DNA from: a virus
Taxonomy: Duplodnaviria > Heunggongvirae > Uroviricota > Caudoviricetes
Virus record (IMG/VR): IMGVR_UViG_2671180458_000004
Strand: one strand, 5' to 3'
DNA: 21,008 bases
Shown here: positions 1 to 21,008 of the stretch, piece after piece
Numbering within the stretch: position 1 is the stretch's first letter
How the letters are laid out: each line of letters starts with the position of its first letter
The notes under the pieces: model-generated
What the model saw: only the letters and a program-made list of their open reading frames with translations
Told to the model about the DNA's origin: nothing
The model's database searches: none
Made by a program: the position numbers and the translations under genes

Positions 1-25
1 CGGGTTTGATAAAGATGGTTTTCAT
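1..25 (-). CDS. First 8 codons (MKTIFIKP...) of the next downstream gene, truncated by the window edge
   Basis: ATG at 25..23 immediately after the gp37-like stop, with GGAGG about 8 nt upstream; product unknown. Confidence 0.35.
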
Positions 26-586
26 TTACAGTTCCTCCGGCGGTTCGACCGCCGTTGTCGTGTTCCCCGGCAAATCAATATGTGCCTCAAACGGCGGCGT
101 ACCGGGCGGCTCCACAAAGGTTTCGTAATGACGCAGGAAGTCGTCCAGCGAGCTGATATCGGTCAGCGGTGCGATCATTTCCTCGCAGGAGAAATAAAGC
201 GCATACATCACCGCACCACTGTCCGCCTGGGTTTCGGTGTAACCGTTGACCGCCTTTTCAAAGTAAAGCGGTGAGGTTTTTTCTGTTCTGAAGCCGTTAA
301 GTACGGCGATCAGCCGGGCCACAATCTGATACAGTCCGGGACGGCTGGCCTCACGCCCGTTGAGCATGTCGCCGATGACGTAGAACACCCAGTGACTGAC
401 CAGGCGACCACGGGTACGGCCTTCACCGGCACCCAGCCAGGCAACGTAGATCGCCGGGGCGTTAATCAGCATGGTGCGCAGTACGCTGTCGCTCCAGTCG
501 CCGGGATGCGTGTCAACAGACACCAGTTCATTCCCGAAATACTCACGGATACGGGCGATGTATGCCTGTTCGGTTTCCGTAATCAT
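26..586 (-). CDS. Mu gp37-like protein (DUF1834-type)
   Basis: 186 aa; ATGA-coupled to the upstream gene; follows the gp36-like gene as in Mu. Confidence 0.8.
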   Translation of the reverse strand: MITETEQAYIARIREYFGNELVSVDTHPGDWSDSVLRTMLINAPAIYVAWLGAGEGRTRGRLVSHWVFYVIGDMLNGREASRPGLYQIVARLIAVLNGFRTEKTSPLYFEKAVNGYTETQADSGAVMYALYFSCEEMIAPLTDISSLDDFLRHYETFVEPPGTPPFEAHIDLPGNTTTAVEPPEEL

Positions 587-1002
587 ATGAAGCCCTTCTG
601 GTTGCGCCCGAATACCGCTGCATCAGACTGAACCTGTGGTAAATCCCCGGATTCAGGGGCCGCACCGTTCGTATCCACACCGACCGGCACATTGCCGTTC
701 ATGACATCTTTCAGCCAGGCCAGCGCCTCACGGTAACGGTCACGCGCCTGATCGGAGGCTCGCTGATCGCACAGGTAATAAAAGGCAATCGCACAACAGT
801 GCTGAACAAGAACAGCCGGGATAACCTCCAGCGGCAGCGTGTAACGGGCGGACAGATAGCTGTCGATAAGGGCTGACGCATCTGTCAGCGCCCGGTTCAG
901 CTTGCGCGTGTCCGGCTCATCCGAACGGGGCACAGCCAGTAACGGCCTGAGCAAATCCTCGCGGTAACGCGCCCGCATATCGGTTTCAGTGGCGTAATTC
1001 AT
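583..1002 (-). CDS. Mu gp36-like protein (DUF1320-type)
   Basis: 139 aa; ATGA overlaps at both ends; position after the T-proximal head genes. Confidence 0.8.
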   Translation of the reverse strand: MNYATETDMRARYREDLLRPLLAVPRSDEPDTRKLNRALTDASALIDSYLSARYTLPLEVIPAVLVQHCCAIAFYYLCDQRASDQARDRYREALAWLKDVMNGNVPVGVDTNGAAPESGDLPQVQSDAAVFGRNQKGFI

Positions 1003-1370
1003 GCGCGGGCCTTTTTCGCCTGTTTCGCTTTGTTACCGGTCTTTTTCCGGGGAGCATCCTGTCCGGCTTCGGCTTCGGCTTCGGCTTCGGCTAAATCTGT
1101 ACCGGCCACTGCATGAACCACACCCGCCACGCTCCCCGCATCATCAGCAGGCGTCTGTAGTATTCGCACAGTGAGGCATGGCTCCGCCTCCAGTCGGGCA
1201 AGCTGCTCCGGGGTGACCTCAACCTGCTGACGTCCACGCGTGAACAGGAACCCCGCACGACGAAACGCCGAACGACTGCAACGCACTTCTGCCAGCACCG
1301 TGACAGAATTGTCACCACTGACCTGAAGACCTGAATCATCTGTTGCTGCCACAGTGTGATGTTCATTCAT
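999..1370 (-). CDS. Hypothetical head-region protein (123 aa) with internal (EA)n repeat and lysine-rich C-terminus
   Basis: GGAGGG about 5 nt upstream; encodes AEAEAEAEA from a hexanucleotide repeat; C-terminal KKTGNKAKQAKKARA; occupies the slot after T. Confidence 0.7.
   Translation of the reverse strand: MNEHHTVAATDDSGLQVSGDNSVTVLAEVRCSRSAFRRAGFLFTRGRQQVEVTPEQLARLEAEPCLTVRILQTPADDAGSVAGVVHAVAGTDLAEAEAEAEAGQDAPRKKTGNKAKQAKKARA
1065..1092. repeat. Tandem hexanucleotide repeat (GGCTTC) about 4.7 copies, in-frame within CDS 999..1370
   Basis: Plus strand reads GGCTTCGGCTTCGGCTTCGGCTTCGGCT; the minus-strand codons GCC GAA repeated encode Ala-Glu. Confidence 0.85.
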
Positions 1371-1384
1371 ATTTGCCCTCCGCA

Positions 1385-1408
1385 GGGGCCGGGCCGTAAG
1401 CCCGGCTC
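1385..1408 (-). other. GC-rich stem-loop just 3' of the major capsid gene, without a U-tract
   Basis: GCCGGGC (1388-1394) / GCCCGGC (1400-1406) with 5-nt loop CGTAA, about 6 nt after the T stop; followed on the minus strand by the next gene's GGAGGG RBS. Confidence 0.4.
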
Positions 1409-1413
1409 ACCGT

Positions 1414-2361
1414 TTACAGATAATCCGCGACAACCAGCTCCAGCTTGCCCTTCATCTCGTTAGAGACGGTTGCGTTTCCGTCTGCGAACAGTTCACGCTC
1501 CAGCAACTGCACCGCCTGTTTTTCCAGCGAGGTGGGGACAACAATATGGGTGGGTTTAATGCCGAGTTTGCGGCCACCGTCAGCGGTAAATTCGCGCATG
1601 GCTGACCAGCCGTGCCACAGTGCATCCAGCGTCAGCGGTGACTGCATCATGTAGGCCATCTGCCAGAAGCCGTAGCCCACATTGCGACGGGCGGATGCAC
1701 CAAACACAAATTCGTTATCGGTGAATGCGCGACCTTCATCGACTTTGGTCTGGGCAACCAGTTCAGCCTTACGGCGATCCTGATAAATCAGCGGTTTTAC
1801 CGCGCGTGAACAGTCAAGCAGATACCAGGCCGGACCGCTGTAATCCGCCTGTGCGCCGACAGAGCCGGTTTTTGCCACAAACATATTGCTGACCATCTGC
1901 GCATCCCCGGAGCCATCCACTTTGGGGTAAACCGGATGTTCGGTATCAAAGAAGTTCTGACCGTCATAGCAGGCCGCACTGATCCCGTCACGCAGGGCAG
2001 CAAAGACCAGCTCATCCGGTTGTACCGCCGCAGCGCGCCCCATCTCCTGAAACAACGGGGAATAAATACCGAGGTTGTCGTCTTCGAAGTCATCGCGGCT
2101 AATGGCGACAGTGCCTTCAAAAGTTTTGTTCACGATGGCATAGCCATAGGCTTTCATCTTCTCGATGACGCGGGAGCCGATCCACTCACGGAACTGCGGG
2201 AACTGCCCCAGCCAGCCGTAGGTGTTGGATTTCGAGGTGGAGGGCACGGTCATCGCAATTTTTTTGTACTGCGACGGGGCCATGGACATCCCGGCCTGAA
2301 AATCAGAACGGTAGCCCGTCATCAGGGCGGTGATCATCGCCGGTGTAATCGGGGTAGGCAT
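1414..2361 (-). CDS. T: Major capsid protein (Mu T/gp34-like)
   Basis: 315 aa, close to Mu T (about 305 aa); AGAGGAAA RBS; follows I as in Mu. Confidence 0.9.
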   Translation of the reverse strand: MPTPITPAMITALMTGYRSDFQAGMSMAPSQYKKIAMTVPSTSKSNTYGWLGQFPQFREWIGSRVIEKMKAYGYAIVNKTFEGTVAISRDDFEDDNLGIYSPLFQEMGRAAAVQPDELVFAALRDGISAACYDGQNFFDTEHPVYPKVDGSGDAQMVSNMFVAKTGSVGAQADYSGPAWYLLDCSRAVKPLIYQDRRKAELVAQTKVDEGRAFTDNEFVFGASARRNVGYGFWQMAYMMQSPLTLDALWHGWSAMREFTADGGRKLGIKPTHIVVPTSLEKQAVQLLERELFADGNATVSNEMKGKLELVVADYL

Positions 2362-3494
2362 TATTGCATTTCCTCTTTCATTTTCAGGAACTCGGCTTCG
2401 GTTTTACCCAGCAGATGGGCAGCGGCGATATCTTCAGCCGACAGCGCAGCGGTGGCAGTCTTTTTATCCGGCACGGTCACGGTGTCGGTCTGAAGGCCGG
2501 TCAGGGCCGCAACCGGCTGTCGGGCGTCAAGCTGTGCAGAAAGTGCCGCAACACCAATCTGCCCACCCAGTTGTTCCAGATAGCCGCGTTCGCTTTTGAA
2601 GATGCGCCCTTCGGATTCAGCCTTGTCCAGCACCTGCTCCAGTGTGGTGCTGCCGTGCTGTGCCGACAGCGCAACGTATTCGGTACGCAGGGCGTTATAC
2701 GTTTCAACGGGCACGTATTTCGTCAGATCAATACTGCCTCCAGCCGGTGTGCCTTTTGCGGTTTCCAGCTCTGCCGACAGACTGGCGACCTGTGTTTTCA
2801 GGTTGTCGTGTGCATCCGCACGGGTTTTGATCCCGGTGAGTGCAGACAGCGCCGCCGTGCCCAGCTCCGGCGTAAATTCGTCACCGTCAGCCACGGTCAG
2901 ACCGAGCGCCGTCAGCAACTGGCGTAATTGCTCATTCATGGGGTGTTGCTCCTGAGAAGGGGAAACTACATAGAGATCGTCAGCACTGAGTGCTGCGACA
3001 GGGTTCATACCCGTAATACCTGGATCATTCGTCAGGGAAGCCATGCGCAACAGGTAGGGTTCCCCGGTGTCAGCGAAATAATGCATATACGCAGACAGAT
3101 AGGCATATTCACGGTCATCAATATGTTTTTGGGCCTGCGGCGTCCATTCAGGTTTAATGAAAATCCCCTGACCCTCACGCCATTCGATGTTTTCCGGCTT
3201 AACCCAACCTGCGGCAATGGCCTTAAATCCGTTTTTCTGCGCATTCATGGAGTGATGGTCATAATCAATCAGTAACGGCTGATTCAGGGCGGAAAGCCCG
3301 GCTTTCATCCGGTTGCAGGCGGATTCGTTAATCAGCCAGCCTTCAGCCGGTTTTTCCGGGCGACCGTCACGGGCCTTTACCCTGCCTGCTGGCAGTAACT
3401 GACACCATCCGTCGCCGGATGCAGTCAGCGAAGCTGAAAGCACGGCTAAACCAGAGGGGCGATTTGCGTCTTTTGGGTGATTTTCTGTCTTCAT
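2361..3494 (-). CDS. I: Mu I-like head protease/scaffold protein (gp32-like)
   Basis: 377 aa; stop overlaps the T start (TAATG); no clear SD at the listed start, so the true start may differ. Confidence 0.85.
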   Translation of the reverse strand: MKTENHPKDANRPSGLAVLSASLTASGDGWCQLLPAGRVKARDGRPEKPAEGWLINESACNRMKAGLSALNQPLLIDYDHHSMNAQKNGFKAIAAGWVKPENIEWREGQGIFIKPEWTPQAQKHIDDREYAYLSAYMHYFADTGEPYLLRMASLTNDPGITGMNPVAALSADDLYVVSPSQEQHPMNEQLRQLLTALGLTVADGDEFTPELGTAALSALTGIKTRADAHDNLKTQVASLSAELETAKGTPAGGSIDLTKYVPVETYNALRTEYVALSAQHGSTTLEQVLDKAESEGRIFKSERGYLEQLGGQIGVAALSAQLDARQPVAALTGLQTDTVTVPDKKTATAALSAEDIAAAHLLGKTEAEFLKMKEEMQ

Positions 3495-3669
3495 ACCGGC
3501 AGCATAAGCCGGGAATTTTCAGGGCGGGTTTTGCGGGATTTCAGGAAGTATTTTCAGGGAAAAATGCAAAGGCGCTTCACGCAGATTTTAAAGCCCGTTA
3601 AATACAGGTTAGAAAATCACGACACGCGCCTGAAGGGGGTAAGGTAATGCATTTGCATACCTTAAACAA
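3495..3669 (-). promoter_or_regulatory. Candidate late promoter region upstream of I, with three direct TTTCAGG repeats
   Basis: 175-bp ORF-free gap; TTTCAGG on the plus strand at 3517-3523, 3539-3545 and 3552-3558; short inverted repeat ATGCA-TT-TGCAT at 3647-3658; position corresponds to Mu late promoter P_I. Confidence 0.4.
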
Positions 3670-4143
3670 TTAAGGCGTTTCTGTGGCCTTTTTAAAGCGT
3701 TTTCTGATTTCGTCCATGATCTCCTGCTCTGCCACCTGATCAAAGCCCATATACGGGCGTGCACCAATGGCCGCCGGTCCCGGTGGCATACCGGGCAGGC
3801 CACCCCACTGATGAATGGCCGCATAAGGCTCATTTGATCCAATCAGCGCCCAGGTGTCGCCATAATCCGTGGTCAGGCGTCGGGCCAGATCGCCGTTCAG
3901 CGTCAGGATTTTGCCGGGCATGTATCCCTTACGGGTACGCCACTTGCGGTAAGGATCTGACCAGTCATGCCAGCGTTCGCCGTCCGGCTCTTTTTCCTGT
4001 TCAAACGCCATTTCTGAGGATGACAGAAGGCTGGACGCCACACTGCGGGCCAGGTCTTTTCCGCCACCCACAAACTGAAGCCGGGCAAAGACCCGCTGGA
4101 GACGCGTAACGTCAACAACGACAGCGGCATCAATGGATGACAT
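3670..4143 (-). CDS. G: Mu G-like virion morphogenesis protein (gp31-like)
   Basis: 157 aa, the size of Mu G; GGAGG about 5 nt upstream of the ATG. Confidence 0.85.
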   Translation of the reverse strand: MSSIDAAVVVDVTRLQRVFARLQFVGGGKDLARSVASSLLSSSEMAFEQEKEPDGERWHDWSDPYRKWRTRKGYMPGKILTLNGDLARRLTTDYGDTWALIGSNEPYAAIHQWGGLPGMPPGPAAIGARPYMGFDQVAEQEIMDEIRKRFKKATETP

Positions 4144-4170
4144 ATTGCCTCCGCATAAAGGATGAATATA

Positions 4171-4265
4171 AAATAAACAGGCGGTCAGTGTACGCTTAAC
4201 TGGTAAAGTCGGTGCCTGCCTCCGGGTGGATCATGTATGCGGGTTCGACCCCCGCCACTGACCGT
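4171..4265. other. Structured element in the F-G gap: long closing stem plus an inner hairpin with a tRNA T-arm-like loop; terminator-like on the minus strand
   Basis: Plus strand: GTCAGTG (4184-4190) pairs perfectly with CACTGAC (4256-4262); inner hairpin GCGGG-TTCGACC-CCCGC (4239-4255). Minus strand: the structure is followed by CTGTTTATTTTATATT. Confidence 0.35.
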
Positions 4266-5596
4266 TAATCAATATCTCCTTCCAGTACCTCAAGCATTCC
4301 GCCCCGGATATCCGATTTCAGCTTATCCATATTGATAACCCGGTAAGCATTCACAATCACATCCAGTTTATCCGGCTGACGCTTCAGGCTGTACGGCGCA
4401 TTAACGGCAATCTGCACACTGCCATCCTTACTTTCCACGATATACATCAGATTGTTGTGGCGTTTATCCCACAGTACCGCTTTTGGCGCGGCCAGCATTG
4501 CCGGTAATCGCCCGAAATCCTCCGGCGTCAGGGCGATACCGTCATTCTGATGTTTCATGCTGTCCGCATGGAGCACATTTTTACCGCTCATCGCCAGCAG
4601 GCGGGCCGGTGGCGTTCCCGTCCGGCTTTCCACCGCCTGCGCAATGCTTTCGGTCATAAAGCCCAGCGTGCGGATATCGTTACCGCCTCGCCGGGTTTTC
4701 ATGATGTTTTTTGCCCAGATGCGAAATGCCAGCTGCCGCTCCGGGCTGTTGTTCATCTCCTGAACCACCATTTCCCGTAACGCCGGGCTTTTCACTTCGA
4801 TCAGCTTGCGGATCAGCGCCTGGTCTGTGCCGAACGCCGCCGAACCGGGGTTATATGACCAGCCCACATCCGGTGTCATGGTTCTGGTGCCATCTGAATA
4901 TGTGGTCACCGGCATTTCTCTGACTTCTCCGGTCTGCTTATCCACGCCAGCCTCAACATTGCGGGTGGAGAGATGATCCTGACCGGATGAAACAGACAGC
5001 CCCATCGCATCCAGACGGGCCTGAGACAATGGCCGGACACGGCAGCGACAGTTCCAGCCATTGGGCGGGTAGTGTGTATTCCAGAACGGATCGTCATAGC
5101 GGAATACCAGCCCGTTAAGGGCGGAATGTGCCGGGCGGGTGCGGCTGTCCATCACCGCCACATACTGCCAGAACGGATGCGTGTCCGTGTTGTTCATCAT
5201 CTGCGTGTAACGCCCGGCATTGTAAGCCACACGGGTGTTCACGTTGTAAATCAGCGCCAGACGGCGGGGACTGCCCAGCTGCACTTCTTCCGCGTTACCG
5301 GCACTGTCCACCACAATCTGTTTTCCCCACCATCCCAGCTTTTGCAGGCGGGGTGTCAGCGTGCGAATAAATGCTTTCTGTGAAATCCCCTCATCAACAG
5401 CACGCTGCACTTCCGCCTGTAGTGTGGTCAGTACGTCCAGGCGTGCCACTTTTGCCGCCGTGAATGAACGGGCATGAACATCCGCGTCTGTTTCGAACCA
5501 GTTCCAGCTGATATGCGCCCCTTTGGCGCGGAAGTATGCCACCGCCTCTTTTGAGGCAAGTGTGGCGGCATAACCTAAATCAATCCCCTGTGCCAT
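4265..5596 (-). CDS. F: Mu F-like head morphogenesis protein (gp30-like)
   Basis: 443 aa; start overlaps the portal 3' end by 17 nt; family assignment from recall of Mu F-like proteins. Confidence 0.88.
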   Translation of the reverse strand: MAQGIDLGYAATLASKEAVAYFRAKGAHISWNWFETDADVHARSFTAAKVARLDVLTTLQAEVQRAVDEGISQKAFIRTLTPRLQKLGWWGKQIVVDSAGNAEEVQLGSPRRLALIYNVNTRVAYNAGRYTQMMNNTDTHPFWQYVAVMDSRTRPAHSALNGLVFRYDDPFWNTHYPPNGWNCRCRVRPLSQARLDAMGLSVSSGQDHLSTRNVEAGVDKQTGEVREMPVTTYSDGTRTMTPDVGWSYNPGSAAFGTDQALIRKLIEVKSPALREMVVQEMNNSPERQLAFRIWAKNIMKTRRGGNDIRTLGFMTESIAQAVESRTGTPPARLLAMSGKNVLHADSMKHQNDGIALTPEDFGRLPAMLAAPKAVLWDKRHNNLMYIVESKDGSVQIAVNAPYSLKRQPDKLDVIVNAYRVINMDKLKSDIRGGMLEVLEGDID

Positions 5597-7178
5597 CCAG
5601 CATCCCCTTCATTTCCGCAGCAAACATGGCATCACTGAGCAGCGTCATCAGGCGGGAATCATCCATTTCACGGTAAAGGGCAGGCAGGTCTGCCAGTGCC
5701 TCCGCCAGCCCCCGCGTTCTGATGGCATCAATGACCGGCTCCAGTACCGGGTCGATGGCCTCCTGTAACCGACGGGCAGGCACCGCATCCCCCATGTCGT
5801 CCAGTTCATCTCGGGGGCTGCTCTTCGCTTCCGGCAGTCTGGCAGCCAGCGCTGTCTGCTCTGTCTTCTCCTGTTTTTCCGGTGGCATCTCTTTGTCTGT
5901 CTGAGCAGGTTCATTGCCACTCTGACGGACACGGAAGATGGCTTCGCCGGGCGTGGGCTGCGGAATACCCGTCTGCTCACGTATCCAGGGATCAGAAATA
6001 TCCATCCCCGTACTGAGCTGCATCACCGCACTGGTGATTTTGGTGATATCCCCCGGCTCTTTTGTCTGGAAACAGATACGCGGCAGGCGACGGATATCTA
6101 TGGCGTGGGCGGTGTTCAGGGCATACAGCGGATACACCAGATCGCGGTTCAGCGTGGCGGCCAGCTGACGTAAATCAGAATCCCTGATTTCCCGGCGCAC
6201 CTCGTTATGCACTTCACCCAGCGAGCGCGCGCCCTTGTCTCCGGCTTCCGTGGTCAGCGTGCCGCCGAGGATAGCTTTGGAGATGGAACGCTCCCCCCAC
6301 GAAATCATGGTTTCAAACGGATCGGCCTGACCGTTCGCTGCCGCCTGAAACTCCAGCGACATCCCGGCCGGGATGATCCCGCCTGTACGTCGCCCGATAT
6401 CCATCACCGCCCGCATCAGGGCGCTTTTCTGCTCCGGTGTTGCCCCGGACGGGTATTTACCGACCTTCATCGGCAGGCCGTACACCTCCAGAAATTCAGC
6501 CAGATCGCGCACGGAATAGTTTTTGAAAATGAACGGCCAGATAAGCGTTCTGACAAGCCCCGTCGCACCACCGTATCCAGTGCGTGAACGCGACTGATGC
6601 ACTATCCAGCCAAAGGGCTGAAACGCCACCCCGGCATGGCTGCCGTCACGCAGCCGCAGTTCGCTCAAATCATCCGGGTTAAGGCAGAAATGCCCGCTGT
6701 CACGCCAGCGGATGGCGCGGATGATGTGCATTTTACCGAGCATCCCGTGCTCAATCTCCATACAGGAATAGCCCTTCAGGATGGCATCGGTGGCATCAAA
6801 CAGCATGGCATCAAACCAGTCGGCGGAATGAAGATATTCGTCGAGCATTTCCGCGTCCTTTTTCTCATTCGCGCTGGCGTTCGGTGGCGGCTCAATACTC
6901 CAGGGCACGCCCTGAATGGCAAGACGTCGCTTGCCCAGCTCTGCAAAAAGGTGGGTATCCTTTTCTTCAATGTCAGCGGCCAGATCGGACTGGGCAATCA
7001 GATCGCCACGTTCAGCCCCGCGAAGGCACTGCGCCGCCCGGTTCGGGGTGATACCCGAGGCCGGATGTTCAATATAACGGCTGGCAATCTGCGGAATATC
7101 CAGCACGGCACTCTGCATCTCCGGATCAAAGGAGAAAGGTTTTCCGTCAAGATCAATTATGCGTCCCACTACCAGCAC
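5580..7178 (-). CDS. H: Portal protein (Mu gp29/H-like, DUF935)
   Basis: 532-aa ORF whose listed start is a GTG overlapping the terminase stop; an in-frame ATG at 7118 is an alternative, so the start is uncertain. Confidence 0.88.
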   Translation of the reverse strand: MLVVGRIIDLDGKPFSFDPEMQSAVLDIPQIASRYIEHPASGITPNRAAQCLRGAERGDLIAQSDLAADIEEKDTHLFAELGKRRLAIQGVPWSIEPPPNASANEKKDAEMLDEYLHSADWFDAMLFDATDAILKGYSCMEIEHGMLGKMHIIRAIRWRDSGHFCLNPDDLSELRLRDGSHAGVAFQPFGWIVHQSRSRTGYGGATGLVRTLIWPFIFKNYSVRDLAEFLEVYGLPMKVGKYPSGATPEQKSALMRAVMDIGRRTGGIIPAGMSLEFQAAANGQADPFETMISWGERSISKAILGGTLTTEAGDKGARSLGEVHNEVRREIRDSDLRQLAATLNRDLVYPLYALNTAHAIDIRRLPRICFQTKEPGDITKITSAVMQLSTGMDISDPWIREQTGIPQPTPGEAIFRVRQSGNEPAQTDKEMPPEKQEKTEQTALAARLPEAKSSPRDELDDMGDAVPARRLQEAIDPVLEPVIDAIRTRGLAEALADLPALYREMDDSRLMTLLSDAMFAAEMKGMLDGTGD

Positions 7179-8833
7179 CCCCGATCAAATTCATGATATG
7201 CCTCATCGTCATCACGATAACCGCCCTCCATTGCCCGCGACCGTTCCGGCAGCGCCTGACAGGCTGATTCATCCAGGATGAAGCCCTCCATGTATGACGC
7301 CCGGTTTGCCATACAGAGCGCCACGGCAAAATCGCCATGGCGGCGGGCGTTCACAGCCGTTGCGTTCTGGTCCTTCGTGCGCCCCTTGTCGATTTGCGGG
7401 ATACCGTTCACCACCTTCACATGGCGCAAATCATCAAGCGTGGTCTGATGGCGGGCGATGAGGATATTCTGATCCTCAAACTCGGCCTTCAGTTTTGGCA
7501 TCCACTCGCCGTACCACTTCGGCGATAACATCACGCAGTCGATGATGTCCGGGCCAAAGGCCAGCAGCGCGGCTTCGGCCAGATAGCCGCCGTTACCGGT
7601 GGCGTCGAACGCCGCACCGACCAGCGCCGGAACGCGGGTCAGGATGTACATCATCACCTGCTCCTGCTGGGCATACGGCAGGTTGCGCAGCTCCACGCGA
7701 AACACCTCGCGTTTTGCCAGGGATTCAGTGATTTCCAGCAGCACAAAGCAGGAGAGGTCACCGGTGCGGGCAAAGTCTTCCCCGAAGCTGAAGCGGGAAC
7801 GGGAATTTAACGCCTCTAAAAGCGGTTTTAAATGTTCTTCACACCAGGTTAAAACCTCCGATTCACGCAGCCATGCGGCACGGCTGATGAAGTCGTCCGG
7901 GGCTTCAAACGTCAGAATCGGGATGTCGCGGATCATCGCCATTTCAATAAGTGCGTGAGGAATATAGGCACCGCCGGACTTTTTCGGGATACAGCCGTAT
8001 TCCTCGTCGGCATCCTCACGGGTCGGGGCGTTTTTGTAGAGATCATCACGCCACTTCTGCTCGCTTTCCGGTGACCATTCGCGGCCGGTGACATAACAGA
8101 TACGACGGTACAGCCCGTCCGCAATGGCATCATCCAGGGTAATGCGGTGGACGCTGTAATCCTTGCGCCCCTCGCGGGCTTCCTGAATGTACTGATTAAA
8201 CAGATTATCGACGCCGTTATGCGTGGAGATAATACGCACGCGCGCGCCCCACATGGTAAGCGCCATTGCCGCCTTGAGAAGTTCATCCAGTGACTCGTGG
8301 AACGCGGCTTCATCAATCACCACATCCCCCTGAAGGCCGCGCAGGTTTGACGGACGGGAAGACAGTGCCTGAATTTTGAATCCACTGTTCGGAAAGCGGA
8401 TCATGTAGGTCAGAATTTCTTCTTTTTTATCCCGATCCCAGAAGGTCTGCTCATACACATCAGCATCTGCCAGCTGGTTAAAGGCACGGGAGAACAGGGC
8501 GCAGGCAGAAATATATTCCAGCGCCATCTCCTGCTTTGACCCCACATAAAACACATTGCGGCCACCGCGCCGCTTCGGTTTTGCAGCGGTAATGACGTTA
8601 CGCCCGGCTTCCGCCCAGGTAAGCCCGGTACGGCGGGATTTTTCCGCGATGCAGACCTCGCTTTCATCCTCAAACCAGCGGGCCTGATAATCCAGAAACA
8701 CCGGCATATCACCGGGCAAATCAAGGCTGTCCGGCACATCCACGCCCAGCAGGGCTTTTTCACCGGCCAGATCAATTTTGCGGGTGGAGACGGTATTCGT
8801 CAGTAAGGGTGAGAGTTCTTCGGCGTTATTCAT
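7169..8833 (-). CDS. Terminase large subunit (Mu gp28-like)
   Basis: 554 aa; ATPase N-terminal half and nuclease-like C-terminal half recognised by recall of Mu-type terminases; directly upstream of portal. Confidence 0.9.
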   Translation of the reverse strand: MNNAEELSPLLTNTVSTRKIDLAGEKALLGVDVPDSLDLPGDMPVFLDYQARWFEDESEVCIAEKSRRTGLTWAEAGRNVITAAKPKRRGGRNVFYVGSKQEMALEYISACALFSRAFNQLADADVYEQTFWDRDKKEEILTYMIRFPNSGFKIQALSSRPSNLRGLQGDVVIDEAAFHESLDELLKAAMALTMWGARVRIISTHNGVDNLFNQYIQEAREGRKDYSVHRITLDDAIADGLYRRICYVTGREWSPESEQKWRDDLYKNAPTREDADEEYGCIPKKSGGAYIPHALIEMAMIRDIPILTFEAPDDFISRAAWLRESEVLTWCEEHLKPLLEALNSRSRFSFGEDFARTGDLSCFVLLEITESLAKREVFRVELRNLPYAQQEQVMMYILTRVPALVGAAFDATGNGGYLAEAALLAFGPDIIDCVMLSPKWYGEWMPKLKAEFEDQNILIARHQTTLDDLRHVKVVNGIPQIDKGRTKDQNATAVNARRHGDFAVALCMANRASYMEGFILDESACQALPERSRAMEGGYRDDDEAYHEFDRGCW

Positions 8834-9414
8834 CAGGCTTTACCCAACAGAATCCCCTTAATACGGGACTCAAGCTGTTCACTCATCCCGTCCACGCCGC
8901 GCAGCTCGTCGGTGACCGCGTTTGCCATCTCTTCAGCAAATGCGGCCCGGATTTCTTTTTCACGCTTAATGCTGCGCTCGGCGGCACTTTCCGCACGCTG
9001 TGCTGACAGGAGGATGTCTTTGATGAGGCGCATATCCACGTCGCTGTCGCTGTTCAGAGATTCGGTCGCGGCACGCAGGCGGCGGTACATCAGGGCGCGG
9101 GACATTTCCAGAATCAGCGCTGTGGTTTCACCGGTTGGCTTGTCCCCCAGTTCGGCCATCATGGCTTTTGTCTGCTCGCGTAAATCACGCAGGTTACGGG
9201 CAATCAGCTCATTACGGGAGGCTTCCCGGCTGATGGCCGCCGGTGAAAGCTGCTGCTCTTCCGGCAGGCCCGCCTCACGGATCAGACGGTTGATTTCCTC
9301 GCGGATCTGGACCTGCGTCAGACGTTTTTCACGCAGCATTTCCAGCAGCGGCTTACGGATGCTGTCGGGGAGCAAATCCACCTTGCGTACACGACCACGC
9401 GTCGGCTTGTCCAT
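8833..9414 (-). CDS. Terminase small subunit (Mu gp27-like, DUF3486-type)
   Basis: 193 aa, charged and helical; AAGGGGGT RBS; its stop overlaps the large-terminase start (ATGA). Confidence 0.75.
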   Translation of the reverse strand: MDKPTRGRVRKVDLLPDSIRKPLLEMLREKRLTQVQIREEINRLIREAGLPEEQQLSPAAISREASRNELIARNLRDLREQTKAMMAELGDKPTGETTALILEMSRALMYRRLRAATESLNSDSDVDMRLIKDILLSAQRAESAAERSIKREKEIRAAFAEEMANAVTDELRGVDGMSEQLESRIKGILLGKA

Positions 9415-9416
9415 CG

Positions 9417-9707
9417 TTACCCCCTTGCGCGTGGTTTCTTCACACCCGGAACGCAGGCCCGGCCTTCCGCCACATCCTGCCCCCGGCCGGTCAGCTCTGC
9501 GATGAAATAACCGTTAATCAGAACGCGTTTGCGCACCAGTCCCTGCTCGGCAAGCCAGGCAATGTGGGTGTGAACGGTGTCGCGGGACACGCGGTGGCCG
9601 TAATCATCCAGACAGTCCTGGAGCACGGATTCACCCAGTTCACCGTTGTAATCTGCCAGCGACCGCAGAATGACCAGACGCTGATCTTCAGTAATGAAAT
9701 CACTCAT
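9417..9707 (-). CDS. Mu gp26-like small protein (96 aa), possible winged-helix fold
   Basis: Position between the gp25-like gene and terminase; ATGA coupling at its start; assignment positional. Confidence 0.6.
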   Translation of the reverse strand: MSDFITEDQRLVILRSLADYNGELGESVLQDCLDDYGHRVSRDTVHTHIAWLAEQGLVRKRVLINGYFIAELTGRGQDVAEGRACVPGVKKPRARG

Positions 9708-10012
9708 TGCGTTTTTTTCCTTACAGCCTGCTCCAGCAGCAGTTCGTTCTGATAGGAGACAGAGCGGAGCGTGGCGTTCGTGGTTTTCAGTTCACCCCGC
9801 AGGGTCACGATTTCCACATTCAGACGGTTGACCTCGGCTTCTGTCGGCAGTGACGACAGGCGGGTTTCCACCTTCTCAACGCGGTCGGAGAGTTTTTCAA
9901 AGGCCTCGCGGGGGACAAACGTTTTGCGCATCAGCGCCATGAATATCCCGCCAGCGGTTGCCGTCGCCGAAAGGATCGGCACAACATAATCTTTAACGAT
10001 GCTGACCCACAT
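9704..10012 (-). CDS. Mu gp25-like membrane-tethered protein (DUF2730-like), candidate releasin
   Basis: 102 aa; N-terminal hydrophobic helix then a coiled-coil-like cytoplasmic part; sits where Mu gp25 lies; 20-nt overlap with the upstream gene. Confidence 0.6.
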   Translation of the reverse strand: MWVSIVKDYVVPILSATATAGGIFMALMRKTFVPREAFEKLSDRVEKVETRLSSLPTEAEVNRLNVEIVTLRGELKTTNATLRSVSYQNELLLEQAVRKKTQ

Positions 10013-10220
10013 GACGGGCCTCCATGATGTTCTGGCAGTTCACACAACGGATGGCATCCGGCACCGCAACAAGACGTGCGGCGGGGATCTCTCCGCCACA
10101 GTCTGCGCAGACACGTCTGCCCGGAGCATCCATTGCCCGGCGCTTACGTGTCAGCCGGTTACAAAGGGCGCGTTCTGATCCCCGCTCCATCACAGCCTGA
10201 GCACGATCTGAATCATCCAT
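9993..10220 (-). CDS. TraR/DksA-family C4 zinc-finger protein (Mu gp24 position)
   Basis: Four Cys as CxxC-x17-CxxC (CADCGGEIPAARLVAVPDAIRCVNC); start moved to the ATG at 10220 (AGGAAA RBS), giving about 75 aa. Confidence 0.8.
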   Translation of the reverse strand: MDDSDRAQAVMERGSERALCNRLTRKRRAMDAPGRRVCADCGGEIPAARLVAVPDAIRCVNCQNIMEARHVGQHR

Positions 10221-10230
10221 ACCTTTTTCC

Positions 10231-10602
10231 TTACTTCGTCTTTCCTGCCGGAACAGCAGGCGTTCCGGCCATATCAGTAAATTCATGTTGTCGCCGCGCC
10301 TCCAGACGACGAATACTGGCCTTGTCCACGTTGCAGTTCTTGATCACCGCCAGCAGTTGCAGGTTGTAAGTGACCGATGCCCCAAACGTGAACGGCTCCG
10401 GCGCAGGAGGGACCAGGCAGTCAGCCAGCCATTCAGCGGGGATCGGCACCGGCTTCACAGGCACGTATTTCACAGACGGCCCGGCGCACCCGGTCAGCCA
10501 CATCATCAGGAACAGGGACAGAGGCCGCAGGCACTGCTGCCAGCGACCGGCGGACAACGCTCTGCTGCTCCTCGCTGTGCTGAATGTTCTGTTGTTTTTC
10601 AT
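10231..10602 (-). CDS. o-spanin (Rz1-like outer-membrane lipoprotein), overlapping the i-spanin gene in another frame
   Basis: Lipobox L-T-G-C followed by a Pro-rich mature region with C-terminal cysteines; starts inside the i-spanin gene and runs past its stop. The ATG at 10602 (GAGG upstream) gives an unusually long pre-lipobox region; an in-frame TTG near 10557 is an alternative. Confidence 0.6.
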   Translation of the reverse strand: MKNNRTFSTARSSRALSAGRWQQCLRPLSLFLMMWLTGCAGPSVKYVPVKPVPIPAEWLADCLVPPAPEPFTFGASVTYNLQLLAVIKNCNVDKASIRRLEARRQHEFTDMAGTPAVPAGKTK

Positions 10603-10783
10603 TCGTGGCCGCCTCACTGATTTGTGAAATGAGTTGCAGGGTGTGCTGCTGATTTGCCAGCACCTGACGCGCCTCATCCCGCTCACGCACAAGCACCTGA
10701 TTATTGTCTTCAAGGCGCTGTGTCTTCTGGTGCATTCCCCATATCGCGGCAACCAGTACAGCGATAATCCCCAGCGCCGCCAT
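10433..10783 (-). CDS. i-spanin (Rz-like inner-membrane spanin subunit)
   Basis: N-terminal TM segment then a long coiled-coil-like periplasmic region. The listed ORF start at 10954 would overlap lys by 59 nt, so the ATG at 10783 is taken; a GTG near 10822 is an alternative. Confidence 0.6.
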   Translation of the reverse strand: MAALGIIAVLVAAIWGMHQKTQRLEDNNQVLVRERDEARQVLANQQHTLQLISQISEAATNEKQQNIQHSEEQQSVVRRSLAAVPAASVPVPDDVADRVRRAVCEIRACEAGADPR

Positions 10784-10895
10784 GCACGCCCCGGCAATCA
10801 GGGCCGGTAAGGCATTATTCACCGCAGCCACAGGACACCCCGTAACAGCAGTACCGCACACAGCAGCGCTATCATGAGCGGTCGCCAGAAGCGGT

Positions 10896-11396
10896 TCAGA
10901 CTTTCGGCAAGTCGTAGCGACATAACCATTCATCCGCCGAACGGCGGGCCTCAAGGCCGGGGAGTTTCACCCCCTTTGAATAAATCCAGCGGATATACTG
11001 CTTACAGGACGCGGGCATCTGCCCGGCATTGATCAGGCGCAGAAGCGTGGAGTTGCGGAAGTTCGTTTCACCGGCCCAGAAGATCCACGAAGCCAGCGCC
11101 ACCGTCTGACCACGGGTAAGCGGCACCTGAACACGCCGATCAATGGCCGCAAAGGCCCATTTCATGTCCTTTTCCAGCAGTTCCAGGCATTCTTCATCCG
11201 TCAGGGTCATACCCGGTTTCACATCCGGGCCGGTATGGCCGTAACAGATGGTGGGTGTACCGGTGGGATCGATATACGTGGAGTTTTCTTTCCCTTCCCA
11301 GTAACCGGTGTAATGCGTGGCAATCGTGAACGTCCCGGCACCGGCCAGAACAAGGGCAATCAGCTTTTTACGCAGTGGTGCGGGGAGTTTTGGCAT
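10896..11396 (-). CDS. lys: Endolysin, T4-lysozyme-like (GH24) with N-terminal signal-anchor-release domain
   Basis: 166 aa; basic N-terminus MPKLPAPLRKK followed by a Gly/Ala-rich weakly hydrophobic stretch; catalytic spacing E-x8-D-x5-T in YWEGKENSTYIDPTGTPT. Confidence 0.9.
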   Translation of the reverse strand: MPKLPAPLRKKLIALVLAGAGTFTIATHYTGYWEGKENSTYIDPTGTPTICYGHTGPDVKPGMTLTDEECLELLEKDMKWAFAAIDRRVQVPLTRGQTVALASWIFWAGETNFRNSTLLRLINAGQMPASCKQYIRWIYSKGVKLPGLEARRSADEWLCRYDLPKV

Positions 11397-11467
11397 TGTT
11401 ACGCTGTCTCATGATGTTCTCTGAGTCAGCGTAACGGTGAAGGAAAGGCGGCAGGCTTTGCGGAATA
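11397..11467 (-). promoter_or_regulatory. Candidate activator-dependent late promoter / 5' leader of lys, with a 9-bp inverted repeat
   Basis: 71-bp gap between the mor stop and lys ATG; perfect inverted repeat GTTACGCTG (11398-11406) / CAGCGTAAC (11427-11435), 20-bp spacer, left arm abutting the lys start; position analogous to Mu Plys. Confidence 0.4.
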
Positions 11468-11893
11468 TCAGAAAAGTGGCGGTTGCGTTCTTGCCAGATG
11501 CAGACGGCGCTGTTCGCGTATGACGGTATAAATCTGGGTTTCTGACATCCGGTAATGGCGGCGAAGGGATTCAATTTTCTCGCCCCGGTCCCAGCGCGAA
11601 AATATCTCATTGTTTCGCAGCTCGGCAAAGAGAGATTCCCCGACCGGCAGGTAATAACCCCGTCCGCCCATATAGGCTGCCTGAGCCGCAGCCACCTTGC
11701 GTGCCAGTTTACCGGCCAGTACCGGCTCAATCCCCTGACGCTGAAGTTCTGCGCCAGTGACTTCAACCAGTTCTGACAGGGTCCGCGGCCAGTTCTTTTT
11801 GAGAACATCATCAGGGATGTCATCAAGGCGGTCGATAAGGGCGTGCAGTTGCTCACTGTCACCACCAAACATGCTCATCTGAGTTTCTGCCAT
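11468..11893 (-). CDS. mor: Mor/C-family transcriptional activator (middle/late gene activator)
   Basis: 141 aa, the size of Mu Mor (129 aa) and C (140 aa); GGAGG about 6 nt upstream; located between gemA and lys. Confidence 0.85.
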   Translation of the reverse strand: MAETQMSMFGGDSEQLHALIDRLDDIPDDVLKKNWPRTLSELVEVTGAELQRQGIEPVLAGKLARKVAAAQAAYMGGRGYYLPVGESLFAELRNNEIFSRWDRGEKIESLRRHYRMSETQIYTVIREQRRLHLARTQPPLF

Positions 11894-11925
11894 ATCAGCC
11901 TCCGGTTCTCGCGTTCCCGGTAAGT

Positions 11926-11958
11926 TTAAAATAAAAATCCCGCGTTGTGGCGGGATTT
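11926..11958 (-). terminator. Rho-independent terminator/attenuator between gemA and mor
   Basis: Perfect 9-bp stem AAATCCCGC/GCGGGATTT (11935-11943 with 11950-11958) around a 6-nt loop; on the minus strand it is followed by TTTTATTTT; begins 4 nt after the gemA stop. Confidence 0.7.
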
Positions 11959-11962
11959 GGGG

Positions 11963-12472
11963 TTAACGGGGAAGTGATTTTTCATACTGCCTGCAAACGG
12001 CGTCATACCCCATCAGCGTGCGTTCGGGCATTCCCATCGCGGCCAGCATTTTGCGGCGGTGCCATCGCTTGAGACGCTCCAGCACATCTGAGGCCAGGGC
12101 GGGGTGTTGCTCCAGCCACTGCCAGTTTGCCACACCTTCGCCGCCGTTTTGCGCGGCCGTCTGCGATTTCACCCAGCGGTTAAGGGCGGTTTCCGCACCA
12201 TCAGAGATAAAGCCCTGCCGGTGCATCACCTTCCAGATGGCGCGAATTTTAGCGGTCACCGTACCCGGTTTTAAGGCCCGGTTAACCGGGTTCTGACGCA
12301 CTTTAAAACCGCGTTTTTTGAAAACATCCAGCACGCGGGACAACTCATCCGGTGACATATCCCGGCAGCTGGTTTTGCCGGTGGCTGCCAGCAGCACGAA
12401 TGTATAAGTCTCATCATCCAGGGCAAGCTCGCGCTTTGCCACATGAATGGCGGATATCAGTTTTCCTCTCAT
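11963..12472 (-). CDS. gemA: GemA-family protein (Mu gp16-like, DUF1018)
   Basis: 169 aa; N-terminal MRGKLISAIHVAKRELALDDETY pattern recalled as typical of Mu GemA homologs; sits just upstream of mor as in Mu. Confidence 0.8.
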   Translation of the reverse strand: MRGKLISAIHVAKRELALDDETYTFVLLAATGKTSCRDMSPDELSRVLDVFKKRGFKVRQNPVNRALKPGTVTAKIRAIWKVMHRQGFISDGAETALNRWVKSQTAAQNGGEGVANWQWLEQHPALASDVLERLKRWHRRKMLAAMGMPERTLMGYDAVCRQYEKSLPR

Positions 12473-12765
12473 ACCGTATTTACCTTTTTACGGACATGGA
12501 AAGCCTTTTCTGCCTCATCCCACCGGGCATGGTGTGTTGGCGGAATAATCATTATGTGCCAGCCATCTCTGGTTGTTATCCGGCAGAAAAATTCACCGCT
12601 ATATAACACAATGGCCTGCTGAATGAGCGCATCAGCCGCCCGTTCAACCGGATATCTTTTATCAAAAAAGCAGATGATTTTTCGACATAACCACCGGGTA
12701 ATAACAAATGCACCGAAAAAGGATGTGATATATAAGCACCAGAACAACAGAGAACTATTGTCCAT
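12469..12765 (-). CDS. Hypothetical protein with N-terminal transmembrane helix (98 aa)
   Basis: AAGGAGAAAG RBS; hydrophobic N-terminus LLFWCLYITSFFGAFVITRWL; ATGA coupling into gemA. Confidence 0.6.
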   Translation of the reverse strand: MDNSSLLFWCLYITSFFGAFVITRWLCRKIICFFDKRYPVERAADALIQQAIVLYSGEFFCRITTRDGWHIMIIPPTHHARWDEAEKAFHVRKKVNTV

Positions 12766-12952
12766 TATCTTTCTCCTTATTCACTCTTCTTCGGCATTCG
12801 GCACAGTCATCAGGGCTTTCAAATGTATCCGGCTCGCGATTATGAGCCAGATATAACCACCGTCCACATATACTGATATTTTCGCCTGTTTTAAAAAAAT
12901 GATGCTTCCTGGCCATTAGTGGCCGCGCCCATCCAGCGGGTAGACTATTCAT
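12755..12952 (-). CDS. Hypothetical small protein (65 aa) with Cys/His residues
   Basis: GGAGGATAAAGCAA RBS; overlaps both neighbouring genes by a few nt; C-x(6)-H-x(12)-C-x2-C pattern could bind a metal (speculative). Confidence 0.55.
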   Translation of the reverse strand: MNSLPAGWARPLMARKHHFFKTGENISICGRWLYLAHNREPDTFESPDDCAECRRRVNKEKDNGQ

Positions 12953-13280
12953 TTGCTTTATCCTCCATGCTGGACAGAATCATATGTATTAATGTCGGGC
13001 GTGGAGATATACGCATTTCATTAAGCGTCTGAAGGGCAGCAACAGCTGCCTGTTTATCGGTGCCTTTGGCTATCTCTGCAAGAGAATGCACAATCCATAA
13101 CGGACTTAACGCCACGGCTGAATCCAGAATCATGTCATCCATAATAATTTCTGGCATATCCCGCTTGTCACATTCTTTATCTATAAAAGAAACGATTTTT
13201 TCTGCATCTTCCGGTTTCATGCCTCCGGCGATGAGAATTTTACGATATTCATAAGGCGATCTTAATTCAATACTCATCAT
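12945..13280 (-). CDS. Hypothetical acidic protein (111 aa)
   Basis: GGTGA-type RBS immediately upstream of ATGATG; lies in the low-GC stretch. Confidence 0.6.
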   Translation of the reverse strand: MMSIELRSPYEYRKILIAGGMKPEDAEKIVSFIDKECDKRDMPEIIMDDMILDSAVALSPLWIVHSLAEIAKGTDKQAAVAALQTLNEMRISPRPTLIHMILSSMEDKANE

Positions 13281-13292
13281 TCACCTGCCTGT

Positions 13293-13661
13293 TTAATCAG
13301 TTTCCAGTGCTTTGCTACGGGCAACAGCCTCACACTCAAAAAATACCGACTCCGGCACACGCTCCTTTAATTCACGAACAAGAAAATCATTAACGAGCTC
13401 ATGACGTCTTATATTTCTTTCCTTTTCCTCCTGGCGCAATACAGCAAGGCGGTATTCAACAGTCCGGCGTTGTTTCTGAAAGACAGCCAGTGCTTTTCTG
13501 GCAGAGTTACGCCATGTATCATCGCCACAGGGTTCGTATTCAAGCTGAAATTTAATCTCTTCAATGGTTTCTTTTATTTTTGCCAGCAAGCTAAGACAGT
13601 CGCTGATTGTCTTCAGTTTTTCATTATCAATATAACTTCTCACGCATTCACCTCCCGTCAT
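13293..13661 (-). CDS. Hypothetical protein, probably coiled-coil (about 122 aa)
   Basis: ORF 13293..13685 begins at a GTG; the ATG at 13661 forms an ATGA overlap with the upstream stop and is preferred. Heptad-like charged pattern in the C-terminal half. Confidence 0.55.
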   Translation of the reverse strand: MTGGECVRSYIDNEKLKTISDCLSLLAKIKETIEEIKFQLEYEPCGDDTWRNSARKALAVFQKQRRTVEYRLAVLRQEEKERNIRRHELVNDFLVRELKERVPESVFFECEAVARSKALETD

Positions 13662-13969
13662 TCCGGTAAAGCTGAAATATGACACCAGTGCGTCACCTGT
13701 CCGTCCTCATCTTCAAGGCAGGCTCCGGTTTCTTCATCAACAAAAAAGCCTTCATACCCCATATGGCCGATGCGCAGTTCCTGCCTGTGACCATACTGAA
13801 CAATCAGCACGACAGCCTCCATATCAGGCGGGAAAGCATCATTCAGTGAATGCCAGGGATAACCGCGCAAATCCCCGAAATAAACACCGGTCAGCGTTCC
13901 GCCACAGACCGGCATTCCGGCGGCACACACAAGAGGTTCATCTGATTCAACAAATAAGGTGGTTATCAT
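13658..13969 (-). CDS. Hypothetical strongly acidic protein (103 aa)
   Basis: ATGA-coupled start; many more acidic than basic residues by manual count; C-terminal EDEDGQVTHWCHISALPE. Confidence 0.6.
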   Translation of the reverse strand: MITTLFVESDEPLVCAAGMPVCGGTLTGVYFGDLRGYPWHSLNDAFPPDMEAVVLIVQYGHRQELRIGHMGYEGFFVDEETGACLEDEDGQVTHWCHISALPE

Positions 13970-14193
13970 GATGCCATTTGCTCCTGTATTTTCTGGCGTA
14001 AGTTTTCAATTTCTGCCGCCATATAAAAACCAATTTTGCTCCAGACATCAGCATCATCACCATGTTCTTCCAGCTCCATTACCGCCATTAAACACGCATC
14101 CTGCCAGTCACTGCTGTTATCAGTTACCGCCACTGAAAATGATGTACTGTCATGTCTGTTAATTATGACGACTGGCTTTTCAATTTTTCTCAT
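13966..14193 (-). CDS. Hypothetical small acidic protein (75 aa)
   Basis: GGGAGG about 6 nt upstream; ATGA coupling to the next gene; rich in Asp/Glu. Confidence 0.6.
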   Translation of the reverse strand: MRKIEKPVVIINRHDSTSFSVAVTDNSSDWQDACLMAVMELEEHGDDADVWSKIGFYMAAEIENLRQKIQEQMAS

Positions 14194-14375
14194 TTATGCC
14201 TCCCGGAAATACGAATGTATATACCGATGAGAAAATCCATAATAAACAGGAAGAGCGACATCCTGATAAAGAACCAAATGTCAGGCATCATGGACAGGTT
14301 TCCTGTAATCGCAAATATAAAACCAATCCCCAACACCGGAACGATAATTGCGAAAAATATAAGTCGTTTAATCAT
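14190..14375 (-). CDS. Small predicted membrane protein (61 aa, two hydrophobic helices)
   Basis: Sequence is almost entirely two hydrophobic stretches separated by a short polar loop; ATGA overlap with the upstream stop. Confidence 0.6.
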   Translation of the reverse strand: MIKRLIFFAIIVPVLGIGFIFAITGNLSMMPDIWFFIRMSLFLFIMDFLIGIYIRISGRHK

Positions 14376-14923
14376 GGCATTAACTCCCGTAATACAACAT
14401 CCTCGGCAGTCCGGCGATGGTGATAAATAAAATTCACCGTACTCTCGGATAATTCAAATTTCTCGCCTATTTCCCGGAAGGTAAGACGTCGTGGTGATTC
14501 AGCATCCCGTAATTCACGAATAAGATGAACATCATCGTCAGGTATACGGGTGAAGGGCAGCAATTCTCCGTATTTTTTCATGCTTACGCCAATATATCGC
14601 GCCCGATTGTGGACAGAATCCCGGTCTCGCCCCAGATATTCTCCTATTTGCTTACCGGTCATCGTTCTGGCATTTTTTCGGATAAATTTATCTTCATCAT
14701 GTTTAAATCTTGGACGTTTGCATTTGAGCAACTCCGGGTAAGTACCGCGTAATAAAACAATCCGGTTATGTACACCCCAGAAACTTCTTTTTACCCTGAC
14801 AGCAATATCCTTAACCGGGGTGGATGGATAAAGCGCAATCAGCAGTGCATCTTCTTCAGGTGTCCACGCACGGACATGAGCGGGTGCACGGCCTTTTCGC
14901 CCCATGGGTTGTAAAATCATCAT
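14372..14923 (-). CDS. Putative DNA-binding protein with several HTH-like segments (183 aa)
   Basis: AGGGGGTGA RBS; Myb/SANT-like WTPEEDALLIALY near the N-terminus, a central TGKQIGEYLGRDRDSVHNRARYIGV and a C-terminal LTFREIGEKFELSESTVNFIY segment. Confidence 0.65.
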   Translation of the reverse strand: MMILQPMGRKGRAPAHVRAWTPEEDALLIALYPSTPVKDIAVRVKRSFWGVHNRIVLLRGTYPELLKCKRPRFKHDEDKFIRKNARTMTGKQIGEYLGRDRDSVHNRARYIGVSMKKYGELLPFTRIPDDDVHLIRELRDAESPRRLTFREIGEKFELSESTVNFIYHHRRTAEDVVLRELMP

Positions 14924-14926
14924 ACA

Positions 14927-15442
14927 TCACCCCCTGACTCGCTTTTCAGCAGCATAAAACTCATCAGACAGAATTTCGGTCATTTTCCGTTTTGCGGAAT
15001 CATCTTCGCACTGAAGGTAAATAACATCGTCAACGCAGAACCACTTCACGGGACCATGCAATATTGCTGAAAAGTCAATGCCCAGCCAGAACAACAGGGC
15101 ATCGGTTCTGGCATACGTGACGGGCGAATATTCACGCCACAGACTGTTAAGTTCGTCAGAGGCAACGCGCAGGGCTTTGGGAATACGTGATGTGCGCGGT
15201 GTGCAGCTCCAGCCATTCGACGCAGTCGGTTTTCGCCATAAGTCGCGATGAAAAGGATATTTGTCATCCATAAAGCGCAGCCCTTTAAAACAAAAGCCAC
15301 TGATACCGGATACAAATACCGACCGGCACGCAACATTCAGCACGGCCTCAAGGCGTTTTGCCTCATCCTTAACTTTCTGGCAGTCCTGCTGATATTTTTT
15401 CCACGCGGCCAGCGCGGAAGGGTTTGATGTTTTAAAGAACAT
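14927..15442 (-). CDS. Hypothetical protein (171 aa)
   Basis: Translationally coupled to the upstream gene (TAATG); no recognisable motif. Confidence 0.65.
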   Translation of the reverse strand: MFFKTSNPSALAAWKKYQQDCQKVKDEAKRLEAVLNVACRSVFVSGISGFCFKGLRFMDDKYPFHRDLWRKPTASNGWSCTPRTSRIPKALRVASDELNSLWREYSPVTYARTDALLFWLGIDFSAILHGPVKWFCVDDVIYLQCEDDSAKRKMTEILSDEFYAAEKRVRG

Positions 15443-15975
15443 TACGCCACCTCCGCAGATATCCCGGCAGGCGCGGCCGTCCGGTCAACAATCAGGTAAC
15501 GCAGAACACGCGCGGTGATATTCCAGCCGCTTAAACCGCAGATGATGACACCCAGGCGTATGTCGATATACGCCATCACAAACTGGGGCACGCCTTCTTT
15601 CATGGCCTGCTCATCAACTTCAGCCACCACATAAACGGTTTCGCAGGTCAGTACGCCCTGAGCAAATTCCCACGCCATCGACGGAATATCATGCCCCTCA
15701 ATCCACGGCAGGGACTTTCTGAAGCTGCACCACTGAACATCATCAGCCGCACATTCCTGGCTGCATTTGCGACGAACCGGCTGCACCGGGCGGGGACGCG
15801 GAATATCATAAAAACCGTTACATTCCGTCAGCACCCCGGCATCAACCGCATCACGCAGAAAATAAACCATCGAGGATGGCGGCATATTCATTTTTTCAGC
15901 CAGAACACCGCAGGTCAGACGTCCGTAAATACGCAGCCAGTTTTTAACCCCTTCAAGCACTTTTGCATCAATCAT
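15442..15975 (-). CDS. Hypothetical protein (177 aa), possible N-terminal winged-helix-like segment
   Basis: GGAGG about 8 nt upstream; stop and next start overlap as TAATG; the helix-turn-helix impression is by eye only. Confidence 0.65.
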   Translation of the reverse strand: MIDAKVLEGVKNWLRIYGRLTCGVLAEKMNMPPSSMVYFLRDAVDAGVLTECNGFYDIPRPRPVQPVRRKCSQECAADDVQWCSFRKSLPWIEGHDIPSMAWEFAQGVLTCETVYVVAEVDEQAMKEGVPQFVMAYIDIRLGVIICGLSGWNITARVLRYLIVDRTAAPAGISAEVA

Positions 15976-15978
15976 GAA

Positions 15979-16521
15979 TTATTCCTCCGTCAGCGCCACA
16001 TATTCAGAATGTTTAATTTCCTGGCATTCTTCAGGAATACACCCGTTTATTTCCCTGCCATAAGCGCCTACTTTAAACACCACGCACAGGGCATCACGGG
16101 AGAGTGACGGGGTCCACCAGGAGTCCGTGTTAAACATGGAGGGGATTCTCATTACCCCCAGCTTTTCACAGAGCCAGACAAGGAAATCAGGACGCTTTCT
16201 TAACTCGCGTTCAGCGGCTTCAACCATTGCGGCAATCGCCGGACCTTCAGGGCATGACTCATCAGGTCTGGCAATAAAGCACGGTCCGCCCCCGATAAAA
16301 GCCACATCATCGCGCTTACGCCAGCCCGCAGGCAGAGAACCAGAAAAATAAAACTCACTGATTACGTCCATGGCGAACGGCTTTAAGCGCAATCCGGCAG
16401 CGCCTGTATTTTTCAGTAATGCCCGAAGAATACTGTTGCGTAGCGGTAAAACAGTCTGTTGATATTTGGTGAAATATTTATTTGTCTGTACACGGTCTAA
16501 TTTGAAATAAAAATATGCCAT
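15979..16521 (-). CDS. Hypothetical protein (180 aa), accessory block
   Basis: AAGGAACAGGA RBS; first gene after the 97-bp gap downstream of gam; no family recognised. Confidence 0.65.
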   Translation of the reverse strand: MAYFYFKLDRVQTNKYFTKYQQTVLPLRNSILRALLKNTGAAGLRLKPFAMDVISEFYFSGSLPAGWRKRDDVAFIGGGPCFIARPDESCPEGPAIAAMVEAAERELRKRPDFLVWLCEKLGVMRIPSMFNTDSWWTPSLSRDALCVVFKVGAYGREINGCIPEECQEIKHSEYVALTEE

Positions 16522-16618
16522 ATTTCCTGTTCCTTATTTTCAGTTTACAGGCGCAGGCAGTCCCCTGACGCGAGCGCCATAATTAAAACGAAGTGATATT
16601 TAAAGATTTAATGCGGTG

Positions 16619-17149
16619 TTATTTATTCAGTCCGGCGTCCTGTTCAAAAGGCTCGACATGAAAACTTTCAGCACCTTTATTCACCTTAATACCAGCAACC
16701 CCTTTCACCGCATCCGGCTCCGCCAGGACAGCTTGCTTATTCACTTCCTCTTTCGTGCGGATGAAGCGCTCAAGCCCCATACGACGCAGCATTTCAATCA
16801 CACCTTCCACATCACGACTGACGCTGCATGATGGATTTCCCAGCCGCCATGACACCGTTCCGGTGGTCAGATTGGCAGTTTTGGTTTCGCCGCCGTTCGT
16901 CAGCTCATTGCGGTTGGTTTTACACCAGTCATGAATCCCCTTAAAAAGCACTTTGATTTCTTTTTTAAGGTTTTCAATCTGCGGCGTATAACGGGCGGTG
17001 ATTTCTGCCACTTCATCATTCATTGCCGTTTCCAGGCGCAGCGCCTCTCGCTGAATATCGCCCAGGGTGCGGATATCGCGGCTGACCTCTTCACGGGTCT
17101 GCGGTGCCGCCTCTGCTGCGGCCTTTAATTTTGTAACGCGTTTTGCCAT
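16619..17149 (-). CDS. gam: Host-nuclease inhibitor Gam (Mu Gam family, Ku-like DNA end-binding protein)
   Basis: 176 aa, the size of Mu Gam; sequence recalled as Gam family; AAGGAAAAA RBS upstream of the ATG. Confidence 0.85.
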   Translation of the reverse strand: MAKRVTKLKAAAEAAPQTREEVSRDIRTLGDIQREALRLETAMNDEVAEITARYTPQIENLKKEIKVLFKGIHDWCKTNRNELTNGGETKTANLTTGTVSWRLGNPSCSVSRDVEGVIEMLRRMGLERFIRTKEEVNKQAVLAEPDAVKGVAGIKVNKGAESFHVEPFEQDAGLNK

Positions 17150-17160
17150 TTTGTTTTTCC

Positions 17161-17454
17161 TTATTGCAATGTATCTGGTCCGTTCTGAACAGAACGGCGT
17201 TCAACGGAGCTGCTTACCCCCATGGCCTGCATGGAACCCTGTAGTTCATCTGTCAGAAACTGAATGATTGTGGGGCTGTGATATTTAAGAATTTGTGCAT
17301 AAACATCACAGGGTCCTGCCGGTCTGTTCTCTGTATCACGTTCGATTTTTACCGTGGCAGTAACCCCCTCCGTGATTTCCTTACTATCATTACCGGCTGG
17401 CTTTACTTCATGCATTACGTGGTCAAATTCAAAAATAACGCGTACTTTGCTCAT
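17161..17454 (-). CDS. Hypothetical early protein (about 97 aa), paralog of the adjacent gene
   Basis: Start moved to the second ATG (17454): it aligns with the paralog's N-terminus, has AGGGG about 8 nt upstream and avoids a 23-nt overlap. Confidence 0.6.
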   Translation of the reverse strand: MSKVRVIFEFDHVMHEVKPAGNDSKEITEGVTATVKIERDTENRPAGPCDVYAQILKYHSPTIIQFLTDELQGSMQAMGVSSSVERRSVQNGPDTLQ

Positions 17455-17458
17455 GGAA

Positions 17459-17731
17459 TTACCCCTGTTGATTAAATTCATTACCGTTAATAACCCCGGA
17501 ACTCATGTCCATATCTTTCATGAGCGCACTGGCTTTCATTGCCACAAGTTCAGCAAAGTCTCTGCTTTCCGCGAGCATAACCACCCCAAAAATCATGGCG
17601 GGTCCATCACCTTTCTGCTTTATCCCGGTTGAACGTATGTCCAGACTTACCCCCATGCGCACTGTTCCATCAGCGTTTTTATGGATAACGTGCTCCTTGT
17701 ATTCGAAAATAATGCGTACGACTTTACTCAT
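17459..17731 (-). CDS. Hypothetical early protein (90 aa), paralog of the adjacent gene
   Basis: N-terminus MSKVVRIIFEYKEHVIHK resembles MSKVRVIFEFDHVMHEVK of the 17161..17454 product; C-terminal MKDMDMSSGV versus MQAMGVSSSV. Confidence 0.6.
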   Translation of the reverse strand: MSKVVRIIFEYKEHVIHKNADGTVRMGVSLDIRSTGIKQKGDGPAMIFGVVMLAESRDFAELVAMKASALMKDMDMSSGVINGNEFNQQG

Positions 17732-18009
17732 CCTCTGGTCCTCGTTCTGTTTGGATAACTGACCCGGCGTCTGACCTCACGGCAGAACCGAATCATGGCA
17801 TTAAAGGCTTCTTCCTCCGTCACCGCTTCCGGTATCCCCGGAACCAGTAACTGCTCCTGTTCATCACGTCCATGACGCGCCATAACCTCAATCACATGCC
17901 GTACTGTGGCAGGCTTTCCGGCAACTATCGGCAATGCACCTTCCGGCAGGACGTAACCCAGTTCAATGAGACCGCTCGACCACGCCCACGCAATTAGATT
18001 TCGTTTCAC
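17728..18009 (-). CDS. Hypothetical early protein (93 aa), GTG start
   Basis: GTG at 18009 preceded by GGGAGGAG; stop overlaps the next start (ATGA). Confidence 0.55.
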   Translation of the reverse strand: MKRNLIAWAWSSGLIELGYVLPEGALPIVAGKPATVRHVIEVMARHGRDEQEQLLVPGIPEAVTEEEAFNAMIRFCREVRRRVSYPNRTRTRG

Positions 18010-18010
18010 C

Positions 18011-18265
18011 TCACTCCTCCCAGTAAACCGTGCAGCCGCTGATGCGGGTAGCCTTCACACGGCGGCGCAGGCCGTTGGTCTGTATGGTGATTTCAATTTC
18101 ACCGGTTCCCTTAACTTCGCTTACCGGCGGCGTGGTTTTCAGGGCATAACGTTGTGGGTAGCGTTTGCTGCGTTCCAGTACCGCACCGGCAAGTTCAGTC
18201 AGACGGCGTGCACTGTTCAGGGAGTCGAATAAATTCATTTTTTTACCGCAGGATTGCATATTCAT
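18011..18265 (-). CDS. Hypothetical early protein (about 84 aa)
   Basis: ORF 18011..18277; the internal ATG at 18265 is preferred because GAGGTG lies about 5 nt upstream; the stop is 1 nt before the next gene's start. Confidence 0.5.
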   Translation of the reverse strand: MNMQSCGKKMNLFDSLNSARRLTELAGAVLERSKRYPQRYALKTTPPVSEVKGTGEIEITIQTNGLRRRVKATRISGCTVYWEE

Positions 18266-18277
18266 ATAACACCTCAT

Positions 18278-18505
18278 TTAGCTGACTTGTTTCGCACCAA
18301 CAGAACGGCATATTCCGCTGTAAACTTCTGTCGCACCTTCGCGATCAAGTCCGGCAGATATCACCATTCGTGTGCGGTCATTAAATTCAAAAAGTAAATC
18401 GCCACATTCTTTATTTTCGGCCAGTGAAATCACCTTCACGTTATCGAAATTAACCAGGTAAAAGCGTCCGTAAATATCAGGAATATTAAATACCGCCATA
18501 ATCAC
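18278..18505 (-). CDS. Small early protein at the kil position of Mu (75 aa); function not established
   Basis: GTG at 18505 overlaps the B stop (GTGA); an in-frame ATG at 18499 with AGGTG upstream is an alternative start. Kil-like only by position and size. Confidence 0.5.
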   Translation of the reverse strand: MIMAVFNIPDIYGRFYLVNFDNVKVISLAENKECGDLLFEFNDRTRMVISAGLDREGATEVYSGICRSVGAKQVS

Positions 18506-19434
18506 ACCTGTGAGAGTAATTCAGGGTTGGTATAAACCTCTTTAAAGGCCGCATTAATATGTTTTTCTGTCAGCGCCGCGCCTTCACCGCTGGCGGTGAG
18601 CCACGCCTGGTTAAGCGTATGTGTCAGAACGCGTAACGCTCCCGGCTTTTCAGCGATAGCCTGCATGACGGCCAGCTCGGCCTCACCACTGATCCCCCAC
18701 GCCCTGGCAATGGCCAGCACATCCGCCTTTTTGGCCTTGCGAAGTTGTTTTGTACGGGCAAGACGGCTGAACAGGCGCGATAAATCATCAAAGGCGCGGC
18801 GTCCACCTTTAAACAATCCGCGCGGGTTACCAATAAGCACCATCCCGATCCCCGTGGCGTCCTGAATTGCCCGGAGTTGCTCCAGACCGTCAATACCAAG
18901 ATGATCCGCCTCATCCACAATCACCAGTCCACGCGTTCCCATCAGGCGACGGCGGATGGCGCGGGATAATGCCCCTTTGTTCGCGCGGGTGTAATCAATC
19001 CCCAGCGCATCGGCCAGCTCCAGCAGACACTCCGTGACGCTGGAGTGCGCGGGTGACAGGGTGATCATCCAGGTGTTTGGTTGCTCCTGGCAGTAATTAC
19101 GGGCAGTGGCCGTTTTACCCACACCCGGTACGCCCACAATAACGTTAATACAGCCCATCAGACGAACCGCCTGAAACAGTGTGCGCAGCTCCTGGACTGT
19201 CTGCGTTTCCACAAACTGCGGCGGTTCCGGCAGTGCGCTTTGTTTATTCCAGTTCTCATACCAGGAACGCAGGGAAGCAGCCACAGCAGCGTTATCGCCT
19301 TTATATTTTCCCTTACGGAAAGCCGATAATGTGCCGTCGGAAATTCCCGCCTCTCTGGCGATGGCATACTGCGTCAGTACGCCGCCATCAATAAGTTCAT
19401 CAATGGTCTTGATTACATCGTTAATATCAGTCAT
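18502..19434 (-). CDS. B: Mu B-type transposition target-DNA activator, AAA+ ATPase
   Basis: 310 aa; Walker A GVPGVGKT and Walker B-like LVIVDEADHL visible; N-terminal HTH-like segment; directly downstream of A; GAGG about 9 nt upstream of ATG. Confidence 0.92.
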   Translation of the reverse strand: MTDINDVIKTIDELIDGGVLTQYAIAREAGISDGTLSAFRKGKYKGDNAAVAASLRSWYENWNKQSALPEPPQFVETQTVQELRTLFQAVRLMGCINVIVGVPGVGKTATARNYCQEQPNTWMITLSPAHSSVTECLLELADALGIDYTRANKGALSRAIRRRLMGTRGLVIVDEADHLGIDGLEQLRAIQDATGIGMVLIGNPRGLFKGGRRAFDDLSRLFSRLARTKQLRKAKKADVLAIARAWGISGEAELAVMQAIAEKPGALRVLTHTLNQAWLTASGEGAALTEKHINAAFKEVYTNPELLSQV

Positions 19435-19469
19435 ATTATTAACCTCTCATTTGATACCTTGTTTAATCA

Positions 19470-19505
19470 AATAACCTGAGTCGCCGCTCGGGTTATTTTT
19501 TTATT
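19470..19505 (+). terminator. Terminator-like hairpin in the A-B gap, oriented for the plus strand (antisense to the genes)
   Basis: About 11-bp stem (19470-19480 with 19487-19497, one G-U) around loop TCGCCG, followed on the plus strand by TTTTTTTATTT; on the minus strand no U-tract follows. Confidence 0.4.
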
Positions 19506-21008
19506 TCAGGCCAGCGGGTCATTTTCTTTTAATTTCGCTTCCAGCAACTGCAATCCCCGCTGGAAATTACGCTCGTATTCTTCATCAGGCTCATCATCAA
19601 CGGCAGGTTGCTGAACGGCCACCGTATTACCTACCGGGCGATAGATGTTTTCCAGCCAGGGCTCCTGCGGCTTGTGCTCCAGCACGTTGACAACCTCATC
19701 CTCGGCATCACGGATTTTTTCCTCTGCGCGTTTACGCATGCCTTTAAGGCGTTGCTGCTGTTTGTAGTATTCCGCGCTAACCGGGAAGGCTTCGCGTTTA
19801 TTACCGTCCCATACCGCCTCGCAAATCACGCTGCCATCCAGGCGACGTACGGTAATTCGTTCGGCATCATGAATGTCATAGCTGATAAGCACCTTGCGGC
19901 CATGCTCATCACGCAGCTCGGGCGCGTAGTAAATATTATTCAGCCAGCGTATTTCACAGCGTCTTACAGGGCGTTCCACCATCGGCCGGAACATGTCCCG
20001 CAATTCCACATCGGACAGCCATTCAATTTCCGTGTCCTCTTCCGCCAGGCATTTTTTTCTGAACTCCGCCGGGCTGTAATGTTTACCGTTCGGCTTCATC
20101 GGTAATTCATCGTGCGGTCGGTTGTTGTACCACTCAACACCATCACGAATGGCATCAATCAGTTCAGACCAGGACGGTAAATCACGCATCGCTGACTGTT
20201 GCCGGGCGTTCAGCCGTTTGCCCTGTTGCAGGGCGGTAAATGCCGAGCGTAAATCGCGGTTGGTTTTGCGTAACGTCTCGCGATCTGCACCTTTCCCGAA
20301 ATAGGTGCGGTATTTACGGGCTATGCGCATCGGTAATGTGCGGTTAAGCCGTTCGATAATGCCTCGTCCCTGCGGATTACCGGCAATCCCGGTCGGGTGA
20401 TTAATCCCCAGTCGCGGCAGTATCCCCACAACCTCCTTATCCAGGATGTCGGCGGTTTCCCCGGAGCCGTTATCCGAGTAATACAGAAACGGTTTGCCGT
20501 GATGGCGAATGCCGTGCTGTATGGCACCGGCTACGGCGAAAACATTTTCAGCCAGGTCAAGGCTCCAGCCCACCACAAAGCGCGTGCCACCGTCGATAAC
20601 AAAGGTCACTTCCGGTGCAAATGGCCGACCGTGAACCGGGTGTGCGCATTTCAGCTTCATGCCGTGACCGTCACCAATCCAGACATAATTCACCGGCATT
20701 TTTGACCAGTCGCGGCGCGTGAATCCCTCAAGCTGGCGGTATTCACTGCCGGTCACCCGGCCTTTTTGTTTCACCACTTCCGGCAGTTTCTTCATTGCGC
20801 GGCGAATGGTGTCATAAGACGGCATGATATCGAGCATATAAGGCTCATCAGCGTGCCGGTGCTGCCATTCAGCGACAAAATCCTCGTAAGCCTCGGTCAT
20901 TGGTCGGCCGTTTGACTGGCGATACTGCGCCAGAAATTCGGGCAGCCAGTTAATATCTTCGGCTTTTATTTCCTGGCGCTTACCCGGTGCCAGTAAAAGC
21001 AGGCGTTC
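19506..21008 (-). CDS. A: Mu-type DDE transposase A, C-terminal portion (N-terminus lies beyond the window edge)
   Basis: 464-aa ORF 19506..20900; the same frame stays open with no stop from 20901 to 21008, so the listed Met is internal. Position immediately upstream of B. Family assignment from recalled similarity to MuA. Confidence 0.9.
   Translation of the reverse strand, partial: ERLLLLAPGKRQEIKAEDINWLPEFLAQYRQSNGRPMTEAYEDFVAEWQHRHADEPYMLDIMPSYDTIRRAMKKLPEVVKQKGRVTGSEYRQLEGFTRRDWSKMPVNYVWIGDGHGMKLKCAHPVHGRPFAPEVTFVIDGGTRFVVGWSLDLAENVFAVAGAIQHGIRHHGKPFLYYSDNGSGETADILDKEVVGILPRLGINHPTGIAGNPQGRGIIERLNRTLPMRIARKYRTYFGKGADRETLRKTNRDLRSAFTALQQGKRLNARQQSAMRDLPSWSELIDAIRDGVEWYNNRPHDELPMKPNGKHYSPAEFRKKCLAEEDTEIEWLSDVELRDMFRPMVERPVRRCEIRWLNNIYYAPELRDEHGRKVLISYDIHDAERITVRRLDGSVICEAVWDGNKREAFPVSAEYYKQQQRLKGMRKRAEEKIRDAEDEVVNVLEHKPQEPWLENIYRPVGNTVAVQQPAVDDEPDEEYERNFQRGLQLLEAKLKENDPLA

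Follow-up and report, generated by a model that had tools for sequence, protein, structure and literature searches.

The closest described systems come from bacteriophage Mu, where two of them lie in the gap between genes G and I. The first is the central strong gyrase site (SGS), which is needed for efficient replicative transposition. In the Mu RefSeq record, the gyrase cut site is annotated inside this gap, 20 nt past the stop codon of G. The 133-bp Mu SGS fragment of gyrase binding assays is centered on the cut site and extends ~45 nt into G. According to a review (PMC10052514), the right arm of the SGS is essential for Mu replication and the left arm is dispensable. The same review, citing Oram and Pato (2004), describes the SGS of the Sakai Mu-like prophage as the one foreign site that could stand in for the SGS of Mu in replication. 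The second system is P_I, one of the C-dependent late promoters of Mu (P_lys, P_I, P_P, and P_mom) (Margolin, Rao and Howe 1989; Chiang and Howe 1993; PMC2582627; PMC4461284). The Mor and C sites in Mu occupy positions -52..-34, are centered at -43.5, and overlap the -35 region. In Mu-like phages of Pseudomonas, the junction between G and I reportedly carries inserted anti-CRISPR or other accessory genes.

We analyzed a stretch of viral DNA of 21,008 nt (referred to here as the window), in which all long open reading frames (ORFs) lie on the minus strand. The G-I junction is to be read on this strand, where the plus-strand heptamer TTTCAGG becomes CCTGAAA. A Mu-like phage inserted in Stx-converting phages matches the window at 97% identity, and Mu, D108, and SfMu are distant relatives of the window. 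Judged by its sequence, the host element is a Mu-like transposable Escherichia coli prophage of the O157 Sp18 type, Sp18 itself being located in the genome of E. coli O157:H7 Sakai (L047). The window covers part of the prophage, and full copies are 97% identical to it (e.g., L008; 39,968 bp). G-I regions 88 to 100% identical to that of the window were present in 228 of 5,426 complete E. coli genomes, and some of these copies had moved into Shiga-toxin phages.

The original prediction of a gene-free gap of 175 nt between G and I (3495..3669) was borne out, both by the Pfam matches that anchor G and I (Table 1) and by an ORF comparison with relatives. Sakai Sp18 is 100% identical to the gap in the 103 nt nearest G (3669..3567), and all seven differences between the two are I proximal. 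We consider it likely that the gap is a composite cis-acting region made up of the central strong gyrase site and the late promoter of I. Its contents are ordinary and largely already known.

Table 1. Features of the G-I gap and of related loci (window coordinates unless another sequence is named)
Feature	Coordinates	Strand	Remarks
G (virion morphogenesis)	3670..4143	-	Pfam Phage_tail_S, 1e-33
Imperfect 23-nt palindrome AAGGTATGCAAATGCATTACCTT	3663..3641	-	Starts 7 nt past G stop; contains ATGCA-TT-TGCAT as its inner part
Right arm of the predicted SGS	3567..3640	-	Highly conserved noncoding block with A/T tracts
A/T tracts of the right arm	ATTTTCTAA 3617..3609; TATTTAA 3604..3598; TTTAAAAT 3592..3585	-	Spaced 13 and 12 nt
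A/T-rich stretch ATTTTTCCCTG	3555..3565	-	Upstream of the box; overlaps the first four bases of the distal CCTGAAA
Distal CCTGAAA copy	3552..3558	-	Not conserved; CCTGGAA or CCTGTCA in relatives
Middle CCTGAAA copy	3545..3539	-	Inside the conserved activator box
Putative activator box TTCCTGAAATCCCGCAAAACCCGCC	3523..3547	-	For a C-type late activator; ~-53 to -29 from the predicted start
Proximal CCTGAAA copy	3517..3523	-	In the spacer between box and -10; poorly conserved
Inverted repeat CCGGC-TTATGCT-GCCGG	3496..3512	-	Encloses the -10; ends 1 nt before the ATG
Predicted -10, TATGCT	3501..3506	-	23 nt from CCGCAAA, spacing as for TACGCT at the lysozyme promoter
I (protease/scaffold)	2361..3494	-	Pfam Mu-like_Pro, 4e-89
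Lysozyme (P_lys-like) box TTTCTGATATTCCGCAAAGCCTGCC	11450..11474	-	-10 TACGCT at 11433..11428
Mor/C-family activator gene	11468..11893	-	Pfam Mor, 2.8e-32; sole such gene in the window
Third box CTGAATTAACGCAAA, then 22 nt, then TATGAT	L008 4742..4797; Sakai L047 35363..35377	- (L008); + (L047)	Outside the window

Elsewhere in the element, a tRNA-like element was detected in the F-G gap on the plus strand, antisense to the phage genes (4184..4263; Rfam tRNA, 31.0 bits against a gathering score of 29; E value, 4e-5). Its acceptor, D, and T arms fit the model, and its anticodon-arm region is oversized (24 nt versus 18 nt in the model). ARAGORN made no call there, and in E. coli relatives this position carries the PGAP annotation "tRNA-OTHER". 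The modification module at the right end differs between copies. L008 has a C-5 cytosine methylase (242..1294, minus strand), whereas at the right-end position that com and mom occupy in Mu, Sakai Sp18 (L047 38705..39596) has genes annotated as encoding a transcriptional regulator and a DNA modification protein.

The late promoter very probably resides in the I-proximal ~70 nt of the gap. The original prediction had placed the gap at the position of Mu P_I, and this was correct: the published Mu P_I oligonucleotide maps into the Mu G-I gap, specifically into its I-proximal part, with the start 21 nt before the I ATG. The putative activator box in front of I is identical at 20 of 25 positions to a box in front of the lysozyme gene, which is its best non-self match in the window (0 of 1,000 shuffles reached the score), and the two boxes stand at the same distance from TAyGCT. 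Relatives with an activator of only 84% identity still have the lysozyme box, and its flanks have diverged in them. A third box, with two mismatches, was found in both the full prophage and Sakai in the intergenic region after a Gin-like invertase gene and upstream of a 680-aa SASA-esterase/DUF6645 gene (i.e., at the position of Mu P_mom). The late-promoter box consensus for the Sp18 group is TTnCTGAwwTnmCGCAAA, followed after 22 to 23 nt by TAnGmT. The shorter motif CCGCAAA alone was set aside as too common to be informative.

Orthologous -10 hexamers read TAAGCT, TACGAT, CACACT, or GACAAT, with A2 and T6 always kept, and this is the pattern expected of a -10 element. A consensus scan of the gap returned no complete sigma-70 promoter and no -35 element, which fits dependence on an activator. 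What close relatives conserve in the I-proximal region is precisely the box and CCCGGCyTATGCTGCCGG. The contigs L033 to L039 keep the box (TTACTGATTTACCGCAAACCCAC) and the hexamer at the same spacing, with a wholly different spacer. The A/T-rich stretch upstream of the box is a candidate alpha-CTD or UP-like contact; the L033-L037 group retains CATTTT(T)CCCTG and has lost the rest of the distal repeat. By inspection, the box shows no clear dyad symmetry, and only a weak activator-site dyad (TnTG-N8-CAnA) can be recognized in CTGAAATCCCGCAAA and CTGATATTCCGCAAA, where no inverted repeat was called.

Both the I and the lysozyme promoters are presumably driven by the product of the Mor/C-family gene, the immediate upstream neighbor of the lysozyme gene. 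This protein has 39% identity to Mu C and 27% to Mu Mor. Neither a separate Mor gene nor an obvious middle promoter for the activator gene was seen in the window. A terminator-like hairpin (AAATCCCGC-cacaac-GCGGGATTT, then TTATTTT; ~11958..11927, minus strand) was noted between the GemA-like and the C-like activator genes, directly upstream of the latter.

The predicted I promoter shares with the Mu late promoters a -10 without a -35 and an upstream box that overlaps the -35 region and is common to the late promoters of the same phage. The position of the C-like gene just upstream of lys, as well as the promoters at the lys, I, and postinvertase positions, is likewise as in Mu. Numbered with TATGCT at -12..-7, the box covers ~-53..-29, which is where the Mor and C sites of Mu are found (-52..-34). 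The core of the box (AAATCCCGCA) resembles Mu P_lys (TAATCCCGCA), whereas the box overall is unlike that of Mu, (c)ATAACCCC, and stands ~6 to 7 bp farther from the -10 than in Mu P_lys (homology ATAATCCCGCA versus GAAATCCCGCA). Also unlike Mu, the window holds a single Mor/C-family gene, and no fourth box analogous to P_P was found at up to three mismatches or with a three-site weight matrix. The Sp18-type late-promoter box fits as a new example of a Mu-type C-dependent late promoter. We propose that the box would be bound by the single C-type activator of the phage, that the I-proximal ~70 nt with their -10 and no -35 would drive the head-gene operon, and that the same box would drive the lysozyme operon.

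The same region contains the three exact TTTCAGG copies on which the original prediction had focused, and a sequence check recovered them (plus-strand positions 3517, 3539, and 3552; spacings of 22 and 13 nt). On the gene strand, the CCTGAAA copies lie 23 to 64 nt upstream of the I ATG. The heptamer TTTCAGG is enriched across the whole window (11 copies versus 3.3 expected). The triple repeat alone is only marginal because some 7-mer occurred three or more times in 346 of 5,000 dinucleotide shuffles of the gap (7%). It is unlikely, in our assessment, that the whole gap is P_I and that the three repeats are reiterated Mor/C activator sites. The repeats are real and phased at 13 and 22 nt, the middle copy lies inside the box common to the lysozyme promoter, and a cryo-EM preprint describes the Mu C tetramer bound over nearly three helical turns, all of which speak for such an arrangement. 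However, most relatives lack the distal and proximal copies: of 22 distinct close relatives, six kept all three copies and nine had none. The distal copy overlaps the conserved ATTTTTCCCTG stretch with its first four bases and varies in the others; the proximal copy reads CCCAAAA or CCCGAAA in relatives and is missing from the diverged contigs. The outer copies are also missing in diverged phages that retain the box and the -10, and the proximal copy would fall in the spacer, at ~-29..-23. Moreover, the lysozyme and postinvertase promoters carry one box, not three heptamers, and the best-conserved 100 nt of the gap would be left unaccounted for.

The triple direct repeat thus fails as a functional unit, its distal and proximal copies being unconserved even among E. 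coli relatives. The expectation that the repeat would recur at other late genes held for the conserved 25-nt box, which recurs upstream of lysozyme, but not for the heptamer itself. Together with CGCAAAA, the CCTGAAA copies form A-tracts ~12 bp apart, which are not conserved and which may add bendability. The three copies are best seen as forming no functional unit, with the repeat a lineage-specific by-product, beside a single-box late promoter for I.

By reading the gap as the P_I region alone, the original prediction had missed its best-conserved feature, the G-proximal ~100 nt, which appear to be the counterpart of the Mu SGS. These ~100 nt, together with the end of G, are most likely the central strong gyrase site of the phage. 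The block resembles the Mu SGS in its intergenic location between G and I, in its start just past the G stop, and in its central position in the prophage. Measured from the c end, the site lies at 48.0% in L008, 47.2% in Sakai Sp18, and 48.7% in Mu, the central position being taken from full 97%-identical copies, of which the window corresponds to a part. Aligned without gaps at an equal distance (42 nt) from the G stop, the window and Mu gaps agree at 27 of 34 positions, a score that none of 500 shuffles reached, and the common segment reads CGCG..CG.GATTTT..AACC.GTATTTAACGG. The Mu bases matched by the window fall inside the 133-bp Mu SGS fragment. This right-arm similarity is significant only in the syntenic pairwise comparison and is too short for database-wide blastn: at an E value of ≤10, a blastn search of the gap against the phage database did not recover Mu and returned two near-identical Mu-like inserts plus chance hits. 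By analogy with the extent of the Mu fragment, the last ~45 nt of the window G would be the left arm of the gyrase-bound segment.

We examined the variation among the 22 distinct relatives. In the right arm (3635..3566), only 5 of 70 columns were variable, compared with 56 of 141 third codon positions in the adjacent genes (24 of 76 in G and 32 of 65 in I; P = 3e-7). The right arm is under purifying selection as noncoding DNA. Variation in the adjacent G is restricted nearly to third positions (1, 1, and 24 variable columns of 76 by codon position), and the 5' part of I (3300..3494; ~65 codons) is unusually variable among close relatives at each of the three codon positions (25, 17, and 32 of 65 columns). 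In the palindrome region, 8 of 34 columns were variable. This difference between arm and core parallels the genetic results for Mu, where function depends on the right arm and changes in the core and left arm are tolerated. Tracts resembling TTTTTGAAA occur right after G in diverged Mu-like contigs whose G is 61 to 74% identical, at spacings of ~21, 13, and 11 to 12 nt. The first A/T tract of the Mu arm (ATTTTTTAAAA) is degenerate in the window (CCCTTCAGG).

The short inverted repeat ATGCA-TT-TGCAT of the original prediction is present (3648..3659), but it sits at the predicted gyrase cleavage core, outside the promoter that it had been assigned to. The cleavage core is predicted near 3650, within the palindrome, because the two gaps align in register and the Mu cut is found 20 nt past the end of G. 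In relatives, the inner part of the palindrome varies and the outer 6 to 7 bp are kept. The core here differs from that of Mu, which has no such palindrome.

Two candidate signatures of the site were tried and dropped. A periodicity of ~12 bp in W-W dinucleotides (P of ~0.002 over 3635..3495; P = 0.11 for the arm alone) was abandoned since the Mu site itself was not significant. Counting matches to the published 133-nt gyrase consensus, by exact base or by G/C versus A/T class, failed its Mu positive control: the Mu SGS did not come out highest in the 12.5-kb region that contains it.

A report of about twenty years ago already described the gyrase site of this sequence family; the fragment tested from Sakai was probably this G-I gap. 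For Mu, the mechanism by which the site brings the prophage ends together is established, and we infer that it applies to the window site as well. Gyrase would cut near 3650, inside the palindrome, and the conserved right arm with its phased A/T tracts would be wrapped round the GyrA C-terminal domain, allowing processive supercoiling. Supercoiling would then extrude a loop with the gyrase site at its apex, so that the prophage ends could meet for transpososome assembly and replicative transposition.

We also considered whether the G-proximal block is a different cis element, i.e., a 3'-end or terminator hairpin of the lys-G RNA or a site for a nucleoid protein or packaging factor. The palindrome does fold as RNA (-10.0 kcal/mol) with its outer stem kept in relatives, but no U-tract follows the hairpin, no intrinsic terminator was called on the gene strand in the gap, and the gap had no Rfam match. 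Conservation, furthermore, peaks in the arm (5/70 variable) and not in the hairpin (8/34). The stretch matching Mu is short and the gyrase role of the window block comes from homology, which leaves some room for another function; yet Mu has the downstream arm in common, in register, without having the palindrome, and the identical Sakai sequence is reported to act as an SGS. We regard a different cis element as quite unlikely and retain the gyrase site as the reading of the G-proximal block.

That the gap conceals a small protein or sRNA gene (cargo, e.g., an anti-CRISPR) is extremely improbable: it does contain possible ORFs of 23, 56, and 60 aa, and a diverged contig has 676 nt with a 117-aa reverse-strand ORF at this junction, but the 23-aa ORF (the only one on the gene strand) has a TTG start that is lost in relatives, the plus-strand 56- and 60-aa ORFs are broken by 1-nt indels in relatives, the variation falls in conserved blocks without codon periodicity, and an Rfam search of the gap was empty. 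The view that the gap is regulatory rather than cargo was supported: no ORF survives in relatives, and the conserved blocks are noncoding. In this respect, the window gap, which is without a credible ORF, differs from the same junction in the Pseudomonas Mu-like phages. In the diverged contig (L040), the ORF (2159..2512, reverse strand) has a hydrophobic N terminus, and the insertion separates the gyrase-site arm from the I promoter, both of which are intact. To judge from this contig, the G-I junction can take cargo without disruption of the flanking arm or promoter.

The distance between the predicted -10 and the I ATG is 6 nt in the window, L039, and L040 and 7 nt in L033 to L037, and no Shine-Dalgarno sequence precedes the ATG. 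The I ATG and its reading frame are kept in all lineages, whose length changes are all in frame. The predicted transcription start is the A of the I ATG (3494) or a position within 1 nt of it, which suggests that the I mRNA is leaderless. Such an mRNA would be unusual. We found no transcription-start mapping for Sp18 in the literature. Mu I differs in having a 20-nt leader with a Shine-Dalgarno sequence, its start being 21 nt upstream of the ATG. A known leaderless phage mRNA is that of lambda cI transcribed from P_RM. The I transcript would resemble it in its predicted start on the A of the start codon and in the absence of a Shine-Dalgarno sequence. It differs in that cI is a repressor gene and I heads a late structural operon, and in that the start here is predicted from the conserved distance of 6 to 7 nt.

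The -10 is enclosed by an inverted repeat (Table 1) that would fold as RNA with a minimum free energy of -9.5 kcal/mol, the second lowest of 50 gene starts in the prophage. The same architecture recurs with different stems in L033 to L040 and in Mu (L001, ~9525..9548). The stems are CCGGC/GCCGG, TGACCGCC/GGCGGTCA, or TCCCCC/GGGGGA, depending on the lineage, and CTGCTCA/TGAGCAG in Mu. The hairpin ends 1 to 4 nt before the start codon in the Sp18-type lineages and 9 nt before it in Mu. The -10 is ~150 bp from the predicted gyrase site, which would be among the strongest known. It is conceivable, if doubtful, that the I late promoter is supercoiling gated and leaderless, with the -10 in the loop of a covarying inverted repeat and the start exactly at the AUG. 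If so, supercoiling by the gyrase site, or a hairpin in read-through lys-G RNA, would link the expression of the head genes to the state of prophage replication, and I would be translated solely from the leaderless late transcript.

With the G-proximal block read as the gyrase site, the most conserved noncoding DNA of this prophage would be a site for joining its ends and not a repeat-based promoter. Sp18-type elements, including the copies in Shiga-toxin phages, very likely keep a functional replication-enhancing site.

Follow-up and report, generated by a model that had tools for sequence, protein, structure and literature searches.

Proteins with endoribonuclease activity can be neutralized directly by an RNA, as in the type III toxin-antitoxin systems (e.g. 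ToxIN), where the RNA serves as a pseudo-substrate or product mimic. The antitoxins of these systems consist of short tandem repeats which share an operon with the toxin gene, lie upstream of it, and are cut to size by the toxin. Colicin D is an anticodon tRNase with a BECR fold, and its immunity protein ImmD mimics a tRNA (PDB 1tfk). Mimicry of the top half and the elbow of a tRNA without decoding is also found in the tRNA-like domain of tmRNA and in YrlA, which has a permuted topology.

Polymorphic toxins of the MuF type are described in two papers (PMC5576092, PMC5512222). They possess a Phage_Mu_F N-terminus encoded next to the portal gene and a variable C-terminal effector; a partner lies directly downstream, and C-terminus and partner are exchanged like a cassette. 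The immunity partners described in the accessible parts of these papers are small proteins, and an RNA gene downstream of F is not reported there. According to PMC5512222, the MuF_C domain is a PBECR domain, by prediction an endoRNase with a fold of the colicin D/E5-like BECR type and an active-site His in the N-terminal helix. It is predicted there to be active in orthologues but not in phage Mu, and MuF proteins are described as head components that are packaged and delivered with the DNA. A 2026 preprint places the PBECRs in a colicin-like group, in which a semi-conserved Lys precedes the catalytic His.

The locus described here shares several properties with these systems. The window, i.e. 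the whole stretch of 21,008 nt of viral DNA that was analysed, is a Mu-like prophage which is read on the reverse strand (Table 1) and is 98.8% identical to a Mu-like phage inserted in two Stx-converting phages. The gap of 121 bp at 4144-4264 is exactly the intergenic region of F and G; it is bordered by the ATG of G (complement of 4141-4143) and by the stop codon TAA of F (complement of 4265-4267). G has its own ribosome-binding site, GGAGG (complement of 4149-4153). The gap contained no open reading frame of more than 32 aa and none that was plausible. F is 59% identical to F of phage Mu and matched PF04233 with 102 bits and PF18819 with 29.2 bits (cut-off 27.6). As in the MuF modules, the Phage_Mu_F N-terminus is followed by a variable C-terminal domain, here a predicted effector, and an adjoining downstream putative partner varies together with it and is lost together with its motif. 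In contrast to the small immunity proteins of the MuF toxins, the putative partner is not an open reading frame but an RNA of conserved fold on the opposite strand.

Unlike ImmD, a protein that mimics tRNA, the proposed mimic is truly tRNA-shaped RNA, which would be transcribed convergently from its own promoter, and its predicted nuclease is part of a phage head protein instead of a secreted bacteriocin. The likeness to type III toxin-antitoxin systems lies in a putatively RNA-neutralized endoRNase and is a functional analogy only. Here, a single, non-repetitive cloverleaf gene lies downstream of and convergent to F, the fold family of the toxin differs, and the predicted toxin forms one domain of a protein that is structural in the virion. 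No repeat array of the type III kind was present at the locus; tandem copies were found only on a satellite-like island without a toxin gene (see below).

Table 1. Positions of the features discussed in the text (window coordinates unless another sequence is named)
Feature	Position	Strand	Details
Transposase A and B homologues	19.5-18.5 kb
Mor	11.5-11.9 kb
Portal	5580-7178
Gene F	4265-5596	-	443 aa, Mu gp30 homologue, Phage_Mu_F and C-terminal MuF_C
MuF_C (PBECR) domain of F	4310-4558	-	residues 347-429, PF18819
Predicted active-site motif	4550-4573	-	LHADSMKH (H343...K348-H349)
Conserved NAYRV	4340-4354	-	near the C-terminus of F
Gene G	3670-4143	-	157 aa, Phage_tail_S / virion morphogenesis, PF05069 116.7 bits
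Protease I and major head protein T			further down
Sigma-70-type promoter of the RNA gene	4145-4174	+	-35 TTGCCT 4145-4150, 18-nt spacer, -10 TAAAAT 4169-4174
tRNA-shaped non-coding RNA gene	4183-4263	+ (opposite to F and G)	81 nt
Acceptor stem	4183-4190 / 4256-4263	+	8 bp
TA (UA) linker	4191-4192	+
D-arm	4193-4211	+	C4193-G4211; loop AACTGGTA with GG; as written in the RNA fold: AACUGGUA
Central arm	4212-4234	+	3-bp base GTG/CAT, internal loop, hairpin CTGCC-TCCG-GGTGG
GTAT (GUAU)	4235-4238	+
T-arm	4239-4255	+	GCGGG TTCGACC CCCGC, 5-bp stem
Mosaic cassette	4141-4500		RNA gene and last ~78-80 codons of F; sliding-window identity to L003
Satellite-like island	L108 12646-20640		= NZ_CP075652 2238645-2246640
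Tandem tRNA-like copies at the island end	L108 20338-20420, 20443-20534, 20557-20639		three copies

Fold of the RNA in the F-G gap

The original prediction had described a stem GTCAGTG/CACTGAC on the plus strand, and this stem was read directly in the sequence at 4184-4190 and 4256-4262, enclosing 65 nt. Its extension to about 9-10 bp was also borne out in the window, where the pairs C4182:G4264 and G4181·T4265 are added; the stem of 8 bp, including G4183:C4263, is common to all relatives. The motif resembling a T-arm is present as described (GCGGG 4239-4243, TTCGACC 4244-4250, CCCGC 4251-4255). According to the same prediction neither a canonical D-arm nor an anticodon arm could be folded. 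This was correct for the anticodon arm, but a D-arm does fold between C4193 and G4211. The place of the anticodon arm is taken by a central arm whose 5-bp stem ends in a UCCG tetraloop.

A search with Rfam, which had been suggested as a check, matched the tRNA family RF00005 on the plus strand at 4184-4263 with 31 bits (gathering threshold 29; E 1.6e-4 for 601 nt searched), and together with the covariation in relatives this match supported the tRNA-like reading of this strand. The anticodon region comprised 24 nt compared with the 18 nt expected by the tRNA model. No other Rfam family, and no tmRNA, was found in the window, and ARAGORN detected no tRNA in the window or in the relatives. CCA is not encoded after the stem, where the window reads G TTA ATC. 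The single-sequence folding energy was unexceptional (z -0.6 for the gap, -1.7 for an 82-nt element).

With tRNAs (RF00005) the RNA shares the coaxial helix of acceptor stem and T-arm, the linker U8-A9, the GG of the D-loop, the T-loop TTCGAYY, and a four-way junction; ordinary phage tRNAs also share the sequence of the D-arm. The cloverleaf with acceptor, D- and T-arms and the elbow nucleotides (G18 G19, T54-Psi55-C56) are therefore those of a decoding tRNA, but the anticodon stem of 5 bp and the 7-nt loop with U33 and the anticodon 34-36 are absent. The RNA also differs in its acceptor stem of 8 bp, in which position -1 is always paired to position 73. Since the anticodon arm is missing, the element is a tRNA-shaped non-coding RNA gene and not a decoding tRNA; a genuine tRNA was rejected for the lack of an anticodon loop and the negative ARAGORN result in every locus.

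Several other identities were considered and rejected. The G3·U70 pair of AlaRS substrates is absent, the third pair being C-G in 18 and U-A in 8 sequences. Only 11 of the 26 sequences have G:C as the pair -1:73; an identity of the HisRS type is therefore not conserved. The tRNA-like domain of tmRNA was likewise not recognized, as neither G3·U70 nor a model match was found; the tmRNA model gave a weak match below threshold only in the distant relative L183 (24.9 bits vs 47). In contrast to the permuted YrlA, the ends of the RNA form the acceptor stem. The T-arm resembles that of selC, while the D-arm and the variable arm do not. Apart from tRNA no known RNA family was matched in Rfam, and distant or alternative cloverleaf classes matched nothing. 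As to a trans-acting antisense sRNA, comparison of the element with the rest of the window yielded only 9-11-mers, in about the number expected by chance, and tetraloops are poor kissing partners. Induction of Mu requires SsrA, and nothing was found in support of a link of the RNA to this requirement.

The gap sequence was present in 173 of 5426 E. coli genomes. In E. coli FORC_069 and many complete E. coli genomes PGAP has annotated a "tRNA-OTHER" at the identical site. This annotation was given to elements with 100% or 96.7% identity to that of the window (e.g. NZ_CP027586 and NZ_CP064167, against NZ_CP023061), while the 99.2% identical copies of O157:H7 and other STEC are mostly unannotated by PGAP, the copy of strain M18 being annotated. 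A relative on the satellite-like island is annotated as tRNA-Tyr. The annotation of the RNA is unstable across E. coli genomes.

Strand, promoter and distribution among Mu-like phages

A promoter of the sigma-70 type precedes the RNA on the plus strand (Table 1); in a consensus scan its -10 box ended 8 nt before the stem, and its -35 box overlaps the ribosome-binding site and start codon of G on the other strand. Promoters with at least 9 of 12 matches occurred at the equivalent position in 18 of 31 lineages (e.g. TTGAAC-17-TATACT and TTGATT-18-TATAAT), compared with 0.72 expected from shuffled sequences (maximum 4). In the lineages L006 and L192 a terminator hairpin on the plus strand follows directly 3' of the RNA. 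In the alignment of relatives G·U pairs occupied 58 cells and A·C pairs 9 cells; the folded strand is therefore the plus strand, because its G·U pairs would turn into C·A mismatches if the other strand were folded.

The minus strand had been read as carrying an intrinsic terminator, and this reading was not upheld. The U-rich tract following the stem on this strand, CTGTTTATTTTATATT (complement of 4165-4180), corresponds to the AT-rich -10 region of the plus-strand promoter read on the other strand. A consensus scan of this strand found no terminator at the gap. In most related lineages (8 of 12), which have the -10 box TATACT, T made up only 2-4 of the 12 nt that follow the stem, and instead of a compact hairpin the closing stem encloses a multibranch structure of 65 nt, so that both the compact hairpin and the conserved U-tract of an intrinsic terminator were missing. 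The G·U bias of the plus strand also spoke against this function, as did the need for G to be transcribed across the gap, and the terminator was rejected.

A comparison of the F-G gap among Mu-like phages, also proposed with the original prediction, was decisive, and the cloverleaf RNA was found to be kept in this slot and orientation. Pattern scans and searches of IMG/VR anchored on the F protein gave 26 distinct close relatives. Apart from the three satellite copies, all came from between F and G of Mu-like prophages, where the identities fell to as low as 54% for F and 40% for G. In the alignment of these 26 sequences 95.1% of the pair cells were standard pairs (41-50% in controls with slid partners), and 16 of 21 pairs showed changes on both sides. 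When distant relatives were included (35 sequences), 94.5% of the cells were paired and 21 of 22 pairs had double changes. The GG of the D-loop and TTCGA of the T-loop were conserved. The central arm varied from 14 to 40 nt; in every member it ended in a small loop, often UNCG or GNRA, and never in an anticodon loop.

The 35-sequence alignment was fitted to a covariance model (R1). The element of the window scored 90.8 bits and was the sole match in the window; close family members reached at least 74 bits, whereas ordinary phage tRNAs did not exceed 54 bits. With an alignment of F proteins, 80 Mu-like loci were obtained. Of 65 diverged loci, 33 had a match to R1 directly after F and on the opposite strand, the identity of F reaching down to about 38%, and weak matches were found in L101/L102 (F 29%) and Haemophilus phage SuMu. 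An RNA directly after F on the opposite strand is also present in L101, SuMu and B3. The length of the F-G gap was bimodal, with about 84-160 nt in the presence of the RNA (longer in three loci) and -14 to +11 nt in its absence. In phage Mu, F and G overlap by 4 nt and the RNA is missing; the genes also abut or overlap without the RNA in D108-type phages, JBD93, BcepMu and RS138. A scan of genome contigs for the strict T-arm pattern retrieved Leminorella only; the species range therefore rests on the IMG/VR loci. The T-arm pattern also fetched three unrelated phage contigs, carrying a putative ochre-suppressor tRNA with the anticodon tta (L124 6327-6401), three tandem tRNA-His genes (L136 10461-10695), and a tRNA whose anticodon loop is aberrant (L127 1736-1813).

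Other cloverleaf RNAs with a -10 box TATAAT or TATAGT occupied the same slot in the same orientation in some lineages, among them L189/L193/L206, B3 and L216, and none of these RNAs was matched by Rfam. Those of B3 and L216 have a T-like loop GGUGRNG. In B3 (NC_006548 18971-19093; L221 3031-3153) the RNA has a closing stem of 10 bp, a T-like hairpin GGUGGA-GGUGGCG-UCCACC and the -10 box TATAGT; a hypothetical "ORF34" of 32 aa annotated between F and G overlies it on the opposite strand and is probably a misannotation. A third kind of cloverleaf was observed on the minus strand of L189 (2829-2951), L193 (2829-2936) and L206 (2811-2920), with a conserved arm GCTGGAAATTAGACGGCGAGCCAG and a T-like loop that is not that of tRNA. 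The F proteins of these three loci still contain HxDSxKH.

As judged from these alignments, the comparison showed that the F-G gap of a large part of the Mu-like phages contains an independent, conserved cloverleaf RNA gene on the plus strand. That the element is a decaying tRNA pseudogene, a chance structure or a terminator of the late operon would be in line with the Rfam score only marginally above threshold, the negative ARAGORN result, the unremarkable z-scores and the U-rich tract after the stem on the minus strand. The comparative data already contradict these explanations, which we consider extremely unlikely: the fold was kept with compensatory changes while the flanking proteins diverged to about 40% identity, the promoter is conserved but the U-tract is not, no terminator was called, and the G·U bias points to the plus strand.

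Coupling of the RNA to the C-terminal domain of F

The predicted active-site motif of the MuF_C domain was compared with the presence of the RNA in 60 non-redundant loci. Both the RNA and the motif HxxSxxH were found in 38 loci, the RNA without this exact motif in 3, and neither in 19; the motif without the RNA did not occur. Fisher's test, which ignores phylogeny, gave p 7.5e-13 for this association. The three RNA-bearing loci without exact HxxSxxH were B3 and L216, which both have the variant LLH..RD.K and the second RNA class, and SuMu, in whose F no motif was recognizable. In Mu the motif is replaced by ATTADA and a deletion of 7 residues. In an AlphaFold2 run with full-length F the C-terminal domain had a pLDDT of 82-91 and was predicted to form a helix followed by 4-5 strands.

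A part of the correlation between RNA and motif could be due to linkage, because the RNA gene lies next to the sequence that encodes the domain. Opposite states of RNA and motif were found in loci with near-identical N-termini of F (L183/L185 93%, L188/L204 97%, L159/L175 92%); in all, L183/L185, L188/L200-217 and L159/L175-176, with N-termini 92-97% identical, differed in both characters. These pairs show that the changes are independent. In L185 the C-terminal domain is orthologous (82-87% nucleotide identity), only the motif window is degenerate, and the RNA gene is precisely gone, which argues against simple block replacement or linkage. Comparison of the loci thus showed a genetic coupling of the RNA to MuF_C domains bearing the predicted motif HxxSx(K/R)H. 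The correlation would fit an inhibitor as well as a substrate or cofactor.

Compared with the sister E. coli prophage L003, the nucleotide identity of the window was 92-100% through G and most of F, and only 62-77% over the cassette (Table 1). The same pattern was repeated in L155/L156. The C-terminal 80 aa fell to 64-78% identity between F proteins with N-termini 93-99% identical. Among F proteins with N-termini of at least 93% identity, those with C-termini of 90-96% identity had RNAs of 95-96% identity, and those with C-termini of 64-78% had RNAs of 68-82%, except for two pairs with 89-90%. These sequence identities showed that the RNA gene and the C-terminal half of MuF_C at the end of F are swapped jointly as a cassette; by analogy, joint exchange is the pattern of cassettes of toxin domains and their immunity.

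In E. coli STEC17-183 an integrase island of 8.4 kb is inserted in mdtP. It contains int, ash, an icd-like gene, DUF4222, a RepA helicase, SSB, PerC and a Mor homologue (47% identical to Mor of the window), and no structural genes. At its end it carries three tandem copies related to the RNA (Table 1), each of which is nearest to a different RNA type of the phages; the central arms are 90%, 70% and 81% identical to these types, and only 58% alike to one another. In two of the three copies G-CCA follows the 8-bp stem. F is absent from the island, and nothing is antisense to the copies. Full-length copies of the region were present in 14 of 5426 E. coli genomes. The island looks like a phage satellite, and its helpers are possibly Mu-like phages. 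By analogy, the array of three copies resembles an orphan-immunity array. Repeats of the iteron type, GTGAAA/GGTGAAA, were observed between mor and the tRNA-like array of the island at L002 2620-2700 and may represent its replication origin.

A role in cis was considered for the RNA, since it always occupies the same position, in the same orientation, with respect to F and G and the -35 box overlaps the ribosome-binding site and start codon of G. The convergent promoter and a stable transcript would then modulate the late mRNA at the F-G junction by antisense action or transcription interference, with RNase III processing or damped expression of G as the outcome and the tRNA fold as a stabilizer only. 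This is very unlikely, as it leaves unexplained why the elbow (GG in the D-loop, TTCGA in the T-loop) is conserved, why the RNA is linked to the His motif of F and why it varies together with the C-terminus of F; moreover, the RNA itself is clear of the ribosome-binding site of G and of the coding sequence of F, and the copies on the island have nothing antisense to them.

The neighbouring gap is also of interest. In the window the intergenic region between G and I comprises 175 bp (3495-3669) and corresponds in position to the strong gyrase site of Mu. In JBD93 (L220 3645-4285) this gap is occupied by AcrF3, an anti-CRISPR gene, followed by a small gene; the gaps between cistrons in the head module of the Mu type are therefore slots for conflict genes. 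It is unlikely that the RNA substitutes for the central strong gyrase site of Mu, because a functional gyrase site of its own has been reported for the Mu-like prophage of O157 Sakai (PMC10052514).

The RNA could also be a general tRNA decoy or moron that is unrelated to F, acting for example against defence nucleases or toxins of the host that target tRNA, and occupying its slot only by descent. Phage tRNAs are known to counter tRNA-cleaving defences (PARIS; PMC11464382), the adjoining G-I gap serves as an anti-defence slot, as with AcrF3 in JBD93, and the RNA gene has its own promoter of a constitutive type. A decoy of this kind would predict neither the repeated joint loss of the RNA and the active-site motif of F nor the cassette exchange with the C-terminus of F, and an RNA without an anticodon would be a poor bait for anticodon nucleases reading the loop. 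We regard this explanation as quite unlikely.

A possible role of the RNA and its significance

The reading that we favour, with a probability of about one half, is that the RNA is an uncleavable tRNA mimic which neutralizes the RNase domain of F. The RNA would be the cognate partner of this predicted domain and would act as a pseudo-substrate, docking like a tRNA but offering no cleavable anticodon loop. Inhibition is proposed because an inert tetraloop stands in place of the anticodon loop, which would make the RNA uncleavable. The producing cell would be protected in this way during late infection, and lysogens would be protected on superinfection. In a newly infected naive cell the injected RNase would stay active no longer than it takes the incoming genome to express the RNA, whose promoter is of the host type. 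The three copies on the island would then constitute orphan immunity against three types of RNase. The three RNA-bearing loci without the HxxSxxH motif speak against the mimic, and a tRNA mimic of low copy number might be unable to outcompete cellular tRNA unless its affinity were much higher.

A partnership of another kind would be that the RNA, instead of inhibiting the RNase domain, is its substrate or cofactor or is cargo packaged along with it; for example, the domain might process the RNA, or the RNA might help F to fold, to assemble or to be targeted in the head. Genetic coupling and co-variation of the cassette would fit any direct partnership of RNA and protein, and an RNA-binding role of MuF_C in Mu is suggested in PMC5512222. 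Against this, control by a late promoter would be expected for a cofactor of head assembly, and not a convergent sigma-70 promoter. The inert UNCG and GNRA tetraloops look like the removal of a cleavage site, the slot between F and G is where the immunity genes of MuF toxins sit, and a satellite-like island without F has three copies. A role other than inhibition is for these reasons unlikely.

Extended to the whole family, the preferred reading of an inhibitory mimic would describe an unrecognized class of RNA immunity, in which a tRNA mimic with a tetraloop specifically inhibits the colicin-like RNase domain of F, the two diversify together as cassettes, and orphan copies are collected by satellites or hosts. 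This wider proposal is made tentatively. A full-text literature search retrieved no description of the tRNA-shaped RNA between F and G, and in the accessible parts of the papers defining MuF_C/PBECR and MuF toxins (PMC5512222, PMC5576092, 2026 preprint) only protein immunity is discussed.

The role of the C-terminal domain of F (gp30) in the Mu family has so far consisted of computational predictions of an RNase or of RNA binding. An RNA partner that varies together with this domain turns these predictions into a testable toxin-antitoxin hypothesis, and suggests that structured RNA genes be sought downstream of other toxin domains. The RNA would also account for the stray "tRNA-OTHER" in about 3% of complete E. 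coli genomes (including O157 and other STEC) and for tiny "hypothetical ORFs" such as ORF34 of B3. Even if the mechanism were wrong, a family of cloverleaf RNAs equipped with promoters in a classic group of model phages would be a new non-coding RNA. If the mechanism is true, the RNA would be the first RNA immunity partner of an effector of the polymorphic-toxin type, and a function would be assigned to the long-enigmatic C-terminal domain of F in the Mu family. Immunity to nucleases of this type would then not necessarily be a protein, and RNA-based tRNA mimicry would be a means by which a phage controls its own injected weapon.

Follow-up and report, generated by a model that had tools for sequence, protein, structure and literature searches.

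How a Mu-like prophage without a recognizable holin gene would release its endolysin is the question raised by the locus at 9704-11396 of the DNA analysed here, a stretch of 21,008 nucleotides (hereafter the window) that is a Mu-like E. coli prophage of the Sp18 type. An earlier note, made from the sequence alone, described this locus as a Mu-type, holin-less lysis cassette composed of a SAR endolysin, two overlapped spanins, a TraR-like zinc-finger protein and a releasin-like protein. The five ORFs were each checked on the sequence and were found where that note had placed them and in the same order, all on the minus strand. The cassette is a diverged copy of the published lysis system of Mu, and the sole new item in it is an unannotated gene for a small membrane peptide. 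The features of the region are the following.

9417..9707, minus strand: gp26-like winged-helix protein, encoded next in the late operon (63% identity with Mu gp26)
9704..10012, minus strand: DUF2730 protein, homologue of the Mu gp25 releasin (Pfam PF10805, E 7e-20, full length)
9993..10220, minus strand: TraR/DksA-type C4 zinc-finger protein at the position of Mu gp24 (Pfam zf-dskA_traR)
10231..10602, minus strand: o-spanin, an Rz1/LysC-like outer-membrane lipoprotein, overlapped (Pfam LysC, E 6e-17)
10433..10831, minus strand: i-spanin (Rz/LysB-like), with an N-terminal membrane helix and a helical periplasmic domain (PHROG 214)
10819..10929, minus strand: unannotated 36-codon ORF for a small peptide with a C-terminal hydrophobic helix, MVMSLRLAESLNRFWRPLMIALLCAVLLLRGVLWLR
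10896..11396, minus strand: GH24 muramidase endolysin with an N-terminal SAR-type domain (Pfam Phage_lysozyme PF00959, E 6e-37)
11397..11467, minus strand: intergenic region upstream of the endolysin gene, aligned with the Mu C-lys intergenic region
11468..11893, minus strand: Mor/C-family transcription activator (Pfam Mor, E 3e-32)

The Mu-type assignment is borne out by family models for each component and by gene-for-gene synteny with Mu gp22-gp27. Syntenic homologues of Mu gp22, gp23, gp23.1, gp24 and gp25 were found at 27-42% identity, gp24 weakly, and the gp27 homologue of the cassette neighbourhood is 57% identical to Mu gp27. In common with the Mu gp22-gp25 cassette (PMC9239132), the locus has its gene order and overlaps, a SAR-type GH24 muramidase, an overlapped two-component spanin and a small protein with a C4 zinc finger; in both, the DUF2730 protein is of type I, its N-terminal helix being followed by a dibasic junction. 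As in Mu, the cassette follows a Mor/C-type activator gene and precedes gp26, gp27 and the terminase, with no recognizable holin. It lies at the head of the late operon, and the ATG of the gp26-like gene overlaps the stop codon of the DUF2730 gene (ATGA). In all 13 Mu-like loci compared, the endolysin and DUF2730 genes keep a tight synteny. A contig scan with a single endolysin as the query returned only one locus.

The endolysin is 39% identical to Mu gp22 over 165 residues. The catalytic signature E-x8-D-x5-T announced in the earlier note corresponds to E34, D43 and T49, which show no variation across an alignment with Mu gp22 among its sequences. The protein begins with MPKLPAPLRKK, followed by LIALVLAGAGTFTIATH. 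The predicted SAR helix, L12-H28, contains 9 Gly, Ala, Ser or Thr among its 17 residues, precedes the catalytic E34 and is weakly hydrophobic, with a mean Kyte-Doolittle value of 1.68 vs 2.70 for the i-spanin helix. Compared with that of Mu, this segment is less Gly-rich (2 Gly vs 5) and slightly more hydrophobic (1.68 vs 1.48). The best solved-structure matches are the SAR endolysin R21 of phage 21 (3HDE/3HDF; E 1e-24 for 3HDE) and DLP12 RrrD (4ZPU). The alignment with R21 spans the N-terminal domain, with PAPLRKK here facing PPSLRK in R21, and the catalytic triad. Composition, hydropathy and alignment agree with the proposed basic N-terminus and weak Gly/Ala-rich membrane segment, and the N-terminal domain aligns with those of Mu gp22 (PMC9239132) and R21 (PDB 3HDE), both proven by experiment to be SAR endolysins. 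At the level of its sequence, the N-terminus has the features of a SAR domain. The genetic context differs from that of lambdoid phages, in which the endolysin gene follows a pinholin gene; here it follows the gene of a transcription activator, and a DUF2730 gene is found downstream.

In the N-terminal tail, basic residues are found at position 3 and at positions 9-11 (K3 and the tribasic R9-K10-K11, directly against the helix), whereas in Mu they occupy positions 6, 7 and 9. In Mu gp22, K6 and K7 confer dependence on gp25, and adding basic residues at the N-terminus keeps SAR domains locked in the membrane (PMC9239132). The Mu K6/K7 pair aligns with A6/P7 here, so that the determinant of dependence on the releasin has no basic counterpart at its own position, with R9-K10-K11 and K3 as possible equivalents.

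With 35% identity to Mu gp25 (E 4e-17), the DUF2730 protein belongs to type I. Its gene is the fourth annotated gene downstream of the endolysin gene, or the fifth if the 36-codon ORF is counted. The membrane anchor on which the releasin-like assignment depended is present: a hydrophobic 19-mer, residues 10-28 with a mean Kyte-Doolittle value of 1.80, is followed by R29-K30 and by a 74-residue helical domain that we read as cytoplasmic. The same helix and RK junction have been described for Mu gp25 (PMC9239132). Mu and 11 relatives can be aligned with this protein over the helix, the junction M-R-(R/K)-(S/T)-F and a C-terminal motif, (H/Y)QxxLL. The C-terminal SHQ motif reads SYQ here, the otherwise invariant His being replaced by a Tyr, Y86, in this EHEC-type lineage.

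The two-component spanin of the cassette is identified by matches to PHROG 214 and to LysC/PHROG 3001, by the lipobox and by the overlapping frames. The i-spanin matches PHROG 214 ‘Rz-like spanin’ (E 7e-33) and is 27% identical to Mu gp23. Its identity stands, but not a start at 10954; the most likely start is GTG 10831, which is an ATG at the same position in loci L007/L024 and is preceded by GGGGTG/GAGGTG. We discarded both 10954, the head of the long ORF, and the RefSeq start at 10861, since the frame upstream of 10831 behaves like non-coding sequence (14/10/6 over the three codon positions; pN/pS about 2.0). The o-spanin (PHROG 3001, E 8e-42; 42% identical to Mu gp23.1) has the lipobox L36-T37-G38-C39 and 11 Pro among its 85 mature residues. 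Its gene overlaps that of the i-spanin by 170 nt and extends 202 nt past it, so that the LTGC-bearing, Pro-rich, overlapping and overrunning o-spanin was correctly recognized. The start of its unusually long pre-lipobox region, which was said to need checking, holds up: ATG 10602 is exactly 38 residues ahead of the lipobox Cys39, GAGG is found 9 nt upstream, and 10 of the 13 sequences compared, from about 8 lineages, retain both this ATG and the basic n-region. The RefSeq start, 10473, was rejected because it lies 11 codons past the lipobox Cys. Thus, the RefSeq starts of both spanins are probably wrong in this lineage, the annotated o-spanin being devoid of a lipobox. As in P2 LysB/LysC and lambda Rz/Rz1, we found Pfam LysC and PHROG Rz-like matches, a lipobox, a Pro-rich mature o-spanin and Cys in both subunits, and the overlapped arrangement is that of P2 and Mu. 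In contrast with the P2 and lambda spanins, the o-spanin signal peptide is strongly basic and 38 residues long, a feature conserved in most relatives compared; that of Mu has 27-28 residues.

The zinc-finger protein belongs to the expected family (PF01258, zf-dskA_traR, E 8e-12; PHROG 54, E 9e-20, full length), and its likeness to Mu gp24 is weak (E 0.04). Only its start had to be amended, to ATG 10220, as its homologues begin with MD-x-(F/L/I)-DRA. A 97-aa TraR form starting from 10286, with ‘WPERL’ kept in three lineages, was set aside because most homologues start at MD-x-x-DRA with a good ribosome-binding site. This TraR-like protein probably targets the host RNA polymerase and not lysis.

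Upstream of the cassette, the activator shares 40% identity with Mu C and 27% with Mu Mor, and it is the sole Mor/C-family gene in the whole prophage. It probably turns the cassette on. The intergenic region that separates it from the endolysin gene aligns with the Mu C-lys region and those of seven relatives, with short invariant blocks in common, and no sigma-70 consensus promoter was found in 9300-12000. Judging from this alignment, it is probably an activator-dependent late promoter, equivalent to Plys of Mu.

We then consider the holin. Among the 37 window ORFs with a hydrophobic segment, none matched a holin family of Pfam or PHROGs, class I or II, in agreement with the claim that no canonical holin ORF is seen. 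As a positive control, related endolysins in non-Mu phages (L093/L094) are directly preceded by Phage_holin_2_4 genes. Here, the gene upstream of the endolysin gene is that of the Mor/C activator, and downstream are the 36-aa one-helix ORF, the spanins, the zinc finger and the DUF2730 genes. Small proteins with two or three helices and a charged C-terminus, as in a canonical holin-endolysin cassette, do not adjoin the endolysin. The sole small two-helix ORF (61 aa, 14190-14375) is located in the early region, 2.8 kb upstream, and is missing from a prophage with a 99.9% identical cassette. It is one of three uncharacterized membrane ORFs, with the 36-aa cassette ORF and a DUF1378 protein outside the window. 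Homologues of Mu gp18/19/20 were found neither in this prophage nor in its relatives. As a negative claim, ‘holin-less’ draws only on the lack of family matches and on the homology with Mu; as holins are diverse in sequence, the cassette can be called apparently holin-less.

The 36-codon ORF starts at ATG 10929 within the 3' end of the endolysin gene, with an alternative start at ATG 10923, and it runs into the i-spanin gene, the first codons of which overlap its stop. Its stretch 10832-10895 is free of overlap with either gene. Annotation was lacking in the three RefSeq records checked, and the list of an earlier reader omitted it. The peptide has a hydrophobic 19-residue stretch (Kyte-Doolittle 2.31) preceded by basic residues. 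An open frame with a conserved peptide was found in E. coli variants, in Citrobacter/Salmonella-type loci and in L029/30, L088-90 and L092, which amounts to about 8 diverged lineages with endolysin identities as low as 49%. Mu, L028, L033 and L091 have the same cassette but lack the ORF. Third-codon positions are the most variable in this frame (10/6/14 vs 14/10/6 in the i-spanin-upstream frame), with a pN/pS of 0.51 vs 0.82 and 2.03 in the others. The peptide matched no Pfam or PHROGs family; a single called homologue (P0058, 34 aa) was found among 1.84 billion representatives, and an exact look-up of eight peptide variants among 15 billion proteins gave no match. The 39-aa tail-anchored gp20 of Mu, encoded in the middle operon, has the same size and layout, a hydrophilic N-terminal half and a C-terminal hydrophobic helix, but no detectable sequence similarity and a different location. 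For Mu gp20, a role as a holin has been disproved (PMC9239132). The 36-aa peptide is neither a class I nor a class II holin.

Other explanations for this ORF were examined. That it is the 5' stub of an older i-spanin gene found no support, as the HMM of the ORF family matches no i-spanin; by eye only, its helix loosely resembles the N-terminus of Mu gp23. A conserved RNA structure would hardly account for the conservation of 10800-10929, given the weak consensus fold (-13.6 kcal/mol, covariation term -1.7). Similarly, an antisense ORF at 10704-10877 on the plus strand was dismissed as a gene because its third-codon positions are the least variable sites.

Based on these analyses, we consider it likely that the cassette works as published for Mu, with the activator, SAR, releasin and no-holin steps transposed by homology. 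A single Mor/C-family activator would turn on the promoter upstream of the endolysin gene. The SAR domain would export the muramidase, which would accumulate as an inactive enzyme tethered to the inner membrane and held there by the K3/R9-K10-K11 basic cluster. The DUF2730 protein, with an N-out/C-in topology, tethered to the membrane and cytoplasmic, would act as a releasin that promotes SAR exit, after which the endolysin would refold and degrade the cell wall. The i-spanin/o-spanin pair would then disrupt the outer membrane. Lysis would be timed without a holin. Because Mu K6/K7 are not conserved in position, the releasin step is one that we infer here. The K6/K7 shift, the 2-Gly SAR segment, the SYQ motif, the extra membrane peptide and the occurrence of DUF2730 proteins beside non-SAR endolysins count against a Mu-like working.

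Some of these points would fit a model in which the endolysin exits the membrane unaided, as R21 does at a low rate, timing being set by endolysin accumulation only and the DUF2730 protein having another late job. In addition to the displaced K6/K7 determinant, the N-terminus is as near to that of R21 (PPSLRK) as to that of Mu, the invariant His has become Tyr in this lineage, and DUF2730 proteins are also found beside non-SAR endolysins (PMC9239132), so that the role of the family may exceed SAR release. Nevertheless, we regard unaided exit as unlikely: the tail ahead of the helix carries four basic residues, a higher number than in Mu or R21, and added N-terminal basic residues lock SAR domains (PMC9239132). 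Furthermore, the endolysin and DUF2730 genes have stayed together in all the Mu-like loci compared, and gp25 also helps unrelated SAR endolysins to leave the membrane (PMC9239132). It is slightly less likely still that the 36-aa peptide sets or tunes endolysin release, as a minimal pinholin-like or depolarizing peptide or as a regulator of the SAR anchor, the role of DUF2730 being optional. Membrane depolarization releases SAR endolysins, and the peptide has a strongly hydrophobic stretch with a basic N-terminal flank. Its ORF lies between the endolysin and spanin genes and is translationally linked to both, and its conservation across lineages, the codon-position pattern and pN/pS favour the frame. 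However, selection on this frame is only moderate (pN/pS about 0.5), and part of the conserved C-terminus of the peptide, L-R-G-V-L-W-L, is encoded where the i-spanin gene has its ribosome-binding site and start codon, so that the conservation of this part may not reflect selection on the peptide. To our knowledge, 36 aa and one helix are below the size of any known holin, and there is no holin family match. Mu and several relatives do without it despite having the same cassette, and depolarization delays lysis in Mu (PMC9239132).

Lastly, it is very improbable that the cassette is an inactive remnant of a defective prophage. Broken versions do occur in some assemblies, namely a 1-nt deletion fusing the endolysin to the small ORF (L022) and an endolysin/o-spanin deletion fusion (P0005). 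Nevertheless, the window ORFs are all intact, with the catalytic and lipobox residues retained, and the cassette is 95-100% identical across >200 genomes. The Mu-type gene set of the whole prophage is complete, and Sp18 was assessed as intact, lysis function included (PMC2669165).

If, as we favour, the cassette works as in Mu, this lineage offers a natural, diverged endolysin/releasin pair (35-39% identity) for a pathway demonstrated for Mu alone, only two papers of the literature searched mentioning DUF2730. The rearranged basic tail and the His-to-Tyr replacement could help to test releasin mechanisms, charge neutralization vs protease; a functional Tyr variant would hardly fit a catalytic role for the His, and the tail could show which basic residues lock the SAR domain in the membrane. 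The 36-codon ORF is a cheap, testable candidate for an extra lysis component. If its peptide does time lysis, one Mu-like branch would have a three-part control of its SAR endolysin, by anchor, releasin and micro-peptide, and would not be triggerless. Sp18-type prophages were found in 231 of 5426 complete E. coli genomes. Pathogenic E. coli commonly carry such a Mu-like prophage, and the lineage is widespread among Shiga-toxin-producing E. coli.

The window is Mu-like prophage DNA, read here along the minus strand: from high to low coordinates, its ORFs code for transposase A/B, GemA and a Mor/C-family activator, followed by terminase, portal and head proteins. The segment 9400-11900 was found in 231 of the 5426 complete Escherichia coli genomes, with 99.9% identity to a prophage that E. 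coli 61_150228 carries in rihA and 99.1% to E. coli O157:H7 strain RV06. This is the Sp18-type Mu-like prophage, copies of which are also inserted within Stx phages. Sp18 of O157 Sakai was judged to be intact, with lysis function present (PMC2669165). DNA-level similarity to phage Mu is limited to the gp26 gene, and the gene order of the cassette region is identical to that of Mu. Family-model matches and synteny with Mu revealed all the lysis genes that the earlier note had named.

Lysis cassette and downstream genes, with their Mu counterparts
10896-11396, minus strand: endolysin; Pfam Phage_lysozyme (E 6e-37); 39% identity to Mu gp22
10433-10831, minus strand: i-spanin; PHROG 214, Rz-like spanin (E 7e-33); 27% identity to Mu gp23
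10231-10602, minus strand: o-spanin; Pfam LysC (E 6e-17), PHROG 3001 (E 8e-42); 42% to Mu gp23.1
9993-10220, minus strand: zinc-finger protein; Pfam zf-dskA_traR (E 8e-12), PHROG 54 (E 9e-20); weak match to Mu gp24 (E 0.04)
9704-10012, minus strand: gp25-like protein; Pfam DUF2730, full length (E 7e-20); 35% to Mu gp25 (E 4e-17)
9417-9707, minus strand: gp26-like protein; 63% identity to Mu gp26
8833-9414, minus strand: gp27-like protein; Pfam Phage_Mu_Gp27 (E 2e-33); 57% identity to Mu gp27

The prophage lineage is thus a diverged, unstudied member of the Mu kind of lysis system. The catalogued active phages with a SAR-muramidase/type I DUF2730 pair all belong to the genus Muvirus, and ~1000 DUF2730 proteins have been located in presumed transposable prophages (PMC9239132).

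The E-x8-D-x5-T signature read earlier in the endolysin corresponds to E34, D43 and T49, which are invariant in the alignment, Mu gp22 included. The N-terminus, MPKLPAPLRKK, precedes LIALVLAGAGTFTIATH, in which 9 of the 17 residues are Gly, Ala, Ser or Thr. This segment has a mean Kyte-Doolittle value of 1.68, above that of the Mu gp22 SAR segment (1.48) and below that of the i-spanin helix (2.70). Composition and hydropathy thus agree with the proposed basic N-terminus and weak Gly/Ala-rich membrane segment. The best solved relatives are the phage 21 SAR endolysin R21 (3HDE, E 1e-24) and RrrD, and the R21 alignment extends through the N-terminal domain (PAPLRKK... versus PPSLRK...). As the R21 and Mu gp22 alignments both cover this domain, it is homologous to two domains whose SAR nature has been proven experimentally.

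The gp25-like protein had been described as membrane-tethered, and it does harbour a hydrophobic N-terminal 19-mer (residues 10-28). The following R29-K30 agrees with the twin-basic junction of Mu gp25 (PMC9239132). In the C-terminal S-H-Q-x-E-L-L-L-E motif of DUF2730 proteins, the His is fully conserved across Mu and ten further full-length lineages, whereas a Tyr (Y86, codon 9755-9757) replaces it in the window and all the 99%-identical EHEC-type copies. A protease model has been raised for gp25 (PMC9239132); the Tyr variant, if functional, would be an argument against it.

The prophage has a single Mor/C-family gene (11468-11893, minus strand), whose product resembles Mu C (40% identity) more than Mor (27%). 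Unlike Mu, this prophage has neither the two-step Mor-then-C cascade nor genes 18-20. Between the GemA and Mor/C-family genes lies a strong terminator-like hairpin with a T-run (11935-11958, minus strand). The region 11397-11467 aligns with Mu Plys, and no sigma-70 consensus was found in it.

Homology to Mu, whose lysis system has been dissected experimentally (PMC9239132), suggests the most likely course of lysis. The activator would switch on a promoter in 11397-11467. The endolysin would be exported, and its SAR domain and basic tail would hold it in the inner membrane in an inactive state. The DUF2730 protein would then promote its release, the cell wall would be degraded, and the spanins would disrupt the outer membrane. 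The analysis established what the parts are, their anatomy and their synteny; SAR behaviour, releasin dependence and lack of holin control are predicted from homology. This prediction is weakened because Mu gp22 K6/K7, which create gp25 dependence (PMC9239132), align here with A6/P7, the basic residues being at positions 3 and 9-11; because the SAR segment has two Gly residues, compared with five in Mu; and because the EHEC-type lineage has Tyr instead of the SHQ His.

The earlier note saw no canonical holin ORF, and our two-strand screen of the 37 ORFs that are 25-250 aa long and contain a hydrophobic 17-mer gave the same result, with no match to Pfam or PHROGs holin families. As a positive control, two loci of non-Mu phages, L093 (2235-3013) and L094 (2277-3010), whose endolysins are 46-48% identical to that of the window, harbour a Phage_holin_2_4 gene immediately 5' of the endolysin gene, with overlapping stop and start. 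Thus, the same endolysin family is paired with a holin elsewhere; the upstream neighbour in the window is the Mor/C activator gene. On the coding strand, besides the spanins, the DUF2730 protein and the endolysin, three ORFs with hydrophobic segments are not nested in larger genes.

Additional ORFs with hydrophobic segments
10819-10929, minus strand: 36-codon ORF within the cassette, in the third frame; encodes MVMSLRLAESLNRFWRPLMIALLCAVLLLRGVLWLR
12469-12765, minus strand: 98-aa protein with one N-terminal helix, in the early operon immediately upstream of GemA; PHROG 17269 (E 2e-33), function not assigned
14190-14375, minus strand: 61-aa ORF with two helices, in the early region; weak match to PHROG 19804

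In its layout, with a pair of strongly hydrophobic helices and a basic C-terminus, the 61-aa product recalls class II holins. We rejected it as part of the lysis machinery: the ORF is located 2.8 kb upstream, ahead of the early terminator, and belongs to a ~400-bp segment missing from 61_150228, whose cassette is 99.9% identical. The full 451-nt query of this segment matched only three genomes. Outside the window, the full prophage in NZ_AP026099.1 has DUF1378 and DUF826 genes (L004, 39085-39548) in the accessory region at its right end, which lies between the invertase gene and com; the DUF1378 protein is 60 aa long, with one membrane helix. Members of these two families are usually part of the lysis region in lambdoid Stx phages. 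Altogether, no canonical holin is recognisable, although its absence cannot be proven from sequence alone.

The 36-codon ORF begins within the final 11 codons of the endolysin gene, and its TGA overlaps the fourth i-spanin codon. It is open, with a recognisably conserved peptide, in all E. coli variants, Citrobacter/Salmonella-type loci (VVMPLRLTAVLVHYWRPVMVSVLCVVLLLRGVLWLA), L092, L088-L090 and L029/L030 (endolysin 49% identical), and its length varies by whole codons only (36 or 37). In the part overlapping no other gene, variable sites by codon position are 10/6/14, with most at third positions, and pairwise codon differences are 207 synonymous and 305 nonsynonymous. pN/pS is 0.51 in this frame, compared with 0.82 and 2.03 in the other two, and the consensus RNA fold is weak. 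Nevertheless, the conserved L-R-G-V-L-W-L codons double as the i-spanin ribosome-binding site and start codon, so this part may be conserved for reasons other than selection on the peptide. The ORF is not present in Mu, L033 and L091, where the i-spanin start directly overlaps the endolysin stop, or in L028, where the endolysin ORF extends over the i-spanin 5' end. The peptide has no match in Pfam or PHROGs, its exact sequence was not found among 15 billion predicted proteins, and one called homologue (34 aa) was detected among 1.84 billion cluster representatives. Its size and layout are similar to those of Mu gp20, a tail-anchored protein of 39 aa that is not a holin in Mu (PMC9239132). On balance, it is rather likely that the ORF is a translated gene under selection. 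It would be the sole new element of the cassette, with moderate, comparative support.

The spanins are overlapped as in Mu and P2, in keeping with the initial reading: they share 170 nt, and the o-spanin gene continues 202 nt past that of the i-spanin. The L-T-G-C lipobox has Cys39 with Ala at +2, and 11 of the 85 mature residues are Pro. The o-spanin start, flagged earlier for checking, is assigned to ATG 10602, preceded by GAGG at 9 nt. In 10 of the 13 sequences compared (window, L005, L007, L025, L028, L029, L088, L090, L091 and L092; ~8 lineages, endolysin identity down to 49%), the lipobox Cys is preceded by an ATG at a distance of exactly 38 residues; in L033, the closest ATG is 39 residues away. 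All of these share a strongly basic n-region, with AGG/GAGG upstream. The long signal peptide (38 residues, compared with 27-28 in Mu) is thus a conserved trait of the group; TTG 10557 may be an alternative start. The RefSeq/PGAP o-spanin start at 10473 (CDS 10231-10473; L002/L003) cannot be right, as it lies 11 codons past the lipobox Cys. For the i-spanin, the same records start at GTG 10861 (CDS 10433-10861), 30 nt too early and across the 36-codon ORF. From the endolysin stop to 10831, the i-spanin frame has variable sites of 14/10/6 by codon position, 47 synonymous and 508 nonsynonymous pairwise codon differences, and a pN/pS of 2.0, the pattern expected of non-coding sequence. At the position of GTG 10831, Citrobacter-type loci have an ATG, and the start codon is preceded by GGGGTG or GAGGTG. 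Both RefSeq spanin annotations in this lineage are therefore probably wrong.

The zinc-finger protein starts at ATG 10220 (MDDSDRA...), like its homologues. The window, L007 and L029 share a conserved, open upstream extension of its frame (10221-10286, minus strand; MNLLIWPERL...), in which the L007 changes are synonymous. This extension overlaps the 3' end of the o-spanin gene and is absent from most other lineages. Lastly, public assemblies contain two broken endolysin variants: in L022 (2989-3576), a 1-nt deletion joins the endolysin to the last part of the 36-codon ORF, and in protein P0005, a deletion joins it to the C-terminal half of the o-spanin.

What the first reader, a model, noticed from the sequence alone, without database searches (positions are those of the whole stretch)
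11397..11893. Single Mor/C-family activator directly upstream of lys, with an inverted repeat abutting the lys start
In Mu, mor and C are separate genes in a two-step cascade with further genes between mor and lys. Here one Mor/C-family gene is followed after 71 bp by the endolysin gene, implying a compressed cascade. The gap holds a perfect 9-bp inverted repeat (GTTACGCTG / CAGCGTAAC, 20-bp spacer) whose arm touches the lys ATG, where no good SD is visible. It could be an activator site or an RNA hairpin controlling lys translation.
Basis: partly seen in the sequence, partly recalled or inferred. Interest (0 to 1): 0.5.

Follow-up and report, generated by a model that had tools for sequence, protein, structure and literature searches.

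The report
Hairpin gate on Mu-like phage endolysin
In this Mu-like E. coli prophage, the inverted repeat in front of the cell-bursting (endolysin) gene is most likely an RNA hairpin that blocks translation of early read-through transcripts, while the late promoter sits inside the hairpin's first arm so late transcripts escape it; this is the trick known from phage T4 lysozyme, here predicted from sequence only.

Summary
A 141-aa Mor/C-family gene (11468-11893, minus strand) lies 71 bp upstream of lys (10896-11396). The gap holds a perfect 9-bp inverted repeat (GTTACGCTG / CAGCGTAAC, 20-nt spacer) ending 1 nt before the lys ATG, and the SD is weak.

The window is an Sp18-type Mu-like prophage (231 of 5,426 complete E. 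coli genomes). It has a single Mor/C gene, closer to Mu C (39%) than to Mu Mor (27%). In Mu, C also sits directly upstream of lys (94 bp). A single activator after gemA is the commoner state (79 of 102 loci), so the layout is ordinary.

The repeat cannot be the activator site, because Mu C binds around -43.5. Its 5' arm contains the predicted -10 hexamer (TACGCT) of a C-type late promoter; the same box and spacing recur upstream of gene I. Late transcripts should therefore start inside the repeat and lack the hairpin. Read-through transcripts from the activator gene would fold (-18.6 kcal/mol) and cover the lys ribosome-binding region.

Fourteen sequence-diverse lineages, including Mu, have non-homologous hairpins at this position (mean z -3.5 against -0.4 for other gene starts, p = 2e-8). 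This matches T4 gene e. Everything is computational; no transcription start is mapped.

The parts
11468..11893 (-). Single Mor/C-family transcription activator, C-like (141 aa)
   Evidence: Pfam Mor E=2.8e-32. 39% identical to Mu C (E=4e-35) against 27% to Mu Mor (E=3e-14). It is the only family member in the 52.6-kb prophage region (family HMM E=5.7e-59, next best 0.17).
10896..11396 (-). lys, endolysin (lysozyme family) with an N-terminal SAR-like segment
   Evidence: Pfam Phage_lysozyme E=6.3e-37. 39% identical to Mu Lys gp22 (E=9e-35), which is a proven SAR endolysin (PMC9239132). The SAR character of the window protein is inferred from that alignment and from its basic N-terminus followed by a Gly/Ala-rich hydrophobic stretch.
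11450..11471 (-). Late-promoter box CTGATATTCCGCAAAGCCTGCC, the putative activator-binding region; it overlaps the activator's stop codon
   Evidence: The same 22-nt box (18 of 22 bases identical) lies 16 nt upstream of a TAYGCT hexamer in front of gene I. It is invariant in 84-86% relatives while the flanking coding sequence varies. It is related to CTGATATGTCGCAAAC in Pasteurellaceae and to ATAATCCCGCACCTGCC in Mu Plys. It spans about -50 to -29 if the TSS is at 11421.
11428..11433 (-). Predicted -10 hexamer TACGCT of the C-dependent lys promoter
   Evidence: It has the same spacing from the box as TATGCT at the gene I promoter. It aligns with the TAGACT -10 of Mu Plys (local alignment score 38, shuffles 21 +/- 3.9, 0 of 500 as good). 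No sigma-70 -35/-10 pair is found in the gap. This is inferred, not mapped.
11421..11424 (-). Predicted late transcription start (4-7 nt after the hexamer), inside the repeat's spacer
   Evidence: Inferred from the -10 position. It corresponds to about NC_002695.2 5051488-5051491 (+) in O157 Sakai, from the mapping.
11427..11435 (-). 5' arm of the inverted repeat, GTTACGCTG; it contains the -10 hexamer
11398..11406 (-). 3' arm of the inverted repeat, CAGCGTAAC; it covers positions -10 to -2 of the lys translation initiation region
11398..11435 (-). Full RNA hairpin (9-bp outer stem plus 6-bp inner stem), -18.6 kcal/mol; predicted to form only in transcripts that start upstream
   Evidence: Hairpin MFE is -18.6 kcal/mol; the read-through segment has z=-6.4; the predicted late transcript has MFE -2.1 to -2.9. 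The unpaired probability of the RBS rises from 0.27 (read-through) to 0.61 (late transcript).
3501..3544 (-). Second copy of the late-promoter box (3544-3523) and -10 TATGCT (3506-3501), upstream of protease gene I
   Evidence: This copy is what identifies the promoter elements at lys.
11923..11959 (-). Upstream of the activator gene: terminator-like hairpin (11958-11935) overlapping CAAATCCCGCC (11959-11949), then a T-tract and TATTTT/TAAACT (11933-11923); a possible activator-dependent, autoregulated promoter
   Evidence: Terminator scan. It is the third hit of CAAANCCNGCC-N14-17-TANNNT in 41.7 kb (0.01 expected; the pattern was trimmed post hoc). The layout ATCCCGCC-N5-6-GCGGGAT + T5-6 + TATACT/TATAAT is conserved in other single-activator lineages. 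Suggestive only.

Best explanation
The gap between the activator gene and lys holds a C-type late promoter: an activator box at about -50 to -29, the -10 hexamer TACGCT, and no -35. The inverted repeat is an RNA device laid over it.

Transcripts that start upstream run through the activator gene into lys, because the gap has no terminator. In these the two arms pair, and together with an inner helix they bury the weak ribosome-binding region of lys up to position -2. Little endolysin is then made while the activator is accumulating.

Once the activator fires the late promoter, transcription starts a few bases after TACGCT. That is downstream of the 5' arm, so the late lys mRNA lacks that arm, stays unfolded and is translated.

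Shown here: the sequence elements, their repetition at gene I, the fold energies, and the recurrence of non-homologous hairpins at the same position in many lineages. Inferred: the transcription start, read-through from the activator gene, the effect on translation, and the benefit (avoiding premature lysis by a SAR endolysin in a probably holin-less, releasin-type lysis system).
For: (1) Promoter assignment. The box CTGAnATnCCGCAAAnCCnGCC followed after 16 nt by TAYGCT occurs twice with identical spacing, upstream of lys and of gene I. The gap aligns with Mu's C-lys gap, which holds the mapped Plys, better than any of 500 shuffles. No sigma-70 promoter or terminator is detected in the gap.

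(2) Geometry. The 5' arm (11435-11427) contains the hexamer (11433-11428), so any start 4-9 nt downstream of the hexamer excludes that arm.

(3) Energetics. The hairpin is -18.6 kcal/mol, and the read-through segment has z=-6.4. The predicted late transcript is -2.1 to -2.9 kcal/mol. RBS unpaired probability goes from 0.27 to 0.61.

(4) Comparative. In 14 lineages with different arm sequences (Sp18 type, L053, L065, Kluyvera, L057, Erwinia type, L066, L014, Edwardsiella, L074, three Pasteurellaceae types, and Mu), the 45 nt before the endolysin start fold unusually well: mean z -3.53 against -0.38 for 115 other gene starts in the same loci (Mann-Whitney p=2e-8). In 12 of 14 the 5'-most paired base lies within 5 nt of the first base of the -10 hexamer. 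The 3'-most paired base lies at -7 to +2 of the ATG in all 14. 11 of the 15 most structured gene-start leaders in these loci are the endolysin starts.

(5) Arm sequences change together with the -10: TACGCT with CAGCGTAAC, TATCCT with GGATAAG, TACCCT with AAGGAGGGT. The predicted stems contain 14 G.U pairs and no A.C mismatches, which fits sense-strand RNA better than a DNA palindrome.

(6) In Mu, Plys -60 to +8 suffices for activation (PMC2582627), so the 3' arm is not a promoter element there.

(7) Precedent. In T4 gene e the late promoters lie in the DNA encoding the 5' strand of a hairpin that sequesters the lysozyme translation initiation region in early transcripts (PMC3014915).

(8) Rationale. 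Mu Lys is a SAR endolysin in a holin-less system where timing is set at the endolysin level through the gp25 releasin, a DUF2730 protein (PMC9239132). The window encodes homologues of both.
Against: No transcription start is mapped for this prophage. The -10 rests on homology and on one other copy in the same genome.

The box sits about 7 bp further from the -10 than the corresponding motif in Mu Plys (35 against 28 nt), so the promoter geometry is not identical to Mu's.

The AUG itself is not paired, and lys has almost no SD to hide, so the size of any translational effect is uncertain.

The repeat is invariant within the Sp18 family, so there is no within-family compensatory change. Support comes from non-alignable hairpins in other lineages, which share ancestry and are not fully independent.

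With a leader of only about 25 nt, any strong hairpin that reaches the RBS must start near the -10, so the arm overlapping the -10 is not independent evidence.

The G.U count comes from MFE structures, which favour G.U pairs.

One lineage (Kluyvera) has a weak z score (-0.47), and Mu's own hairpin is modest (7 bp, z=-2.2).

Window-wide, 9-bp inverted repeats are as frequent as chance predicts.
Confidence: 0.55

Rival explanations
1. The hairpin is part of the late lys mRNA itself because transcription starts upstream of the 5' arm. It would act as a 5' stabiliser or as a constitutive damper of endolysin translation, not as a read-through-specific gate.
For: The TSS is unmapped. The hairpin is strong, and lys has a very weak SD, so low-level expression could be the design. 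The box-to-hexamer spacing differs from Mu's by 7 bp, leaving some doubt about the promoter assignment.
Against: There is no alternative -10/-35 pair in the 36 nt between the activator's stop codon and the 5' arm. TACGCT/TATGCT lie at identical spacing from the shared box at two promoters. In Mu, the position implied by the published promoter numbers and the TAGACT hexamer puts +1 inside the 5' arm.
Confidence: 0.12
2. The repeat is a DNA operator for a protein: either the Mor/C activator, or a repressor acting at the lys promoter.
For: Mor/C proteins bind dyad-symmetric DNA as dimers or tetramers (PMC2582627; bioRxiv 10.1101/2025.05.02.651988). The repeat is perfect and invariant within the family.
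Against: Mu C and Mor bind 16-bp dyads centred at -43.5, upstream of the -35 region (PMC2582627, PMC4287176). This repeat spans about -14 to +24 and ends 1 nt before the ATG. The arm motif is found nowhere else in the window beyond chance (4 matches with up to 1 mismatch against 3.4 expected, two of which are the arms themselves). Loop lengths in relatives range from 4 to 23 nt, arm sequences are unrelated, and mismatches are G.U rather than A.C. All of this is atypical for a conserved protein site.
Confidence: 0.07
3. The hairpin is a transcription terminator or attenuator that ends the activator-gene transcript before lys.
For: In Pasteurellaceae relatives the equivalent hairpin is followed by T6-T7 directly before the ATG and looks like an intrinsic terminator. 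Mu and Kluyvera-type relatives have a separate hairpin right after the C stop codon.
Against: In the window the stem is followed by AAUGCCAAAAC, with no U-run, and the terminator scan finds nothing in the gap. Enterobacterial relatives also lack U-tracts after this hairpin. This reading is compatible with the main explanation in Pasteurellaceae, where both effects could operate.
Confidence: 0.08
4. The repeat is a chance palindrome with no function. The single-activator layout is simply the ancestral Mu-like organisation.
For: Five such repeats occur in the window against 3.5 expected by chance. There is no within-family covariation.
Against: Only 0.35% of gap shuffles contain such a repeat. 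It is invariant while neighbouring intergenic bases vary. Endolysin leaders are by far the most structured gene starts in 14 lineages (p=2e-8).
Confidence: 0.1

Closest known systems
Bacteriophage T4 gene e (lysozyme) translational control (McPheeters et al. 1986, as reviewed in PMC3014915); the same design is described there for T4 soc, 49 and I-TevI
   Same: A lysis gene lies downstream of earlier-expressed genes. A hairpin sequesters its translation initiation region in long transcripts. [quoted passage not shown] Related phages keep the arrangement.
   Different: T4 uses gp55-dependent late promoters (TATAAATA), whereas here it is a sigma-70 promoter dependent on a Mor/C-family activator. 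In T4 both the SD and the AUG are paired; here the 3' arm covers -10 to -2, the SD is nearly absent and the AUG is unpaired. The T4 case is proven experimentally, and this one is predicted only. The phages are unrelated, which implies convergence.
Bacteriophage Mu C-Plys-lys module and the Mor-to-C cascade (Howe laboratory; PMC2582627, PMC4461284)
   Same: The gene order gemA ... C-like activator, promoter gap, SAR-type lys, spanins, DUF2730 releasin homologue is shared. The activator is 39% identical to Mu C and Lys is 39% identical to Mu Lys. The promoter has a -10 hexamer without a -35, and late promoters share an upstream motif (Mu: a 10-bp match between Plys and PI; here a 22-nt box). Mu also has a 7-bp repeat, GCCATCA/TGATGGC, running from just after the -10 to across the lys ATG.
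   Different: There is no mor and no gp18-20 middle operon. The gap is 71 bp instead of 94 bp. There is no hairpin directly after the activator's stop codon. The box is about 7 bp further from the -10. The activator gene is preceded by a terminator-like hairpin and a box-like motif rather than by Mu's Pm.
Single-Mor/C Mu-like phages and prophages (SuMu PMC3447690, KS10 PMC2628397, Shewanella MuM16-1 PMC8541194, Pasteurella Pmp9, E. coli O157 Sp18 PMC2669165)
   Same: The gemA homologue is followed by one Mor/C-family gene and then the lysis or late genes. The window is 99-100% identical to the Sp18-type prophage.
   Different: Those papers list the gene but, in the passages I read, do not analyse its promoter targets or the lys leader.

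Membership tests
Mor/C family of phage transcription activators (Pfam PF08765) | Significant match to the family profile over its full length | tested here: met
   E=2.8e-32, 111 bits against a cut-off of 24.9, profile positions 2-107 of 107.
Mor/C family of phage transcription activators (Pfam PF08765) | Small protein (about 100-150 aa) with conserved glycines in the beta-strand linker and a C-terminal HTH region (PMC2582627) | tested here: met
   141 aa. G76 and G77 are invariant in the alignment with Mu C and Pmp9, and the C-terminal block S117, I121, Y122, I125, Q128, R129 is conserved.
Mor/C family of phage transcription activators (Pfam PF08765) | Activates sigma-70 promoters that lack a -35 by binding an upstream dyad | not testable with these tools
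   Only candidate target promoters could be identified.
C subtype (late activator) as opposed to Mor subtype (middle activator) | Closer in sequence to Mu C than to Mu Mor | tested here: met
   39% identity over 137 aa, E=4e-35 to C; 27% over 127 aa, E=3e-14 to Mor. The best tblastn hit in Mu records is the C gene.
C subtype (late activator) as opposed to Mor subtype (middle activator) | Gene located immediately upstream of lys, with the late lys promoter in the gap | tested here: met
   71-bp gap here, 94 bp in Mu, and 81-124 bp in relatives from Edwardsiella, Kluyvera, an unnamed Enterobacteriaceae genome and Pasteurellaceae.
C subtype (late activator) as opposed to Mor subtype (middle activator) | Expressed from a Mor-dependent middle promoter | tested here: not met
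   There is no Mor or other family member in the prophage (Pfam on the early ORFs). Its mode of expression must therefore differ from that of Mu C.
Mu-type C-dependent late promoter | Recognisable -10 hexamer but no -35 hexamer | tested here: met
   TACGCT has T1, A2 and T6. The sigma-70 scan finds no -35/-10 pair in the gap.
Mu-type C-dependent late promoter | Upstream element shared among the phage's late promoters | tested here: met
   A 22-nt box is shared by the lys and gene I upstream regions at identical spacing. No equivalents were found for the P or mom promoters.
Mu-type C-dependent late promoter | 16-bp imperfect dyad centred at -43.5 (PMC2582627) | tested here: inconclusive
   The box spans about -50 to -29 (centre about -39.5) if the TSS is at 11421. 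I could not identify a clear dyad in it, and the motif lies 7 bp further from the -10 than in Mu.
Mu-type C-dependent late promoter | Activity depends on the activator; mapped +1 | not testable with these tools
   This needs reporter fusions and 5' end mapping.
T4 gene e-type gate (inhibitory hairpin over the translation initiation region, with the late promoter in its 5' strand) | Stable hairpin that includes the ribosome-binding region of the lysis gene | tested here: met
   -18.6 kcal/mol; the 3' arm covers -10 to -2; z=-6.4; RBS unpaired probability 0.27. The AUG itself is not paired.
T4 gene e-type gate (inhibitory hairpin over the translation initiation region, with the late promoter in its 5' strand) | The late promoter lies in the DNA encoding the 5' strand, so late transcripts lack that strand | tested here: met
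   The predicted -10 (11433-11428) lies inside the 5' arm (11435-11427). This rests on a predicted promoter, not a mapped one.
T4 gene e-type gate (inhibitory hairpin over the translation initiation region, with the late promoter in its 5' strand) | Earlier transcripts read through into the gene and are poorly translated | not testable with these tools
   The only support is the absence of a terminator in the gap.
T4 gene e-type gate (inhibitory hairpin over the translation initiation region, with the late promoter in its 5' strand) | Arrangement conserved in related phages despite sequence change | tested here: met
   14 lineages; mean z -3.53 against -0.38 for controls; p=2e-8.
Intrinsic (Rho-independent) terminator | GC-rich stem followed by a U-run | tested here: not met
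   The stem is followed by AAUGCCAAAAC, and the terminator scan reports nothing in the gap.
Known RNA families (Rfam 15) | Match to any covariance model | tested here: not met
   No match up to E=1 in 11200-12100 on either strand.

The most novel reading that the evidence does not exclude
Mu-like transposable phages as a group, including Mu itself, gate endolysin translation with a T4-gene-e-like hairpin whose 5' strand carries the C-dependent late promoter. In the majority that lack Mor, the single C-like activator also drives its own promoter: a box-like motif and a -10 hexamer sit on the early-operon terminator just upstream of the gene. The two-step Mor-to-C cascade would then be replaced by one self-amplifying switch. 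This would add a post-transcriptional layer to lysis timing in phages that have no holin.
Probability: 0.3. Interest if true: 0.6.

Novelty: new member of a known kind. Interest (0 to 1): 0.42.

Why it matters
The gene layout itself is ordinary, and I score that part low. The repeat is more useful.

If it works as proposed, it is an independently evolved copy of the classic T4 lysozyme control, in a phage family that uses a different kind of late promoter. It also appears to be present in Mu, one of the best-studied phages, where I found no report of it.

Mu has no holin and sets lysis timing at the endolysin level (PMC9239132). A translational gate on lys would therefore be a relevant missing piece of that timing mechanism. 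A few reporter fusions and one 5'-end mapping experiment would test it.

It also gives practical promoter coordinates for the Sp18-type prophages, which occur in about 4% of complete E. coli genomes, including many Shiga-toxin-producing strains.

Tried and rejected
- **MAFFT alignment of the window gap with Mu and Pmp9.** It did not align the promoter elements. A local pairwise alignment with a shuffle control was used instead.
- **Strict pattern with TTAYGCT.** It found only the lys copy in L001, because that strain has CCTATGCT at gene I. The pattern was relaxed afterwards.
- **Equivalents of Mu's P and mom promoters.** No box copy was found upstream of com/mom or the baseplate gene.
- **A second Mor/C gene.** tblastn at E<=10 and a family HMM run with --max over all ORFs of at least 40 aa in the 52.6-kb region gave nothing. 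A marginal tblastn hit to Mu Mor (E=0.007, about window 18191-18397) has no Pfam support.
- **Activator-site reading of the repeat.** Rejected on geometry, and because the arm motif occurs nowhere else beyond chance.
- **Small ORF MRQRNNAKTPRTTA (11412-11368), which overlaps the lys start.** Rejected as coding. The two substitutions seen in the 84% relatives are synonymous in the lys frame and non-synonymous in the small ORF's frame.
- **Known RNA families:** none. **tRNAs in the window:** none.
- **Covariance model or pair counting across lineages.** Not attempted, because the hairpins differ in register, arm length and loop length (4-23 nt) and cannot be aligned column by column. Per-lineage folding with shuffles and an empirical control of other gene starts was used instead.
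- **Primary Mu mapping papers** (Margolin 1986 and 1989, Chiang and Howe 1993). They are not held in the library. Mu's +1 was therefore inferred from the numbers quoted in PMC2582627 together with the sequence.
Full report
**What is there.** The genes in this window run on the minus strand and form the left two-thirds of a Mu-like transposable prophage: transposase A (cut by the window end), B, gam, gemA (11963-12472), a Mor-family gene (11468-11893), lys (10896-11396), spanin-like genes, a TraR-like gene, DUF2730, gp27, terminase, portal, F, G, protease I and major head protein T. The DNA is 99-100% identical to the Sp18-type Mu-like prophage of E. coli O157:H7 Sakai and many other Shiga-toxin-producing strains. 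231 of 5,426 complete E. coli genomes carry it or a close relative. Sp18 has been judged intact from its sequence (PMC2669165).

**The observation.** The gap is 71 bp. GTTACGCTG (11435-11427) and CAGCGTAAC (11406-11398) are separated by 20 nt, and one base lies between the 3' arm and the ATG at 11396. The SD is weak (-2.7 kcal/mol against -6 to -12 for most genes here). On its own the repeat is not statistically striking: five perfect 9-bp repeats with 3-40 nt spacers occur in the window against 3.5 +/- 2.4 in shuffles. Only 0.35% of shuffles of this gap contain one. As RNA the region folds better than its shuffles (z=-2.9 for 116 nt; z=-6.4 for the -10-to-ATG segment).

**The single-activator claim.** I joined two fetched stretches of a strain carrying the same prophage into a 52.6-kb region that covers the whole element from com/mom to the repressor end. 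A profile built from 56 distinct Mor/C-family sequences, run without filters over every ORF of at least 40 aa, finds one member (E=5.7e-59). The next best score is E=0.17, and that ORF lies outside the prophage. Pfam finds no Mor domain in the other early ORFs.

The gene is C-like: 39% identity to Mu C (E=4e-35) against 27% to Mu Mor (E=3e-14). In Mu itself, C (9963-10385) lies 94 bp upstream of lys (10480), with the C-dependent promoter Plys in the gap. Lys is also 39% identical to Mu Lys. Adjacency of the activator to lys is therefore the standard module. What this prophage lacks is mor and gp18-20.

This is not rare. Among 102 loci fetched with a family alignment from species-representative genomes and IMG/VR, only the 23 belonging to the true Mu clade have a second family member within the 2.5-3 kb flanks. 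Published Mu-like genomes list the same gemA then single Mor/C order (PMC3447690, PMC2628397, PMC8541194).

**Where the lys promoter is.** Mu C binds a 16-bp imperfect dyad centred at -43.5 and protects about -30 to -55, and Plys -60 to +8 is sufficient for activation (PMC2582627). A site that ends 1 nt before the ATG cannot play that role for lys.

The same prophage carries upstream of protease gene I the sequence CTGAAATCCCGCAAAACCCGCC-N16-TATGCT. Upstream of lys it has CTGATATTCCGCAAAGCCTGCC-N16-TACGCT, with identical spacing. This parallels the 10-bp match between Mu's lys and I promoters noted in PMC4461284. The window's gap also aligns locally with Mu's C-lys gap better than any of 500 shuffles (score 38 against 21 +/- 3.9). 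In that alignment TTACGCTGAC-TCAGAGAA lies over Mu's TTAGACTGCCATCAGAGAA, where TAGACT is the Plys -10. The sigma-70 scan finds no conventional promoter and no terminator in the gap.

I therefore take TACGCT (11433-11428) as the -10 and 11424-11421 as the likely start. That puts the box at about -50 to -29. The -10 hexamer lies inside the 5' arm of the repeat.

**What the repeat does.** A transcript that starts at the late promoter begins downstream of the 5' arm, and it is essentially unstructured (-2.1 to -2.9 kcal/mol). A transcript coming from the activator gene contains both arms and forms a 38-nt hairpin of -18.6 kcal/mol that reaches position -2 of lys. The mean unpaired probability of positions -14 to +3 is 0.27 in the long RNA and 0.61 in the short one.

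This is the logic established for T4 lysozyme gene e. There, long early transcripts sequester the translation initiation region, and the late promoters lie in the DNA encoding the 5' strand of the structure (PMC3014915).

**Comparative test.** I extracted the activator-to-endolysin gaps from all loci (49 distinct sequences). I noticed the recurring layout by eye, then tested it. For 20 representatives, the segment from 8 nt before the -10 hexamer to ATG+9 has mean z=-3.7, with 18 of 20 below -2.

Reduced to 14 lineages with different hairpin sequences, the 45 nt before the endolysin start (plus 9 nt of coding sequence) have mean z -3.53. For 115 other gene starts in the same loci the mean is -0.38 (Mann-Whitney p=2e-8). 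Eleven of the 15 most structured gene-start leaders are the endolysin starts.

The arms differ between lineages and track the local -10 hexamer:

| Lineage | Hairpin layout |
|---|---|
| Kluyvera | CTTATCC-N21-GGATAAG-ctg-ATG |
| L074 | ACCCTCCTT-N9-AAGGAGGGT-ttc-ATG |
| L065 | TTCTGTCGTTA-N7-TAACGGACAGAA-atc-ATG |
| H. ducreyi type | ACTCCAACTATCAA-N7-TTGATAGTTGGAGT-T7-ATG |
| Mu | GCCATCA-N21-TGATGGC, across the lys ATG |

In 12 of 14 lineages the 5'-most paired base is within 5 nt of the first base of the hexamer. The stems hold 14 G.U pairs and no A.C mismatches.

Caveats:
- The lineages share ancestry.
- The G.U count comes from MFE structures.
- With so short a leader, any RBS-reaching hairpin must begin near the -10.
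- Kluyvera's z score is weak (-0.47).
- Within the Sp18 family the repeat never varies.

**Why it would be useful to the phage.** Mu Lys is a SAR endolysin. Mu has no holin, and release depends on gp25, a DUF2730 releasin, so timing is set at the endolysin level (PMC9239132). The window encodes homologues of both. There is no terminator between the activator gene and lys. Lys would otherwise be translated from the same RNA that makes the activator, before the virion genes are switched on. This step is inference.

**How the single activator might be expressed.** Between gemA and the activator gene lies a terminator-like hairpin (11958-11935) followed by a T-tract. It overlaps CAAATCCCGCC, which matches the 3' part of the late box. 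A TANNNT hexamer follows 15 nt later. The composite pattern CAAANCCNGCC-N14-17-TANNNT has three hits in 41.7 kb against 0.01 expected, upstream of I, lys and the activator gene. I trimmed the pattern after seeing the third site, so this is suggestive only.

Other single-activator lineages show ATCCCGCC-N5-6-GCGGGAT, then T5-6, then TATACT or TATAAT, at this position. The AATCCCGC motif is as far from the -10 hexamer there as it is in Mu's C-dependent Plys.

**Verdict.** The gene arrangement is already known and common. The repeat is real and conserved, and it is best explained as a T4-gene-e-like translational gate built around a C-type late promoter. I did not find this described for Mu-like phages in the library searched. 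It remains a sequence-based prediction.

Noticed in passing
window 3494-3544 (minus strand): At the gene I late promoter, the seventh base after the TATGCT hexamer (3506-3501) is the A of the first ATG of the protease gene (3494). There is no SD (-1.7 kcal/mol), so the late transcript of gene I may be leaderless. A 5-bp repeat, CCGGC/GCCGG, flanks the hexamer. Mu's gene I instead has a leader with AGGA (L104 2040-2059).
   Followed up: partly
window 11923-11959 (minus strand): A terminator-like hairpin between gemA and the activator gene overlaps a late-box-like motif (CAAATCCCGCC) and is followed by a T-tract and TATTTT/TAAACT. The same layout, with better -10 hexamers (TATACT, TATAAT), is conserved upstream of single activators in other genera. 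It may be an autoregulated promoter sitting on the early terminator.
   Followed up: partly
window about 4185-4264 (plus strand; L001 13386-13465): RefSeq annotates a 'tRNA-OTHER' in the gap between genes F and G of this prophage. ARAGORN finds no tRNA anywhere in the window.
   Followed up: partly
L003 498-1155 and L005 580-921 (relatives; equivalent to the window's gemA-activator gap, about 11894-11962): In some relatives the gap between gemA and the activator gene holds one or two extra genes, one on the opposite strand, so this gap is an insertion site for accessory genes. The hairpin and T-tract next to the activator gene are retained.
   Followed up: no
L013 about 3490-3620 and L063 (Erwinia-type relatives): The endolysin gene starts with a tandem expansion of CCCAAAAGC (a PKS repeat, at least 8 copies) directly after the first five codons (MPKIP), inside the cytoplasmic N-terminal segment.
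   Followed up: no
window 11368-11412 (minus strand): A 14-codon ORF (MRQRNNAKTPRTTA) starts in the hairpin loop and overlaps the lys start in another frame. The substitutions in relatives are synonymous for lys and non-synonymous for this ORF, so it is probably not coding.
   Followed up: yes
L008 3514-4560 (right end of the same prophage, outside the window): The prophage carries com and mom homologues. The region upstream of com holds a GATC-rich dyad (ATCGATCGTTTTTGTCGATCGAT) but no copy of the late-promoter box found at lys and I.
   Followed up: no

Follow-up and report, generated by a model that had tools for sequence, protein, structure and literature searches.

Phage Mu follows a textbook three-stage cascade, in which early transcription leads to Mor, Mor to C, and C to the late genes. 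Many Mu-like prophages, including the one analysed here, have a single activator of the Mor/C family, and the working of the lytic timer depends on where its gene lies with respect to the early terminator. In the 21,008-nucleotide stretch of viral DNA studied here, which we refer to as the window, a terminator-like hairpin lies directly before the activator gene. The question raised by this locus is whether the gene is reached by transcripts that read through the hairpin, as an earlier note on this DNA had proposed, or has a promoter of its own. With a terminator that merely leaks, the efficiency of termination and the copy number would set the timing; with a self-activated promoter overlapping it, the junction would be a compact bistable switch. 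On either reading the junction is a simple and testable handle on late-gene timing.

The genes of the junction region are all on the minus strand, and the features that frame it are as follows.

11963–12472, minus strand: gemA (gp16 family), from the ORF list; Pfam PF06252 (GemA), E = 1.2e-29
11899–11903, minus strand: Shine-Dalgarno sequence GGAGG of the activator gene, read from the sequence and kept in the alignment
11468–11893, minus strand: gene of the Mor/C-family activator; Pfam PF08765 (Mor), E = 2.8e-32
11397–11467, minus strand: 71-nt gap between the activator and lysozyme genes, read from the sequence
10896–11396, minus strand: lysozyme (endolysin), the first lysis gene; Pfam PF00959, E = 6.3e-37

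The gemA gene has 169 codons and ends with a TAA stop at 11963–11965; its product is 43% identical to Mu GemA, and it is the last early-operon gene within the window. The activator gene begins with an ATG at 11893, and its product shares 39% identity with Mu C (E = 4e-35) and 27% with Mu Mor (E = 3e-14). The PGAP map of an E. coli prophage with 99.7% identity shows no other Mor-family CDS and labels gemA 'gp16 family protein'. The activator gene had previously been called mor; since the single activator is nearer to Mu C than to Mu Mor, it is better named a C-like activator.

The same PGAP map gives a gene order of Ner-like HTH protein, transposase, AAA ATPase, about fifteen small genes, Gam and gp16, followed by the Mor-family gene, lysozyme, spanins, TraR and then the head genes. 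Of 5426 complete E. coli genomes, 231 carry prophages with this region, and many of these are O157:H7. This prophage type has also inserted into Shiga-toxin phages: two Shiga-toxin phage records contain segments labelled 'inserted Mu-like phage' that match the region at 98–99.8% identity. We take the prophage type to be Sp18 of strain Sakai. In a published paper on the prophages of Sakai, Sp18 is predicted to be intact and Mu-like; a search of the literature on Sp18 found no transcript mapping of the junction between gemA and the activator gene.

The hairpin downstream of gemA

Between the gemA stop codon and the activator gene the minus strand contains an inverted repeat followed by a run of T residues.

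11950–11958, minus strand: 5' arm of the hairpin, AAATCCCGC, read from the sequence
11944–11949, minus strand: loop, CACAAC, read from the sequence
11935–11943, minus strand: 3' arm of the hairpin, GCGGGATTT, from sequence and folding
11928–11934, minus strand: T-rich tail, TTATTTT, with 6 T among the first 8 nt past the stem

The stem has nine perfect pairs, five of them G-C, and encloses a 6-nt loop. Its 5' arm, which contains the motif AATCCC (11957–11952, minus strand), is separated from the gemA stop by four nucleotides (CCCC), and 41 nt lie between the end of the stem and the activator ATG. The letters after the 3' arm are TTATTTTAAA (11934–11925, minus strand), with a further 31 nt, GGAGG among them, before the activator ATG, and the tail read together with the TTT of the stem gives TTTTTATTTT. 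These values bear out what the earlier note had reported of the perfect 9-bp stem, its 6-nt loop, the T-rich tail and their coordinates, of the 4-nt distance from gemA and of the roughly 40 nt that remain before the activator gene; the tail that it quoted, TTTTATTTT, is the same T-run with the last Ts of the stem counted in.

The hairpin alone folds with a predicted energy of −13.5 kcal/mol (z = −4.4 against dinucleotide shuffles), close to the −12.2 kcal/mol of the hairpin that follows mor in Mu. Its 101-nt context folds no better than shuffles (z = −1.7), and the hairpin is retained in the centroid structure. The plus-strand side is flanked by GGGG, and the structure is therefore terminator-like in one direction only.

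A loose scan for terminators found 25 in the window against 17.6 ± 5 expected, with no overall enrichment. Because the loose pattern is common in the window, a strict version was counted, requiring at least 8 perfect Watson-Crick pairs, at least 4 of them G-C, a loop of 3–8 nt, and a minimum of 6 T among the 8 nt that follow. The junction hairpin is the sole strict match on both strands of the 21-kb window, and only 1 of 100 dinucleotide shuffles contained a strict match at any site. Every sequence feature of a Rho-independent terminator is present: the stem, loop and stability, the U-rich tract, and a rare occurrence placed at an operon boundary. The hairpin is likely to work as a terminator, which would end most early transcripts at 11926–11934.

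An Rfam scan of the whole window gave no family match, and ARAGORN gave no tRNA in it. A sensor-controlled attenuator was considered and rejected, as there is no antiterminator structure or leader RNA family upstream and the hairpin begins immediately past gemA, at the 4-nt distance given above. Two further structures in the window were seen in passing. In the near-identical prophage PGAP annotates a 'tRNA-OTHER' at about 4188–4272 (plus strand), between the head-morphogenesis and virion-morphogenesis genes, for which ARAGORN and Rfam return nothing. At 19469–19498 (plus strand), antisense inside the transposase gene, lies a 13-pair hairpin, AAATAACCTGAG...CTCGGGTTATTT, followed by TTTTATTT; terminator-like structures this strong are unusual in coding sequence.

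Conservation and variation of the junction

Related loci were drawn from IMG/VR and from one Edwardsiella genome; a scan of genome contigs yielded one locus only. The gene order gemA, activator, lysozyme is common to all the collected relatives. The core of the module, ATCCCGC-loop-GCGGGAT, is found in eight lineages, whose activators are 44–60% identical to that of the window, and in every case it comes after the last co-oriented early gene, 33–50 nt ahead of the activator ATG. The T-run is retained in seven of the eight lineages. The loop is free in sequence (CACAAC, CACAGC, TAATCG, ATTATC, ATCC, GTCA, CAACGT) and ranges in length from 4 nt to the roughly 9 nt of lineage L038. In two E. coli sub-lineages of about 85% identity the block from TTAACCCC to AAACTT differs by a single loop substitution, and the approximately 20 nt past AAACTT are largely diverged. 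In a more distant Mor-like group (P0095-like) the module is absent, and translation of the gene is often coupled to that of its upstream neighbour, as it is in Mu; scans with two further probes, P0096 and P0097, gave no matches.

Among 16 distinct module sequences 97% of the cells are paired, six of the nine pairs never vary, and a 7-bp stem core is invariant in all 16. Changes on both sides of a pair occur at two pairs and in lineage L036 only, in which CCC/GGG replaces AAA/TTT in compensatory fashion; the L036 hairpin is also stronger (−22.3 kcal/mol) and is followed neither by a T-run nor by a −10-like hexamer. Because the stem hardly varies, the comparison is no evidence for or against an RNA stem. 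A hairpin just past the activator gene, present in six of these loci, served as a control, and there both-side changes are seen at 5 of 12 pairs. At this level of divergence ordinary hairpins of these phages thus drift by compensation and the junction hairpin does not, which indicates that its sequence is constrained as well as its pairing. A double constraint, with one arm recognised by its sequence and the other held by pairing, fits this pattern. Unrelated viral contigs, too, contain the stem core ATCCCGC...GCGGGAT with a T-run as a terminator-like hairpin, so identity of sequence need not mean recognition by a protein. The control stem-loop itself lies just past the activator stop in L006, L036, L038, L041, L043 and L045, where it is conserved and has no T-run.

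Several lineages carry additional genes at the junction. In L095, L096 and L102 there are co-oriented extra genes after gemA, and the module lies 12 nt past the last of them. In L003, L020, L027 and L041 the junction has received a gene cassette and the hairpin is present twice, behind gemA and again ahead of the activator gene. The longest cassette ORF is on the opposite strand in L003, L020 and L027, and its orientation in L041 is ambiguous. In the three E. coli cases with an insert the gemA-side copy consists of the hairpin and T-rich tail only and the activator-side copy is the full block; in L041 the hexamer TATACT belongs to both copies. In L037 and L045 the only hairpin is the one behind gemA; its T-run is degraded, and a small co-oriented ORF follows.

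The junction (equivalent to 11894–11962 of the window and to 2060–2830 of L003) is therefore a recurrent landing site for extra genes. The accessory ORFs found there in these seven lineages (L003, L020, L027, L041, L095, L096 and L102) encode 110–145 aa, lie on either strand and have no Pfam match, and the cassettes are often flanked by two hairpin copies. In L026 an IS4-family transposase gene (1483–3001; 445 aa, with Nterm_IS4 and DDE_Tnp_1 domains) is located between gemA and the activator gene. The element replaces the 5' arm of the hairpin, with the breakpoint at GCCACAGC (about 11949 in the window), and contig L030 ends at the same base. L029, L031 and L014 are natural E. coli-lineage variants of 11935–11958. 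They include a T-to-C change in the 5' arm, which creates a C-A mismatch and weakens the stem from −13.5 to −9.6 kcal/mol; a separate natural variant has lost one T from the T-run.

A candidate promoter overlapping the probable terminator

A scan for canonical sigma-70 promoters reported none in the gap between gemA and the activator gene. The gap does contain a −10-like sequence that partly overlaps the end of the T-rich tail.

11923–11928, minus strand: −10-like hexamer TAAACT, with 4 of 6 matches including A2 and T6

TAAACT is kept in both E. coli sub-lineages. An alternative −10, TATTTT, lies at 11933–11928 (minus strand), and the best candidate for a −35 is GCCACA, which matches at 3 of 6 positions. 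In five lineages a −10-like hexamer stands past the T-run at a nearly fixed offset, reading TATAAT in Edwardsiella and L043 and TATACT in L038, L041 and L095. These hexamers also lack a −35, and the sequence that follows them cannot be aligned; the TAAACT of the window sits two nucleotides further along. Measured from the AATCCC of the 5' arm to the TAnnnT hexamer, the interval is 20 nt in copy 1 of L041, 21 nt in Edwardsiella, copy 2 of L041, L043 and L095, 22 nt in L038, and 23 nt in the window. This arrangement recalls the C-dependent and Mor-dependent promoters of Mu, a match with Plys that was noticed after the fact and for which the pattern AATCCC-N19-24-TAnnnT has 0.67 chance occurrences expected in the window. 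Counted from AAT to the −10, the distances are:

Mu Pm: 22 nt
Mu Plys and Pmom: 23 nt
Plys of the sister lineages: 23 nt
junction of relatives with a T-run: 23–25 nt
junction of the window: 26 nt

The spacing in the window is the worst of all the lineages, so a promoter there may be weak or dead in exactly this lineage. Of the 16-bp 5-6-5 dyad typical of Mor and C sites, whose proximal end is expected 22–23 nt upstream of the −10, only the proximal AAT-CCC motif is present. A distal half of the dyad was sought by eye upstream of AATCCC and not found; the TGACA that recurs there is partly the gemA stop codon. A further candidate, the inverted repeat itself as a Mor/C site centred at −43.5, was rejected, as transcription would then start within the Shine-Dalgarno sequence with no −10 hexamer, and the loop length varies.

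The gap between the activator and lysozyme genes provides a comparison. In L006, L036, L038, L041, L043 and L045, where this gap is about 130 nt long, (A/T)AATCCC is followed after exactly 20 nt by TATCCT, TATTCT or TACCCT, which is the layout of Plys in Mu (AATCCC-N20-TAGACT). In the 71-nt gap of the window no AATCCC-N20-TAnnnT was found, and the counterpart of the TATCCT of the relatives reads TTTCCT. If the window has no Plys, lys is probably co-transcribed with the activator gene from whatever feeds the latter. The gap also contains an inverted repeat with 14-bp arms, GTTACGCTGACTCA and TGAGACAGCGTAAC, at 11398–11435 (minus strand), which ends 1 nt before the lys ATG; for the 86-nt region that includes it the folding energy is −21.5 kcal/mol (z = −3.7). 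Possibly the repeat forms a stem in the 5' UTR that acts on translation of lys or on the stability of its mRNA. At the equivalent site, just past the Plys-like −10, the hairpin of sister lineages differs in sequence.

Elsewhere in the window, the gap before the head protease gene (3500–3675, minus strand) contains GATTTT-TAACC-GTATTTAACGG, which it has in common with the PI region of Mu, as well as a near-palindrome, AAGGTATGCAAATGCATTACCTT, and a direct repeat, CCTGAAAAT. It is probably a PI-type late promoter region. A site for the activator was sought in this G–I gap, and no clear motif was found.

The reading that we favour is that a terminator and a −35-less promoter for the activator gene overlap at the junction, to which we assign a probability of roughly 45%. 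The hairpin and T-run would be a Rho-independent terminator that closes the early operon (transposition and accessory genes) of this Sp18-type prophage. The overlapping promoter would be weak and similar to Plys or Pm, with AATCCC as the activator-proximal motif, the T-run as spacer and TAAACT as the −10. After induction, early transcripts would mostly end at the hairpin; the fraction that leaks through would yield the first activator protein; and the activator, or another early factor, would then turn on the promoter, whose transcript in the E. coli lineage would probably also cover the downstream lysis genes. What favours this model is the conserved −10-like hexamer, the motif that resembles Plys, the invariance of the stem, and the variants with two hairpins and an antisense insert. 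The stem would be expected not to vary if one arm is recognised in the DNA, its partner keeps the complementary sequence, and the loop is left free. The full module stays beside the activator gene despite inserts on the opposite strand, and read-through in these variants would have to cross two tandem hairpins.

A more specific form of this model assigns both uses to the same 35 bp. In it, the C-like activator would recognise the 5' arm as its promoter-proximal motif and the 3' arm would exist for pairing in RNA, so that one segment would be both a terminator and a self-activated promoter, which in the E. coli lineage, where no Plys is recognisable, would serve the lysis genes as well; leakage would prime a positive-feedback switch in which one activator replaces the two-step Mor-to-C cascade. 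We regard this arrangement as tentative and rather unlikely.

The strongest alternative is that the hairpin is a leaky intrinsic terminator and nothing else, the activator gene having no promoter of its own and its product being made solely by read-through of early transcripts. Expression would be delayed and lowered, and its timing would come from the rise in copy number during replicative transposition. The canonical terminator features are all present and no canonical sigma-70 promoter was found in the gap; the putative −10 is weak and, at 26 nt, poorly spaced in this lineage; and L036 has the hairpin with neither T-run nor −10. That Mu and more distant Mu-like phages couple the mor-type gene to the early gene before it points the same way, as does published RNA-seq of a Pseudomonas Mu-like phage, in which gemA and mor belong to an early operon whose transcripts dwindle distally. 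However, this explanation does not account for the conserved TATAAT and TATACT, which lie beyond the length that a U-tract needs, nor for a stem that is invariant while the neighbouring hairpin covaries, and in the opposite-strand variants it requires passage through two tandem hairpins and a 640-nt antisense gene. It had also been argued that 41 nt is too little for an independent promoter. That point is not established, and the premise fails, since a promoter that overlaps the terminator needs no extra room; in Mu a gap of 78 bp holds, by our mapping, both a hairpin and Pm. Some dependence on read-through is plausible, given the terminator features, the position at the end of the early operon and the conservation of the module, but the claim that the activator depends on read-through alone is not supported. 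As an account of the whole locus, read-through only is possible, if somewhat doubtful.

A third explanation is that the hairpin serves mainly to stabilise the 3' end of the processed early mRNA, or that it is a junction sequence for cassette exchange kept uniform by recombination. It draws on the insertion hot spot between gemA and the activator gene, seen in at least four lineages and often with a hairpin copy on each side, on the IS4-family insertion in the L026 hairpin together with the contig that ends at the same base, and on L036, which keeps a stronger hairpin (−22.3 kcal/mol) in the absence of a T-run. We consider it improbable: seven of eight lineages retain the T-run, both the one-directional tail and the location just past a stop codon suit a terminator, and cassettes commonly insert at operon boundaries for neutral reasons.

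Finally, the inverted repeat could be a duplex-DNA site (an operator or activator site) for a dimeric regulator rather than an RNA hairpin, a view in keeping with the invariant stem sequence, with the CCCGC-N6-GCGGG spacing that matches the 5-6-5 geometry reported for Mor and C sites, and with its overlap of the −35 and spacer region if TAAACT is the −10; it is very improbable, because the same arms are 4, 6 or about 9 nt apart, which a rigid dimer would not tolerate, the T-run always follows and on the coding strand only, the palindrome has no second copy elsewhere in the window, and the excess of its half-site there (10 occurrences against 4.7 ± 2.1 expected) is unconvincing.

Comparison with Mu and with generic terminators

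In Mu, gemA and mor overlap (ATGA) with no hairpin between them. As Mu and distant Mu-like phages both couple the mor-type gene to the upstream early gene, an arrangement with the activator as the last early gene appears to be ancestral. The hairpin of Mu lies after mor and reads AAAGCCGG-TTAAT-CCGGCTTT followed by TTTTACG, then TATCCT, with the next ATG 51 nt past the stem and the whole layout within the 78-bp gap. The hairpin and its T7 run occupy positions 9176–9203 of the Mu record, and are presumably the early-operon terminator t9.2. Published work on Pm describes a −10 hexamer and no −35, and a Mor site of 16 bp, composed of two 5-bp inverted repeats with a 6-bp G/C-rich spacer and centred at −43.5. 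On our mapping, the Mor site would correspond to AGTAA-AGCCGG-TTAAT, which overlaps the left half of the hairpin, and the TATCCT, Shine-Dalgarno sequence and ATG in the gap would represent Pm. The gap after C in Mu contains a hairpin, then ATAATCCCGC, and then GATTTTT-TAGACT (Plys); the region from −52 to −34 of Plys has been reported to be required for the action of C. Mu would thus, if mapped correctly, twice pack a hairpin and T-run together with an activator-dependent promoter into one short gap.

The resemblance of the window to the post-mor region of Mu is close. Both have a stop codon, a G+C-containing stem of 8–9 bp, a T-run, a −35-less hexamer that is −10-like in the window, a Shine-Dalgarno sequence and the next gene within a gap of 70–80 bp; the energies are similar (−12.2 kcal/mol in Mu and −13.5 kcal/mol here), and both hairpins mark the end of the early operon. 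In Mu an activator site that ends in TTAAT-CC overlaps the hairpin, again according to our mapping. The differences are in placement. The AATCC motif is in the loop and 3' arm in Mu whereas it is in the 5' arm in the window, and the hairpin is about 10 bp nearer to the −10 in the window. The Mu hairpin is downstream of mor, whereas that of the window is upstream of the only Mor/C gene; the activator gene is therefore on the far side of the terminator, and the early operon does not end behind it as in Mu.

Plys offers a second parallel. Its sequence, ATAATCCCGC-N11-GATTTTT-TAGACT, resembles the AAATCCCGC-N10-GATTTTTATTT-TAAACT of the window; neither has a recognisable −35, in both a T-run precedes the −10 or −10-like hexamer, both adjoin the lysis genes, and Plys is served by C, which the activator of the window resembles. 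In Plys, however, the spacer is unpaired with the AATCCCGC segment and the post-C hairpin lies upstream of that segment, and the distance from AAT to the −10 is 23 nt rather than 26. Plys is also downstream of C, whereas the Plys-like module of the window is upstream of the activator gene, a position that would imply self-activation.

In stem length, loop size, energy, U-tract and position after a stop codon the junction hairpin is like the generic Rho-independent terminators of enterobacteria and their phages, from which it differs in a stem sequence that is invariant across diverged lineages and in the conserved −10-like hexamer past its tail. A Rho-independent terminator at a phage operon boundary is ordinary, and Mu has a closely similar hairpin; the element is not of a new kind and holds little surprise for a Mu specialist. 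The wiring does differ from that of Mu, with the terminator placed before the sole late activator and not behind the first of two, and this is a modest but real variation.

What the first reader, a model, noticed from the sequence alone, without database searches (positions are those of the whole stretch)
12469..16521. Expanded 11-gene accessory block between gam and gemA
Mu has only a handful of small genes in this slot; here eleven tightly coupled ORFs (61-183 aa) fill about 4 kb and I recognise none of them as a Mu gene. The early region of transposable phages is a known home for host-takeover and anti-defence genes, so this is the most likely place for an undescribed function. It includes a multi-HTH protein, small membrane proteins and several acidic proteins.
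Basis: partly seen in the sequence, partly recalled or inferred. Interest (0 to 1): 0.75.

Follow-up and report, generated by a model that had tools for sequence, protein, structure and literature searches.

The report
Variable early-gene block of Mu-like prophage
Between the gam and gemA genes of an E. coli Mu-like (Sp18-type) prophage sit eleven real, tightly packed small genes of unknown function; part of the block is shared with phage Mu and part is swapped between close relatives, so it is a reasonable but unproven place to look for host-takeover or counter-defence genes.

Summary
Eleven minus-strand ORFs fill 12469-16521 with 99.6% coverage, ribosome-binding sites, overlapping stops and starts, and pN/pS of 0.12-0.41 where it could be measured reliably (9 of 11).

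The claim that none is a Mu gene is wrong. o2 is Mu_11 (68% identity, Pfam Gp11_C) and o3 is Mu_12 (53%, PF26885). o1 is a divergent DUF5420 relative, and a profile comparison (E 1.5e-5) plus matching AlphaFold topology show it is a remote homologue of gp12.

The element is the Sp18-type transposable prophage, found in 232 of 5426 complete E. coli genomes. Sakai Sp18 carries eight of these genes; this window adds o6, o7 and o8.

Across 75 related loci the gam-gemA slot runs from 1.1 to 5.2 kb and shows 34 architectures. o2-o3-o4 are stable within the lineage, while o1 and o5-o11 come and go at gene boundaries.

The block is AT-rich (GC 0.47 against 0.57 in the late region) and lies inside the early operon, which ends at a terminator just after gemA.

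No ORF matches a known defence, anti-defence, toxin or enzyme family, and the o1 and gp12 models match no solved fold.

Verdict: a genuine accessory early region and an expanded member of a known kind. The anti-defence idea is plausible but untested.

The parts
16619..17149 (-). Left anchor: Gam (host-nuclease inhibitor), 176 aa.
   Evidence: Pfam Phage_Mu_Gam E 2.6e-39; 55% identity to Mu Gam.
16522..16618 (-). 97-nt intergenic gap between gam and o1, the only sizeable gap in the region. Mu has a gap of the same size (98 nt) between gam and Mu_11.
   Evidence: Sequence. No promoter-like or terminator-like site was found there. It aligns with Mu at about 69% identity as far as 16540.
15979..16521 (-). 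o1, 180 aa: a divergent member of the DUF5420 (PF17457) superfamily and a remote homologue of Mu gp12. Present in 42 of 75 related loci.
15442..15975 (-). o2, 177 aa: orthologue of Mu_11 (gp11). Possible N-terminal winged-HTH, a Pro/Arg-rich linker, and the Gp11_C domain.
   Evidence: 68% identity to Mu_11. Pfam PF25754 Gp11_C E 4.6e-40, and a weak HTH_20 hit (E 0.093). phrog_1949. pN/pS 0.13.
14927..15442 (-). o3, 171 aa: orthologue of Mu_12 (gp12), Pfam PF26885.
14372..14923 (-). o4, 183 aa, pI 10: DNA-binding protein with three HTH/SANT-Myb-like modules. Invariant in the Sp18 lineage and absent from Mu.
   Evidence: phrog_323 'transcriptional regulator, D5-like' E 1.9e-58, plus three separate sub-hits. 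Sub-threshold Pfam HTH/Myb hits. RefSeq names it AsnC family, SANT/Myb-like or DNA-binding protein. Internal repeat pattern. Present in 39 of 75 loci.
14190..14375 (-). o5, 61 aa, pI 10.9: small protein with two hydrophobic, transmembrane-like segments. Variable cassette; equals ECs_5772 in Sakai Sp18.
   Evidence: Hydropathy. Weak phrog_19804 hit. Present in 16 of 75 loci. pN/pS 0.21. No homologue outside Mu-like elements.
13966..14193 (-). o6, 75 aa, pI 4.5: rare cassette gene.
   Evidence: Found in 3 of 75 loci and in 3 of 5426 complete E. coli genomes. No PHROG, Pfam or NCBIfam hit. 43-54% identical homologues on 172 plasmid records, as the N-terminal part of longer ORFs. ATGA overlaps on both sides.
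13658..13969 (-). o7, 103 aa, pI 4.3: acidic protein, variable cassette.
   Evidence: phrog_6925 E 1.1e-51. Present in 17 of 75 loci. pN/pS 0.13. In the phage collection it occurs only in Sp18-type elements.
13293..13643 (-). o8, 116 aa (GTG start at 13643; the 130-aa reading from 13685 is less likely). Variable cassette.
   Evidence: phrog_6158 E 1.8e-57, with the match starting at residue 15 of the long form. RefSeq start. Present in 16 of 75 loci. About 40% identical homologues in Escherichia phages Fraca, SaltyDalty and Fostie and in Aeromonas phage AsXd-1.
12945..13280 (-). o9, 110-111 aa, pI 4.9: the most widespread of the variable genes.
   Evidence: phrog_1988 E 1.6e-43. Present in 49 of 75 loci, in two or three copies in some, and also in phages whose Gam is 99-100% identical to Mu's. 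35% identical homologues in SfMu and in Yersinia Mu-like phages.
12755..12952 (-). o10, 65 aa, three Cys (motif H-x-F ... CG-x-W ... C-x-x-C).
   Evidence: phrog_2358 E 4.7e-34. Present in 22 of 75 loci, always with o11. Homologues in 197 phage records, 167 of them Pseudomonas phages. pN/pS 0.12.
12469..12765 (-). o11, 98 aa, with an N-terminal hydrophobic (membrane-anchor-like) segment.
   Evidence: Hydropathy. phrog_17269 E 2.4e-33. Present in 23 of 75 loci. Its stop overlaps the gemA start by 4 nt.
11963..12472 (-). Right anchor: GemA (gp16 family), 169 aa.
   Evidence: Pfam GemA E 1.2e-29; 43% identity to Mu GemA.
11935..11958 (-). Intrinsic-terminator-like hairpin (9-bp stem, 5 GC pairs, T-run) directly after gemA. 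Probable end of the early transcript that contains the block.

Best explanation
The block is the flexible middle of the early operon of an Sp18-type Mu-like transposable prophage of E. coli. This operon corresponds to the region that Mu genetics calls semi-essential early.

It has two parts. The left module is o1-o4: a DUF5420-like protein, the Mu gp11 orthologue with a probable winged-HTH, the Mu gp12 orthologue (itself a remote paralogue of o1), and a basic triple-HTH protein. o2-o4 are fixed within the lineage. They most likely act on DNA or nucleoprotein targets early in lytic growth.

The right module is o5-o11: small, AT-rich genes that can be swapped independently. Two are membrane proteins, three are acidic, one is Cys-rich and one has no distinguishing feature. 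They are gained and lost at gene junctions.

Because the genes are translationally coupled within one operon that ends at the terminator after gemA, all eleven would be made immediately after infection or induction. In a lysogen they would be silent.

I infer that the right-hand genes are individually dispensable modifiers of the host, serving host takeover, exclusion of competing phages, or neutralisation of host defences.

What is shown: the gene reality, the orthology, the paralogy, the operon layout and the variability. What is inferred: the timing of expression and every biochemical role.
For: - Gene reality.
- Flanking gam and gemA.
- Mu orthology of o2 and o3.
- o1 in the DUF5420 superfamily.
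- o1 and gp12 as remote homologues: hhalign E 1.5e-5 over the full length, against E 0.05-0.9 for 11 control families, and the same order of secondary-structure elements in confident AF2 models.
- o4 as a multi-HTH protein.
- Variability: 34 architectures in 75 loci, with o2-o3-o4 constant in the Sp18 lineage. Sakai Sp18 has 8 of the 11 genes.
- Breakpoints at gene boundaries with microhomology.
- Block GC 0.466 against 0.569 in the late region, and 0.38-0.46 for o4-o6 and o8-o11.
- Operon layout: same strand and coupled starts. Promoter-like sites in the scanned interval are not above chance (5 found, 8.6 expected), and the only strong terminator-like site (9-pair stem with a T-run) is at 11958-11935, after gemA.
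- Some cassette genes have homologues in unrelated phages and phage-like plasmids, as expected for mobile accessory genes: o6, o8, o10.
- The element is an active transposable phage: it has inserted into Stx phages with a target duplication, occurs in up to 4 copies per genome, and is described as capable of transposition in PMC7430833.
- Dispensability of the Mu region between B and C is established Mu genetics, recalled from my own knowledge and not checked here.
Against: - No ORF matches any characterised host-takeover, anti-restriction, anti-CRISPR or other counter-defence family, and none matches a defence family.
- The o1 and gp12 models have no informative fold match.
- Variability alone does not show a role in conflict with the host.
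- o2-o4 are invariant in the lineage and may serve the phage's own replication or regulation.
- Expression timing was not measured. Weak internal promoters cannot be excluded by a consensus scan.
- The panel of relatives was gathered with gp11 as bait, so the frequency of gp11 is biased. IMG/VR contigs also include many near-duplicates.
Confidence: 0.6

Rival explanations
1. Core phage function. The block, or at least o1-o4, encodes accessory factors for the phage's own transposition-replication or early gene regulation, for example the poorly mapped Mu 'arm' function (amplified replication). On this reading it is not a set of host-directed effectors.
For: o2 and o3 are conserved from Mu to Sp18 at 53-68% identity under strong purifying selection (pN/pS 0.13 and 0.23). 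o2-o3-o4 are present in every Sp18-lineage locus examined. o2 and o4 carry DNA-binding-type modules. The block sits between gam and gemA, among replication and regulation genes.
Against: gp12 is absent from 22 of 75 gp11-containing loci and o4 from all Mu-type phages. Minimal slots such as 'gp11 + one small gene' (1.1 kb) exist. By established Mu genetics (my recollection), Mu deleted for this region still grows. This rival does not explain o5-o11, which vary between near-identical phages.
Confidence: 0.3
2. Lysogen-benefit genes. The small membrane and acidic proteins are expressed from the prophage and protect the lysogen, by superinfection exclusion or as a prophage-encoded defence. On this reading they do not serve lytic growth.
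For: o5 and o11 are small membrane-type proteins, a common form for exclusion proteins (general knowledge). The cassettes are AT-rich and variable, like prophage morons. The prophage is widespread in STEC.
Against: All genes are co-oriented and translationally coupled inside the early lytic operon. Promoter-like sites are below the chance expectation (5 against 8.6) and there are no flanking terminators of the moron type. There is no PADLOC hit beyond one weak HTH-region match for o4.
Confidence: 0.1
3. Some of the eleven ORFs, especially o6 and the smallest ones, are not genes but chance or decaying reading frames.
For: o6 has no PHROG, Pfam or NCBIfam hit, and no variant sequences were available for a selection test. 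The pN/pS estimate for o9 was 0.92.
Against: ORF coverage is far above random. Every start has an RBS-like motif. pN/pS is 0.12-0.41 for nine families. o6 has 43-54% identical protein homologues on 172 plasmids. The o9 family occurs in 49 loci and in SfMu and Yersinia phages; its high ratio comes from ungapped comparison of strongly diverged members.
Confidence: 0.04

Closest known systems
Phage Mu early region between gam and gemA (Mu_11, Mu_12, Mu_13, Mu_14, Mu_54 in AF083977), part of the semi-essential early region
   Same: Same position, strand and flanking genes. The gap after gam is the same size (97 against 98 nt). o2 is Mu_11 (68% identity) and o3 is Mu_12 (53% identity). All genes are of unknown function.
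   Different: Mu has 5 genes in 1.7 kb and this window has 11 in 4.05 kb. Mu_13, Mu_14 and Mu_54 are absent here. o1 and o4-o11 are absent from Mu itself, although o1 and o9 occur in phages whose Gam is 99-100% identical to Mu's.
Prophage Sp18 of E. coli O157:H7 Sakai (ECs_4953-ECs_4959 plus ECs_5772)
   Same: Same phage lineage and the same order o1-o2-o3-o4-o5 ... o9-o10-o11 between gam (ECs_4952) and gemA (ECs_4960). All are annotated as hypothetical.
   Different: Sp18 lacks o6, o7 and o8 (window 13293-14193). Other O157 and STEC copies instead lack o5-o6 or o1. The full 11-gene order was found only in LC727881 and in the complete E. coli genome examined in full (NZ_AP042495, strain OkiPb01678). 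The rare o6 gene occurs in just three complete genomes, all bovine-faeces strains from Okinawa.
DUF5420 (PF17457) and Phage_Mu_Gp12 (PF26885) families
   Same: o1 is homologous to annotated DUF5420 proteins (E 1.7e-22) and o3 is a PF26885 member. Both occur next to gp11 in Mu-like prophages of E. coli, Salmonella and Citrobacter.
   Different: o1 itself scores below Pfam detection for PF17457. The link between the two families (hhalign E 1.5e-5, shared topology) is not reflected in the annotation seen here. Neither family has a known function or a solved structure.
Variable accessory gene regions of other phages, such as the early regions and anti-CRISPR loci of Pseudomonas Mu-like phages and the lambdoid nin region (general knowledge, not tested here)
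   Same: Runs of small, co-oriented, AT-rich genes that can be swapped independently and differ between near-identical phages. Some members are shared with unrelated phages.
   Different: No sequence or profile similarity was found to any characterised member of such regions, and no functional data exist. Here the cassettes are embedded in, and translationally coupled to, the main early operon.

Membership tests
Mu semi-essential early region (gam-gemA segment) | Lies between gam and gemA homologues on the same strand as the transposase genes A and B. | tested here: met
   Pfam Phage_Mu_Gam, GemA, Mu-transpos_C; MuB homologue at 49% identity; all on the minus strand.
Mu semi-essential early region (gam-gemA segment) | Contains orthologues of the Mu genes that occupy this slot. 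| tested here: met
   Met in part. Mu_11 and Mu_12 orthologues are present at 68% and 53% identity. Mu_13, Mu_14 and Mu_54 were not found at E 1e-2.
Mu semi-essential early region (gam-gemA segment) | Transcribed as part of the early transcript. | tested here: inconclusive
   Coupled starts, promoter-like sites not above chance, and a terminator-like hairpin only after gemA. No expression data.
Mu semi-essential early region (gam-gemA segment) | Dispensable for plaque formation. | not testable with these tools
   Needs deletion mutants. Natural variants lacking o1, o5-o6 or o6-o8 exist, which is indirect support for those genes only.
DUF5420 (PF17457), for o1 | Scores above the Pfam gathering threshold for PF17457. 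| tested here: not met
   No Pfam hit at E <= 0.1 (again, member 1).
DUF5420 (PF17457), for o1 | Significant full-length homology to proteins that do belong to PF17457. | tested here: met
   P0014 at 36% identity, E 1.7e-22, 100% coverage. A profile of o1 and its relatives retrieves about 100 PF17457 proteins at E <= 1e-53. 91 of 124 superfamily representatives hit PF17457 and no other family.
Phage_Mu_Gp12 (PF26885), for o3 | Homology to Mu_12 and membership of PF26885. | tested here: met
   53% identity to Mu_12 over 168 aa. All 46 homologues found carry PF26885. The local Pfam copy lacks this model, so o3 itself had no hit.
Gp11 (PF25754 Gp11_C), for o2 | Gp11_C domain above the gathering threshold. 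| tested here: met
   136.3 bits against a cut-off of 27, covering the full profile 1-78.
Known anti-defence or host-takeover proteins | Sequence or profile similarity to a characterised member. | tested here: not met
   No such PHROG category, Pfam or NCBIfam hit for any of the 11 ORFs. No dedicated anti-defence library was available.
Known anti-defence or host-takeover proteins | Gene content varies between closely related phages at a fixed locus. | tested here: met
   34 architectures in 75 loci, with variants among copies that are 96-98% identical at the nucleotide level.
Known anti-defence or host-takeover proteins | Demonstrated inhibition of a host defence system or of a host process. 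| not testable with these tools
   Requires experiments.
Anti-phage defence systems (PADLOC) | Match to a defence-system protein model. | tested here: not met
   Only one weak hit, o4 to a homing-endonuclease model (E 0.0085), which lies in its HTH region.

The most novel reading that the evidence does not exclude
At least one of the swappable early genes (o1 or o5-o11) is a new kind of inhibitor of a host defence or host process. In addition, the DUF5420/gp12 proteins, which have no match among solved structures, would form a phage-specific fold family that works beside Gam at the start of transposable-phage infection.
Probability: 0.3. Interest if true: 0.6.

Novelty: new member of a known kind. 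Interest (0 to 1): 0.35.

Why it matters
The functions of the genes between gam and gemA have stayed unknown since Mu was sequenced. This work does not solve that, but it narrows the problem in four ways.

- It separates a lineage-stable module (gp11, gp12 and a triple-HTH protein) from a set of about seven independently swappable small genes.
- It shows that natural variants lacking defined cassettes already exist in sequenced STEC strains. These are ready-made comparison material.
- It links two families of unknown function (DUF5420 and Mu gp12) as remote homologues with a confident predicted structure that matches no solved fold.
- It gives a short, concrete candidate list for counter-defence or host-takeover screens in a phage that is common in Shiga-toxin-producing E. 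coli and that transposes into Stx phages.

If none of these genes turns out to act on the host, the block is simply another stretch of phage dark matter.

Tried and rejected
- **Family libraries.** Pfam, PHROGs, NCBIfam and PADLOC scans of all 11 ORFs gave only Gp11_C for o2, HTH-type hits for o4, and PHROG families of unknown function.
- **PDB sequence searches.** Searches with o1-o4 as single sequences and with profiles for gp11, gp12 and DUF5420 found nothing meaningful.
- **o1-gp12 link from shallow alignments.** This was not significant (E 0.027; E 0.3), and a gp12 HMM found none of the 137 DUF5420-superfamily representatives. Only the diverse superfamily profile gave E 1.5e-5. I accept remote homology, but not as proven beyond doubt.
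- **o7 and Gp11_C as DUF551-like.** I suspected this from a W..LP...VTHW motif, but neither Pfam nor hhalign supported it, so I dropped it.
- **o10 as DUF3039-like.** The resemblance is from memory only and has no tool support.
- **Non-coding features.** No Rfam family in the window. No meaningful repeats in the block. Promoter-like sites are not enriched.
- **Position in other loci.** Pfam scans of other genes found in this slot in relatives (L066, L055, L012) gave only DUF3164 and DUF5420.
- **Literature.** Searches for DUF5420, for the Mu semi-essential early region and for anti-defence in Mu found nothing on these genes.
- **Species-level survey.** The single genome-contig scan returned one locus because the peptide patterns were too specific.

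Full report
**What is in the sequence**

All genes in the window run on the minus strand. In phage order (right to left) they are:
- a Mu-type transposase, cut by the end of the window;
- a MuB homologue;
- five small early genes, including a Kil-like one;
- Gam (16619-17149);
- eleven ORFs filling 12469-16521;
- GemA (11963-12472);
- a Mor/C-family activator, then lysozyme.

I label the eleven ORFs o1-o11:

| ORF | Coordinates | Length (aa) |
|---|---|---|
| o1 | 15979-16521 | 180 |
| o2 | 15442-15975 | 177 |
| o3 | 14927-15442 | 171 |
| o4 | 14372-14923 | 183 |
| o5 | 14190-14375 | 61 |
| o6 | 13966-14193 | 75 |
| o7 | 13658-13969 | 103 |
| o8 | 13293-13643 | 116 |
| o9 | 12945-13280 | 111 |
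| o10 | 12755-12952 | 65 |
| o11 | 12469-12765 | 98 |

Neighbouring genes overlap by 1-11 nt or are separated by 3-15 nt. Each start is preceded by a GGAG/AGGA-type motif.

ORFs of at least 60 aa on this strand cover 99.6% of the block. In 300 Markov-random sequences of the same composition the figure is 27 +/- 11%, with a maximum of 58%.

Summed pN/pS against relatives is 0.12-0.41 for nine of the families. The value for o9 (0.92) comes from ungapped comparison of highly diverged members and is not reliable. o6 had no variant sequences to compare, but it has protein homologues elsewhere.

The one correction is the start of o8: RefSeq and the PHROG match place it at the GTG at 13643.

**What the element is**

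The block is 98% identical to a 'Mu-like phage' inserted in the Stx2c phage record LC727881, with an annotated target duplication.

The 5.3-kb stretch from gam to gemA (window 11900-17200) matches 232 of 5426 complete E. coli genomes, many of them O157:H7 and other STEC, with up to four copies per genome.

This is the lineage of prophage Sp18 of strain Sakai. In Sakai the slot reads ECs_4953-4956, ECs_5772, ECs_4957-4959, which is o1 o2 o3 o4 o5 o9 o10 o11. The literature describes Sp18-type prophages as transposition-competent (PMC7430833). The window therefore carries the Sp18 set plus o6, o7 and o8.

**Comparison with Mu**

Mu (AF083977) has five genes in 1.7 kb between gam and gemA: Mu_11, Mu_12, Mu_13, Mu_14 and Mu_54.
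- o2 is the Mu_11 orthologue: 68% identity, and the Pfam Gp11_C domain at 136 bits.
- o3 is the Mu_12 orthologue: 53% identity, and all of its homologues carry PF26885 Phage_Mu_Gp12.

The other nine have no Mu counterpart at E 1e-2.

**How the slot varies**

I used a gp11 alignment as bait in IMG/VR and added RefSeq loci. This gave 75 loci with both gam and gemA anchors.
- Slot length runs from 1.1 to 5.2 kb.
- Clustering the ORFs gave 14 recurring families and 34 different gene orders.
- The 11-gene order occurs in only three of these loci: the window, LC727881 and one bovine E. coli.
- The commonest order is the Sp18 one (11 loci).
- Within the Sp18 lineage o2-o3-o4 are always present. o1 is present, absent, or replaced by a canonical DUF5420 gene. 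o5, o6, o7 and o8 occur in various combinations. o9-o10-o11 are usually present but are replaced by Mu_13/Mu_14-type genes in some loci.
- o1 and o9 also occur in phages whose Gam is 99-100% identical to Mu's.
- Nucleotide alignments put the breakpoints at gene junctions: 14355/13970 for o5-o6, 14183/13292 for o6-o8, and 16504/15983 for o1. There is short microhomology around the overlapping stop and start codons.
- The block is AT-rich: GC 0.466 against 0.569 for the late region, and 0.38-0.46 for o4-o6 and o8-o11.

Some cassette genes have homologues outside Mu-like phages:
- o6 on 172 mostly non-mobilizable plasmids of Salmonella and E. coli (the listed examples are about 105-120 kb), where it forms the N-terminal part of longer ORFs;
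- o8 in a few small Escherichia and Aeromonas phages;
- o10 in 197 phage records, mainly Pseudomonas phages.

o5, o7, o9 and o11 were found only in enterobacterial Mu-like elements.

**What the proteins are**

- o4 is a basic protein (pI 10) with three HTH/SANT-Myb-like modules. It matches phrog_323 'transcriptional regulator, D5-like' and shows an internal repeat pattern. RefSeq names it AsnC family, SANT/Myb-like or DNA-binding protein.
- o2 has a weak N-terminal HTH_20 signal, a Pro/Arg-rich linker, and the Gp11_C domain.
- o5 has two hydrophobic segments and o11 has one at its N-terminus. o6, o7 and o9 are acidic.
- o10 has an H-x-F ... CG-x-W ... C-x-x-C motif.
- None of the eleven matches a family of known biochemical function, a PADLOC defence model, or a PDB sequence.

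**o1 and gp12**

o1 is a diverged relative of DUF5420:
- a Salmonella protein annotated as DUF5420 matches it at 36% identity, E 1.7e-22;
- a profile built from o1 and its relatives retrieves about 100 PF17457 proteins;
- an exhaustive profile search finds 141 clusters at 50% identity;
- of 124 of these representatives scanned, 91 hit PF17457 and nothing else.

o1 and gp12 share a 'YFK / FFK' N-terminus and an 'EIKHSEY-A / EILSDEF-A' C-terminus.

Shallow profiles did not link the two families. The diverse superfamily profile aligned to the gp12 family over 151 columns with E 1.5e-5 and probability 79%. Eleven control families from the same slot gave E 0.05-0.9 on short stretches.

AlphaFold models of both proteins are confident (pLDDT 90.5 and 87.1). 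They show the same order of elements: a strand, a long helix or helix pair, a hairpin, two helices, a hairpin, a strand, and a C-terminal helix.

I conclude that o1 and o3 are remote paralogues flanking gp11. Salmonella Mu-like prophages carry two DUF5420-type genes in tandem before gp11 and gp12, so this family has expanded repeatedly in this slot.

**How it most likely works**

The genes are co-oriented and coupled. In the interval scanned, the number of promoter-like sites is not above chance. The only convincing terminator-like hairpin sits right after gemA at 11958-11935.

The block is therefore best read as part of the early transcript, made immediately on infection or induction and silent in the lysogen. 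This is an inference, not a measurement.

The stable left module (o2, o3 and o4, with optional o1) combines DNA-binding-type proteins with the DUF5420/gp12 fold. It most likely acts on DNA or nucleoprotein targets, whether of the phage or of the host.

The right module (o5-o11) behaves as a set of independently exchangeable accessory genes. Its members' small size, membrane or acidic character, AT-richness, patchy distribution and partial sharing with unrelated phages fit host-directed early functions: takeover, exclusion or counter-defence. None of these is demonstrated.

Rival readings:
- A role in the phage's own replication or regulation. This is most plausible for o2-o4.
- Lysogen-benefit genes. 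The operon layout argues against this.
- Non-genes. The coding evidence rejects this.

**Verdict**

The region is accessory and variable, but it is not wholly foreign to Mu, and there is no positive evidence for anti-defence.

It is an expanded member of a known kind of region (the Mu semi-essential early region and phage accessory-gene regions generally), already present and annotated as 'hypothetical' in hundreds of public genomes.

The modest new points are:
- the division of the slot into a stable and a swappable module;
- the catalogue of natural cassette variants;
- the remote homology between DUF5420 and Mu gp12, with a confident structure prediction that matches no solved fold.

Noticed in passing
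window 11935-11958 (-) and 11468-11893 (-): A strong intrinsic-terminator-like hairpin lies between gemA and the Mor-family gene. That Mor-family protein is closer to Mu C (39% identity) than to Mu Mor (27%), and lysozyme follows it directly. This phage may use a single Mor/C-type activator in place of Mu's separate middle and late steps.
   Followed up: no
window 13966-14193 (o6); L093, L094: o6 is very rare in Mu-like prophages: 3 of 5426 complete E. coli genomes, all bovine-faeces strains from Okinawa. It nevertheless has 43-54% identical homologues on 172 plasmid records, mostly non-mobilizable plasmids of Salmonella and E. coli (the listed examples are about 105-120 kb). These may be phage-plasmids. 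There it forms the N-terminal part of a longer ORF (about 100 aa in the one locus examined, L093) within a run of small hypothetical genes.
   Followed up: partly
window 12755-12952 (o10): This 65-aa Cys-containing protein has homologues in 197 phage records. Of these, 167 are Pseudomonas phages, mostly of about 64-67 kb, and some are virulent E. coli phages. All are annotated as hypothetical.
   Followed up: no
window 17728-18009 (-) and 18011-18277 (-): Upstream of gam, a 93-aa ORF matches phrog_1518, labelled 'host nuclease inhibitor' (annotated the same way in Sakai as ECs_4949). An 88-aa ORF matches Kil-type septation inhibitors. The stretch from B to gam is thus a second run of small early genes.
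   Followed up: no
L095-L098 (Salmonella Mu-like prophages); L012 (Citrobacter braakii): Two DUF5420-superfamily genes sit in tandem before gp11. In some of these prophages a DUF3164 protein occupies the position of Gam.
   Followed up: partly
L005 6241-7380; L011 1500-2423: Some E. coli copies of the prophage are interrupted by insertion sequences: ISEc22 just upstream of the gam region and IS903B after the o7-like gene. Not all copies are therefore intact.
   Followed up: no
LC727881 and LC727895 (L002); plasmid AP026747.1: The Mu-like element has transposed into Stx1a- and Stx2c-converting prophages, with an annotated target duplication in LC727881. Part of the block also lies on a 112-kb E. 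coli plasmid.
   Followed up: no
window 19506-21008 (-): The transposase reading frame continues without a stop to the end of the window. The gene is cut by the window and is not truncated in the genome; relatives encode about 696 aa.
   Followed up: yes

Follow-up and report, generated by a model that had tools for sequence, protein, structure and literature searches.

A likely accessory-gene hotspot in the distal early operon of a Mu-like Escherichia coli prophage of the Sp18 type

In phages, variable genes directed against host defences cluster in accessory regions (Silas et al., bioRxiv 10.1101/2023.04.06.535777). In the Mu-like phages of Pseudomonas, low-GC regions of genomic plasticity carry accessory ORFs, anti-CRISPRs among them (Cazares et al. 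2014, PMC4378225), and several genes of such phage accessory regions have proved to be anti-defence factors (bioRxiv 10.1101/2023.04.06.535777; PMC4378225; PMC12373910). Phage Mu itself has an early gene, E6/Mup07, which is gnarl2 and has been tied to LPS/O-antigen modification (bioRxiv 10.1101/2023.04.06.535777; PMC12373910). The early operon of Mu also holds gp13 to gp15 (E14, E15 and gp15), three small ORFs without assigned function that take up ~0.7 kb. In the literature on Sp18 and the Mu early region, we found no study of the genes that occupy the corresponding slot in Sp18-type prophages.

Here we report on a stretch of viral DNA of 21,008 nucleotides (IMG/VR record IMGVR_UViG_2671180458_000004), called the window below. 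A preliminary description had suggested that a block of seven small genes at positions 12469-14375 is a horizontally acquired moron. Our analyses make it quite likely that this block is an accessory-gene slot of high variability in the distal part of the early operon, of the sort that all phages of the Mu family have directly ahead of gemA, and that it is filled cassette by cassette from a shared phage pool.

The slot and its seven genes

Sequence comparison identifies the window as a Mu-like E. coli prophage of the Sp18 type: it is 99.6-99.7% identical to E. coli Mu-like prophages and to a Mu-like phage that is itself inserted into an Stx2c phage, and the Sakai Sp18 element is annotated as a Mu-like prophage. 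Of the 5,426 complete genomes of E. coli, 232 have a match to this stretch. The backbone proteins are 68% (gp11), 53% (gp12), 55% (Gam), 49% (B) and 43% (GemA) identical to their Mu counterparts, and RefSeq names the 171-aa gene 'Mu-Gp12 family'.

The block consists of seven small, closely packed genes on the minus strand, the strand of the early operon, and occupies the gp13-gp15 position of phage Mu (Table 1). The preliminary description had placed it between gemA and head genes. This is right for the gemA side, but the high-coordinate neighbour is an early gene for a 183-aa Myb/SANT-like HTH protein, an extra gene that follows the Mu gp12 homologue and precedes the slot. Its product matches PHROG 323 ('transcriptional regulator, D5-like') at 1.9e-58, gives weak matches to HTH families of Pfam and is 31% identical to Mu gp9 across 101 aa. 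All relatives have such a gene, in one of two allele classes (~96-98% and ~70% identity). GemA was recognized by Pfam PF06252 at 1.2e-29. In all loci with enough flanking sequence, the same core genes bound the slot, with the Myb-HTH gene and the gp12 and gp11 homologues upstream and GemA downstream. The hairpin past gemA is the top-listed terminator-like match in 11300-19600 and the sole strong minus-strand terminator found in a crude consensus scan; the early transcript spanning the block probably ends there.

Table 1. Features of the slot and its flanks, in order of transcription
Feature	Position	Strand	Remarks
183-aa Myb/SANT-like HTH gene	14372..14923	-	conserved upstream flank; GC 0.457, in the low-GC zone
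m61, 61-aa small hydrophobic, putative membrane protein	14190..14375	-	ATGA overlap with both neighbours
a75, 75-aa acidic protein	13966..14193	-	net charge -7, pI 4.5
a103, 103-aa strongly acidic protein	13658..13969	-	net charge -14, pI 4.3
c116, 116-aa helical coiled-coil-like protein, GTG start	13293..13643	-	PHROG 6158 at 1.8e-57
a111, 111-aa mildly acidic protein	12945..13280	-	PHROG 1988 at 1.6e-43
z65, 65-aa Cys/His-containing protein	12755..12952	-	PHROG 2358 at 4.7e-34
t98, 98-aa protein with N-terminal hydrophobic helix	12469..12765	-	PHROG 17269 at 2.4e-33
GemA (Mu gp16 family)	11963..12472	-	conserved downstream flank; GC 0.567
Terminator-like hairpin	11935..11958	-	5 nt past the gemA stop; 9-bp stem with 5 GC pairs, then TTATTTT

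That the seven genes are real, as first proposed, is borne out by pN/pS values of 0.05-0.40 for five of them, which denote purifying selection. An SD-like GGAG or GGAGG motif precedes all seven starts, in keeping with the strong SD sequences already noted. The genes were also said to be chained by overlaps, and most junctions agree with this: ATGA overlaps link 183/61, 61/75, 75/103 and 98/gemA, and longer ones are found at 111/65 (8 nt) and 65/98 (11 nt). However, c116 is separated from its two neighbours by gaps of 14 nt (103/116) and 12 nt (116/111).

Embedded as it is in the early operon, the block is probably co-expressed with it, as had been suggested, a reading that draws on gene layout. 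By the same token, an early promoter would transcribe the slot together with the operon after infection or induction, the slot genes would be translated by coupling, and transcription would end at the hairpin past gemA. By analogy with the Mu early accessory genes Gam, Kil and E6/gnarl2, the products may be small, dispensable host-modifying or counter-defence factors. A crude consensus scan of the early region gave six promoter-like sites, all weak at 9/12, against a shuffle expectation of 10.9, and no promoter or terminator signal above chance inside the block. The repeats in 12300-15000 are short and at chance level, with no recombination-site-like repeats at the cassette borders, and Rfam detected no RNA family in the whole window.

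Predicted products of the cassettes

Searches of Pfam, NCBIfam and PADLOC yielded no usable match for any of the seven proteins, and the PHROG families matched by the block proteins are all labelled 'unknown function'. Two of the seven are predicted to be small membrane proteins and three to be soluble and acidic; the remaining two would be a zinc-binding and a coiled-coil protein.

The coiled-coil-like c116 is present in RefSeq in its 116-aa form, the mechanical ORF being 130 aa long. It is 42% identical to the product of a gene adjoining xis/int in the lambdoid phage Fraca, and its pN/pS values are 0.14-0.18. The z65 protein, possibly zinc-binding, is 63% identical to that of a 65-aa gene of Klebsiella phage K70PH128C1 which adjoins a DNA methyltransferase, and HH, C29, C50 and C53 are kept; other homologues are found in Sf11, swi2 and PSA25. 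For a111 (pN/pS 0.13-0.35), tblastn revealed a distant relationship to SfMu gene 14, with 33% identity (E=2e-5) to SfMu_14, which that Muvirus carries in the same slot. PDB sequence searches with a111, c116 and z65 gave nothing significant.

The 75-, 103- and 111-aa products had been called acidic, which holds well for a103 and a75. The third, a111, is acidic too (net charge -6, pI 4.9), but no more so than several late proteins. With only three basic residues, a103 is the most acidic protein of the window. Its family keeps a net charge of -9 to -18, including in members just 37-50% identical, and the pN/pS of a103 is 0.05-0.13. In an exhaustive profile HMM search, this family numbered 13 representatives among 1.84 billion, one of which we rejected as a spurious repeat protein that matches via 'DEDGPVTH'. 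The window's a103 stops at a TGA ~6 codons ahead of the stop used by its relatives. Its AlphaFold2 model, built on a 12-sequence alignment, is all-beta and of low confidence (pLDDT 50.5). A kinship with DUF551 (PF04448) is no more than a lead: the window protein had no match, and one of 10 family members matched at E=0.025, under the gathering score. Comparing the a103 profile with PDB sequences gave nothing significant.

In contrast with the other cassettes, a75 is rare; it is the sole such piece of the block, found in three of the 5,426 complete E. coli genomes and in one cluster among 5.8 billion proteins. Residues 1-70 of CUW01255, a phage phi467 protein of 209 aa, share 53% identity with it (E=4e-23), and an 'Eae-like' protein of phage Cyrano, 183 aa long, shares 43% (E=2e-17). 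By these alignments, a75 is a free-standing copy of the ~70-aa N-terminal module found in Eae-like phage proteins of greater length, which have in addition a coiled coil and C-terminal parts that a75 lacks. Its AlphaFold2 model, based on two sequences, combines a beta-hairpin with two helices at low confidence (pLDDT 64.2). A PDB sequence search with the phi467 homologue found nothing significant. Foldseek searches of BFVD with the a103 and a75 models, both weak, returned no match at E<=0.001.

What these proteins do can be proposed tentatively. It is conceivable, albeit rather unlikely, that a103 founds a very small acidic family specific to enterobacterial Mu prophages and is a new early protein that inhibits a DNA-binding factor of host defence or repair, through DNA mimicry or otherwise, and that a75 is an Eae-like domain captured as a stand-alone inhibitor. 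The specific proposal that the acidic products, chiefly a103 and perhaps a75, are early DNA-mimic inhibitors of restriction enzymes, of other DNA-binding defences or of nucleoid proteins seems improbable to us. The charge of -14 over the 103 residues of a103, the persistence of acidity in its family down to 37% identity and its early-operon context in a fast-turnover slot are consistent with it, and the charge density of a103 resembles that of the small mimics UGI and AcrIIA4. Ocr and ArdA are likewise small, acidic, early phage proteins, as is a103 and, less so, a75, if their early expression is accepted from the layout. Nevertheless, the 75-, 103- and 111-aa proteins have no Pfam match at E<=0.1 that would relate them to Ocr or ArdA, nor is there homology to any other Pfam, PDB or PADLOC family, and the charge density of a103 and a75 is below that of Ocr. 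The predicted folds, beta-rich for a103 and a hairpin with two helices for a75, are of low confidence and found no match, the all-beta a103 model being unreliable. Also against mimicry are the weak DUF551 likeness of one a103-family member, the homology of a75 to a module of longer Eae-like proteins that are near-neutral overall, and the unremarkable acidity of a111.

The two putative membrane proteins lead to another idea. In m61, the 19-residue Kyte-Doolittle mean reaches a maximum of 2.92, with hydrophobic windows over residues 1-58, and in t98 it peaks at 1.82 at residues 5-23. The m61 gene is present in 109 of the 5,426 E. coli genomes, each time directly after the Myb gene, with a pN/pS of 0.19 relative to Sakai; t98 (pN/pS 0.09-0.40) occurs in relatives as two alleles, ~98% and ~51% identical. 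Small prophage membrane proteins often mediate exclusion. Some cassettes, m61 and t98 for instance, might therefore be lysogenic-conversion or superinfection-exclusion genes, expressed from the prophage to the benefit of the host, and an exclusion role has been discussed for gnarl-type genes (PMC12373910). We nonetheless hold this to be unlikely, as both genes are co-oriented inside the early operon, which would be repressed in the lysogen if regulation is Mu-like, and no separate promoter signal beyond chance was detected.

Cassette turnover and base composition

Across ~45 related loci, an incomplete census of architectures drawn mostly from E. coli and Salmonella, the slot holds at least eight gene sets made of at least 11 cassette families. 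It is never empty in these relatives: its length ranges from 632 to 1907 nt, and in none of those sampled does the Myb gene directly abut gemA. Six architectures were distinguished, namely A (m61-a111-z65-t98), B (a103-c116-a111-z65-t98), C (a103 with homologues of Mu gp13 (92% identical) and Mu gp14 (50%), and with a reverse ORF), D (a103-t98), E (a103-c116-a111' with a reverse-strand DUF2513 gene) and the window type with all seven cassettes. The m61-a75 pair adds more, the m61-a75-a103 trio being also found with C-type or E-type tails. The window holds the longest slot version seen.

The cassettes join at start/stop overlaps and are gained or lost singly among relatives. Relative to CV261 and M1, the window has an insertion of m61 and a75 whose breakpoint falls exactly at the ATGA junction. 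That the Sakai-type slot arose from the window type by simple deletion finds no support: after m61, only ~8 nt are shared with the start of a75 before the sequences diverge. The differences may reflect gain of cassettes in the window or their loss in relatives. Outside this group, the nearest relatives of individual cassettes are found in lambdoid, SSU5-like, Klebsiella and Mu phages.

The block is indeed AT-richer than its surroundings, as the preliminary description stated by eye. Its GC content is 0.437, compared with 0.569 in the late region (1-11396), 0.556 in mor-gemA and 0.537 in the whole window. The sliding-window computation that had been proposed as a check places it at the low end of the distribution: only 171 of 19,102 windows of the same length have a lower GC, and the minimum (0.434) starts at 12640, within the block. 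Two AT-rich strings had been quoted in support; one is exact at 13176-13200, and the other is found at 13140-13159 with one mismatch. Because GC3 is lower in the seven genes (0.375-0.484) than in the late genes (0.51-0.675), the contrast extends to synonymous sites.

The GC step is sharp at the gemA boundary, with the peak of the cumulative GC deviation at 12398. On the other side, low GC runs past 14375 through the 183-aa gene (0.457), the mean of the MuB-to-gemA early region is 0.473, and GC recovers near 18570. The contrast is therefore strong with the gemA/late side (0.556-0.569) and weak with the HTH-gene side (0.457-0.49). In 39 relatives, the GC of the slot is 0.40-0.475, against 0.52-0.57 downstream in most of them. 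The same dip is present in Mu, with 0.455-0.475 in gp13-15 against 0.525 in gp12 and 0.553 in gemA. We conclude that the low GC reflects the AT-rich gene pool of enterobacterial temperate phages and the fast turnover of the slot, not one recent import.

The description of the block as a horizontally acquired moron can thus be kept in part. Its composition looks foreign and horizontal exchange is evident, but a single acquired unit does not fit, as the cassettes assort independently. Position between genes that are adjacent in relatives applies to m61 with a75, as compared with CV261 and M1, and not to the whole block. Deviant composition is found on the gemA/late side (GC 0.437 versus 0.556-0.569), and no flanking promoter and terminator of its own were detected by our crude consensus scan, which is not definitive. 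With accessory regions, the slot shares a fixed position between core genes and contents that vary among close relatives. We favour a hotspot over a single moron because the cassettes assort independently, the slot is AT-rich whatever its content, the outside relatives belong to unrelated phages and our scan detected no promoter or terminator signal specific to the block. That the seven genes came together as one autonomous unit from a lower-GC donor is highly improbable: the sharp GC step at gemA, the low GC3 and the length of the window's slot would agree with it, but relatives carry the cassettes in differing combinations, AT-richness is common to all architectures of the slot and extends to Mu and SfMu, the outside homologues of c116, z65, a75 and a111 come from four different phage types, internal promoter or terminator signals do not exceed chance, and low GC extends into the conserved 183-aa gene.

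Comparison with known systems

Lambdoid morons (Hendrix/Juhala definition, quoted in PMC4378225) share with the block the nature of extra DNA of deviant composition between otherwise adjacent genes, a likeness that is best for m61 with a75. They differ from it by their flanking promoter and terminator, which our scan did not find around the block, and the block is composed of independently assorting cassettes inside an operon.

Plasticity and accessory regions (PMC4378225; bioRxiv 10.1101/2023.04.06.535777; PMC12373910) resemble the slot: they too are fixed-position hotspots flanked by core genes, with ORFs of 34-100 codons that vary among close relatives, and GC valleys, although they belong to another host and phage lineage. 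No homology to anti-CRISPRs or known counter-defence proteins was found among the block proteins in Pfam, PHROG or PADLOC. Slots of this kind are a productive source of anti-defence and host-modifying proteins. Mu-like prophages of this type are widespread in E. coli, Shiga-toxin producers included, and their slot is well bounded and highly plastic. The catalogue of cassettes, above all the acidic a103 family, provides a short list for functional screens.

Another close counterpart is gp13-gp15 of Mu. None of the seven proteins matches gp13, gp14 or gp15 in BLASTP at E<0.01, and only a111 is tied to this group, through SfMu_14. Compared with the three Mu genes, the window's slot is longer, with seven genes in 1.9 kb, and is preceded by the extra Myb-like HTH gene. 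Nevertheless, the slot has its position, strand and operon in common with them, its ORFs are similarly small and devoid of assigned functions, the GC dip is shared, and sister prophages of the window hold the gp13 (92%) and gp14 (50%) homologues in this very slot. The GC anomaly is thus better read as the mark of a standing exchange hotspot common to phage Mu than as that of one recent import.

Position and base composition of the block

At 99.6-99.7% identity, the stretch 12300-15000 matches the Mu-like prophages of two bovine E. coli genomes, as well as a Mu-like phage that sits within an Stx2c-converting phage; many other prophages, Sp18 of O157:H7 Sakai among them, match at 93-98% identity with gaps. 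In all, the stretch is matched by 233 records, in 232 of the 5,426 complete E. coli genomes. In the phage database, the top hit to the block is LC727881.1 (99.7%); its annotation describes a Mu-like phage within an Stx2c-converting prophage, i.e. a prophage within a prophage. All genes of interest are on the minus strand. From high to low coordinates, they code for transposase A and B, a series of small proteins, Gam, 180-, 177- and 171-aa proteins, a 183-aa Myb/SANT-like HTH protein, the seven block proteins and GemA; beyond these come a hairpin terminator, the gene for a Mor/C-family activator, the lysozyme gene and the late genes. Since B, Gam, gp11, gp12 and GemA show clear homology to their Mu counterparts (49, 55, 68, 53 and 43% identity, respectively), the block occupies the position of gp13-gp15 of Mu. 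Between gemA and lysozyme, the window has a sole Mor/C-family gene, whose product resembles Mu C (39%) more than Mu Mor (27%), whereas Mu has both genes there; this suggests that the Sp18 type may have a shortened middle/late regulatory cascade.

Coordinates of the features discussed (letter and number in a gene name, cassette and length in residues)
Feature	Record	Coordinates	Strand
m61	window	14190-14375	-
a75	window	13966-14193	-
a103	window	13658-13969	-
a103 stop	window	13658-13663	-
c116	window	13293-13643	-
a111	window	12945-13280	-
z65	window	12755-12952	-
t98	window	12469-12765	-
Terminator	window	11958-11935	-
Mor/C-family gene	window	11468-11893	-
Variable early-region spots	window	15979-16521, 17161-17481, 17459-18009	-
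Upstream ATG of a111 homologue	L003 (Sakai Sp18)	7978-8017	
DUF2513 gene	L005 (related prophage locus)	7241-7651	reverse
Best match to block	LC727881.1	65127-67820	

The preliminary description suggested that the block is one horizontally acquired, low-GC moron. A GC scan bore out the composition: 0.437 in the block, compared with 0.569 in the late region (1-11396), 0.556 for mor-gemA and 0.489 in the rest of the early region; 171 of the 19,102 same-length windows have lower GC, all overlapping the block. Third-position GC is 0.375-0.484 in the seven genes and 0.51-0.675 in late genes, so that the low GC does not stem purely from amino-acid content. The step is abrupt on the gemA side; on the opposite side GC recovers gradually (0.457 in the 183-aa gene), the full low-GC domain running from ~12400 to ~18570. 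Low GC belongs to the slot itself, not to the particular gene content of the window: all 39 related slots measured have GC of 0.40-0.475, and the 3 kb from gemA onward 0.52-0.57 in most related loci. Values are 0.44-0.46 for SfMu genes 14 and 15, and 0.455-0.475 for Mu gp13-15, flanked by gp12 (0.525) and gemA (0.553).

Slot content among related prophages

We tabulated tblastn matches of the seven proteins in six annotated E. coli prophages, in 36 IMG/VR loci that had been retrieved with GemA and in four contigs with the 75-aa protein. The flanks are identical in kind across all arrangements tabulated.

Gene arrangements in the slot
Type	Content	Length	Found in
A (Sakai type)	m61-a111-z65-t98	~1.03 kb	12 IMG/VR loci, Sakai Sp18
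B	a103-c116-a111-z65-t98	1.50 kb	4 IMG/VR loci, CV261
C	a103, 46-aa zinc-ribbon ORF, 100-aa ORF, reverse ORF	1.05 kb	7 IMG/VR loci
D	a103-t98	0.63 kb	2 IMG/VR loci, M1
E	a103-c116-truncated a111, reverse-strand DUF2513 gene	1.44 kb	7 IMG/VR loci, JE86
Window	all seven cassettes	1.9 kb	window, bovine E. coli OkiPb01678 and OkiPb01712, Mu-like insert in phage Stx2c_JNE082796
Mixed	m61-a75-a103 with C-type or E-type tails		4 contigs

Of the versions sampled, the block is the most complete form of a standing hotspot for accessory genes that is common to the Mu family, and the comparisons indicate that it is put together from cassettes exchanged independently. The type C forward ORFs share 92 and 50% identity with Mu gp13 and gp14, respectively, and t98 and the 183-aa gene each have two divergent alleles among relatives. 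Relative to CV261 and M1, m61 and a75 are inserted exactly at the ATGA where the stop of the 183-aa gene overlaps the next start. Among complete E. coli genomes, m61 occurs in 109 and a75 in only 3 of 5,426; a75 forms a single cluster in a 5.8-billion-protein collection. The window appears to be recombinant itself: the 180-, 177-, 171- and 183-aa proteins upstream of the slot are all 100% identical to those of CV261, and within the slot five of the seven are identical to those of OkiPb01678 (c116 and a111, 99%).

The outside affinities, from a tblastn search of 50,697 phage records with the proteins concatenated, are separate. c116 has 42% matches in lambdoid and Aeromonas phages (the phage Fraca homologue adjoins xis/int), and z65 matches of up to 63% in Klebsiella, Pantoea, Shigella and Pseudomonas phages, often next to DNA methyltransferase or ParB-like genes. 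Matches to a75 are in phi467 and ~108-kb Escherichia phages (Cyrano, CMS-2020a, PhiR41_1), in regions with Ea22, Eaa and Eae-like annotations. The a111 match (33%) is gene 14 of SfMu and of Yersinia Mu-like phages, and a103 matches only Mu-like prophages in E. coli and in Salmonella, apart from a few distant homologues. Together with the differing cassette combinations among relatives and low GC in every slot measured, these affinities do not support acquisition as one moron.

Other early-region spots also vary. Of the six annotated relatives, five have the 106-aa early protein at only ~57-61% identity; M1 lacks the 93- and 90-aa genes, and JE86-ST05 the 180-aa gene; the slot is thus one of several plasticity sites. 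In Sakai Sp18, the a111 homologue has an in-frame ATG further upstream, overlapping the stop of m61, which would extend the annotated 110-aa protein by 14 residues (MRKITTLSELQEMN), whose first codons (MRKI) are those of a75 in the window. A reverse-strand DUF2513 gene (136 aa) directly upstream of gemA in L005, L027, L051 and L052 resembles the reverse-strand gp15 of Mu in position; such a gene, opposite in strand to the early operon around it, could be expressed in lysogens.

Coding status and expression

The seven genes are real, as proposed: pN/pS is 0.05-0.40 for m61, a103, c116, a111 and t98 (against orthologues at 80-98% nucleotide identity). Copies of z65 differ almost only synonymously, with too few changes to serve as a test. 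Copies of a75 are near-identical only, and its coding status is supported by 43-53% protein identity to longer phage proteins over their N-terminal module. Direct reading confirmed the SD motifs; the chain of overlaps held for ATGA, 8-nt and 11-nt junctions, two others being short gaps. The 130-aa mechanical ORF of c116 is better read as a 116-aa frame beginning at a GTG with GGGAGGTGA in front of it, in agreement with RefSeq. The a103 stop is TGA in the window, CV261 and OkiPb01678, and relatives (L019, L023, L027, L030) run 6-7 codons further (ALPE-L(Q/R)E...); where c116 follows, their stop overlaps its start as GTGA, an overlap replaced in the window by a 14-nt gap owing to the earlier stop.

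Six promoter-like hits, all weak, were found in 11300-19600, versus 10.9 in shuffled sequence, and a clear terminator (9-bp hairpin and T-run) lies 5 nt past gemA. The Mu early transcript likewise ends just after gemA. Given the uniform orientation, overlaps and SD motifs, the block would most simply be the distal part of the early transcript, and its genes would accordingly be off in the lysogen and switched on within the first minutes of infection or induction.

Protein properties and possible roles

Pfam, NCBIfam, PADLOC and PHROG scans gave no match to characterised families for any of the seven proteins. From sequence, m61 is hydrophobic almost throughout and t98 has one N-terminal hydrophobic helix; z65 has an HH...C...CxxC pattern kept in its 63%-identical homologue, and weak hits give c116 a helical, coiled-coil look. 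Low-confidence models of a75 (beta-hairpin and two helices) and a103 (all-beta) have no fold neighbours. Three products had been called acidic and, as speculation, likened to DNA mimics (Ocr/ArdA-like): a103 (net -14) and a75 (net -7) are indeed the two most acidic proteins in the window, and a111 (net -6) is unremarkable. The mimic suggestion would concern chiefly a103. Members of its family remain strongly acidic and have very few basic residues even at 37% identity; this is the most suggestive fact on function, consistent with a nucleic-acid mimic or with some other inhibitor that binds proteins, though not evidence for either.

The block is useful mainly as a defined candidate source for anti-defence screens. 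The Mu early region encodes Gam, Kil and E6/Mup07 (gnarl2), the latter tied to LPS/O-antigen modification (bioRxiv 10.1101/2023.04.06.535777; PMC12373910), and Pseudomonas Mu-like phages carry anti-CRISPR genes in low-GC plasticity regions (PMC4378225). Precedent favours host-modifying or counter-defence roles for slots of this kind.

Follow-up and report, generated by a model that had tools for sequence, protein, structure and literature searches.

The question raised by this locus is what a membrane protein of only 61 residues does in the early operon of a Mu-like prophage. We analysed it within a 21,008-nt stretch of DNA (the window; IMG/VR record IMGVR_UViG_2671180458_000004), which is a Mu-like E. 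coli prophage of the Sp18 type. The surroundings of the 61-aa ORF showed 98–100% identity to a ‘Mu-like phage’ that lies within an Stx2c phage (LC727881), and the same stretch was 99.9% identical to a prophage of E. coli OkiPb01678; in E. coli O157 Sakai, Sp18 has been predicted to be an intact prophage (PMC2669165). All sizeable plausible ORFs, and every other gene of the window, lie on the minus strand. The PGAP annotation of the OkiPb01678 prophage runs, from upstream to downstream on that strand, from a repressor and a Ner-like HTH gene through transposase A, B (an AAA ATPase), small ORFs, Gam and three proteins of ~175 aa, one with a Mu Gp11 C-terminal domain, to a 183-aa DNA-binding protein, the 61-aa ORF, further small ORFs, GemA (gp16 family) and Mor, and ends with lysozyme, spanins, a TraR/DksA protein, a DUF2730 protein and the head genes. 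The ORF is therefore located in the early operon, after the Gam, gp11_C-domain and gp12-like genes and before GemA and Mor, and the gene order from transposase A to Mor bears out the early accessory operon context proposed in a first-pass annotation of this DNA.

Two features elsewhere in the window were recorded alongside. Just upstream of gam, the genes at 17161–17454 and 17459–17731 (−) look like diverged tandem paralogues, with products that share 26% identity over 86 aligned positions and both start MSKV(V)R(V/I)IFE. A tRNA-like element at 4184–4263 (+), opposite to all genes, lies in a 121-nt gap that separates the virion-morphogenesis gene from the head-morphogenesis gene. It scored 31 bits against the Rfam tRNA model in a local search (gathering score 29) and is called ‘tRNA-OTHER’ by PGAP in NZ_AP042495, and it was missed by ARAGORN and by a whole-window cmscan at the gathering threshold; by eye it has good acceptor and T arms and an odd anticodon region.

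The ORF of interest occupies 14190..14375 (−) and encodes a small predicted helical-hairpin inner-membrane protein, MIKRLIFFAIIVPVLGIGFIFAITGNLSMMPDIWFFIRMSLFLFIMDFLIGIYIRISGRHK (61 aa), identical to the sequence quoted for it in the first-pass annotation. It is not new to RefSeq, where PGAP calls it as WP_062899254.1 (the O157 allele is WP_000595948.1) and where it is annotated as a hypothetical or membrane protein. A Shine-Dalgarno sequence, GGGAG (14384..14388, −), stands 8 nt upstream of the ATG within the 3′ end of the preceding HTH gene and is kept in 17 of 17 related loci. The stop of that gene and the start of the ORF overlap in an ATGA (14372..14375, −), a translational-coupling junction common to all related loci, and a further ATGA (14190..14193, −) joins the stop of the ORF to the start of the following 75-aa gene, with a mosaic breakpoint 11 nt beyond; such overlaps were present at both ends of the ORF in every relative. 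The upstream neighbour (14372..14923, −) is the 183-aa DNA-binding protein with Myb/HTH-like repeats (PHROG 323), and the downstream neighbour (13966..14193, −) is a 75-aa acidic soluble protein that matched no family and accompanies the 61-aa gene in only three complete genomes.

The 183-aa neighbour appears to contain three Myb/SANT- or HTH-like repeats, and its PGAP names vary among AsnC family, SANT/Myb-like and DNA-binding. Segments related to it occur in mycobacteriophage genes annotated as HNH endonuclease or DNA methylase, and a relative is free-standing in a P2-like Citrobacter phage.

Selection on the ORF was assessed across 15 loci with intact copies (the window, the three loci L001–L003 and eleven IMG/VR contigs), which yielded six nucleotide alleles. 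Summed over all allele pairs, the annotated frame had a pN/pS of 0.27, below that of each of the other five (0.56–1.52); pairwise values between alleles were 0.17–0.50, with pS up to 0.40. Given the lowest pN/pS in its own frame, the ribosome-binding site, the ATGA coupling and the PGAP call, the 61-codon ORF is a real gene whose protein is under purifying selection. The expectation that it would be conserved in relatives also held, with copies in about 108 complete E. coli genomes. Two long ORFs overlap it on the plus strand (14152..14430 and 14196..14423), and reversed hydrophobic codons seldom yield stops, which could suggest a chance ORF or the shadow of a plus-strand feature. We consider a non-gene of this kind extremely improbable, as the annotated frame is the most constrained of the six, all other genes of the window are on the minus strand, the ribosome-binding site and coupling are present and Rfam gave no match; the plus-strand ORFs are themselves shadows of the hydrophobic coding region.

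The first-pass annotation had described the protein as almost entirely two hydrophobic helices, and the predictions agreed. Kyte-Doolittle (KD) averages over 19-residue windows peaked at 2.92 for residues 5–23 and reached about 2.0 at residues 33–54, and among the products encoded between B and Mor the 61-aa protein alone had two segments above threshold. An AlphaFold2 model based on 14 homologues placed two helices in a helix-turn-helix hairpin (mean pLDDT 73), at model residues 2–26 and 30–58, which correspond to protein residues 3–27 and 31–59 because the model was built without the first Met. Topology prediction thus returned two transmembrane (TM) segments where the annotation had allowed that there might be none. 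TM1 spans residues 5–24 (LIFFAIIVPVLGIGFIFAIT; 14304..14363, −), combines the KD maximum with a modelled helix and carries a G18xxx[A/S]22 small-residue motif. TM2 spans residues 33–55 (14211..14279, −) and, according to the alignment and helical wheel, is nearly invariant, with R38 and a polar stripe of S40 and D47 (or D51).

Charged residues are placed at the two ends (K3 and R4 at the N-terminus; R55, R59 and K61 at the C-terminus), with D32 in the eight-residue connection between the helices. This placement, together with the positive-inside rule, fits an N-in/C-in topology in the inner membrane, and by the same reasoning residues 25–32 (GNLSMMPD; net charge −1; 14280..14303, −) are predicted to form a short periplasmic loop. 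About 11 residues would then be cytoplasmic (about 4 + 7) and 8 periplasmic. A signal peptide or lipoprotein was considered and rejected, since the protein lacks both Cys and an AxA-type cleavage site and has a hydrophobic stretch of 20 residues. Translation has a single Met start, the next Met being residue 29. An N-terminal TM helix had also been assigned to the product of the 98-aa gene at 12469..12765 (−; PHROG 17269), which is conserved in O157 Sp18-type prophages and lies directly upstream of GemA with a 4-nt overlap. That assignment received moderate support, from one window at residues 5–23 that reached only KD 1.82 and is followed by R24, R28 and K29.

Homologues of the 61-aa protein were confined to a narrow host range. 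A word-indexed search of 5.8 billion clusters returned 16 clusters, all from E. coli or Shigella, and an HMMER profile search of 1.84 billion representatives returned the protein’s own cluster, a frameshifted copy and one spurious match. The extras across both searches were two frameshifted sequences (P0016 and P0017) and a spurious low-complexity one (P0018); the prophage genes on the P0016 contig were split into many short calls, which fits assembly errors. Searches with the protein against Pfam (E ≤ 0.1), NCBIfam, PADLOC and PDB sequences gave no match, and Foldseek against viral structures gave nothing at E ≤ 1, as expected for a bare hairpin. With the neighbours included, PADLOC reported nothing except a weak homing-endonuclease-like match of the HTH protein; Rfam had no match at the gene, and no antitoxin or antisense RNA was detected. 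No family of toxins, holins, Imm or defence proteins was matched, and the first-pass suggestion of a host-killing, superinfection-exclusion or toxin-like factor is a prior expectation. A search of the literature on Sp18, on Mu-like small membrane proteins and on WP_000595948 found no functional study. Among the 1.84 billion representatives, the family thus appears as an orphan restricted to Mu-like prophages of E. coli and Shigella.

The sole signal from outside was PHROG 19804 (E 4e-4, 21 bits), which comprises 51-aa proteins from Teubervirus phages of Lactococcus (LW31 gp10, for example). Ten of 14 family members matched it, with a best E of 5e-5; the sequences are hydrophobic and of low complexity, the match was driven by hydrophobic composition, and the same relation had an E of about 1 by tblastn at database scale. 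In pairwise comparison the two share FxFA-x-GN[LV][ST]M followed by W-F and a terminal [KR]I[ST], and the LW31 gene lies in an early-type cluster and overlaps by 4 nt the 3′ end of an adjacent RusA-like resolvase gene, whereas the hosts of these phages are Gram-positive. The match is too weak to rely on.

The 186-nt gene was present at 119 places in 108 of 5426 complete E. coli genomes, and the adjacent HTH gene at 251 places in 216. Three arrangements were found: that of the window, with the order HTH-TM61-75-103-130-111... (three genomes); that of O157 Sp18, with HTH-TM61-111...; and that of CV261 and LC727895, in which the HTH gene directly precedes the 103-aa gene, the 4-nt overlap is kept and the 61-aa gene is absent. 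CV261 and the window have HTH genes with 99.8% identity, and the HTH protein of LC727895 is 96% identical to that of the window, yet neither CV261 nor LC727895 has the 61-aa gene. Breakpoints fell at gene junctions, and megablast homology with O157-type prophages stopped at 14183, 11 nt past the ATGA. Since natural prophages exist without it, the 61-aa gene is dispensable, and it is shuffled as a single-gene cassette.

At the downstream junction (14183–14193), the 61-aa ORF is followed in all variants, as represented by L003 and L007–L018, by ATGAGAAAAAT, beyond which the sequences diverge. The ATG at this junction begins, in the O157 type, a 14-codon extension in frame with the annotated 110-aa gene. 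LC727895 (L019), a sister Mu-like prophage without the 61-aa gene, encodes at 3064–3496 a Cys-rich 46-aa homologue of Mu gp13 and a homologue of Mu gp14, neither of which the window has; the difference in content shows that cassettes in the gp12–GemA interval have been swapped extensively.

The early operon of phage Mu encodes no membrane protein, and the only TMD-encoding genes listed for Mu are 19, 20, 23 and 25 (PMC9239132). Mu gp13 is the positional counterpart of the 61-aa protein (60 aa, after gp12, in the same early-operon stretch), and we rejected it as the same gene because it is Cys-rich, soluble and hydrophilic, with no similarity. The Mu membrane proteins outside lysis, gp19 and gp20, are products of middle-operon genes that have no counterpart in the window. 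Travel of the 61-aa gene with the HTH gene beyond Mu-like phages was also considered and rejected, as the P2-like Citrobacter phage Shae_phiSM has an HTH homologue with no small TM ORF after it. Eight other Mu-like phages were sampled for small membrane ORFs in the B–GemA interval. Three of the eight had an unrelated annotated one (PhiKM, 71 aa; KP12, 70 aa with two segments; LPB1, 38 aa), a Vibrio phage had a 108-aa ORF with one borderline hydrophobic window (KD 1.77), and the other four had no annotated candidate in that interval. Judged by these predictions, small membrane proteins are recurrent, non-homologous accessories of the region.

The two TM segments differed in how they vary across the 14-sequence alignment. 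TM1 is variable, with I/V/L swaps and L, W or G at positions 15–17, and keeps a nearly invariant G18 and A or S at position 22. TM2 is essentially invariant at residues 33–46; the exception was R38, replaced by M in one cluster (P0013), so that the charge at this position is not essential. The 3′ end of the gene occurs in two allele types, D47-F-L-I-G51...SGR(H/R)K and N47-L-L-I-D51...TGKHK, such that a membrane-embedded acidic residue is retained but shifted by one helical turn. On a helical wheel the acidic positions 47 and 51 fall at 320 and 0 degrees and S40 at 340 degrees, all within 40 degrees of each other, with R38 opposite this face.

Within TM2, a 39-nt core covering codons W34–M46 (14238..14276, −) is nucleotide-identical in all six alleles. 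Its invariance had P = 0.003 when all variable sites were placed randomly and P = 0.07 when only third codon positions were considered. Crossover between the 5′ and 3′ halves of the alleles falls in this core as well, one 5′ half being paired with either 3′ half (P0004 vs. P0012). An RNA element was considered and set aside, given the marginal third-position result, the lack of an Rfam match and the recombination of gene halves at this point; protein constraint combined with a shared crossover tract is the simpler reading of the sequence.

A crude consensus scan of the minus strand from 13265 to 17300 found no sigma70-like site, and between Gam and GemA on that strand there was no strong terminator-like site, only four weak stems of 5–6 bp. 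The only strong hairpin, with nine base pairs and a T-rich tail (AAATCCCGC...GCGGGATTT; 11958–11935, −), is located between GemA and Mor and may be where the early transcript ends ahead of Mor. Because no internal promoter or terminator was found and translation is coupled to the upstream gene, the scan argues that the 61-aa gene would be read only from the early lytic transcript. Such lytic-only expression would rule out exclusion of the lysogen type and would still be compatible with exclusion of the T4 Imm type.

The lysis cassette of the window (9701–11396, −) is of the holin-less Mu type, with no holin candidate present (cf. PMC9239132). Its lysozyme (10896–11396, −) has a SAR-like N-terminus (LIALVLAGAGTFTIAT / MPKLPAPLRKKLIALVLAGAGTFTIAT); next come an i-spanin, which has a TM segment at its N-terminus, an embedded LysC o-spanin and a TraR/DksA protein. 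The cassette also encodes a DUF2730 protein, similar to the gp25 ‘releasin’, with an N-terminal TM segment.

The reading we tentatively prefer is that the 61-aa protein acts during the lytic phase as an intramembrane binder that excludes other phages or inhibits a host membrane protein; the case for it is possible rather than probable. The gene would be translated from the early (Pe-type) polycistronic transcript, coupled to the upstream HTH gene, and the product would enter the inner membrane as a helical hairpin with its short ends in the cytoplasm and its eight-residue loop in the periplasm. As almost nothing would protrude from the bilayer, any activity must be intramembrane. TM1, which is variable and very hydrophobic, would be an anchor with GxxxA/S as its packing motif, and TM2, as the nearly invariant helix with a polar acidic stripe, would contact a specific inner-membrane partner during lytic development. 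The pairing of a variable TM1 with an invariant, polar-striped TM2 leads us to infer helix-helix recognition of such a partner. As a result, competing phages might be blocked at a membrane step such as DNA entry, or a host membrane protein might be inhibited.

We judge specific binding more likely than non-specific permeabilisation, and TM2 is more conserved than expected of a generic membrane disruptor. Conservation of TM2 is nevertheless a weak pointer to a specific binder, as the known sequences span little diversity, with six alleles at the nucleotide level and 16 protein clusters, and part of the invariance could come from the shared recombination tract. A TM helix with its polar residues on one face would suit a homo-oligomeric pore just as well. 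In the main alternative, the protein would be a pore former resembling a pinholin or GhoT, in which the polar face of TM2 oligomerises and depolarises the inner membrane, with the effect of killing or shutting off the host or of hastening SAR endolysin release where the lysis cassette has no holin. Its size, its two TMDs and its predicted N-in/C-in topology are as in class II holins, the polar and acidic stripe of TM2 could line a pore, and the lysozyme has a SAR-like N-terminus in a cassette that, as in Mu, combines a DUF2730/gp25-like protein with the absence of a holin (PMC9239132). Several observations make such a pore former somewhat unlikely: the gene belongs to the early operon and is some 2.8 kb upstream of the lysozyme, with GemA, Mor and the terminator-like hairpin between them; no Pfam match to a holin, GhoT/OrtT or Hok was found at E ≤ 0.1; TM1 is strongly hydrophobic (KD 2.92) and not SAR-like; there is no dual-start motif; and about half of the related prophages lack the gene. 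Early depolarisation would, in addition, damage transposition-replication.

An unlikely explanation of a different kind is that the protein is translated but functionally neutral, a young T-rich hydrophobic ORF, perhaps of de novo origin, that linkage has maintained. Confinement of the orphan to E. coli and Shigella Mu-like prophages among 1.84 billion representatives, the low regional GC (about 0.39) and the presence/absence polymorphism all agree with a neutral passenger, whereas pN/pS of 0.17–0.5 between alleles at pS up to 0.4 indicates purifying selection, the acidic residue has moved yet stayed on the same helix face, and the ribosome-binding site and coupling are conserved. The coupling would itself be accounted for if the protein tethered or regulated the 183-aa HTH protein in the manner of an anti-sigma factor or connector. 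This partnership would fit the ATGA overlap with the HTH gene in every locus that has the 61-aa gene and the weak matches of the HTH protein to sigma-70 region 4 and ECF-like factors. These matches, however, are far under threshold (19 bits with the cut-off at 24, and 14 with it at 43), cytoplasmic segments of only about 4 and 7 residues leave no room for an anti-sigma domain, the HTH gene is without the 61-aa gene at about half of its places, including the 99.8% identical allele, and the P2-like phage has an HTH homologue with no small TM ORF downstream. We therefore regard a role as partner of the HTH protein as quite improbable.

Among characterised systems, the preferred reading of an intramembrane binder has its nearest parallel in T4 Imm, a small and dispensable phage inner-membrane protein of the early lytic phase that acts at the membrane and blocks the entry of superinfecting DNA. 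The likeness, by analogy, would be one of architecture and timing only, the latter taken from the early-operon position; the 61-aa protein has no Imm_superinfect match (Pfam, E ≤ 0.1), is shorter and has virtually no extramembrane sequence. Class II holins, among them the pinholin S21-68 of phage 21, are similar in length (about 60–70 aa), in having two TMDs with a (predicted) N-in/C-in topology and in their basic C-terminus. Pinholins pair with SAR endolysins, and the prophage of the window has a SAR-like lysozyme. Late expression is characteristic of confirmed holins, and lysis of the Mu type proceeds without a holin (PMC9239132). The 61-aa gene differs from this class in its location in the early operon and not beside the endolysin in the late lysis cassette, in a TM1 that is not SAR-like, in having no dual start and no family match, and in its absence from half of the related prophages. 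GhoT/OrtT and the type I toxins (Hok, TisB and Ibs) are likewise very small hydrophobic inner-membrane peptides, GhoT having two predicted TM helices, but the 61-aa ORF comes without a Pfam or NCBIfam match, an antitoxin or antisense RNA, or a predicted promoter of its own. The gene is an ordinary, uncharacterised small phage membrane accessory gene and not a new kind of system.

[quoted passage not shown] If true, an unrelated orphan gene outside the lysis cassette would have given some ‘holin-less’ Mu-like phages a lysis clock of the holin type. Natural near-isogenic prophages with and without the 61-aa gene make phenotypes cheap to compare. If the protein is instead the intramembrane binder that we tentatively prefer, its 61 residues would offer a compact tool for studying how helices recognise each other in the inner membrane of E. 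coli. Mu-like prophages are common in Shiga-toxin-producing E. coli, and the gene would then be a candidate for lytic-phase superinfection exclusion in Mu-like prophages.

Follow-up and report, generated by a model that had tools for sequence, protein, structure and literature searches.

An early-operon gene for a three-HTH protein in a Mu-like prophage

The window, the whole 21,008-nucleotide stretch of DNA that we analyzed, belongs to a Mu-like prophage of E. coli, and it carries a complete gene for a 183-amino-acid protein with three HTH modules. The preliminary description had placed an open reading frame of this length at 14372-14923, and the open reading frame list bears out these exact coordinates, with the gene on the minus strand. 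A plus-strand reading of the same interval is riddled with stops and was rejected. The gene begins with two consecutive ATG codons (ATG ATG) and ends in TGA (14372-14374, minus strand). Only 3 nt separate its start from the stop of the upstream gene, and its own stop overlaps the start of the next open reading frame as ATGA. A Shine-Dalgarno-like site falls within the 3' end of the gp12-like upstream gene, which suggests translation in a tight operon, and no promoter of its own was detected for the three-HTH gene inside the early lytic operon. The gene, its modules and its signals lie as follows.

14930..14935, minus strand: Shine-Dalgarno-like AGGGGG, 6 nt 5' of the ATG, read from the sequence
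14372..14923, minus strand: complete coding sequence of the 183-aa three-HTH protein (open reading frame list, sequence, homologues, dN/dS 0.18-0.30)
14873..14923, minus strand: N-terminal arm, residues 1-17 (MxLxPMGxxGxxPAH), conserved in alignments A1 and A2, pLDDT 46-64
14726..14872, minus strand: R1, first Myb/GcrA-like tri-helical repeat, residues 18-66 (profile, AlphaFold2, conservation, fold matches)
14576..14725, minus strand: R2, second Myb/GcrA-like repeat, residues 67-116 (hhalign to R1, c-Myb R2R3, Thibault gp103)
14544..14633, minus strand: mosaic hot spot, R2 helix 3 and linker, residues about 97-127 (sliding-window identity)
14540..14575, minus strand: linker, residues 117-128, with an invariant K117-x-G119 leading into R3 (invariant columns in alignments A1, A2 and A3)
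14375..14539, minus strand: R3, third, distinct HTH with a C-terminal helix (sub-threshold Pfam signals, AlphaFold2, conservation)

The gene sits directly 3' of gp11 and gp12 homologues, in what the preliminary description had called an accessory block. This block is the semi-essential early region of the prophage, with a lower GC content (0.43-0.45), between gam and gemA/mor. It is almost devoid of non-coding DNA, its genes abutting or overlapping, and it holds fewer promoter-like sites than expected (6 versus 11.8 +/- 3.6 in shuffles). A search of window positions 11000-21008 for a repeated site array or operator-like motif returned only short matches in two to four copies, of chance quality, and Rfam placed no RNA family anywhere in the window. 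Established regulators (Ner-like, Mor and Ogr) are present separately from the three-HTH gene, and the genes 3' of it vary by insertions and deletions among near-identical prophages that keep it. PADLOC assigned no defense or anti-defense family to the neighbors, and it gave the protein itself a marginal "HEase" match only.

Across the family, the gene is always found in early or replication operons. It lies 7-18 nt after gp12 in 42 Mu-like loci, while in 20 P2-like loci its relatives always have a Dam-like methylase on one side and replication gene A on the other, abutting the latter in 8 of the 20; a Dam-like gene occurs at most 625 nt upstream in 19 of 19 P2-like loci. Coupling to gp12 in the Mu-like phages and to gpA in the P2-like phages is tight and probably translational, and the gene moves between these phage types independently of its neighbors. 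We found no characterized Mu-like or P2-like homologue in the literature, and tblastn matched none of the phage records that are named Mu.

Two Myb/GcrA-like repeats are followed by a distinct third HTH

The protein is made of three tri-helical HTH modules, two of them homologous, basic Myb/GcrA-like repeats and the third a distinct, acidic, sigma-region-4-like HTH. Three HTH-like segments, Myb/SANT-like at the N terminus, central and C-terminal, had been proposed from the sequence, and this layout holds: R1 and R2 align with each other by hhalign (98.3%, E 2e-14), the family profile matches c-Myb R2R3, R3 yields HTH signals in Pfam, and structure prediction places HTH folds in the protein. 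The AlphaFold2 model, built on a 28-sequence alignment (pLDDT 84.8), is all-alpha with no strands and consists of three three-helix bundles plus one C-terminal helix.

Following a basic, family-conserved N-terminal arm that is predicted to be disordered (residues 1-17), R1 has helices at residues 22-31, 37-43 and 48-59, an invariant W20 and a pI of 9.5; the segment WTPEEDALLIALY spans residues 20-32 of the 183-aa protein, within R1. R2, with helices at 75-84, 90-97 and 101-110, is the most basic module (pI 10.5). R3 spans about residues 125-183 (helices 129-140, 149-156 and 160-169, C-terminal helix 173-181) and is acidic, with a pI of 5.5, in a protein whose overall pI is 9.99. Its Pfam signals (HTH_AsnC-type, Sigma70_r4 and HTH_11) are each below threshold, and its weak likeness to sigma-70 region 4, also sub-threshold, recurs in 14 of 24 family members. 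When the R3 sub-profile was compared with the PDB and Pfam, it retrieved generic HTHs alone, with designed proteins at the top and no specific family assignable. Together with its K-x-G-D/E leader, R3 may resemble a motif common in HNH endonucleases; tblastn with R3 alone matched nothing annotated and gave this possible likeness no confirmation.

In fold, the AlphaFold model comes closest to the DNA-binding domain of GcrA and to Myb/SANT domains, and Foldseek against the PDB returned the multi-HTH arrays of Cbp2, sigma factors, Mos1/Tc3 and Pax5. The close structural matches are without exception DNA-binding domains, and no match to a non-DNA-binding family was found.

The protein falls outside the named families it resembles

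All individual Pfam HTH and Myb matches of the protein fall under the curated thresholds, so we compared its architecture with that of each candidate family. The protein resembles Myb/SANT proteins (c-Myb R2R3; PF00249, PF13921): R1 and R2 are likewise two tandem, mutually homologous three-helix repeats of about 50 residues, each opening with W-T-x-E-E-D, and the family profile aligns with c-Myb R2R3 (1h88_C) colinearly across two repeats at E 2.6e-6. The individual Myb models match residues 19-32 only (PF00249, 15.7 bits versus a threshold of 24.4; PF13921, 16.1 versus 22.9), and of the three tryptophans of Myb the protein keeps just the first. Unlike Myb/SANT proteins, it has a third, non-Myb HTH and is prokaryotic and phage-borne. 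Eukaryotic SANT-type domains often bind protein and not DNA.

The fold is also of the type found in the DNA-binding domain of GcrA, the Caulobacter cell-cycle regulator (PDB 5yiu), and those relatives of R1/R2 that have multiple repeats reach the GcrA model of Pfam (P0078). PF07750 (GcrA) is absent among the protein's Pfam matches at E up to 10, and there is no sign of the sigma-70-interacting C-terminal domain of GcrA-type proteins. GcrA prefers methylated DNA. A link to Dam methylation, considered for the GcrA-like fold and the Dam-like neighbors in P2-like phages, was not adopted, because the P2-like loci are related by common descent and no methylase adjoins the gene in the Mu-like loci.

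The R1-R2 pair recurs in a nuclease. Residues 5-96 of mycobacteriophage Thibault gp103, whose gene lies between two DNA-methylase gene fragments, align with it at 34% identity (E 8e-13), and this HNH endonuclease carries its nuclease domain (HNH_3, 123-162) where our protein carries the third HTH. Our protein has no nuclease domain: Pfam gives no HNH match, and the all-alpha model does not show the beta-beta-alpha-metal fold of HNH enzymes. Other homing-endonuclease signals are weak (PADLOC HEase, phrog_1891, and HNH_repeat in the Shae_phiSM homologue).

RefSeq names the protein "AsnC family protein," and its single likeness to that family, a sub-threshold HTH_AsnC-type match (22.4 versus 27 bits), covers residues 131-163, in the C-terminal third, whereas Lrp/AsnC proteins have an N-terminal winged HTH. 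The C-terminal RAM/AsnC_trans_reg domain of that family, which serves in ligand binding and oligomerization and has a beta-alpha-beta-beta-alpha-beta fold, was not matched in Pfam at E up to 10, and the model contains no beta strands. We therefore rejected Lrp/AsnC membership, with the RAM domain absent and the HTH at the wrong end, and regard the RefSeq name as a mis-annotation because the RAM domain is absent. A sigma factor was likewise rejected: region 2 is absent, and region 4 is sub-threshold only (Sigma70_r4, 19.3 versus 24.1 bits at residues 145-167; TIGR02937, 14 bits versus a cutoff of 42.9).

Archaeal CRISPR-repeat-binding Cbp2 (PDB 2lvs), the bipartite domains of Tc3/Mos1 and Pax paired domains have HTHs strung by linkers, as does our protein, and Cbp2 is the top Foldseek PDB match (probability 0.93; family profile match E 2.6e-4). 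These arrays differ in giving weak E-values and poor whole-chain superposition (TM 0.2-0.3), and in biological contexts unrelated to that of our gene. The CasPR DNA-binding anti-CRISPR family combines a CapR zinc-finger-like domain with an AP2 domain (10.64898/2026.02.23.707548); neither domain was found in our protein by Pfam or PADLOC, and CasPR identity was rejected.

Selection retains the architecture while the third helices diverge

Homologues at 31-98% identity occur in tens of cluster representatives, and 232 of 5426 complete E. coli genomes (about 4%) have the gene, STEC lineages among them. It evolves under purifying selection (dN/dS 0.18-0.30 versus eight alleles), and many lineages, as well as two unrelated phage types, retain its full-length, three-module architecture even where identity has dropped to 31-40%. 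Given this conservation, dN/dS and E. coli distribution, the gene is more than a chance open reading frame.

R3 helices 1 and 2 (DxDVxLIRxLRD, LTFxEIGEKF) are the best-conserved part of the protein, while R3 helix 3 is variable. The third helices are the least conserved of all (entropy 2.3-2.7 versus 1.1 for R3 helices 1 and 2), and with a dN/dS of 0.3-0.9 versus 0.11-0.20 in the rest of the protein, these putative recognition helices evolve about 4 times faster than the remainder. Such fast evolution fits changing specificity, and it equally fits third helices that are not a functional surface. The gene is also a recombination mosaic when compared with those of related prophages: nucleotide identity is 59-71% in the hot spot at R2 helix 3 and the linker versus about 95% for gp11 and gp12, the flanking genes.

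T5 D5 is a distant relative

By profile comparison, the closest characterized relative is the D5 protein of phage T5 (T5.118, YP_006946), and the relationship is distant. Both proteins match phrog_323, "transcriptional regulator, D5-like," which PHROG places in the category "transcription regulation": our protein at E 1.9e-58 (residues 2-182 on profile positions 80-256 of 319) and T5 D5 at E 1.2e-71. This group is heterogeneous, because an HNH endonuclease matches it too (E 3.6e-32). Direct hhalign comparisons with D5 gave 96.6% (E 6.7e-10, 144 columns) for alignment A1 and 97.0% (E 7.9e-11, 163 columns) for the diverse alignment A2, and the match is colinear across all three modules, pairing residues 18-171 with D5 72-232. 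Pairwise BLASTP gave E 7e-4 at 22% identity, with identity of 22-26% overall.

D5 resembles our protein in its mix of sub-threshold signals, with Myb, HTH_23 and Sigma70_r4 following one another in identical order, and in being encoded among early or replication genes. It differs in length: at 255 aa, it begins with a further HTH-like module of about 70 residues, and D5 residues 1-70 (HTH_33 and Tc3_2-like signals) have no counterpart in our protein, which thus lacks the full D5 architecture. D5 in turn lacks the invariant K-x-G and the DxDV motif that our family has before R3. Moreover, D5 comes from a virulent phage and is required there, whereas our gene lies in a dispensable region of a temperate, transposable phage.

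RefSeq describes D5 as a DNA-binding protein needed for DNA replication and late transcription and involved in shutoff. Binding of double-stranded DNA and the need for the protein in replication, late transcription and early shutoff are known for D5 only, from this RefSeq note, from the McCorquodale 1979 title that PMC12630848 cites and from PMC13405049. According to the last of these, a 2026 preprint, retron msDNA is bound by the D5 HTH, and D5 has a retron-trigger role, having been co-expressed with type IX retron-Kva2. D5 also takes part in shutting off gene expression and, expressed on its own, has a mild toxicity (RefSeq; PMC13405049). Interference with host nucleic-acid functions, one of the two roles raised in the preliminary description, would be compatible with what is described for this remote relative.

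What the protein may do

In weighing the reading of an early-lytic DNA binder, we counted on its side the R1-R2 homology, the c-Myb profile match, the fold, the charge, the D5 relation, the gp103 module, the context and the selection. Counted on the other side were the search for binding sites that identified no DNA target, the variable third helices, the acidic R3, the remoteness of D5 and the heterogeneity of phrog_323, along with the sub-threshold Pfam matches, the lack of a tblastn match in records named Mu, the dispensable location and the existence of protein-binding SANT domains.

On a narrow balance of probability, we infer a DNA-binding activity, a binding mode and a physiological role for the protein, namely, that of an early-lytic, monomeric multi-HTH DNA binder that modulates transcription and/or replication. 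Its expression would be early and lytic, on one transcript with gam, the homologues of gp11 and gp12, and A and B, the genes for transposition-replication. As a small, basic protein (pI 10) with three tri-helical HTHs joined by short linkers, it would bind double-stranded DNA, probably as a monomer on an extended, non-palindromic site. R1 and R2 would each put their third helix into the major groove, as in c-Myb R2R3, bipartite Tc3 and paired domains, and the acidic, conserved R3 could provide either a third DNA contact or a docking surface for a protein partner. By analogy with its remote relative T5 D5, the protein would most likely modulate transcription and/or replication between the early and late lytic phases. 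It would not be the main switch, since Mor is encoded separately, and its place in the dispensable semi-essential region means that it cannot be a core regulator.

Several other readings draw on the same observations. We consider it unlikely that the protein is a transcription factor for the accessory block or for another specific promoter of its own prophage, even though it has DNA-binding folds, falls in the PHROG category of transcription regulation and occupies an early-operon position that would suit feedback on early or middle promoters. A dedicated regulator of the block, as the preliminary description had suggested, finds no support in a region with so little intergenic DNA, fewer promoter-like sites than its shuffled versions and no repeated operator-like motif or site array. 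The block's contents 3' of the gene differ among close relatives that keep it, the family also occurs in the 20 P2-like loci, which have none of these block genes, and the established Ner-like, Mor and Ogr regulators are present separately. The chances are similarly low for a sequence-specific silencer directed at a host or competitor, in which nuclease-free modules of homing-endonuclease type would block defense or rival-prophage genes in the manner of CasPRs. CasPRs, themselves nuclease-free homing-endonuclease-type binders, silence host genes from within coding sequences (10.64898/2026.02.23.707548), and in Thibault gp103 the R1-R2 module is joined to an HNH nuclease, besides the weak matches to homing-endonuclease models. 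Third helices that change about 4 times faster, in a mosaic gene of otherwise about 95%-identical prophages, are what an arms-race specificity determinant would be expected to show, and the gene travels between Mu-like and P2-like phages without its neighbors. Against silencing, the protein has no CapR or AP2 domain and is thus not a CasPR, no target was found, and neither it nor its neighbors gave a match to a PADLOC or anti-defense family. Its gene also sits among the early lytic genes of one operon, and no separate promoter was detected for it; CasPR acted during lysogeny, and transcriptional silencing was too slow to give lytic protection (10.64898/2026.02.23.707548).

The uneven conservation bears on two further readings. 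We doubt that the protein is mainly a protein-binding adaptor, with R3 and the disordered arm docking onto a host or phage protein such as RNA polymerase/sigma, a replication protein or the neighboring gp12 or gpA, and with the HTH bundles serving as scaffolds in the way of SANT domains. Its best-conserved surfaces are indeed R3 helices 1 and 2, the K117-x-G119 linker and the N-terminal arm, not the third helices, and the acidity of R3, its weak, sub-threshold likeness to sigma-70 region 4 in 14 of 24 members and the tight, probably translational coupling to gp12 or gpA all suit an adaptor. R1 and R2, however, are strongly basic, the close structural matches are all DNA-binding domains, the relative D5 binds DNA, and the adjoining partner differs by phage type, which leaves no conserved neighbor. 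It is very improbable that the gene is a free-standing homing endonuclease in decay, its nuclease domain lost and its function gone, as the module common to our protein and an HNH endonuclease and the variable, dispensable region might suggest. Purifying selection largely refutes this reading (dN/dS 0.2-0.3 over eight allele comparisons); in addition, the full three-module architecture persists to 31-40% identity in many lineages of two unrelated phage types, and no frameshifted or truncated nuclease piece lies adjacent.

Beyond the early-lytic DNA binder that we favor, we offer one speculative extension, to which we give a low probability. It may be that the protein is a module of specificity, mobile and quickly re-targeted, that recombination swaps or diversifies its recognition helices and that it hops between Mu-like and P2-like phages. 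It could act on host or rival-phage DNA, for example by silencing a defense locus or by reading Dam-methylated DNA at the start of replication, or it could conversely be a feature that is sensed by DNA-sensor defenses such as type IX retrons.

Significance

This kind of protein has already been recognized, and our results do not overturn current understanding; they provide a useful annotation and a modest lead. They connect three subjects that are usually separate, namely, Myb/GcrA-like repeats, the DNA-binding arms of homing endonucleases and the early regulators of virulent phages. Placement beside D5 gives the family its first testable functional frame, which takes in DNA binding, effects on replication and on late transcription and, as possibilities, toxicity and the triggering of type IX retrons. 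The rapidly evolving third helices and the intragenic mosaic would make the family a compact natural system for change of DNA specificity in multi-HTH proteins. If the re-targetable module proved to be true, D5-like HTH arrays would no longer count as ordinary regulators of phages but as a general currency in the conflict between phage and host.

A constrained gene in the early region of a Mu-like prophage

The window is a transposable E. coli prophage of the Mu-like type, and nearly identical DNA carries the annotation "inserted bacteriophage Mu-like phage" within Stx phages; a tblastn search with the 183-aa protein studied here matched no phage record named Mu. The prophage is arranged as follows.

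Features of the prophage
Cut at the window end, minus strand: MuA-like transposase
18502-19434, minus strand: MuB
Between MuB and Gam, minus strand: small early ORFs
16619-17149, minus strand: Gam
15442-15975, minus strand: gp11-like protein (Pfam Gp11_C)
14927-15442, minus strand: gp12-like protein
14930-14935: Shine-Dalgarno motif AGGGGG of the 183-aa ORF
14372-14923, minus strand: ORF for the 183-aa protein
Between this ORF and GemA, minus strand: several small ORFs
11963-12472, minus strand: GemA
11468-11893, minus strand: Mor
After Mor, minus strand: lysis and head genes

The 183-aa protein that the preliminary description placed at 14372-14923 is indeed encoded there, on the minus strand; stops throughout rule out a plus-strand reading. 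The ORF begins with ATG ATG 3 nt past the stop of the upstream gene and ends by overlapping a 61-aa ORF in ATGA, a tight packing typical of phage operons. This is a genuine gene under constraint: 232 of 5426 complete E. coli genomes carry it, full-length homologues of its product reach down to about 31-40% identity, and its dN/dS against eight alleles is 0.18-0.30 (Nei-Gojobori).

The gene sits in the semi-essential early region, where GC is lower (0.43-0.45 over positions 12500-15000, versus 0.55-0.59 in the structural genes at 1-11000), consistent with horizontally acquired cargo. Some Salmonella relatives have a DUF3164 protein in place of the Gam gene, and the Salmonella Mu-like prophage L006 has a dATP/dGTP pyrophosphohydrolase-like gene inserted downstream of the three-HTH gene, from which we conclude that the region exchanges cargo freely. 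These two cargo differences lie at 4646-5284 and 8040-8987 of L006. Downstream of the 183-aa ORF, the minus-strand ORFs at 14190-14375 (61 aa) and 13966-14193 (75 aa) together form an insertion/deletion; in the related prophages L053 and L036, the end of the gene joins directly to the equivalent of position 13970. Neither ORF had a match in PHROG, Pfam or PADLOC, and the 61-aa product, judged by eye from its sequence, is probably a small, very hydrophobic, two-pass membrane protein. The short gemA-mor gap contains a strong terminator-like hairpin (minus strand, 11935-11958; 9-bp stem with 5 GC pairs and a T-rich tail), which could be where the early transcript stops or a site of attenuation ahead of mor.

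Three helix-turn-helix modules

The protein had been described as carrying an N-terminal Myb/SANT-like segment and central and C-terminal HTH-like stretches, here called R1, R2 and R3, and repeat, profile and structure-prediction results all uphold these three segments. When a 28-sequence family alignment was cut into thirds and compared by hhalign, R1 (residues about 18-66) and R2 (about 67-116) proved to be homologous repeats (98.3%, E 2e-14), and R3 (about 125-183) bore a faint likeness to them. Pfam matches were sub-threshold only, with Myb models covering residues 19-32 (the peptide WTPEEDALLIALY spans residues 20-32) and HTH_AsnC-type, HTH_11, Sigma70_r4 and MarR_2 covering residues 131-167. 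The family profile matched c-Myb R2R3 in the PDB (1h88_C, E 2.6e-6), colinearly across both repeats, and a profile of R3 alone matched nothing more specific than generic HTHs.

AlphaFold2, supplied with the same alignment, modeled the protein with a mean pLDDT of 84.8 as three three-helix bundles plus a C-terminal helix, with no strands and with residues 1-17 disordered; since the pTM was 0.51, how the domains are oriented to one another is not defined.

Helices predicted by AlphaFold2
R1: residues 22-31, 37-43, 48-59
R2: residues 75-84, 90-97, 101-110
R3: residues 129-140, 149-156, 160-169

R1 and R2 are Myb/GcrA-like repeats and R3 is a sigma-region-4-like HTH. The protein is Myb/SANT-like by fold and profile, below Pfam thresholds, and its existing database labels call it a DNA-binding protein or a SANT/Myb protein. 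Its RefSeq name (AsnC) should be replaced: the protein lacks a RAM domain, its HTH lies at the opposite end from that of AsnC/Lrp proteins and the model is all-alpha. Assignments as a sigma factor, as an HNH endonuclease and, by sequence, as a member of the GcrA family were also rejected.

Relationship to T5 D5

The closest characterized relative is D5 of bacteriophage T5. Both proteins fall in phrog_323, "transcriptional regulator, D5-like" (E 1.9e-58 for ours and 1.2e-71 for D5), and family alignments match D5 with 96.6-97% probability (E 7e-10 to 8e-11), residues 18-171 aligning colinearly with D5 72-232 across all three modules at a pairwise identity of only about 22%. D5 likewise gives weak Myb, HTH_23 and Sigma70_r4 signals in the same order, but it has one additional HTH-like module at its N-terminus. 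Since gp103 of mycobacteriophage Thibault also matches phrog_323, this group is heterogeneous, and membership alone does not prove a shared function. We conclude that the protein belongs to the D5-like multi-HTH phage DNA-binding proteins, with a truncated architecture. RefSeq describes D5 as a DNA-binding protein that is needed for both late transcription and DNA replication and takes part in shutoff. The classic reference on D5 is McCorquodale et al. 1979, as cited in PMC12630848. According to a 2026 preprint, the D5 HTH binds type IX retron-Kva2 msDNA, triggering the retron, and D5 expressed alone is mildly toxic (PMC13405049).

Genomic contexts of the family

An exhaustive profile search matched 14,180 proteins at E<=1e-3, many of them long proteins with 3-10 tandem R1/R2-type repeats (e.g., P0035, P0036, P0044 and P0078), some fused to other domains. 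In P0035, which passes the Pfam Myb threshold, a ResIII/Helicase_C helicase is followed by nine repeats. Thibault gp103 joins an R1-R2-like N-terminus (34% identity, E 8e-13) to HNH_3 and lies between two gene fragments both annotated "DNA methylase" (L015:1000-2801, gp102-gp105), the signature of a homing endonuclease; it looks like an insertion splitting a methylase gene.

The three-module protein is encoded at 65 IMG/VR loci, which tblastn with marker proteins classed as 45 Mu-like and 20 P2-like, in agreement with single-locus look-ups. At 42 of the 45 Mu-like loci the gene starts 7-18 nt past a gp12 homologue, with gp11 preceding. In the P2-like class, replication gene A lies downstream in 20/20 (abutting in 8), and all 19 non-truncated loci have a Dam-like methylase 24-625 nt upstream. 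The P2-like order, Dam-like methylase, zero to two small ORFs, three-HTH gene, replication gene A, is kept at L059-L081, L003-L005 and L012-L014, comprising those 19 loci together with Salmonella and Citrobacter loci. Immediate neighbors thus vary with phage type, and the gene is always in an early, replication-proximal operon of temperate phages. The structure that best matches the HTH repeat is that of GcrA, which reads methylated DNA; together with the nearby Dam-like methylase, this makes a link to methylation conceivable.

Diversification of the putative recognition helices

The protein has a pI of 9.99, with basic R1 (9.5) and R2 (10.5) and an acidic R3 (5.5). Across an alignment of 26 diverse members, W20, K117, G119 and D129 are invariant and R3 helices 1 and 2 (DxDVxLIRxLRD and LTFxEIGEKF) are the best-conserved elements (mean entropy about 1.1), while in each module the third helix varies most (2.3-2.7). 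Among E. coli alleles, dN/dS is 0.3-0.9 in the third helices versus 0.11-0.20 in the remainder. At 14544-14633 (R2 helix 3 and the linker), nucleotide identity drops to 59-71% against prophages that are otherwise about 95% identical, indicating that recombination within the gene has made it a mosaic; in gp11 and gp12, which flank it, identity to related Mu-like prophages holds at about 95%. Fast third helices and a conserved acidic R3 surface would fit either a change of DNA specificity from allele to allele or protein docking by R3.

Possible roles

This diversification, and the mobility of the gene, would also suit a host- or competitor-directed silencer built of nuclease-free homing-endonuclease modules, like the CasPRs (10.64898/2026.02.23.707548), but the protein lacks CapR and AP2 domains, so that it is not itself a CasPR, and no promoter of its own was detected for the gene. 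Purifying selection contradicts a decaying endonuclease remnant. A role as a protein adaptor is possible. The preliminary description was right about the HTH segments, but its proposal of a regulator dedicated to the accessory block is disfavored: there is hardly any intergenic DNA in the block, promoter-like sites number 6 versus 11.8 in shuffles, a search for repeated sites found none, the contents of the block vary while this gene stays conserved, and the family also occurs in P2-like phages without the block.

We favor a D5-like role for this gene, which is co-oriented and tightly packed within the early operon and encodes three tri-helical HTH modules. As a monomer, its product would bind double-stranded DNA at an extended asymmetric site; each of R1 and R2, and perhaps also R3, would supply a third helix, the manner in which c-Myb R2R3 and the bipartite Tc3/paired domains bind. 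Like D5, it would modulate transcription and/or replication in early lytic growth. The predicted DNA binding is very probable; the mechanism as a whole, including the D5-like accessory role, we hold to be slightly better than an even prospect. The finding provides a corrected annotation, a link to D5 with testable predictions, and evidence that recognition helices diversify.

Follow-up and report, generated by a model that had tools for sequence, protein, structure and literature searches.

The three consecutive genes that follow gam in this stretch of viral DNA (21,008 nucleotides, referred to at its full length as the window) are two catalogued early genes of phage Mu, gp11 and gp12, together with a catalogued DUF cassette, and they do not constitute a new three-component system. 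We put at about 0.6 the probability that these genes, ORF1 to ORF3, are ordinary early genes of a transposable, Mu-like E. coli prophage, situated in its semi-essential region and carried as independent cassettes, with products that are likely to be non-enzymatic binders serving host takeover or counter-defense. The genes themselves were already known; the modest new details are an apparent paralogy between two of them, a variable slot, and a conserved hairpin. As first stated the finding carries little weight, the members of the trio being conserved hypothetical genes already catalogued for Mu and related phages.

Early genes of a Mu-like prophage

Every gene of the window lies on the minus strand. 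Read in the order of transcription, a transposase gene (19506-20900), a gene for a MuB-like ATPase (18502-19434) and several small ORFs precede gam (16619-17149), which is followed by a 97-nt gap and then by ORF1 (15979-16521), ORF2 (15442-15975) and ORF3 (14927-15442); 3' of ORF3 lie a gene for a helix-turn-helix (HTH) protein, a low-GC run of small ORFs, gemA (11963-12472) and the late genes. The upstream anchor of the locus, gam, encodes a Mu Gam/Ku-like DNA-end binding protein (Pfam Phage_Mu_Gam, E 2.6e-39; PHROG 491) that is 55% identical to Mu Gam. Since gam occupies 16619-17149 and ORF1 extends to 16521, the gap between them (16522-16618) is exactly 97 nt. The preliminary description of three consecutive, similar-sized proteins of 180, 177 and 171 aa, set apart from gam by this interval and joined to one another by tight, coupling-type junctions, is correct in all of these respects. 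Three nucleotides (TTC) separate the ORF1 stop from the ORF2 ATG, and the 3' end of ORF1 (ACG GAG GAA TAA) holds the GGAGGA ribosome-binding site of ORF2 within its last codons, while ORF2 and ORF3 share the stop-start overlap TAATG. ORF3 is in turn coupled, across a 3-nt interval, to the HTH gene (14372-14923, minus strand), which forms part of the context rather than of the trio; its 183-aa product matches PHROG 323 (“transcriptional regulator, D5-like”, E 1.9e-58) and is 31% identical in its C-terminal part to Mu gp9/E8. Between positions 14300 and 17300 no promoter-like sites were found, and terminator-like sites occurred at chance level. The GC content of the trio had been described as close to that of the phage core, which holds only roughly: it is 50.3% overall (ORF1 48.1%, ORF2 53.7%, ORF3 49.2%) compared with 53.7% across the window and 56.8% in the late region.

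The DNA of the window is 95-98% identical to a Mu-like prophage present in 232 of 5426 complete E. coli genomes (~4%), and the same prophage DNA is also found inside two Stx-phage records. Proteins exactly matching those of ORF1 to ORF3 are encoded on about 700 to over 1000 public contigs, where they are always named hypothetical, uncharacterized, or “Mu prophage protein”. Among related IMG/VR contigs, the distinct alleles of ORF1 (n = 13), ORF2 (n = 25) and ORF3 (n = 20) are all intact, with mean dN/dS values of 0.29, 0.16 and 0.20, respectively, and of 0.09 for gam. ORF1 to ORF3 are under purifying selection and are real genes.

ORF2 is the ortholog of Mu gp11 (Mup11, UniProt GP11_BPMU; formerly E10-E12; PF25754; PHROG 1949), with 68% identity between residues 1-177 and 1-176 of the two proteins (E 8e-81) and a match to PHROG 1949 at E 3e-105. 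The trio had been thought to hold no recognizable motif, but ORF2 matches the Pfam family PF25754, Gp11_C (“Phage Mu Gp11 C-terminal domain”), with a score of 136.3 bits where the cut-off is 27; the match spans residues 90-167 with all 78 model positions covered, and the same domain is found in 20 of 20 aligned ORF2 relatives. Mu gp11 further resembles ORF2 in its length (176 vs 177 aa), in its position after gam and a conserved spacer, and in an equal stop/start overlap with the next gene. The corresponding part of the Mu map reads gam, a 98-nt gap, gp11, and gp12, the last two joined by a stop-start overlap, whereas here ORF1 is inserted between the spacer and gp11. In most related loci gp11 follows gam and the spacer, and in some the upstream gene is not recognized as gam. 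Upstream of Gp11_C, ORF2 comprises a putative winged helix (about residues 1-60) and a variable linker (about residues 62-85). The N-terminus of gp11 yields only sub-threshold winged-helix/HTH matches (HTH_20 at E 0.017-0.09, PCI, WH4_Lhr and HTH_CodY, up to E 0.1), and this domain is not basic. The gp11 protein is probably a winged-helix adaptor or regulator.

ORF3 is the ortholog of Mu gp12 (Mup12, UniProt GP12_BPMU; formerly E13; PF26885; PHROG 2314), with which it shares 53% identity across 168 aa (E 2.5e-63); its match to PHROG 2314 has an E of 1.4e-82. The Pfam scan returned no match for ORF3 and none for Mu gp12 itself; PF26885 is a precomputed label on homologs that are 45-96% identical to ORF3. 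As in the window, gp12 lies directly 3' of gp11 in Mu and likewise in D108. Unlike in Mu, ORF3 is followed by the 183-aa HTH gene at the place where Mu has gp13.

ORF1 has no counterpart in Mu. It is 39% identical end to end to ORF11 of the Shigella phage SfMu (YP_009152197, “DUF5420 family protein”; PF17457; PHROG 2260), which likewise lies in the slot that separates the post-gam spacer from gp11. The two sequences are strongly diverged but have in common a conserved C-terminus, ...IKHSEYVALTEE, and the loci differ in that the gp12 gene downstream in SfMu is frameshifted and unannotated. ORF1 matches PHROG 2260 over its full length (E 5.7e-74), and a gene of the same type is present in three Yersinia Mu-like phages. 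The Pfam scan gave no match for ORF1, nor for SfMu ORF11, which carries the NCBI name DUF5420; a profile built from ORF1 relatives matches a distant member of the family (P0187, E 2.4e-9) that bears PF17457 DUF5420. An exhaustive comparison of the ORF1 profile with 1.8 billion representative proteins recovered only 27 clusters at 50% identity, nearly all of 180-210 aa, most of which keep the extreme C-terminus EIKKSEFvALTEE. On its contig, a distant ORF1-family gene has DUF1382, DUF4406 and DNA-methylase genes as neighbors.

The preliminary description had named, as the finding that would speak against a novel trio, homology to Mu early genes with synteny conserved in all Mu-like phages, and this is largely what was found. 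ORF2 and ORF3 are gp11 and gp12 in the Mu position, and ORF1, which is absent from Mu, is the homolog of an SfMu gene in the same slot. The synteny holds among enterobacterial relatives of Mu and does not extend to Mu-like phages of Pseudomonas, whose DNA-level match is limited to gam.

A conserved spacer and a variable slot after gam

The gap between gam and ORF1 contains a conserved spacer element (16548-16610, minus strand) that is composed of an AT-rich tract, TTTTAATTAT, followed by a hairpin at 16550-16578. The hairpin is formed by GGCGC (16578-16574) and GCGCC (16554-16550), which enclose the loop GCGTCAGGGGACTGC (16571-16557). The spacer core is 81-83% identical at the nucleotide level to those of Mu and SfMu, versus 58-71% for the flanking genes, and all of the Mu-like loci examined carry the element, even where the upstream gene is not recognized as gam. 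Across 21 distinct versions of the hairpin and its 10 pairs, 96% of cells are paired. Several G-C to G-U changes occur, and covariation consists of one compensatory C-G to U-A change, seen in five sequences that seem closely related. This pattern is suggestive, without being proof, of an RNA hairpin. Rfam gave no match in the window or in the spacer, the hairpin has neither a T-tract nor promoter-like hexamers, and the predicted folding of the whole gap, taken as a 111-nt segment, did not surpass that of shuffled sequence (z -0.47). When GTDB genomes were scanned for the exact pattern of the Mu-type hairpin, there was no match. Two further candidates were set aside. A second near-copy of the loop motif (11727-11741) lacks a flanking stem and falls within a coding ORF (11468-11893), and was judged to be due to chance; a conserved peptide starting at an ATG inside the hairpin was rejected because the frame of this short ORF shifts between lineages.

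The hairpin also marks the left border of a variable slot. Within the lineage of the window (minimum identities of 94% for gam, 92% for gp11 and 89% for gp12, and of 97% for MuB in most contigs, with one at 82%), the ORF1 slot is found in three states: it holds the window allele (91-100% identical), holds a second allele (23-24% identical), or is empty. Alignment of the three states places the left junction immediately after the hairpin (...GCGCCTG) and the right junction at the last codons of the cassette, whose GGAGGA is the ribosome-binding site of gp11. The empty slot retains an ORF1-like ribosome-binding site and start and a 14-codon ORF (MKYVYIVINNVVGK) whose stop lies 3 nt ahead of the gp11 ATG. 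Retention of these features gives the empty slot the appearance of an internal deletion that preserves translational coupling, and suggests that translation of gp11 may need a ribosome arriving from upstream. Farther downstream in the same lineage, the HTH gene occurs as two allele classes, about 88-99% and about 70% identical. The earlier designation of the trio as accessory genes agrees with their location in the semi-essential early region and with the behavior of ORF1 as a swappable cassette.

Independent occurrence and apparent kinship of the three families

To examine how the three families occur relative to one another, loci were fetched from IMG/VR with a profile of each family, typed by HMM and deduplicated, which left 70 gp11 neighborhoods. 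The sample represents the best 80 matches from each of the three scans and consists mostly of E. coli and Salmonella prophages. The complete set of an ORF1-family gene, gp11 and gp12 was found in 32 of the 70 (one of them with two tandem ORF1-family genes), gp11 and gp12 in 19, gp11 alone in 12, and an ORF1-family gene with gp11 and without gp12 in the remaining 7. In the four loci with gp11 alone that were inspected, an ORF of 60-82 aa directly follows gp11. Although biased toward best matches, this sample is sufficient to establish that each gene can occur without the others. Members of the Mu gp12 family are also found without gp11 in Klebsiella Lastavirus phages, in 83-kb Vibrio phages, and in other phages of Klebsiella, Acinetobacter and Pseudomonas, and further lone gp12-like genes are carried by a Klebsiella Mu-like phage and by about a dozen other IMG/VR contigs. 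Searches for homologs on plasmids returned just a few records; in the two of high identity, ORF1 and ORF3 stand about 0.5 kb apart, as they do in this prophage.

These distributions bear directly on the proposal, made in the preliminary description, that the trio is a multi-component module. Were the three proteins subunits of a single anti-defense or accessory module that functions only as a set, their similar sizes and tight translational coupling would be accounted for, as would their place in an accessory early region beside gam, a RecBCD antagonist, and the cassette-like replacement of alleles in the ORF1 slot, which is typical of arms-race genes. The families nevertheless occur in every combination, with all four states of presence and absence around gp11 represented, which indicates independent cassettes rather than subunits of one machine; gp12-like genes stand alone in unrelated phages; ORF1 is missing from phage Mu itself; and plasmids yielded no homologs beyond a few records, of which the two of high identity carry ORF1 and ORF3 spaced as in the prophage. 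We regard an obligate module as highly improbable.

A further argument against partnership comes from the relationship between ORF1 and ORF3. Comparison by BLAST reveals no similarity between the two proteins, which accounts for the earlier description of the trio as free of mutual paralogy; three further lines of evidence speak against that description. Alignment of the ORF1 and gp12 family profiles by hhalign gives an end-to-end match at 71% probability (E 3.7e-5), which rises to 82% (E 1.1e-5, 153 columns) with larger profiles built from the fetched loci; control alignments against gp11 and gam gave 0.2% or less. AlphaFold2 models of ORF1 (pLDDT 93) and ORF3 (pLDDT 85) are predicted to have a near-identical order of elements: a strand, a long helix or helices, a hairpin, a variable middle, two helices, a hairpin, a strand, and a C-terminal helix. 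Seven of the 13 best BFVD neighbors of ORF1 are also among the 11 best of ORF3, and these common neighbors are uncharacterized phage proteins of about 170-215 aa. While probabilities of 71-82% are not decisive on sequence alone, profiles and models together make ORF1 and ORF3 appear to be remote paralogs with one fold, for which we propose a gp12/DUF5420 superfamily. The authors of the SfMu genome called ORF11 unique and guessed that it and Mu gp12 “may be divergent homologues” (PMC4406740); this kinship is here backed by the comparison of profiles and predicted folds. Paralogous proteins are more likely to be alternatives to one another than partners, and an apparent single family would explain why one or the other is absent from some phages.

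Possible functions of the early proteins

Scans of ORF1 to ORF3 against NCBIfam and against the PADLOC defense models gave no match, and searches of the PDB with single sequences and family profiles gave chance matches only (MIF, FABP4 and PnuC). In these scans and searches we saw no likeness in sequence or fold between the three proteins and a characterized inhibitor or defense protein, found no solved structural relative of the gp12/DUF5420 proteins, and detected no conserved catalytic motif in the family alignments. The anti-defense role suggested in the preliminary description is thereby neither favored nor disfavored. Acidic DNA mimics were considered as a candidate and ruled out by the isoelectric points (ORF1 7.6, ORF2 5.2, ORF3 9.0). 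Names given to the three families in databases are limited to “hypothetical”, “uncharacterized” or “DUF”, none of them functional, and searches of the literature found no functional study of Mu gp11, gp12, Mup11, Mup12 or DUF5420; the semi-essential region of Mu is itself described as largely uncharacterized (PMC3820752; PMC8705779).

With low confidence, we propose that ORF1 to ORF3 encode independent, dispensable early proteins that act by binding rather than by catalysis, the mode of action being argued from the absence of catalytic features. The three genes would be read together with gam from the early promoter. The gp11 protein would serve as a small adaptor or regulator, its expression tied to the translation of whatever lies upstream. 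The gp12/DUF5420 proteins would work stoichiometrically as host-takeover or counter-defense factors, each of them bound to some macromolecule of the host or the phage at an early stage of lytic growth, and ORF1 and gp12 may provide alternative or complementary specificities towards a host target. A more far-reaching version, which we regard as tentative and somewhat doubtful, would unite these elements: a gp12/DUF5420 superfamily with a fold unlike any that has been solved, distributed in the early regions of temperate phages both Mu-like and unrelated to Mu, would supply host-specific counter-defense or takeover effectors, with the copy in the slot being swapped in the manner of an arms race, and the hairpin would be an element of RNA processing or stability that sets expression of the downstream block.

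Two other roles can be weighed against a binding function in takeover or counter-defense. The proteins could instead assist Mu DNA transactions alongside Gam, in transposition-replication or in the handling of ends, to which classical phenotypes of the Mu semi-essential region, such as amplified replication, would correspond. Such a role would fit the location of gp11 downstream of gam and the conserved spacer in the majority of the Mu-like loci inspected, the possible winged helix of gp11, the basic character of gp12 (pI 9.0), and the neighborhoods of gp12-like genes elsewhere, which lie in temperate-phage early regions near repressor and ParB-like genes and, in one case, near a DNA ligase gene. 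On the other hand, many natural relatives can dispense with gp12 and ORF1, neither sequence nor fold resembles a known DNA-metabolism protein, and the literature search found no link of these genes to a replication phenotype, so that we consider a part in DNA transactions unlikely.

Alternatively, low expression from the prophage could be of advantage to the lysogen, with superinfection exclusion and lysogenic conversion as examples of such an effect. Low-level transcription of the semi-essential region has been reported in Mu lysogens, and some of its genes have been suggested to benefit the host (PMC3820752). The prophage is very common in E. coli, and in several of 14 sampled non-Mu contigs an S24/HTH CI-like repressor gene precedes the gp12-like gene by a few genes on the same strand. 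Against this stand the location of the genes deep in an early lytic operon, where positions 14300-17300 contain no promoter-like site, the lack of a match to PADLOC defense models, and the fact that visual inspection of ORF1 to ORF3 brought up neither a signal peptide nor a membrane segment; a benefit to the lysogen seems quite improbable. The favored reading remains that of ordinary early genes, carried independently, whose products are likely to bind targets in host takeover or counter-defense.

For the biology of Mu and its relatives, the apparent union of the SfMu-type DUF5420 proteins and Mu gp12 in one family halves the number of unknowns in this stretch. In a prophage carried by ~4% of complete E. 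coli genomes, alleles are replaced at a defined hot spot, the slot that separates the post-gam hairpin from gp11, and this slot is a reasonable place in which to seek host-interaction or counter-defense functions. Within the well-developed genetics of Mu, gp11, the most constant member of the trio, and the hairpin that precedes it offer the best first target for a knockout.

The post-gam spacer and the empty ORF1 slot

The gap after gam contains a conserved element on the minus strand (16548-16610) composed of an AT-rich tract and a hairpin, in which the stem GGCGC / GCGCC encloses the loop GCGTCAGGGGAYTGC. Counterparts are found at about 6355-6400 in phage Mu and about 6290-6335 in Shigella phage SfMu (NC_027382), and the element is also present at loci where the upstream gene is not recognised as gam. 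Conservation of the tract and hairpin exceeds that of the flanking genes; one base pair of the hairpin has undergone a compensatory change, and several others have changed to G-U. The element matches no Rfam family and lacks features of a promoter or a terminator.

Downstream of this spacer, two prophages of the same lineage as the window lack ORF1 (L011, about 3020-3080; L014, about 3410-3470), and both retain its ribosome-binding site and start. The slot instead encodes a 14-codon ORF (MKYVYIVINNVVGK) that ends 3 nt before the gp11 ATG, and it looks like an internal deletion in which translational coupling was preserved.

Ancestry and cargo around the early genes

The region at 18502-20900 is a mosaic in ancestry: its transposase shares 50% identity with that of Klebsiella phage ST405-OXA48phi1.1 and only 24% with MuA. 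Identity between the MuB-like ATPase and MuB is 49%. The alignment of the transposase ORF as listed (464 aa) begins about 180 residues into the Klebsiella phage protein; upstream of the first ATG of this ORF, close to the edge of the window, there is an in-frame stop. Just 5' of gam are two small ORFs of 106 aa (17161-17481; PHROG 2230) and 90 aa (17459-17731; PHROG 4107), which are weak paralogues of one another (26% identical across 86 aa; E 1e-4).

On the other side, ORF3 is coupled to an HTH gene of 183 aa (14372-14923) that falls, within one lineage, into two allele classes (about 88-99% and about 70% identical). The C-terminal part of its product resembles gp9/E8, which in Mu is encoded upstream of gam; this suggests either that the gene is one more exchangeable cassette of the early region or that a rearrangement has taken place. 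From the HTH gene to gemA (12473-14371), GC content drops to 43.8% compared to 53.7% for the window, and this patch of eight small ORFs, including one for a hydrophobic protein of 61 aa (14190-14375), is probably further accessory cargo.

ORF1-family and gp12-like genes in other phages

The SfMu gene named gp12 is a gp11 homologue, and it is followed by an unannotated, frameshifted homologue of Mu gp12 (7442-7957) with about 52% identity to ORF3. SfMu can therefore not strictly be counted as lacking gp12, in contrast to what the published comparison states. In one Mu-like contig (L068, 2323-3467), two tandem ORF1-family genes precede gp11 and gp12, so that, with gp12 included, the proposed superfamily is represented three times in succession.

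Beyond Mu-like phages, 14 non-Mu temperate-phage contigs from IMG/VR were sampled. In several (contigs in the range L072-L084, e.g. L074, 2523-4519; L078, 2030-4510), a CI-like repressor gene of the HTH/peptidase-S24 type is followed, a few genes downstream and in the same orientation, by the gp12-like gene, a hint that this gene and the immunity region of these phages might be expressed together.
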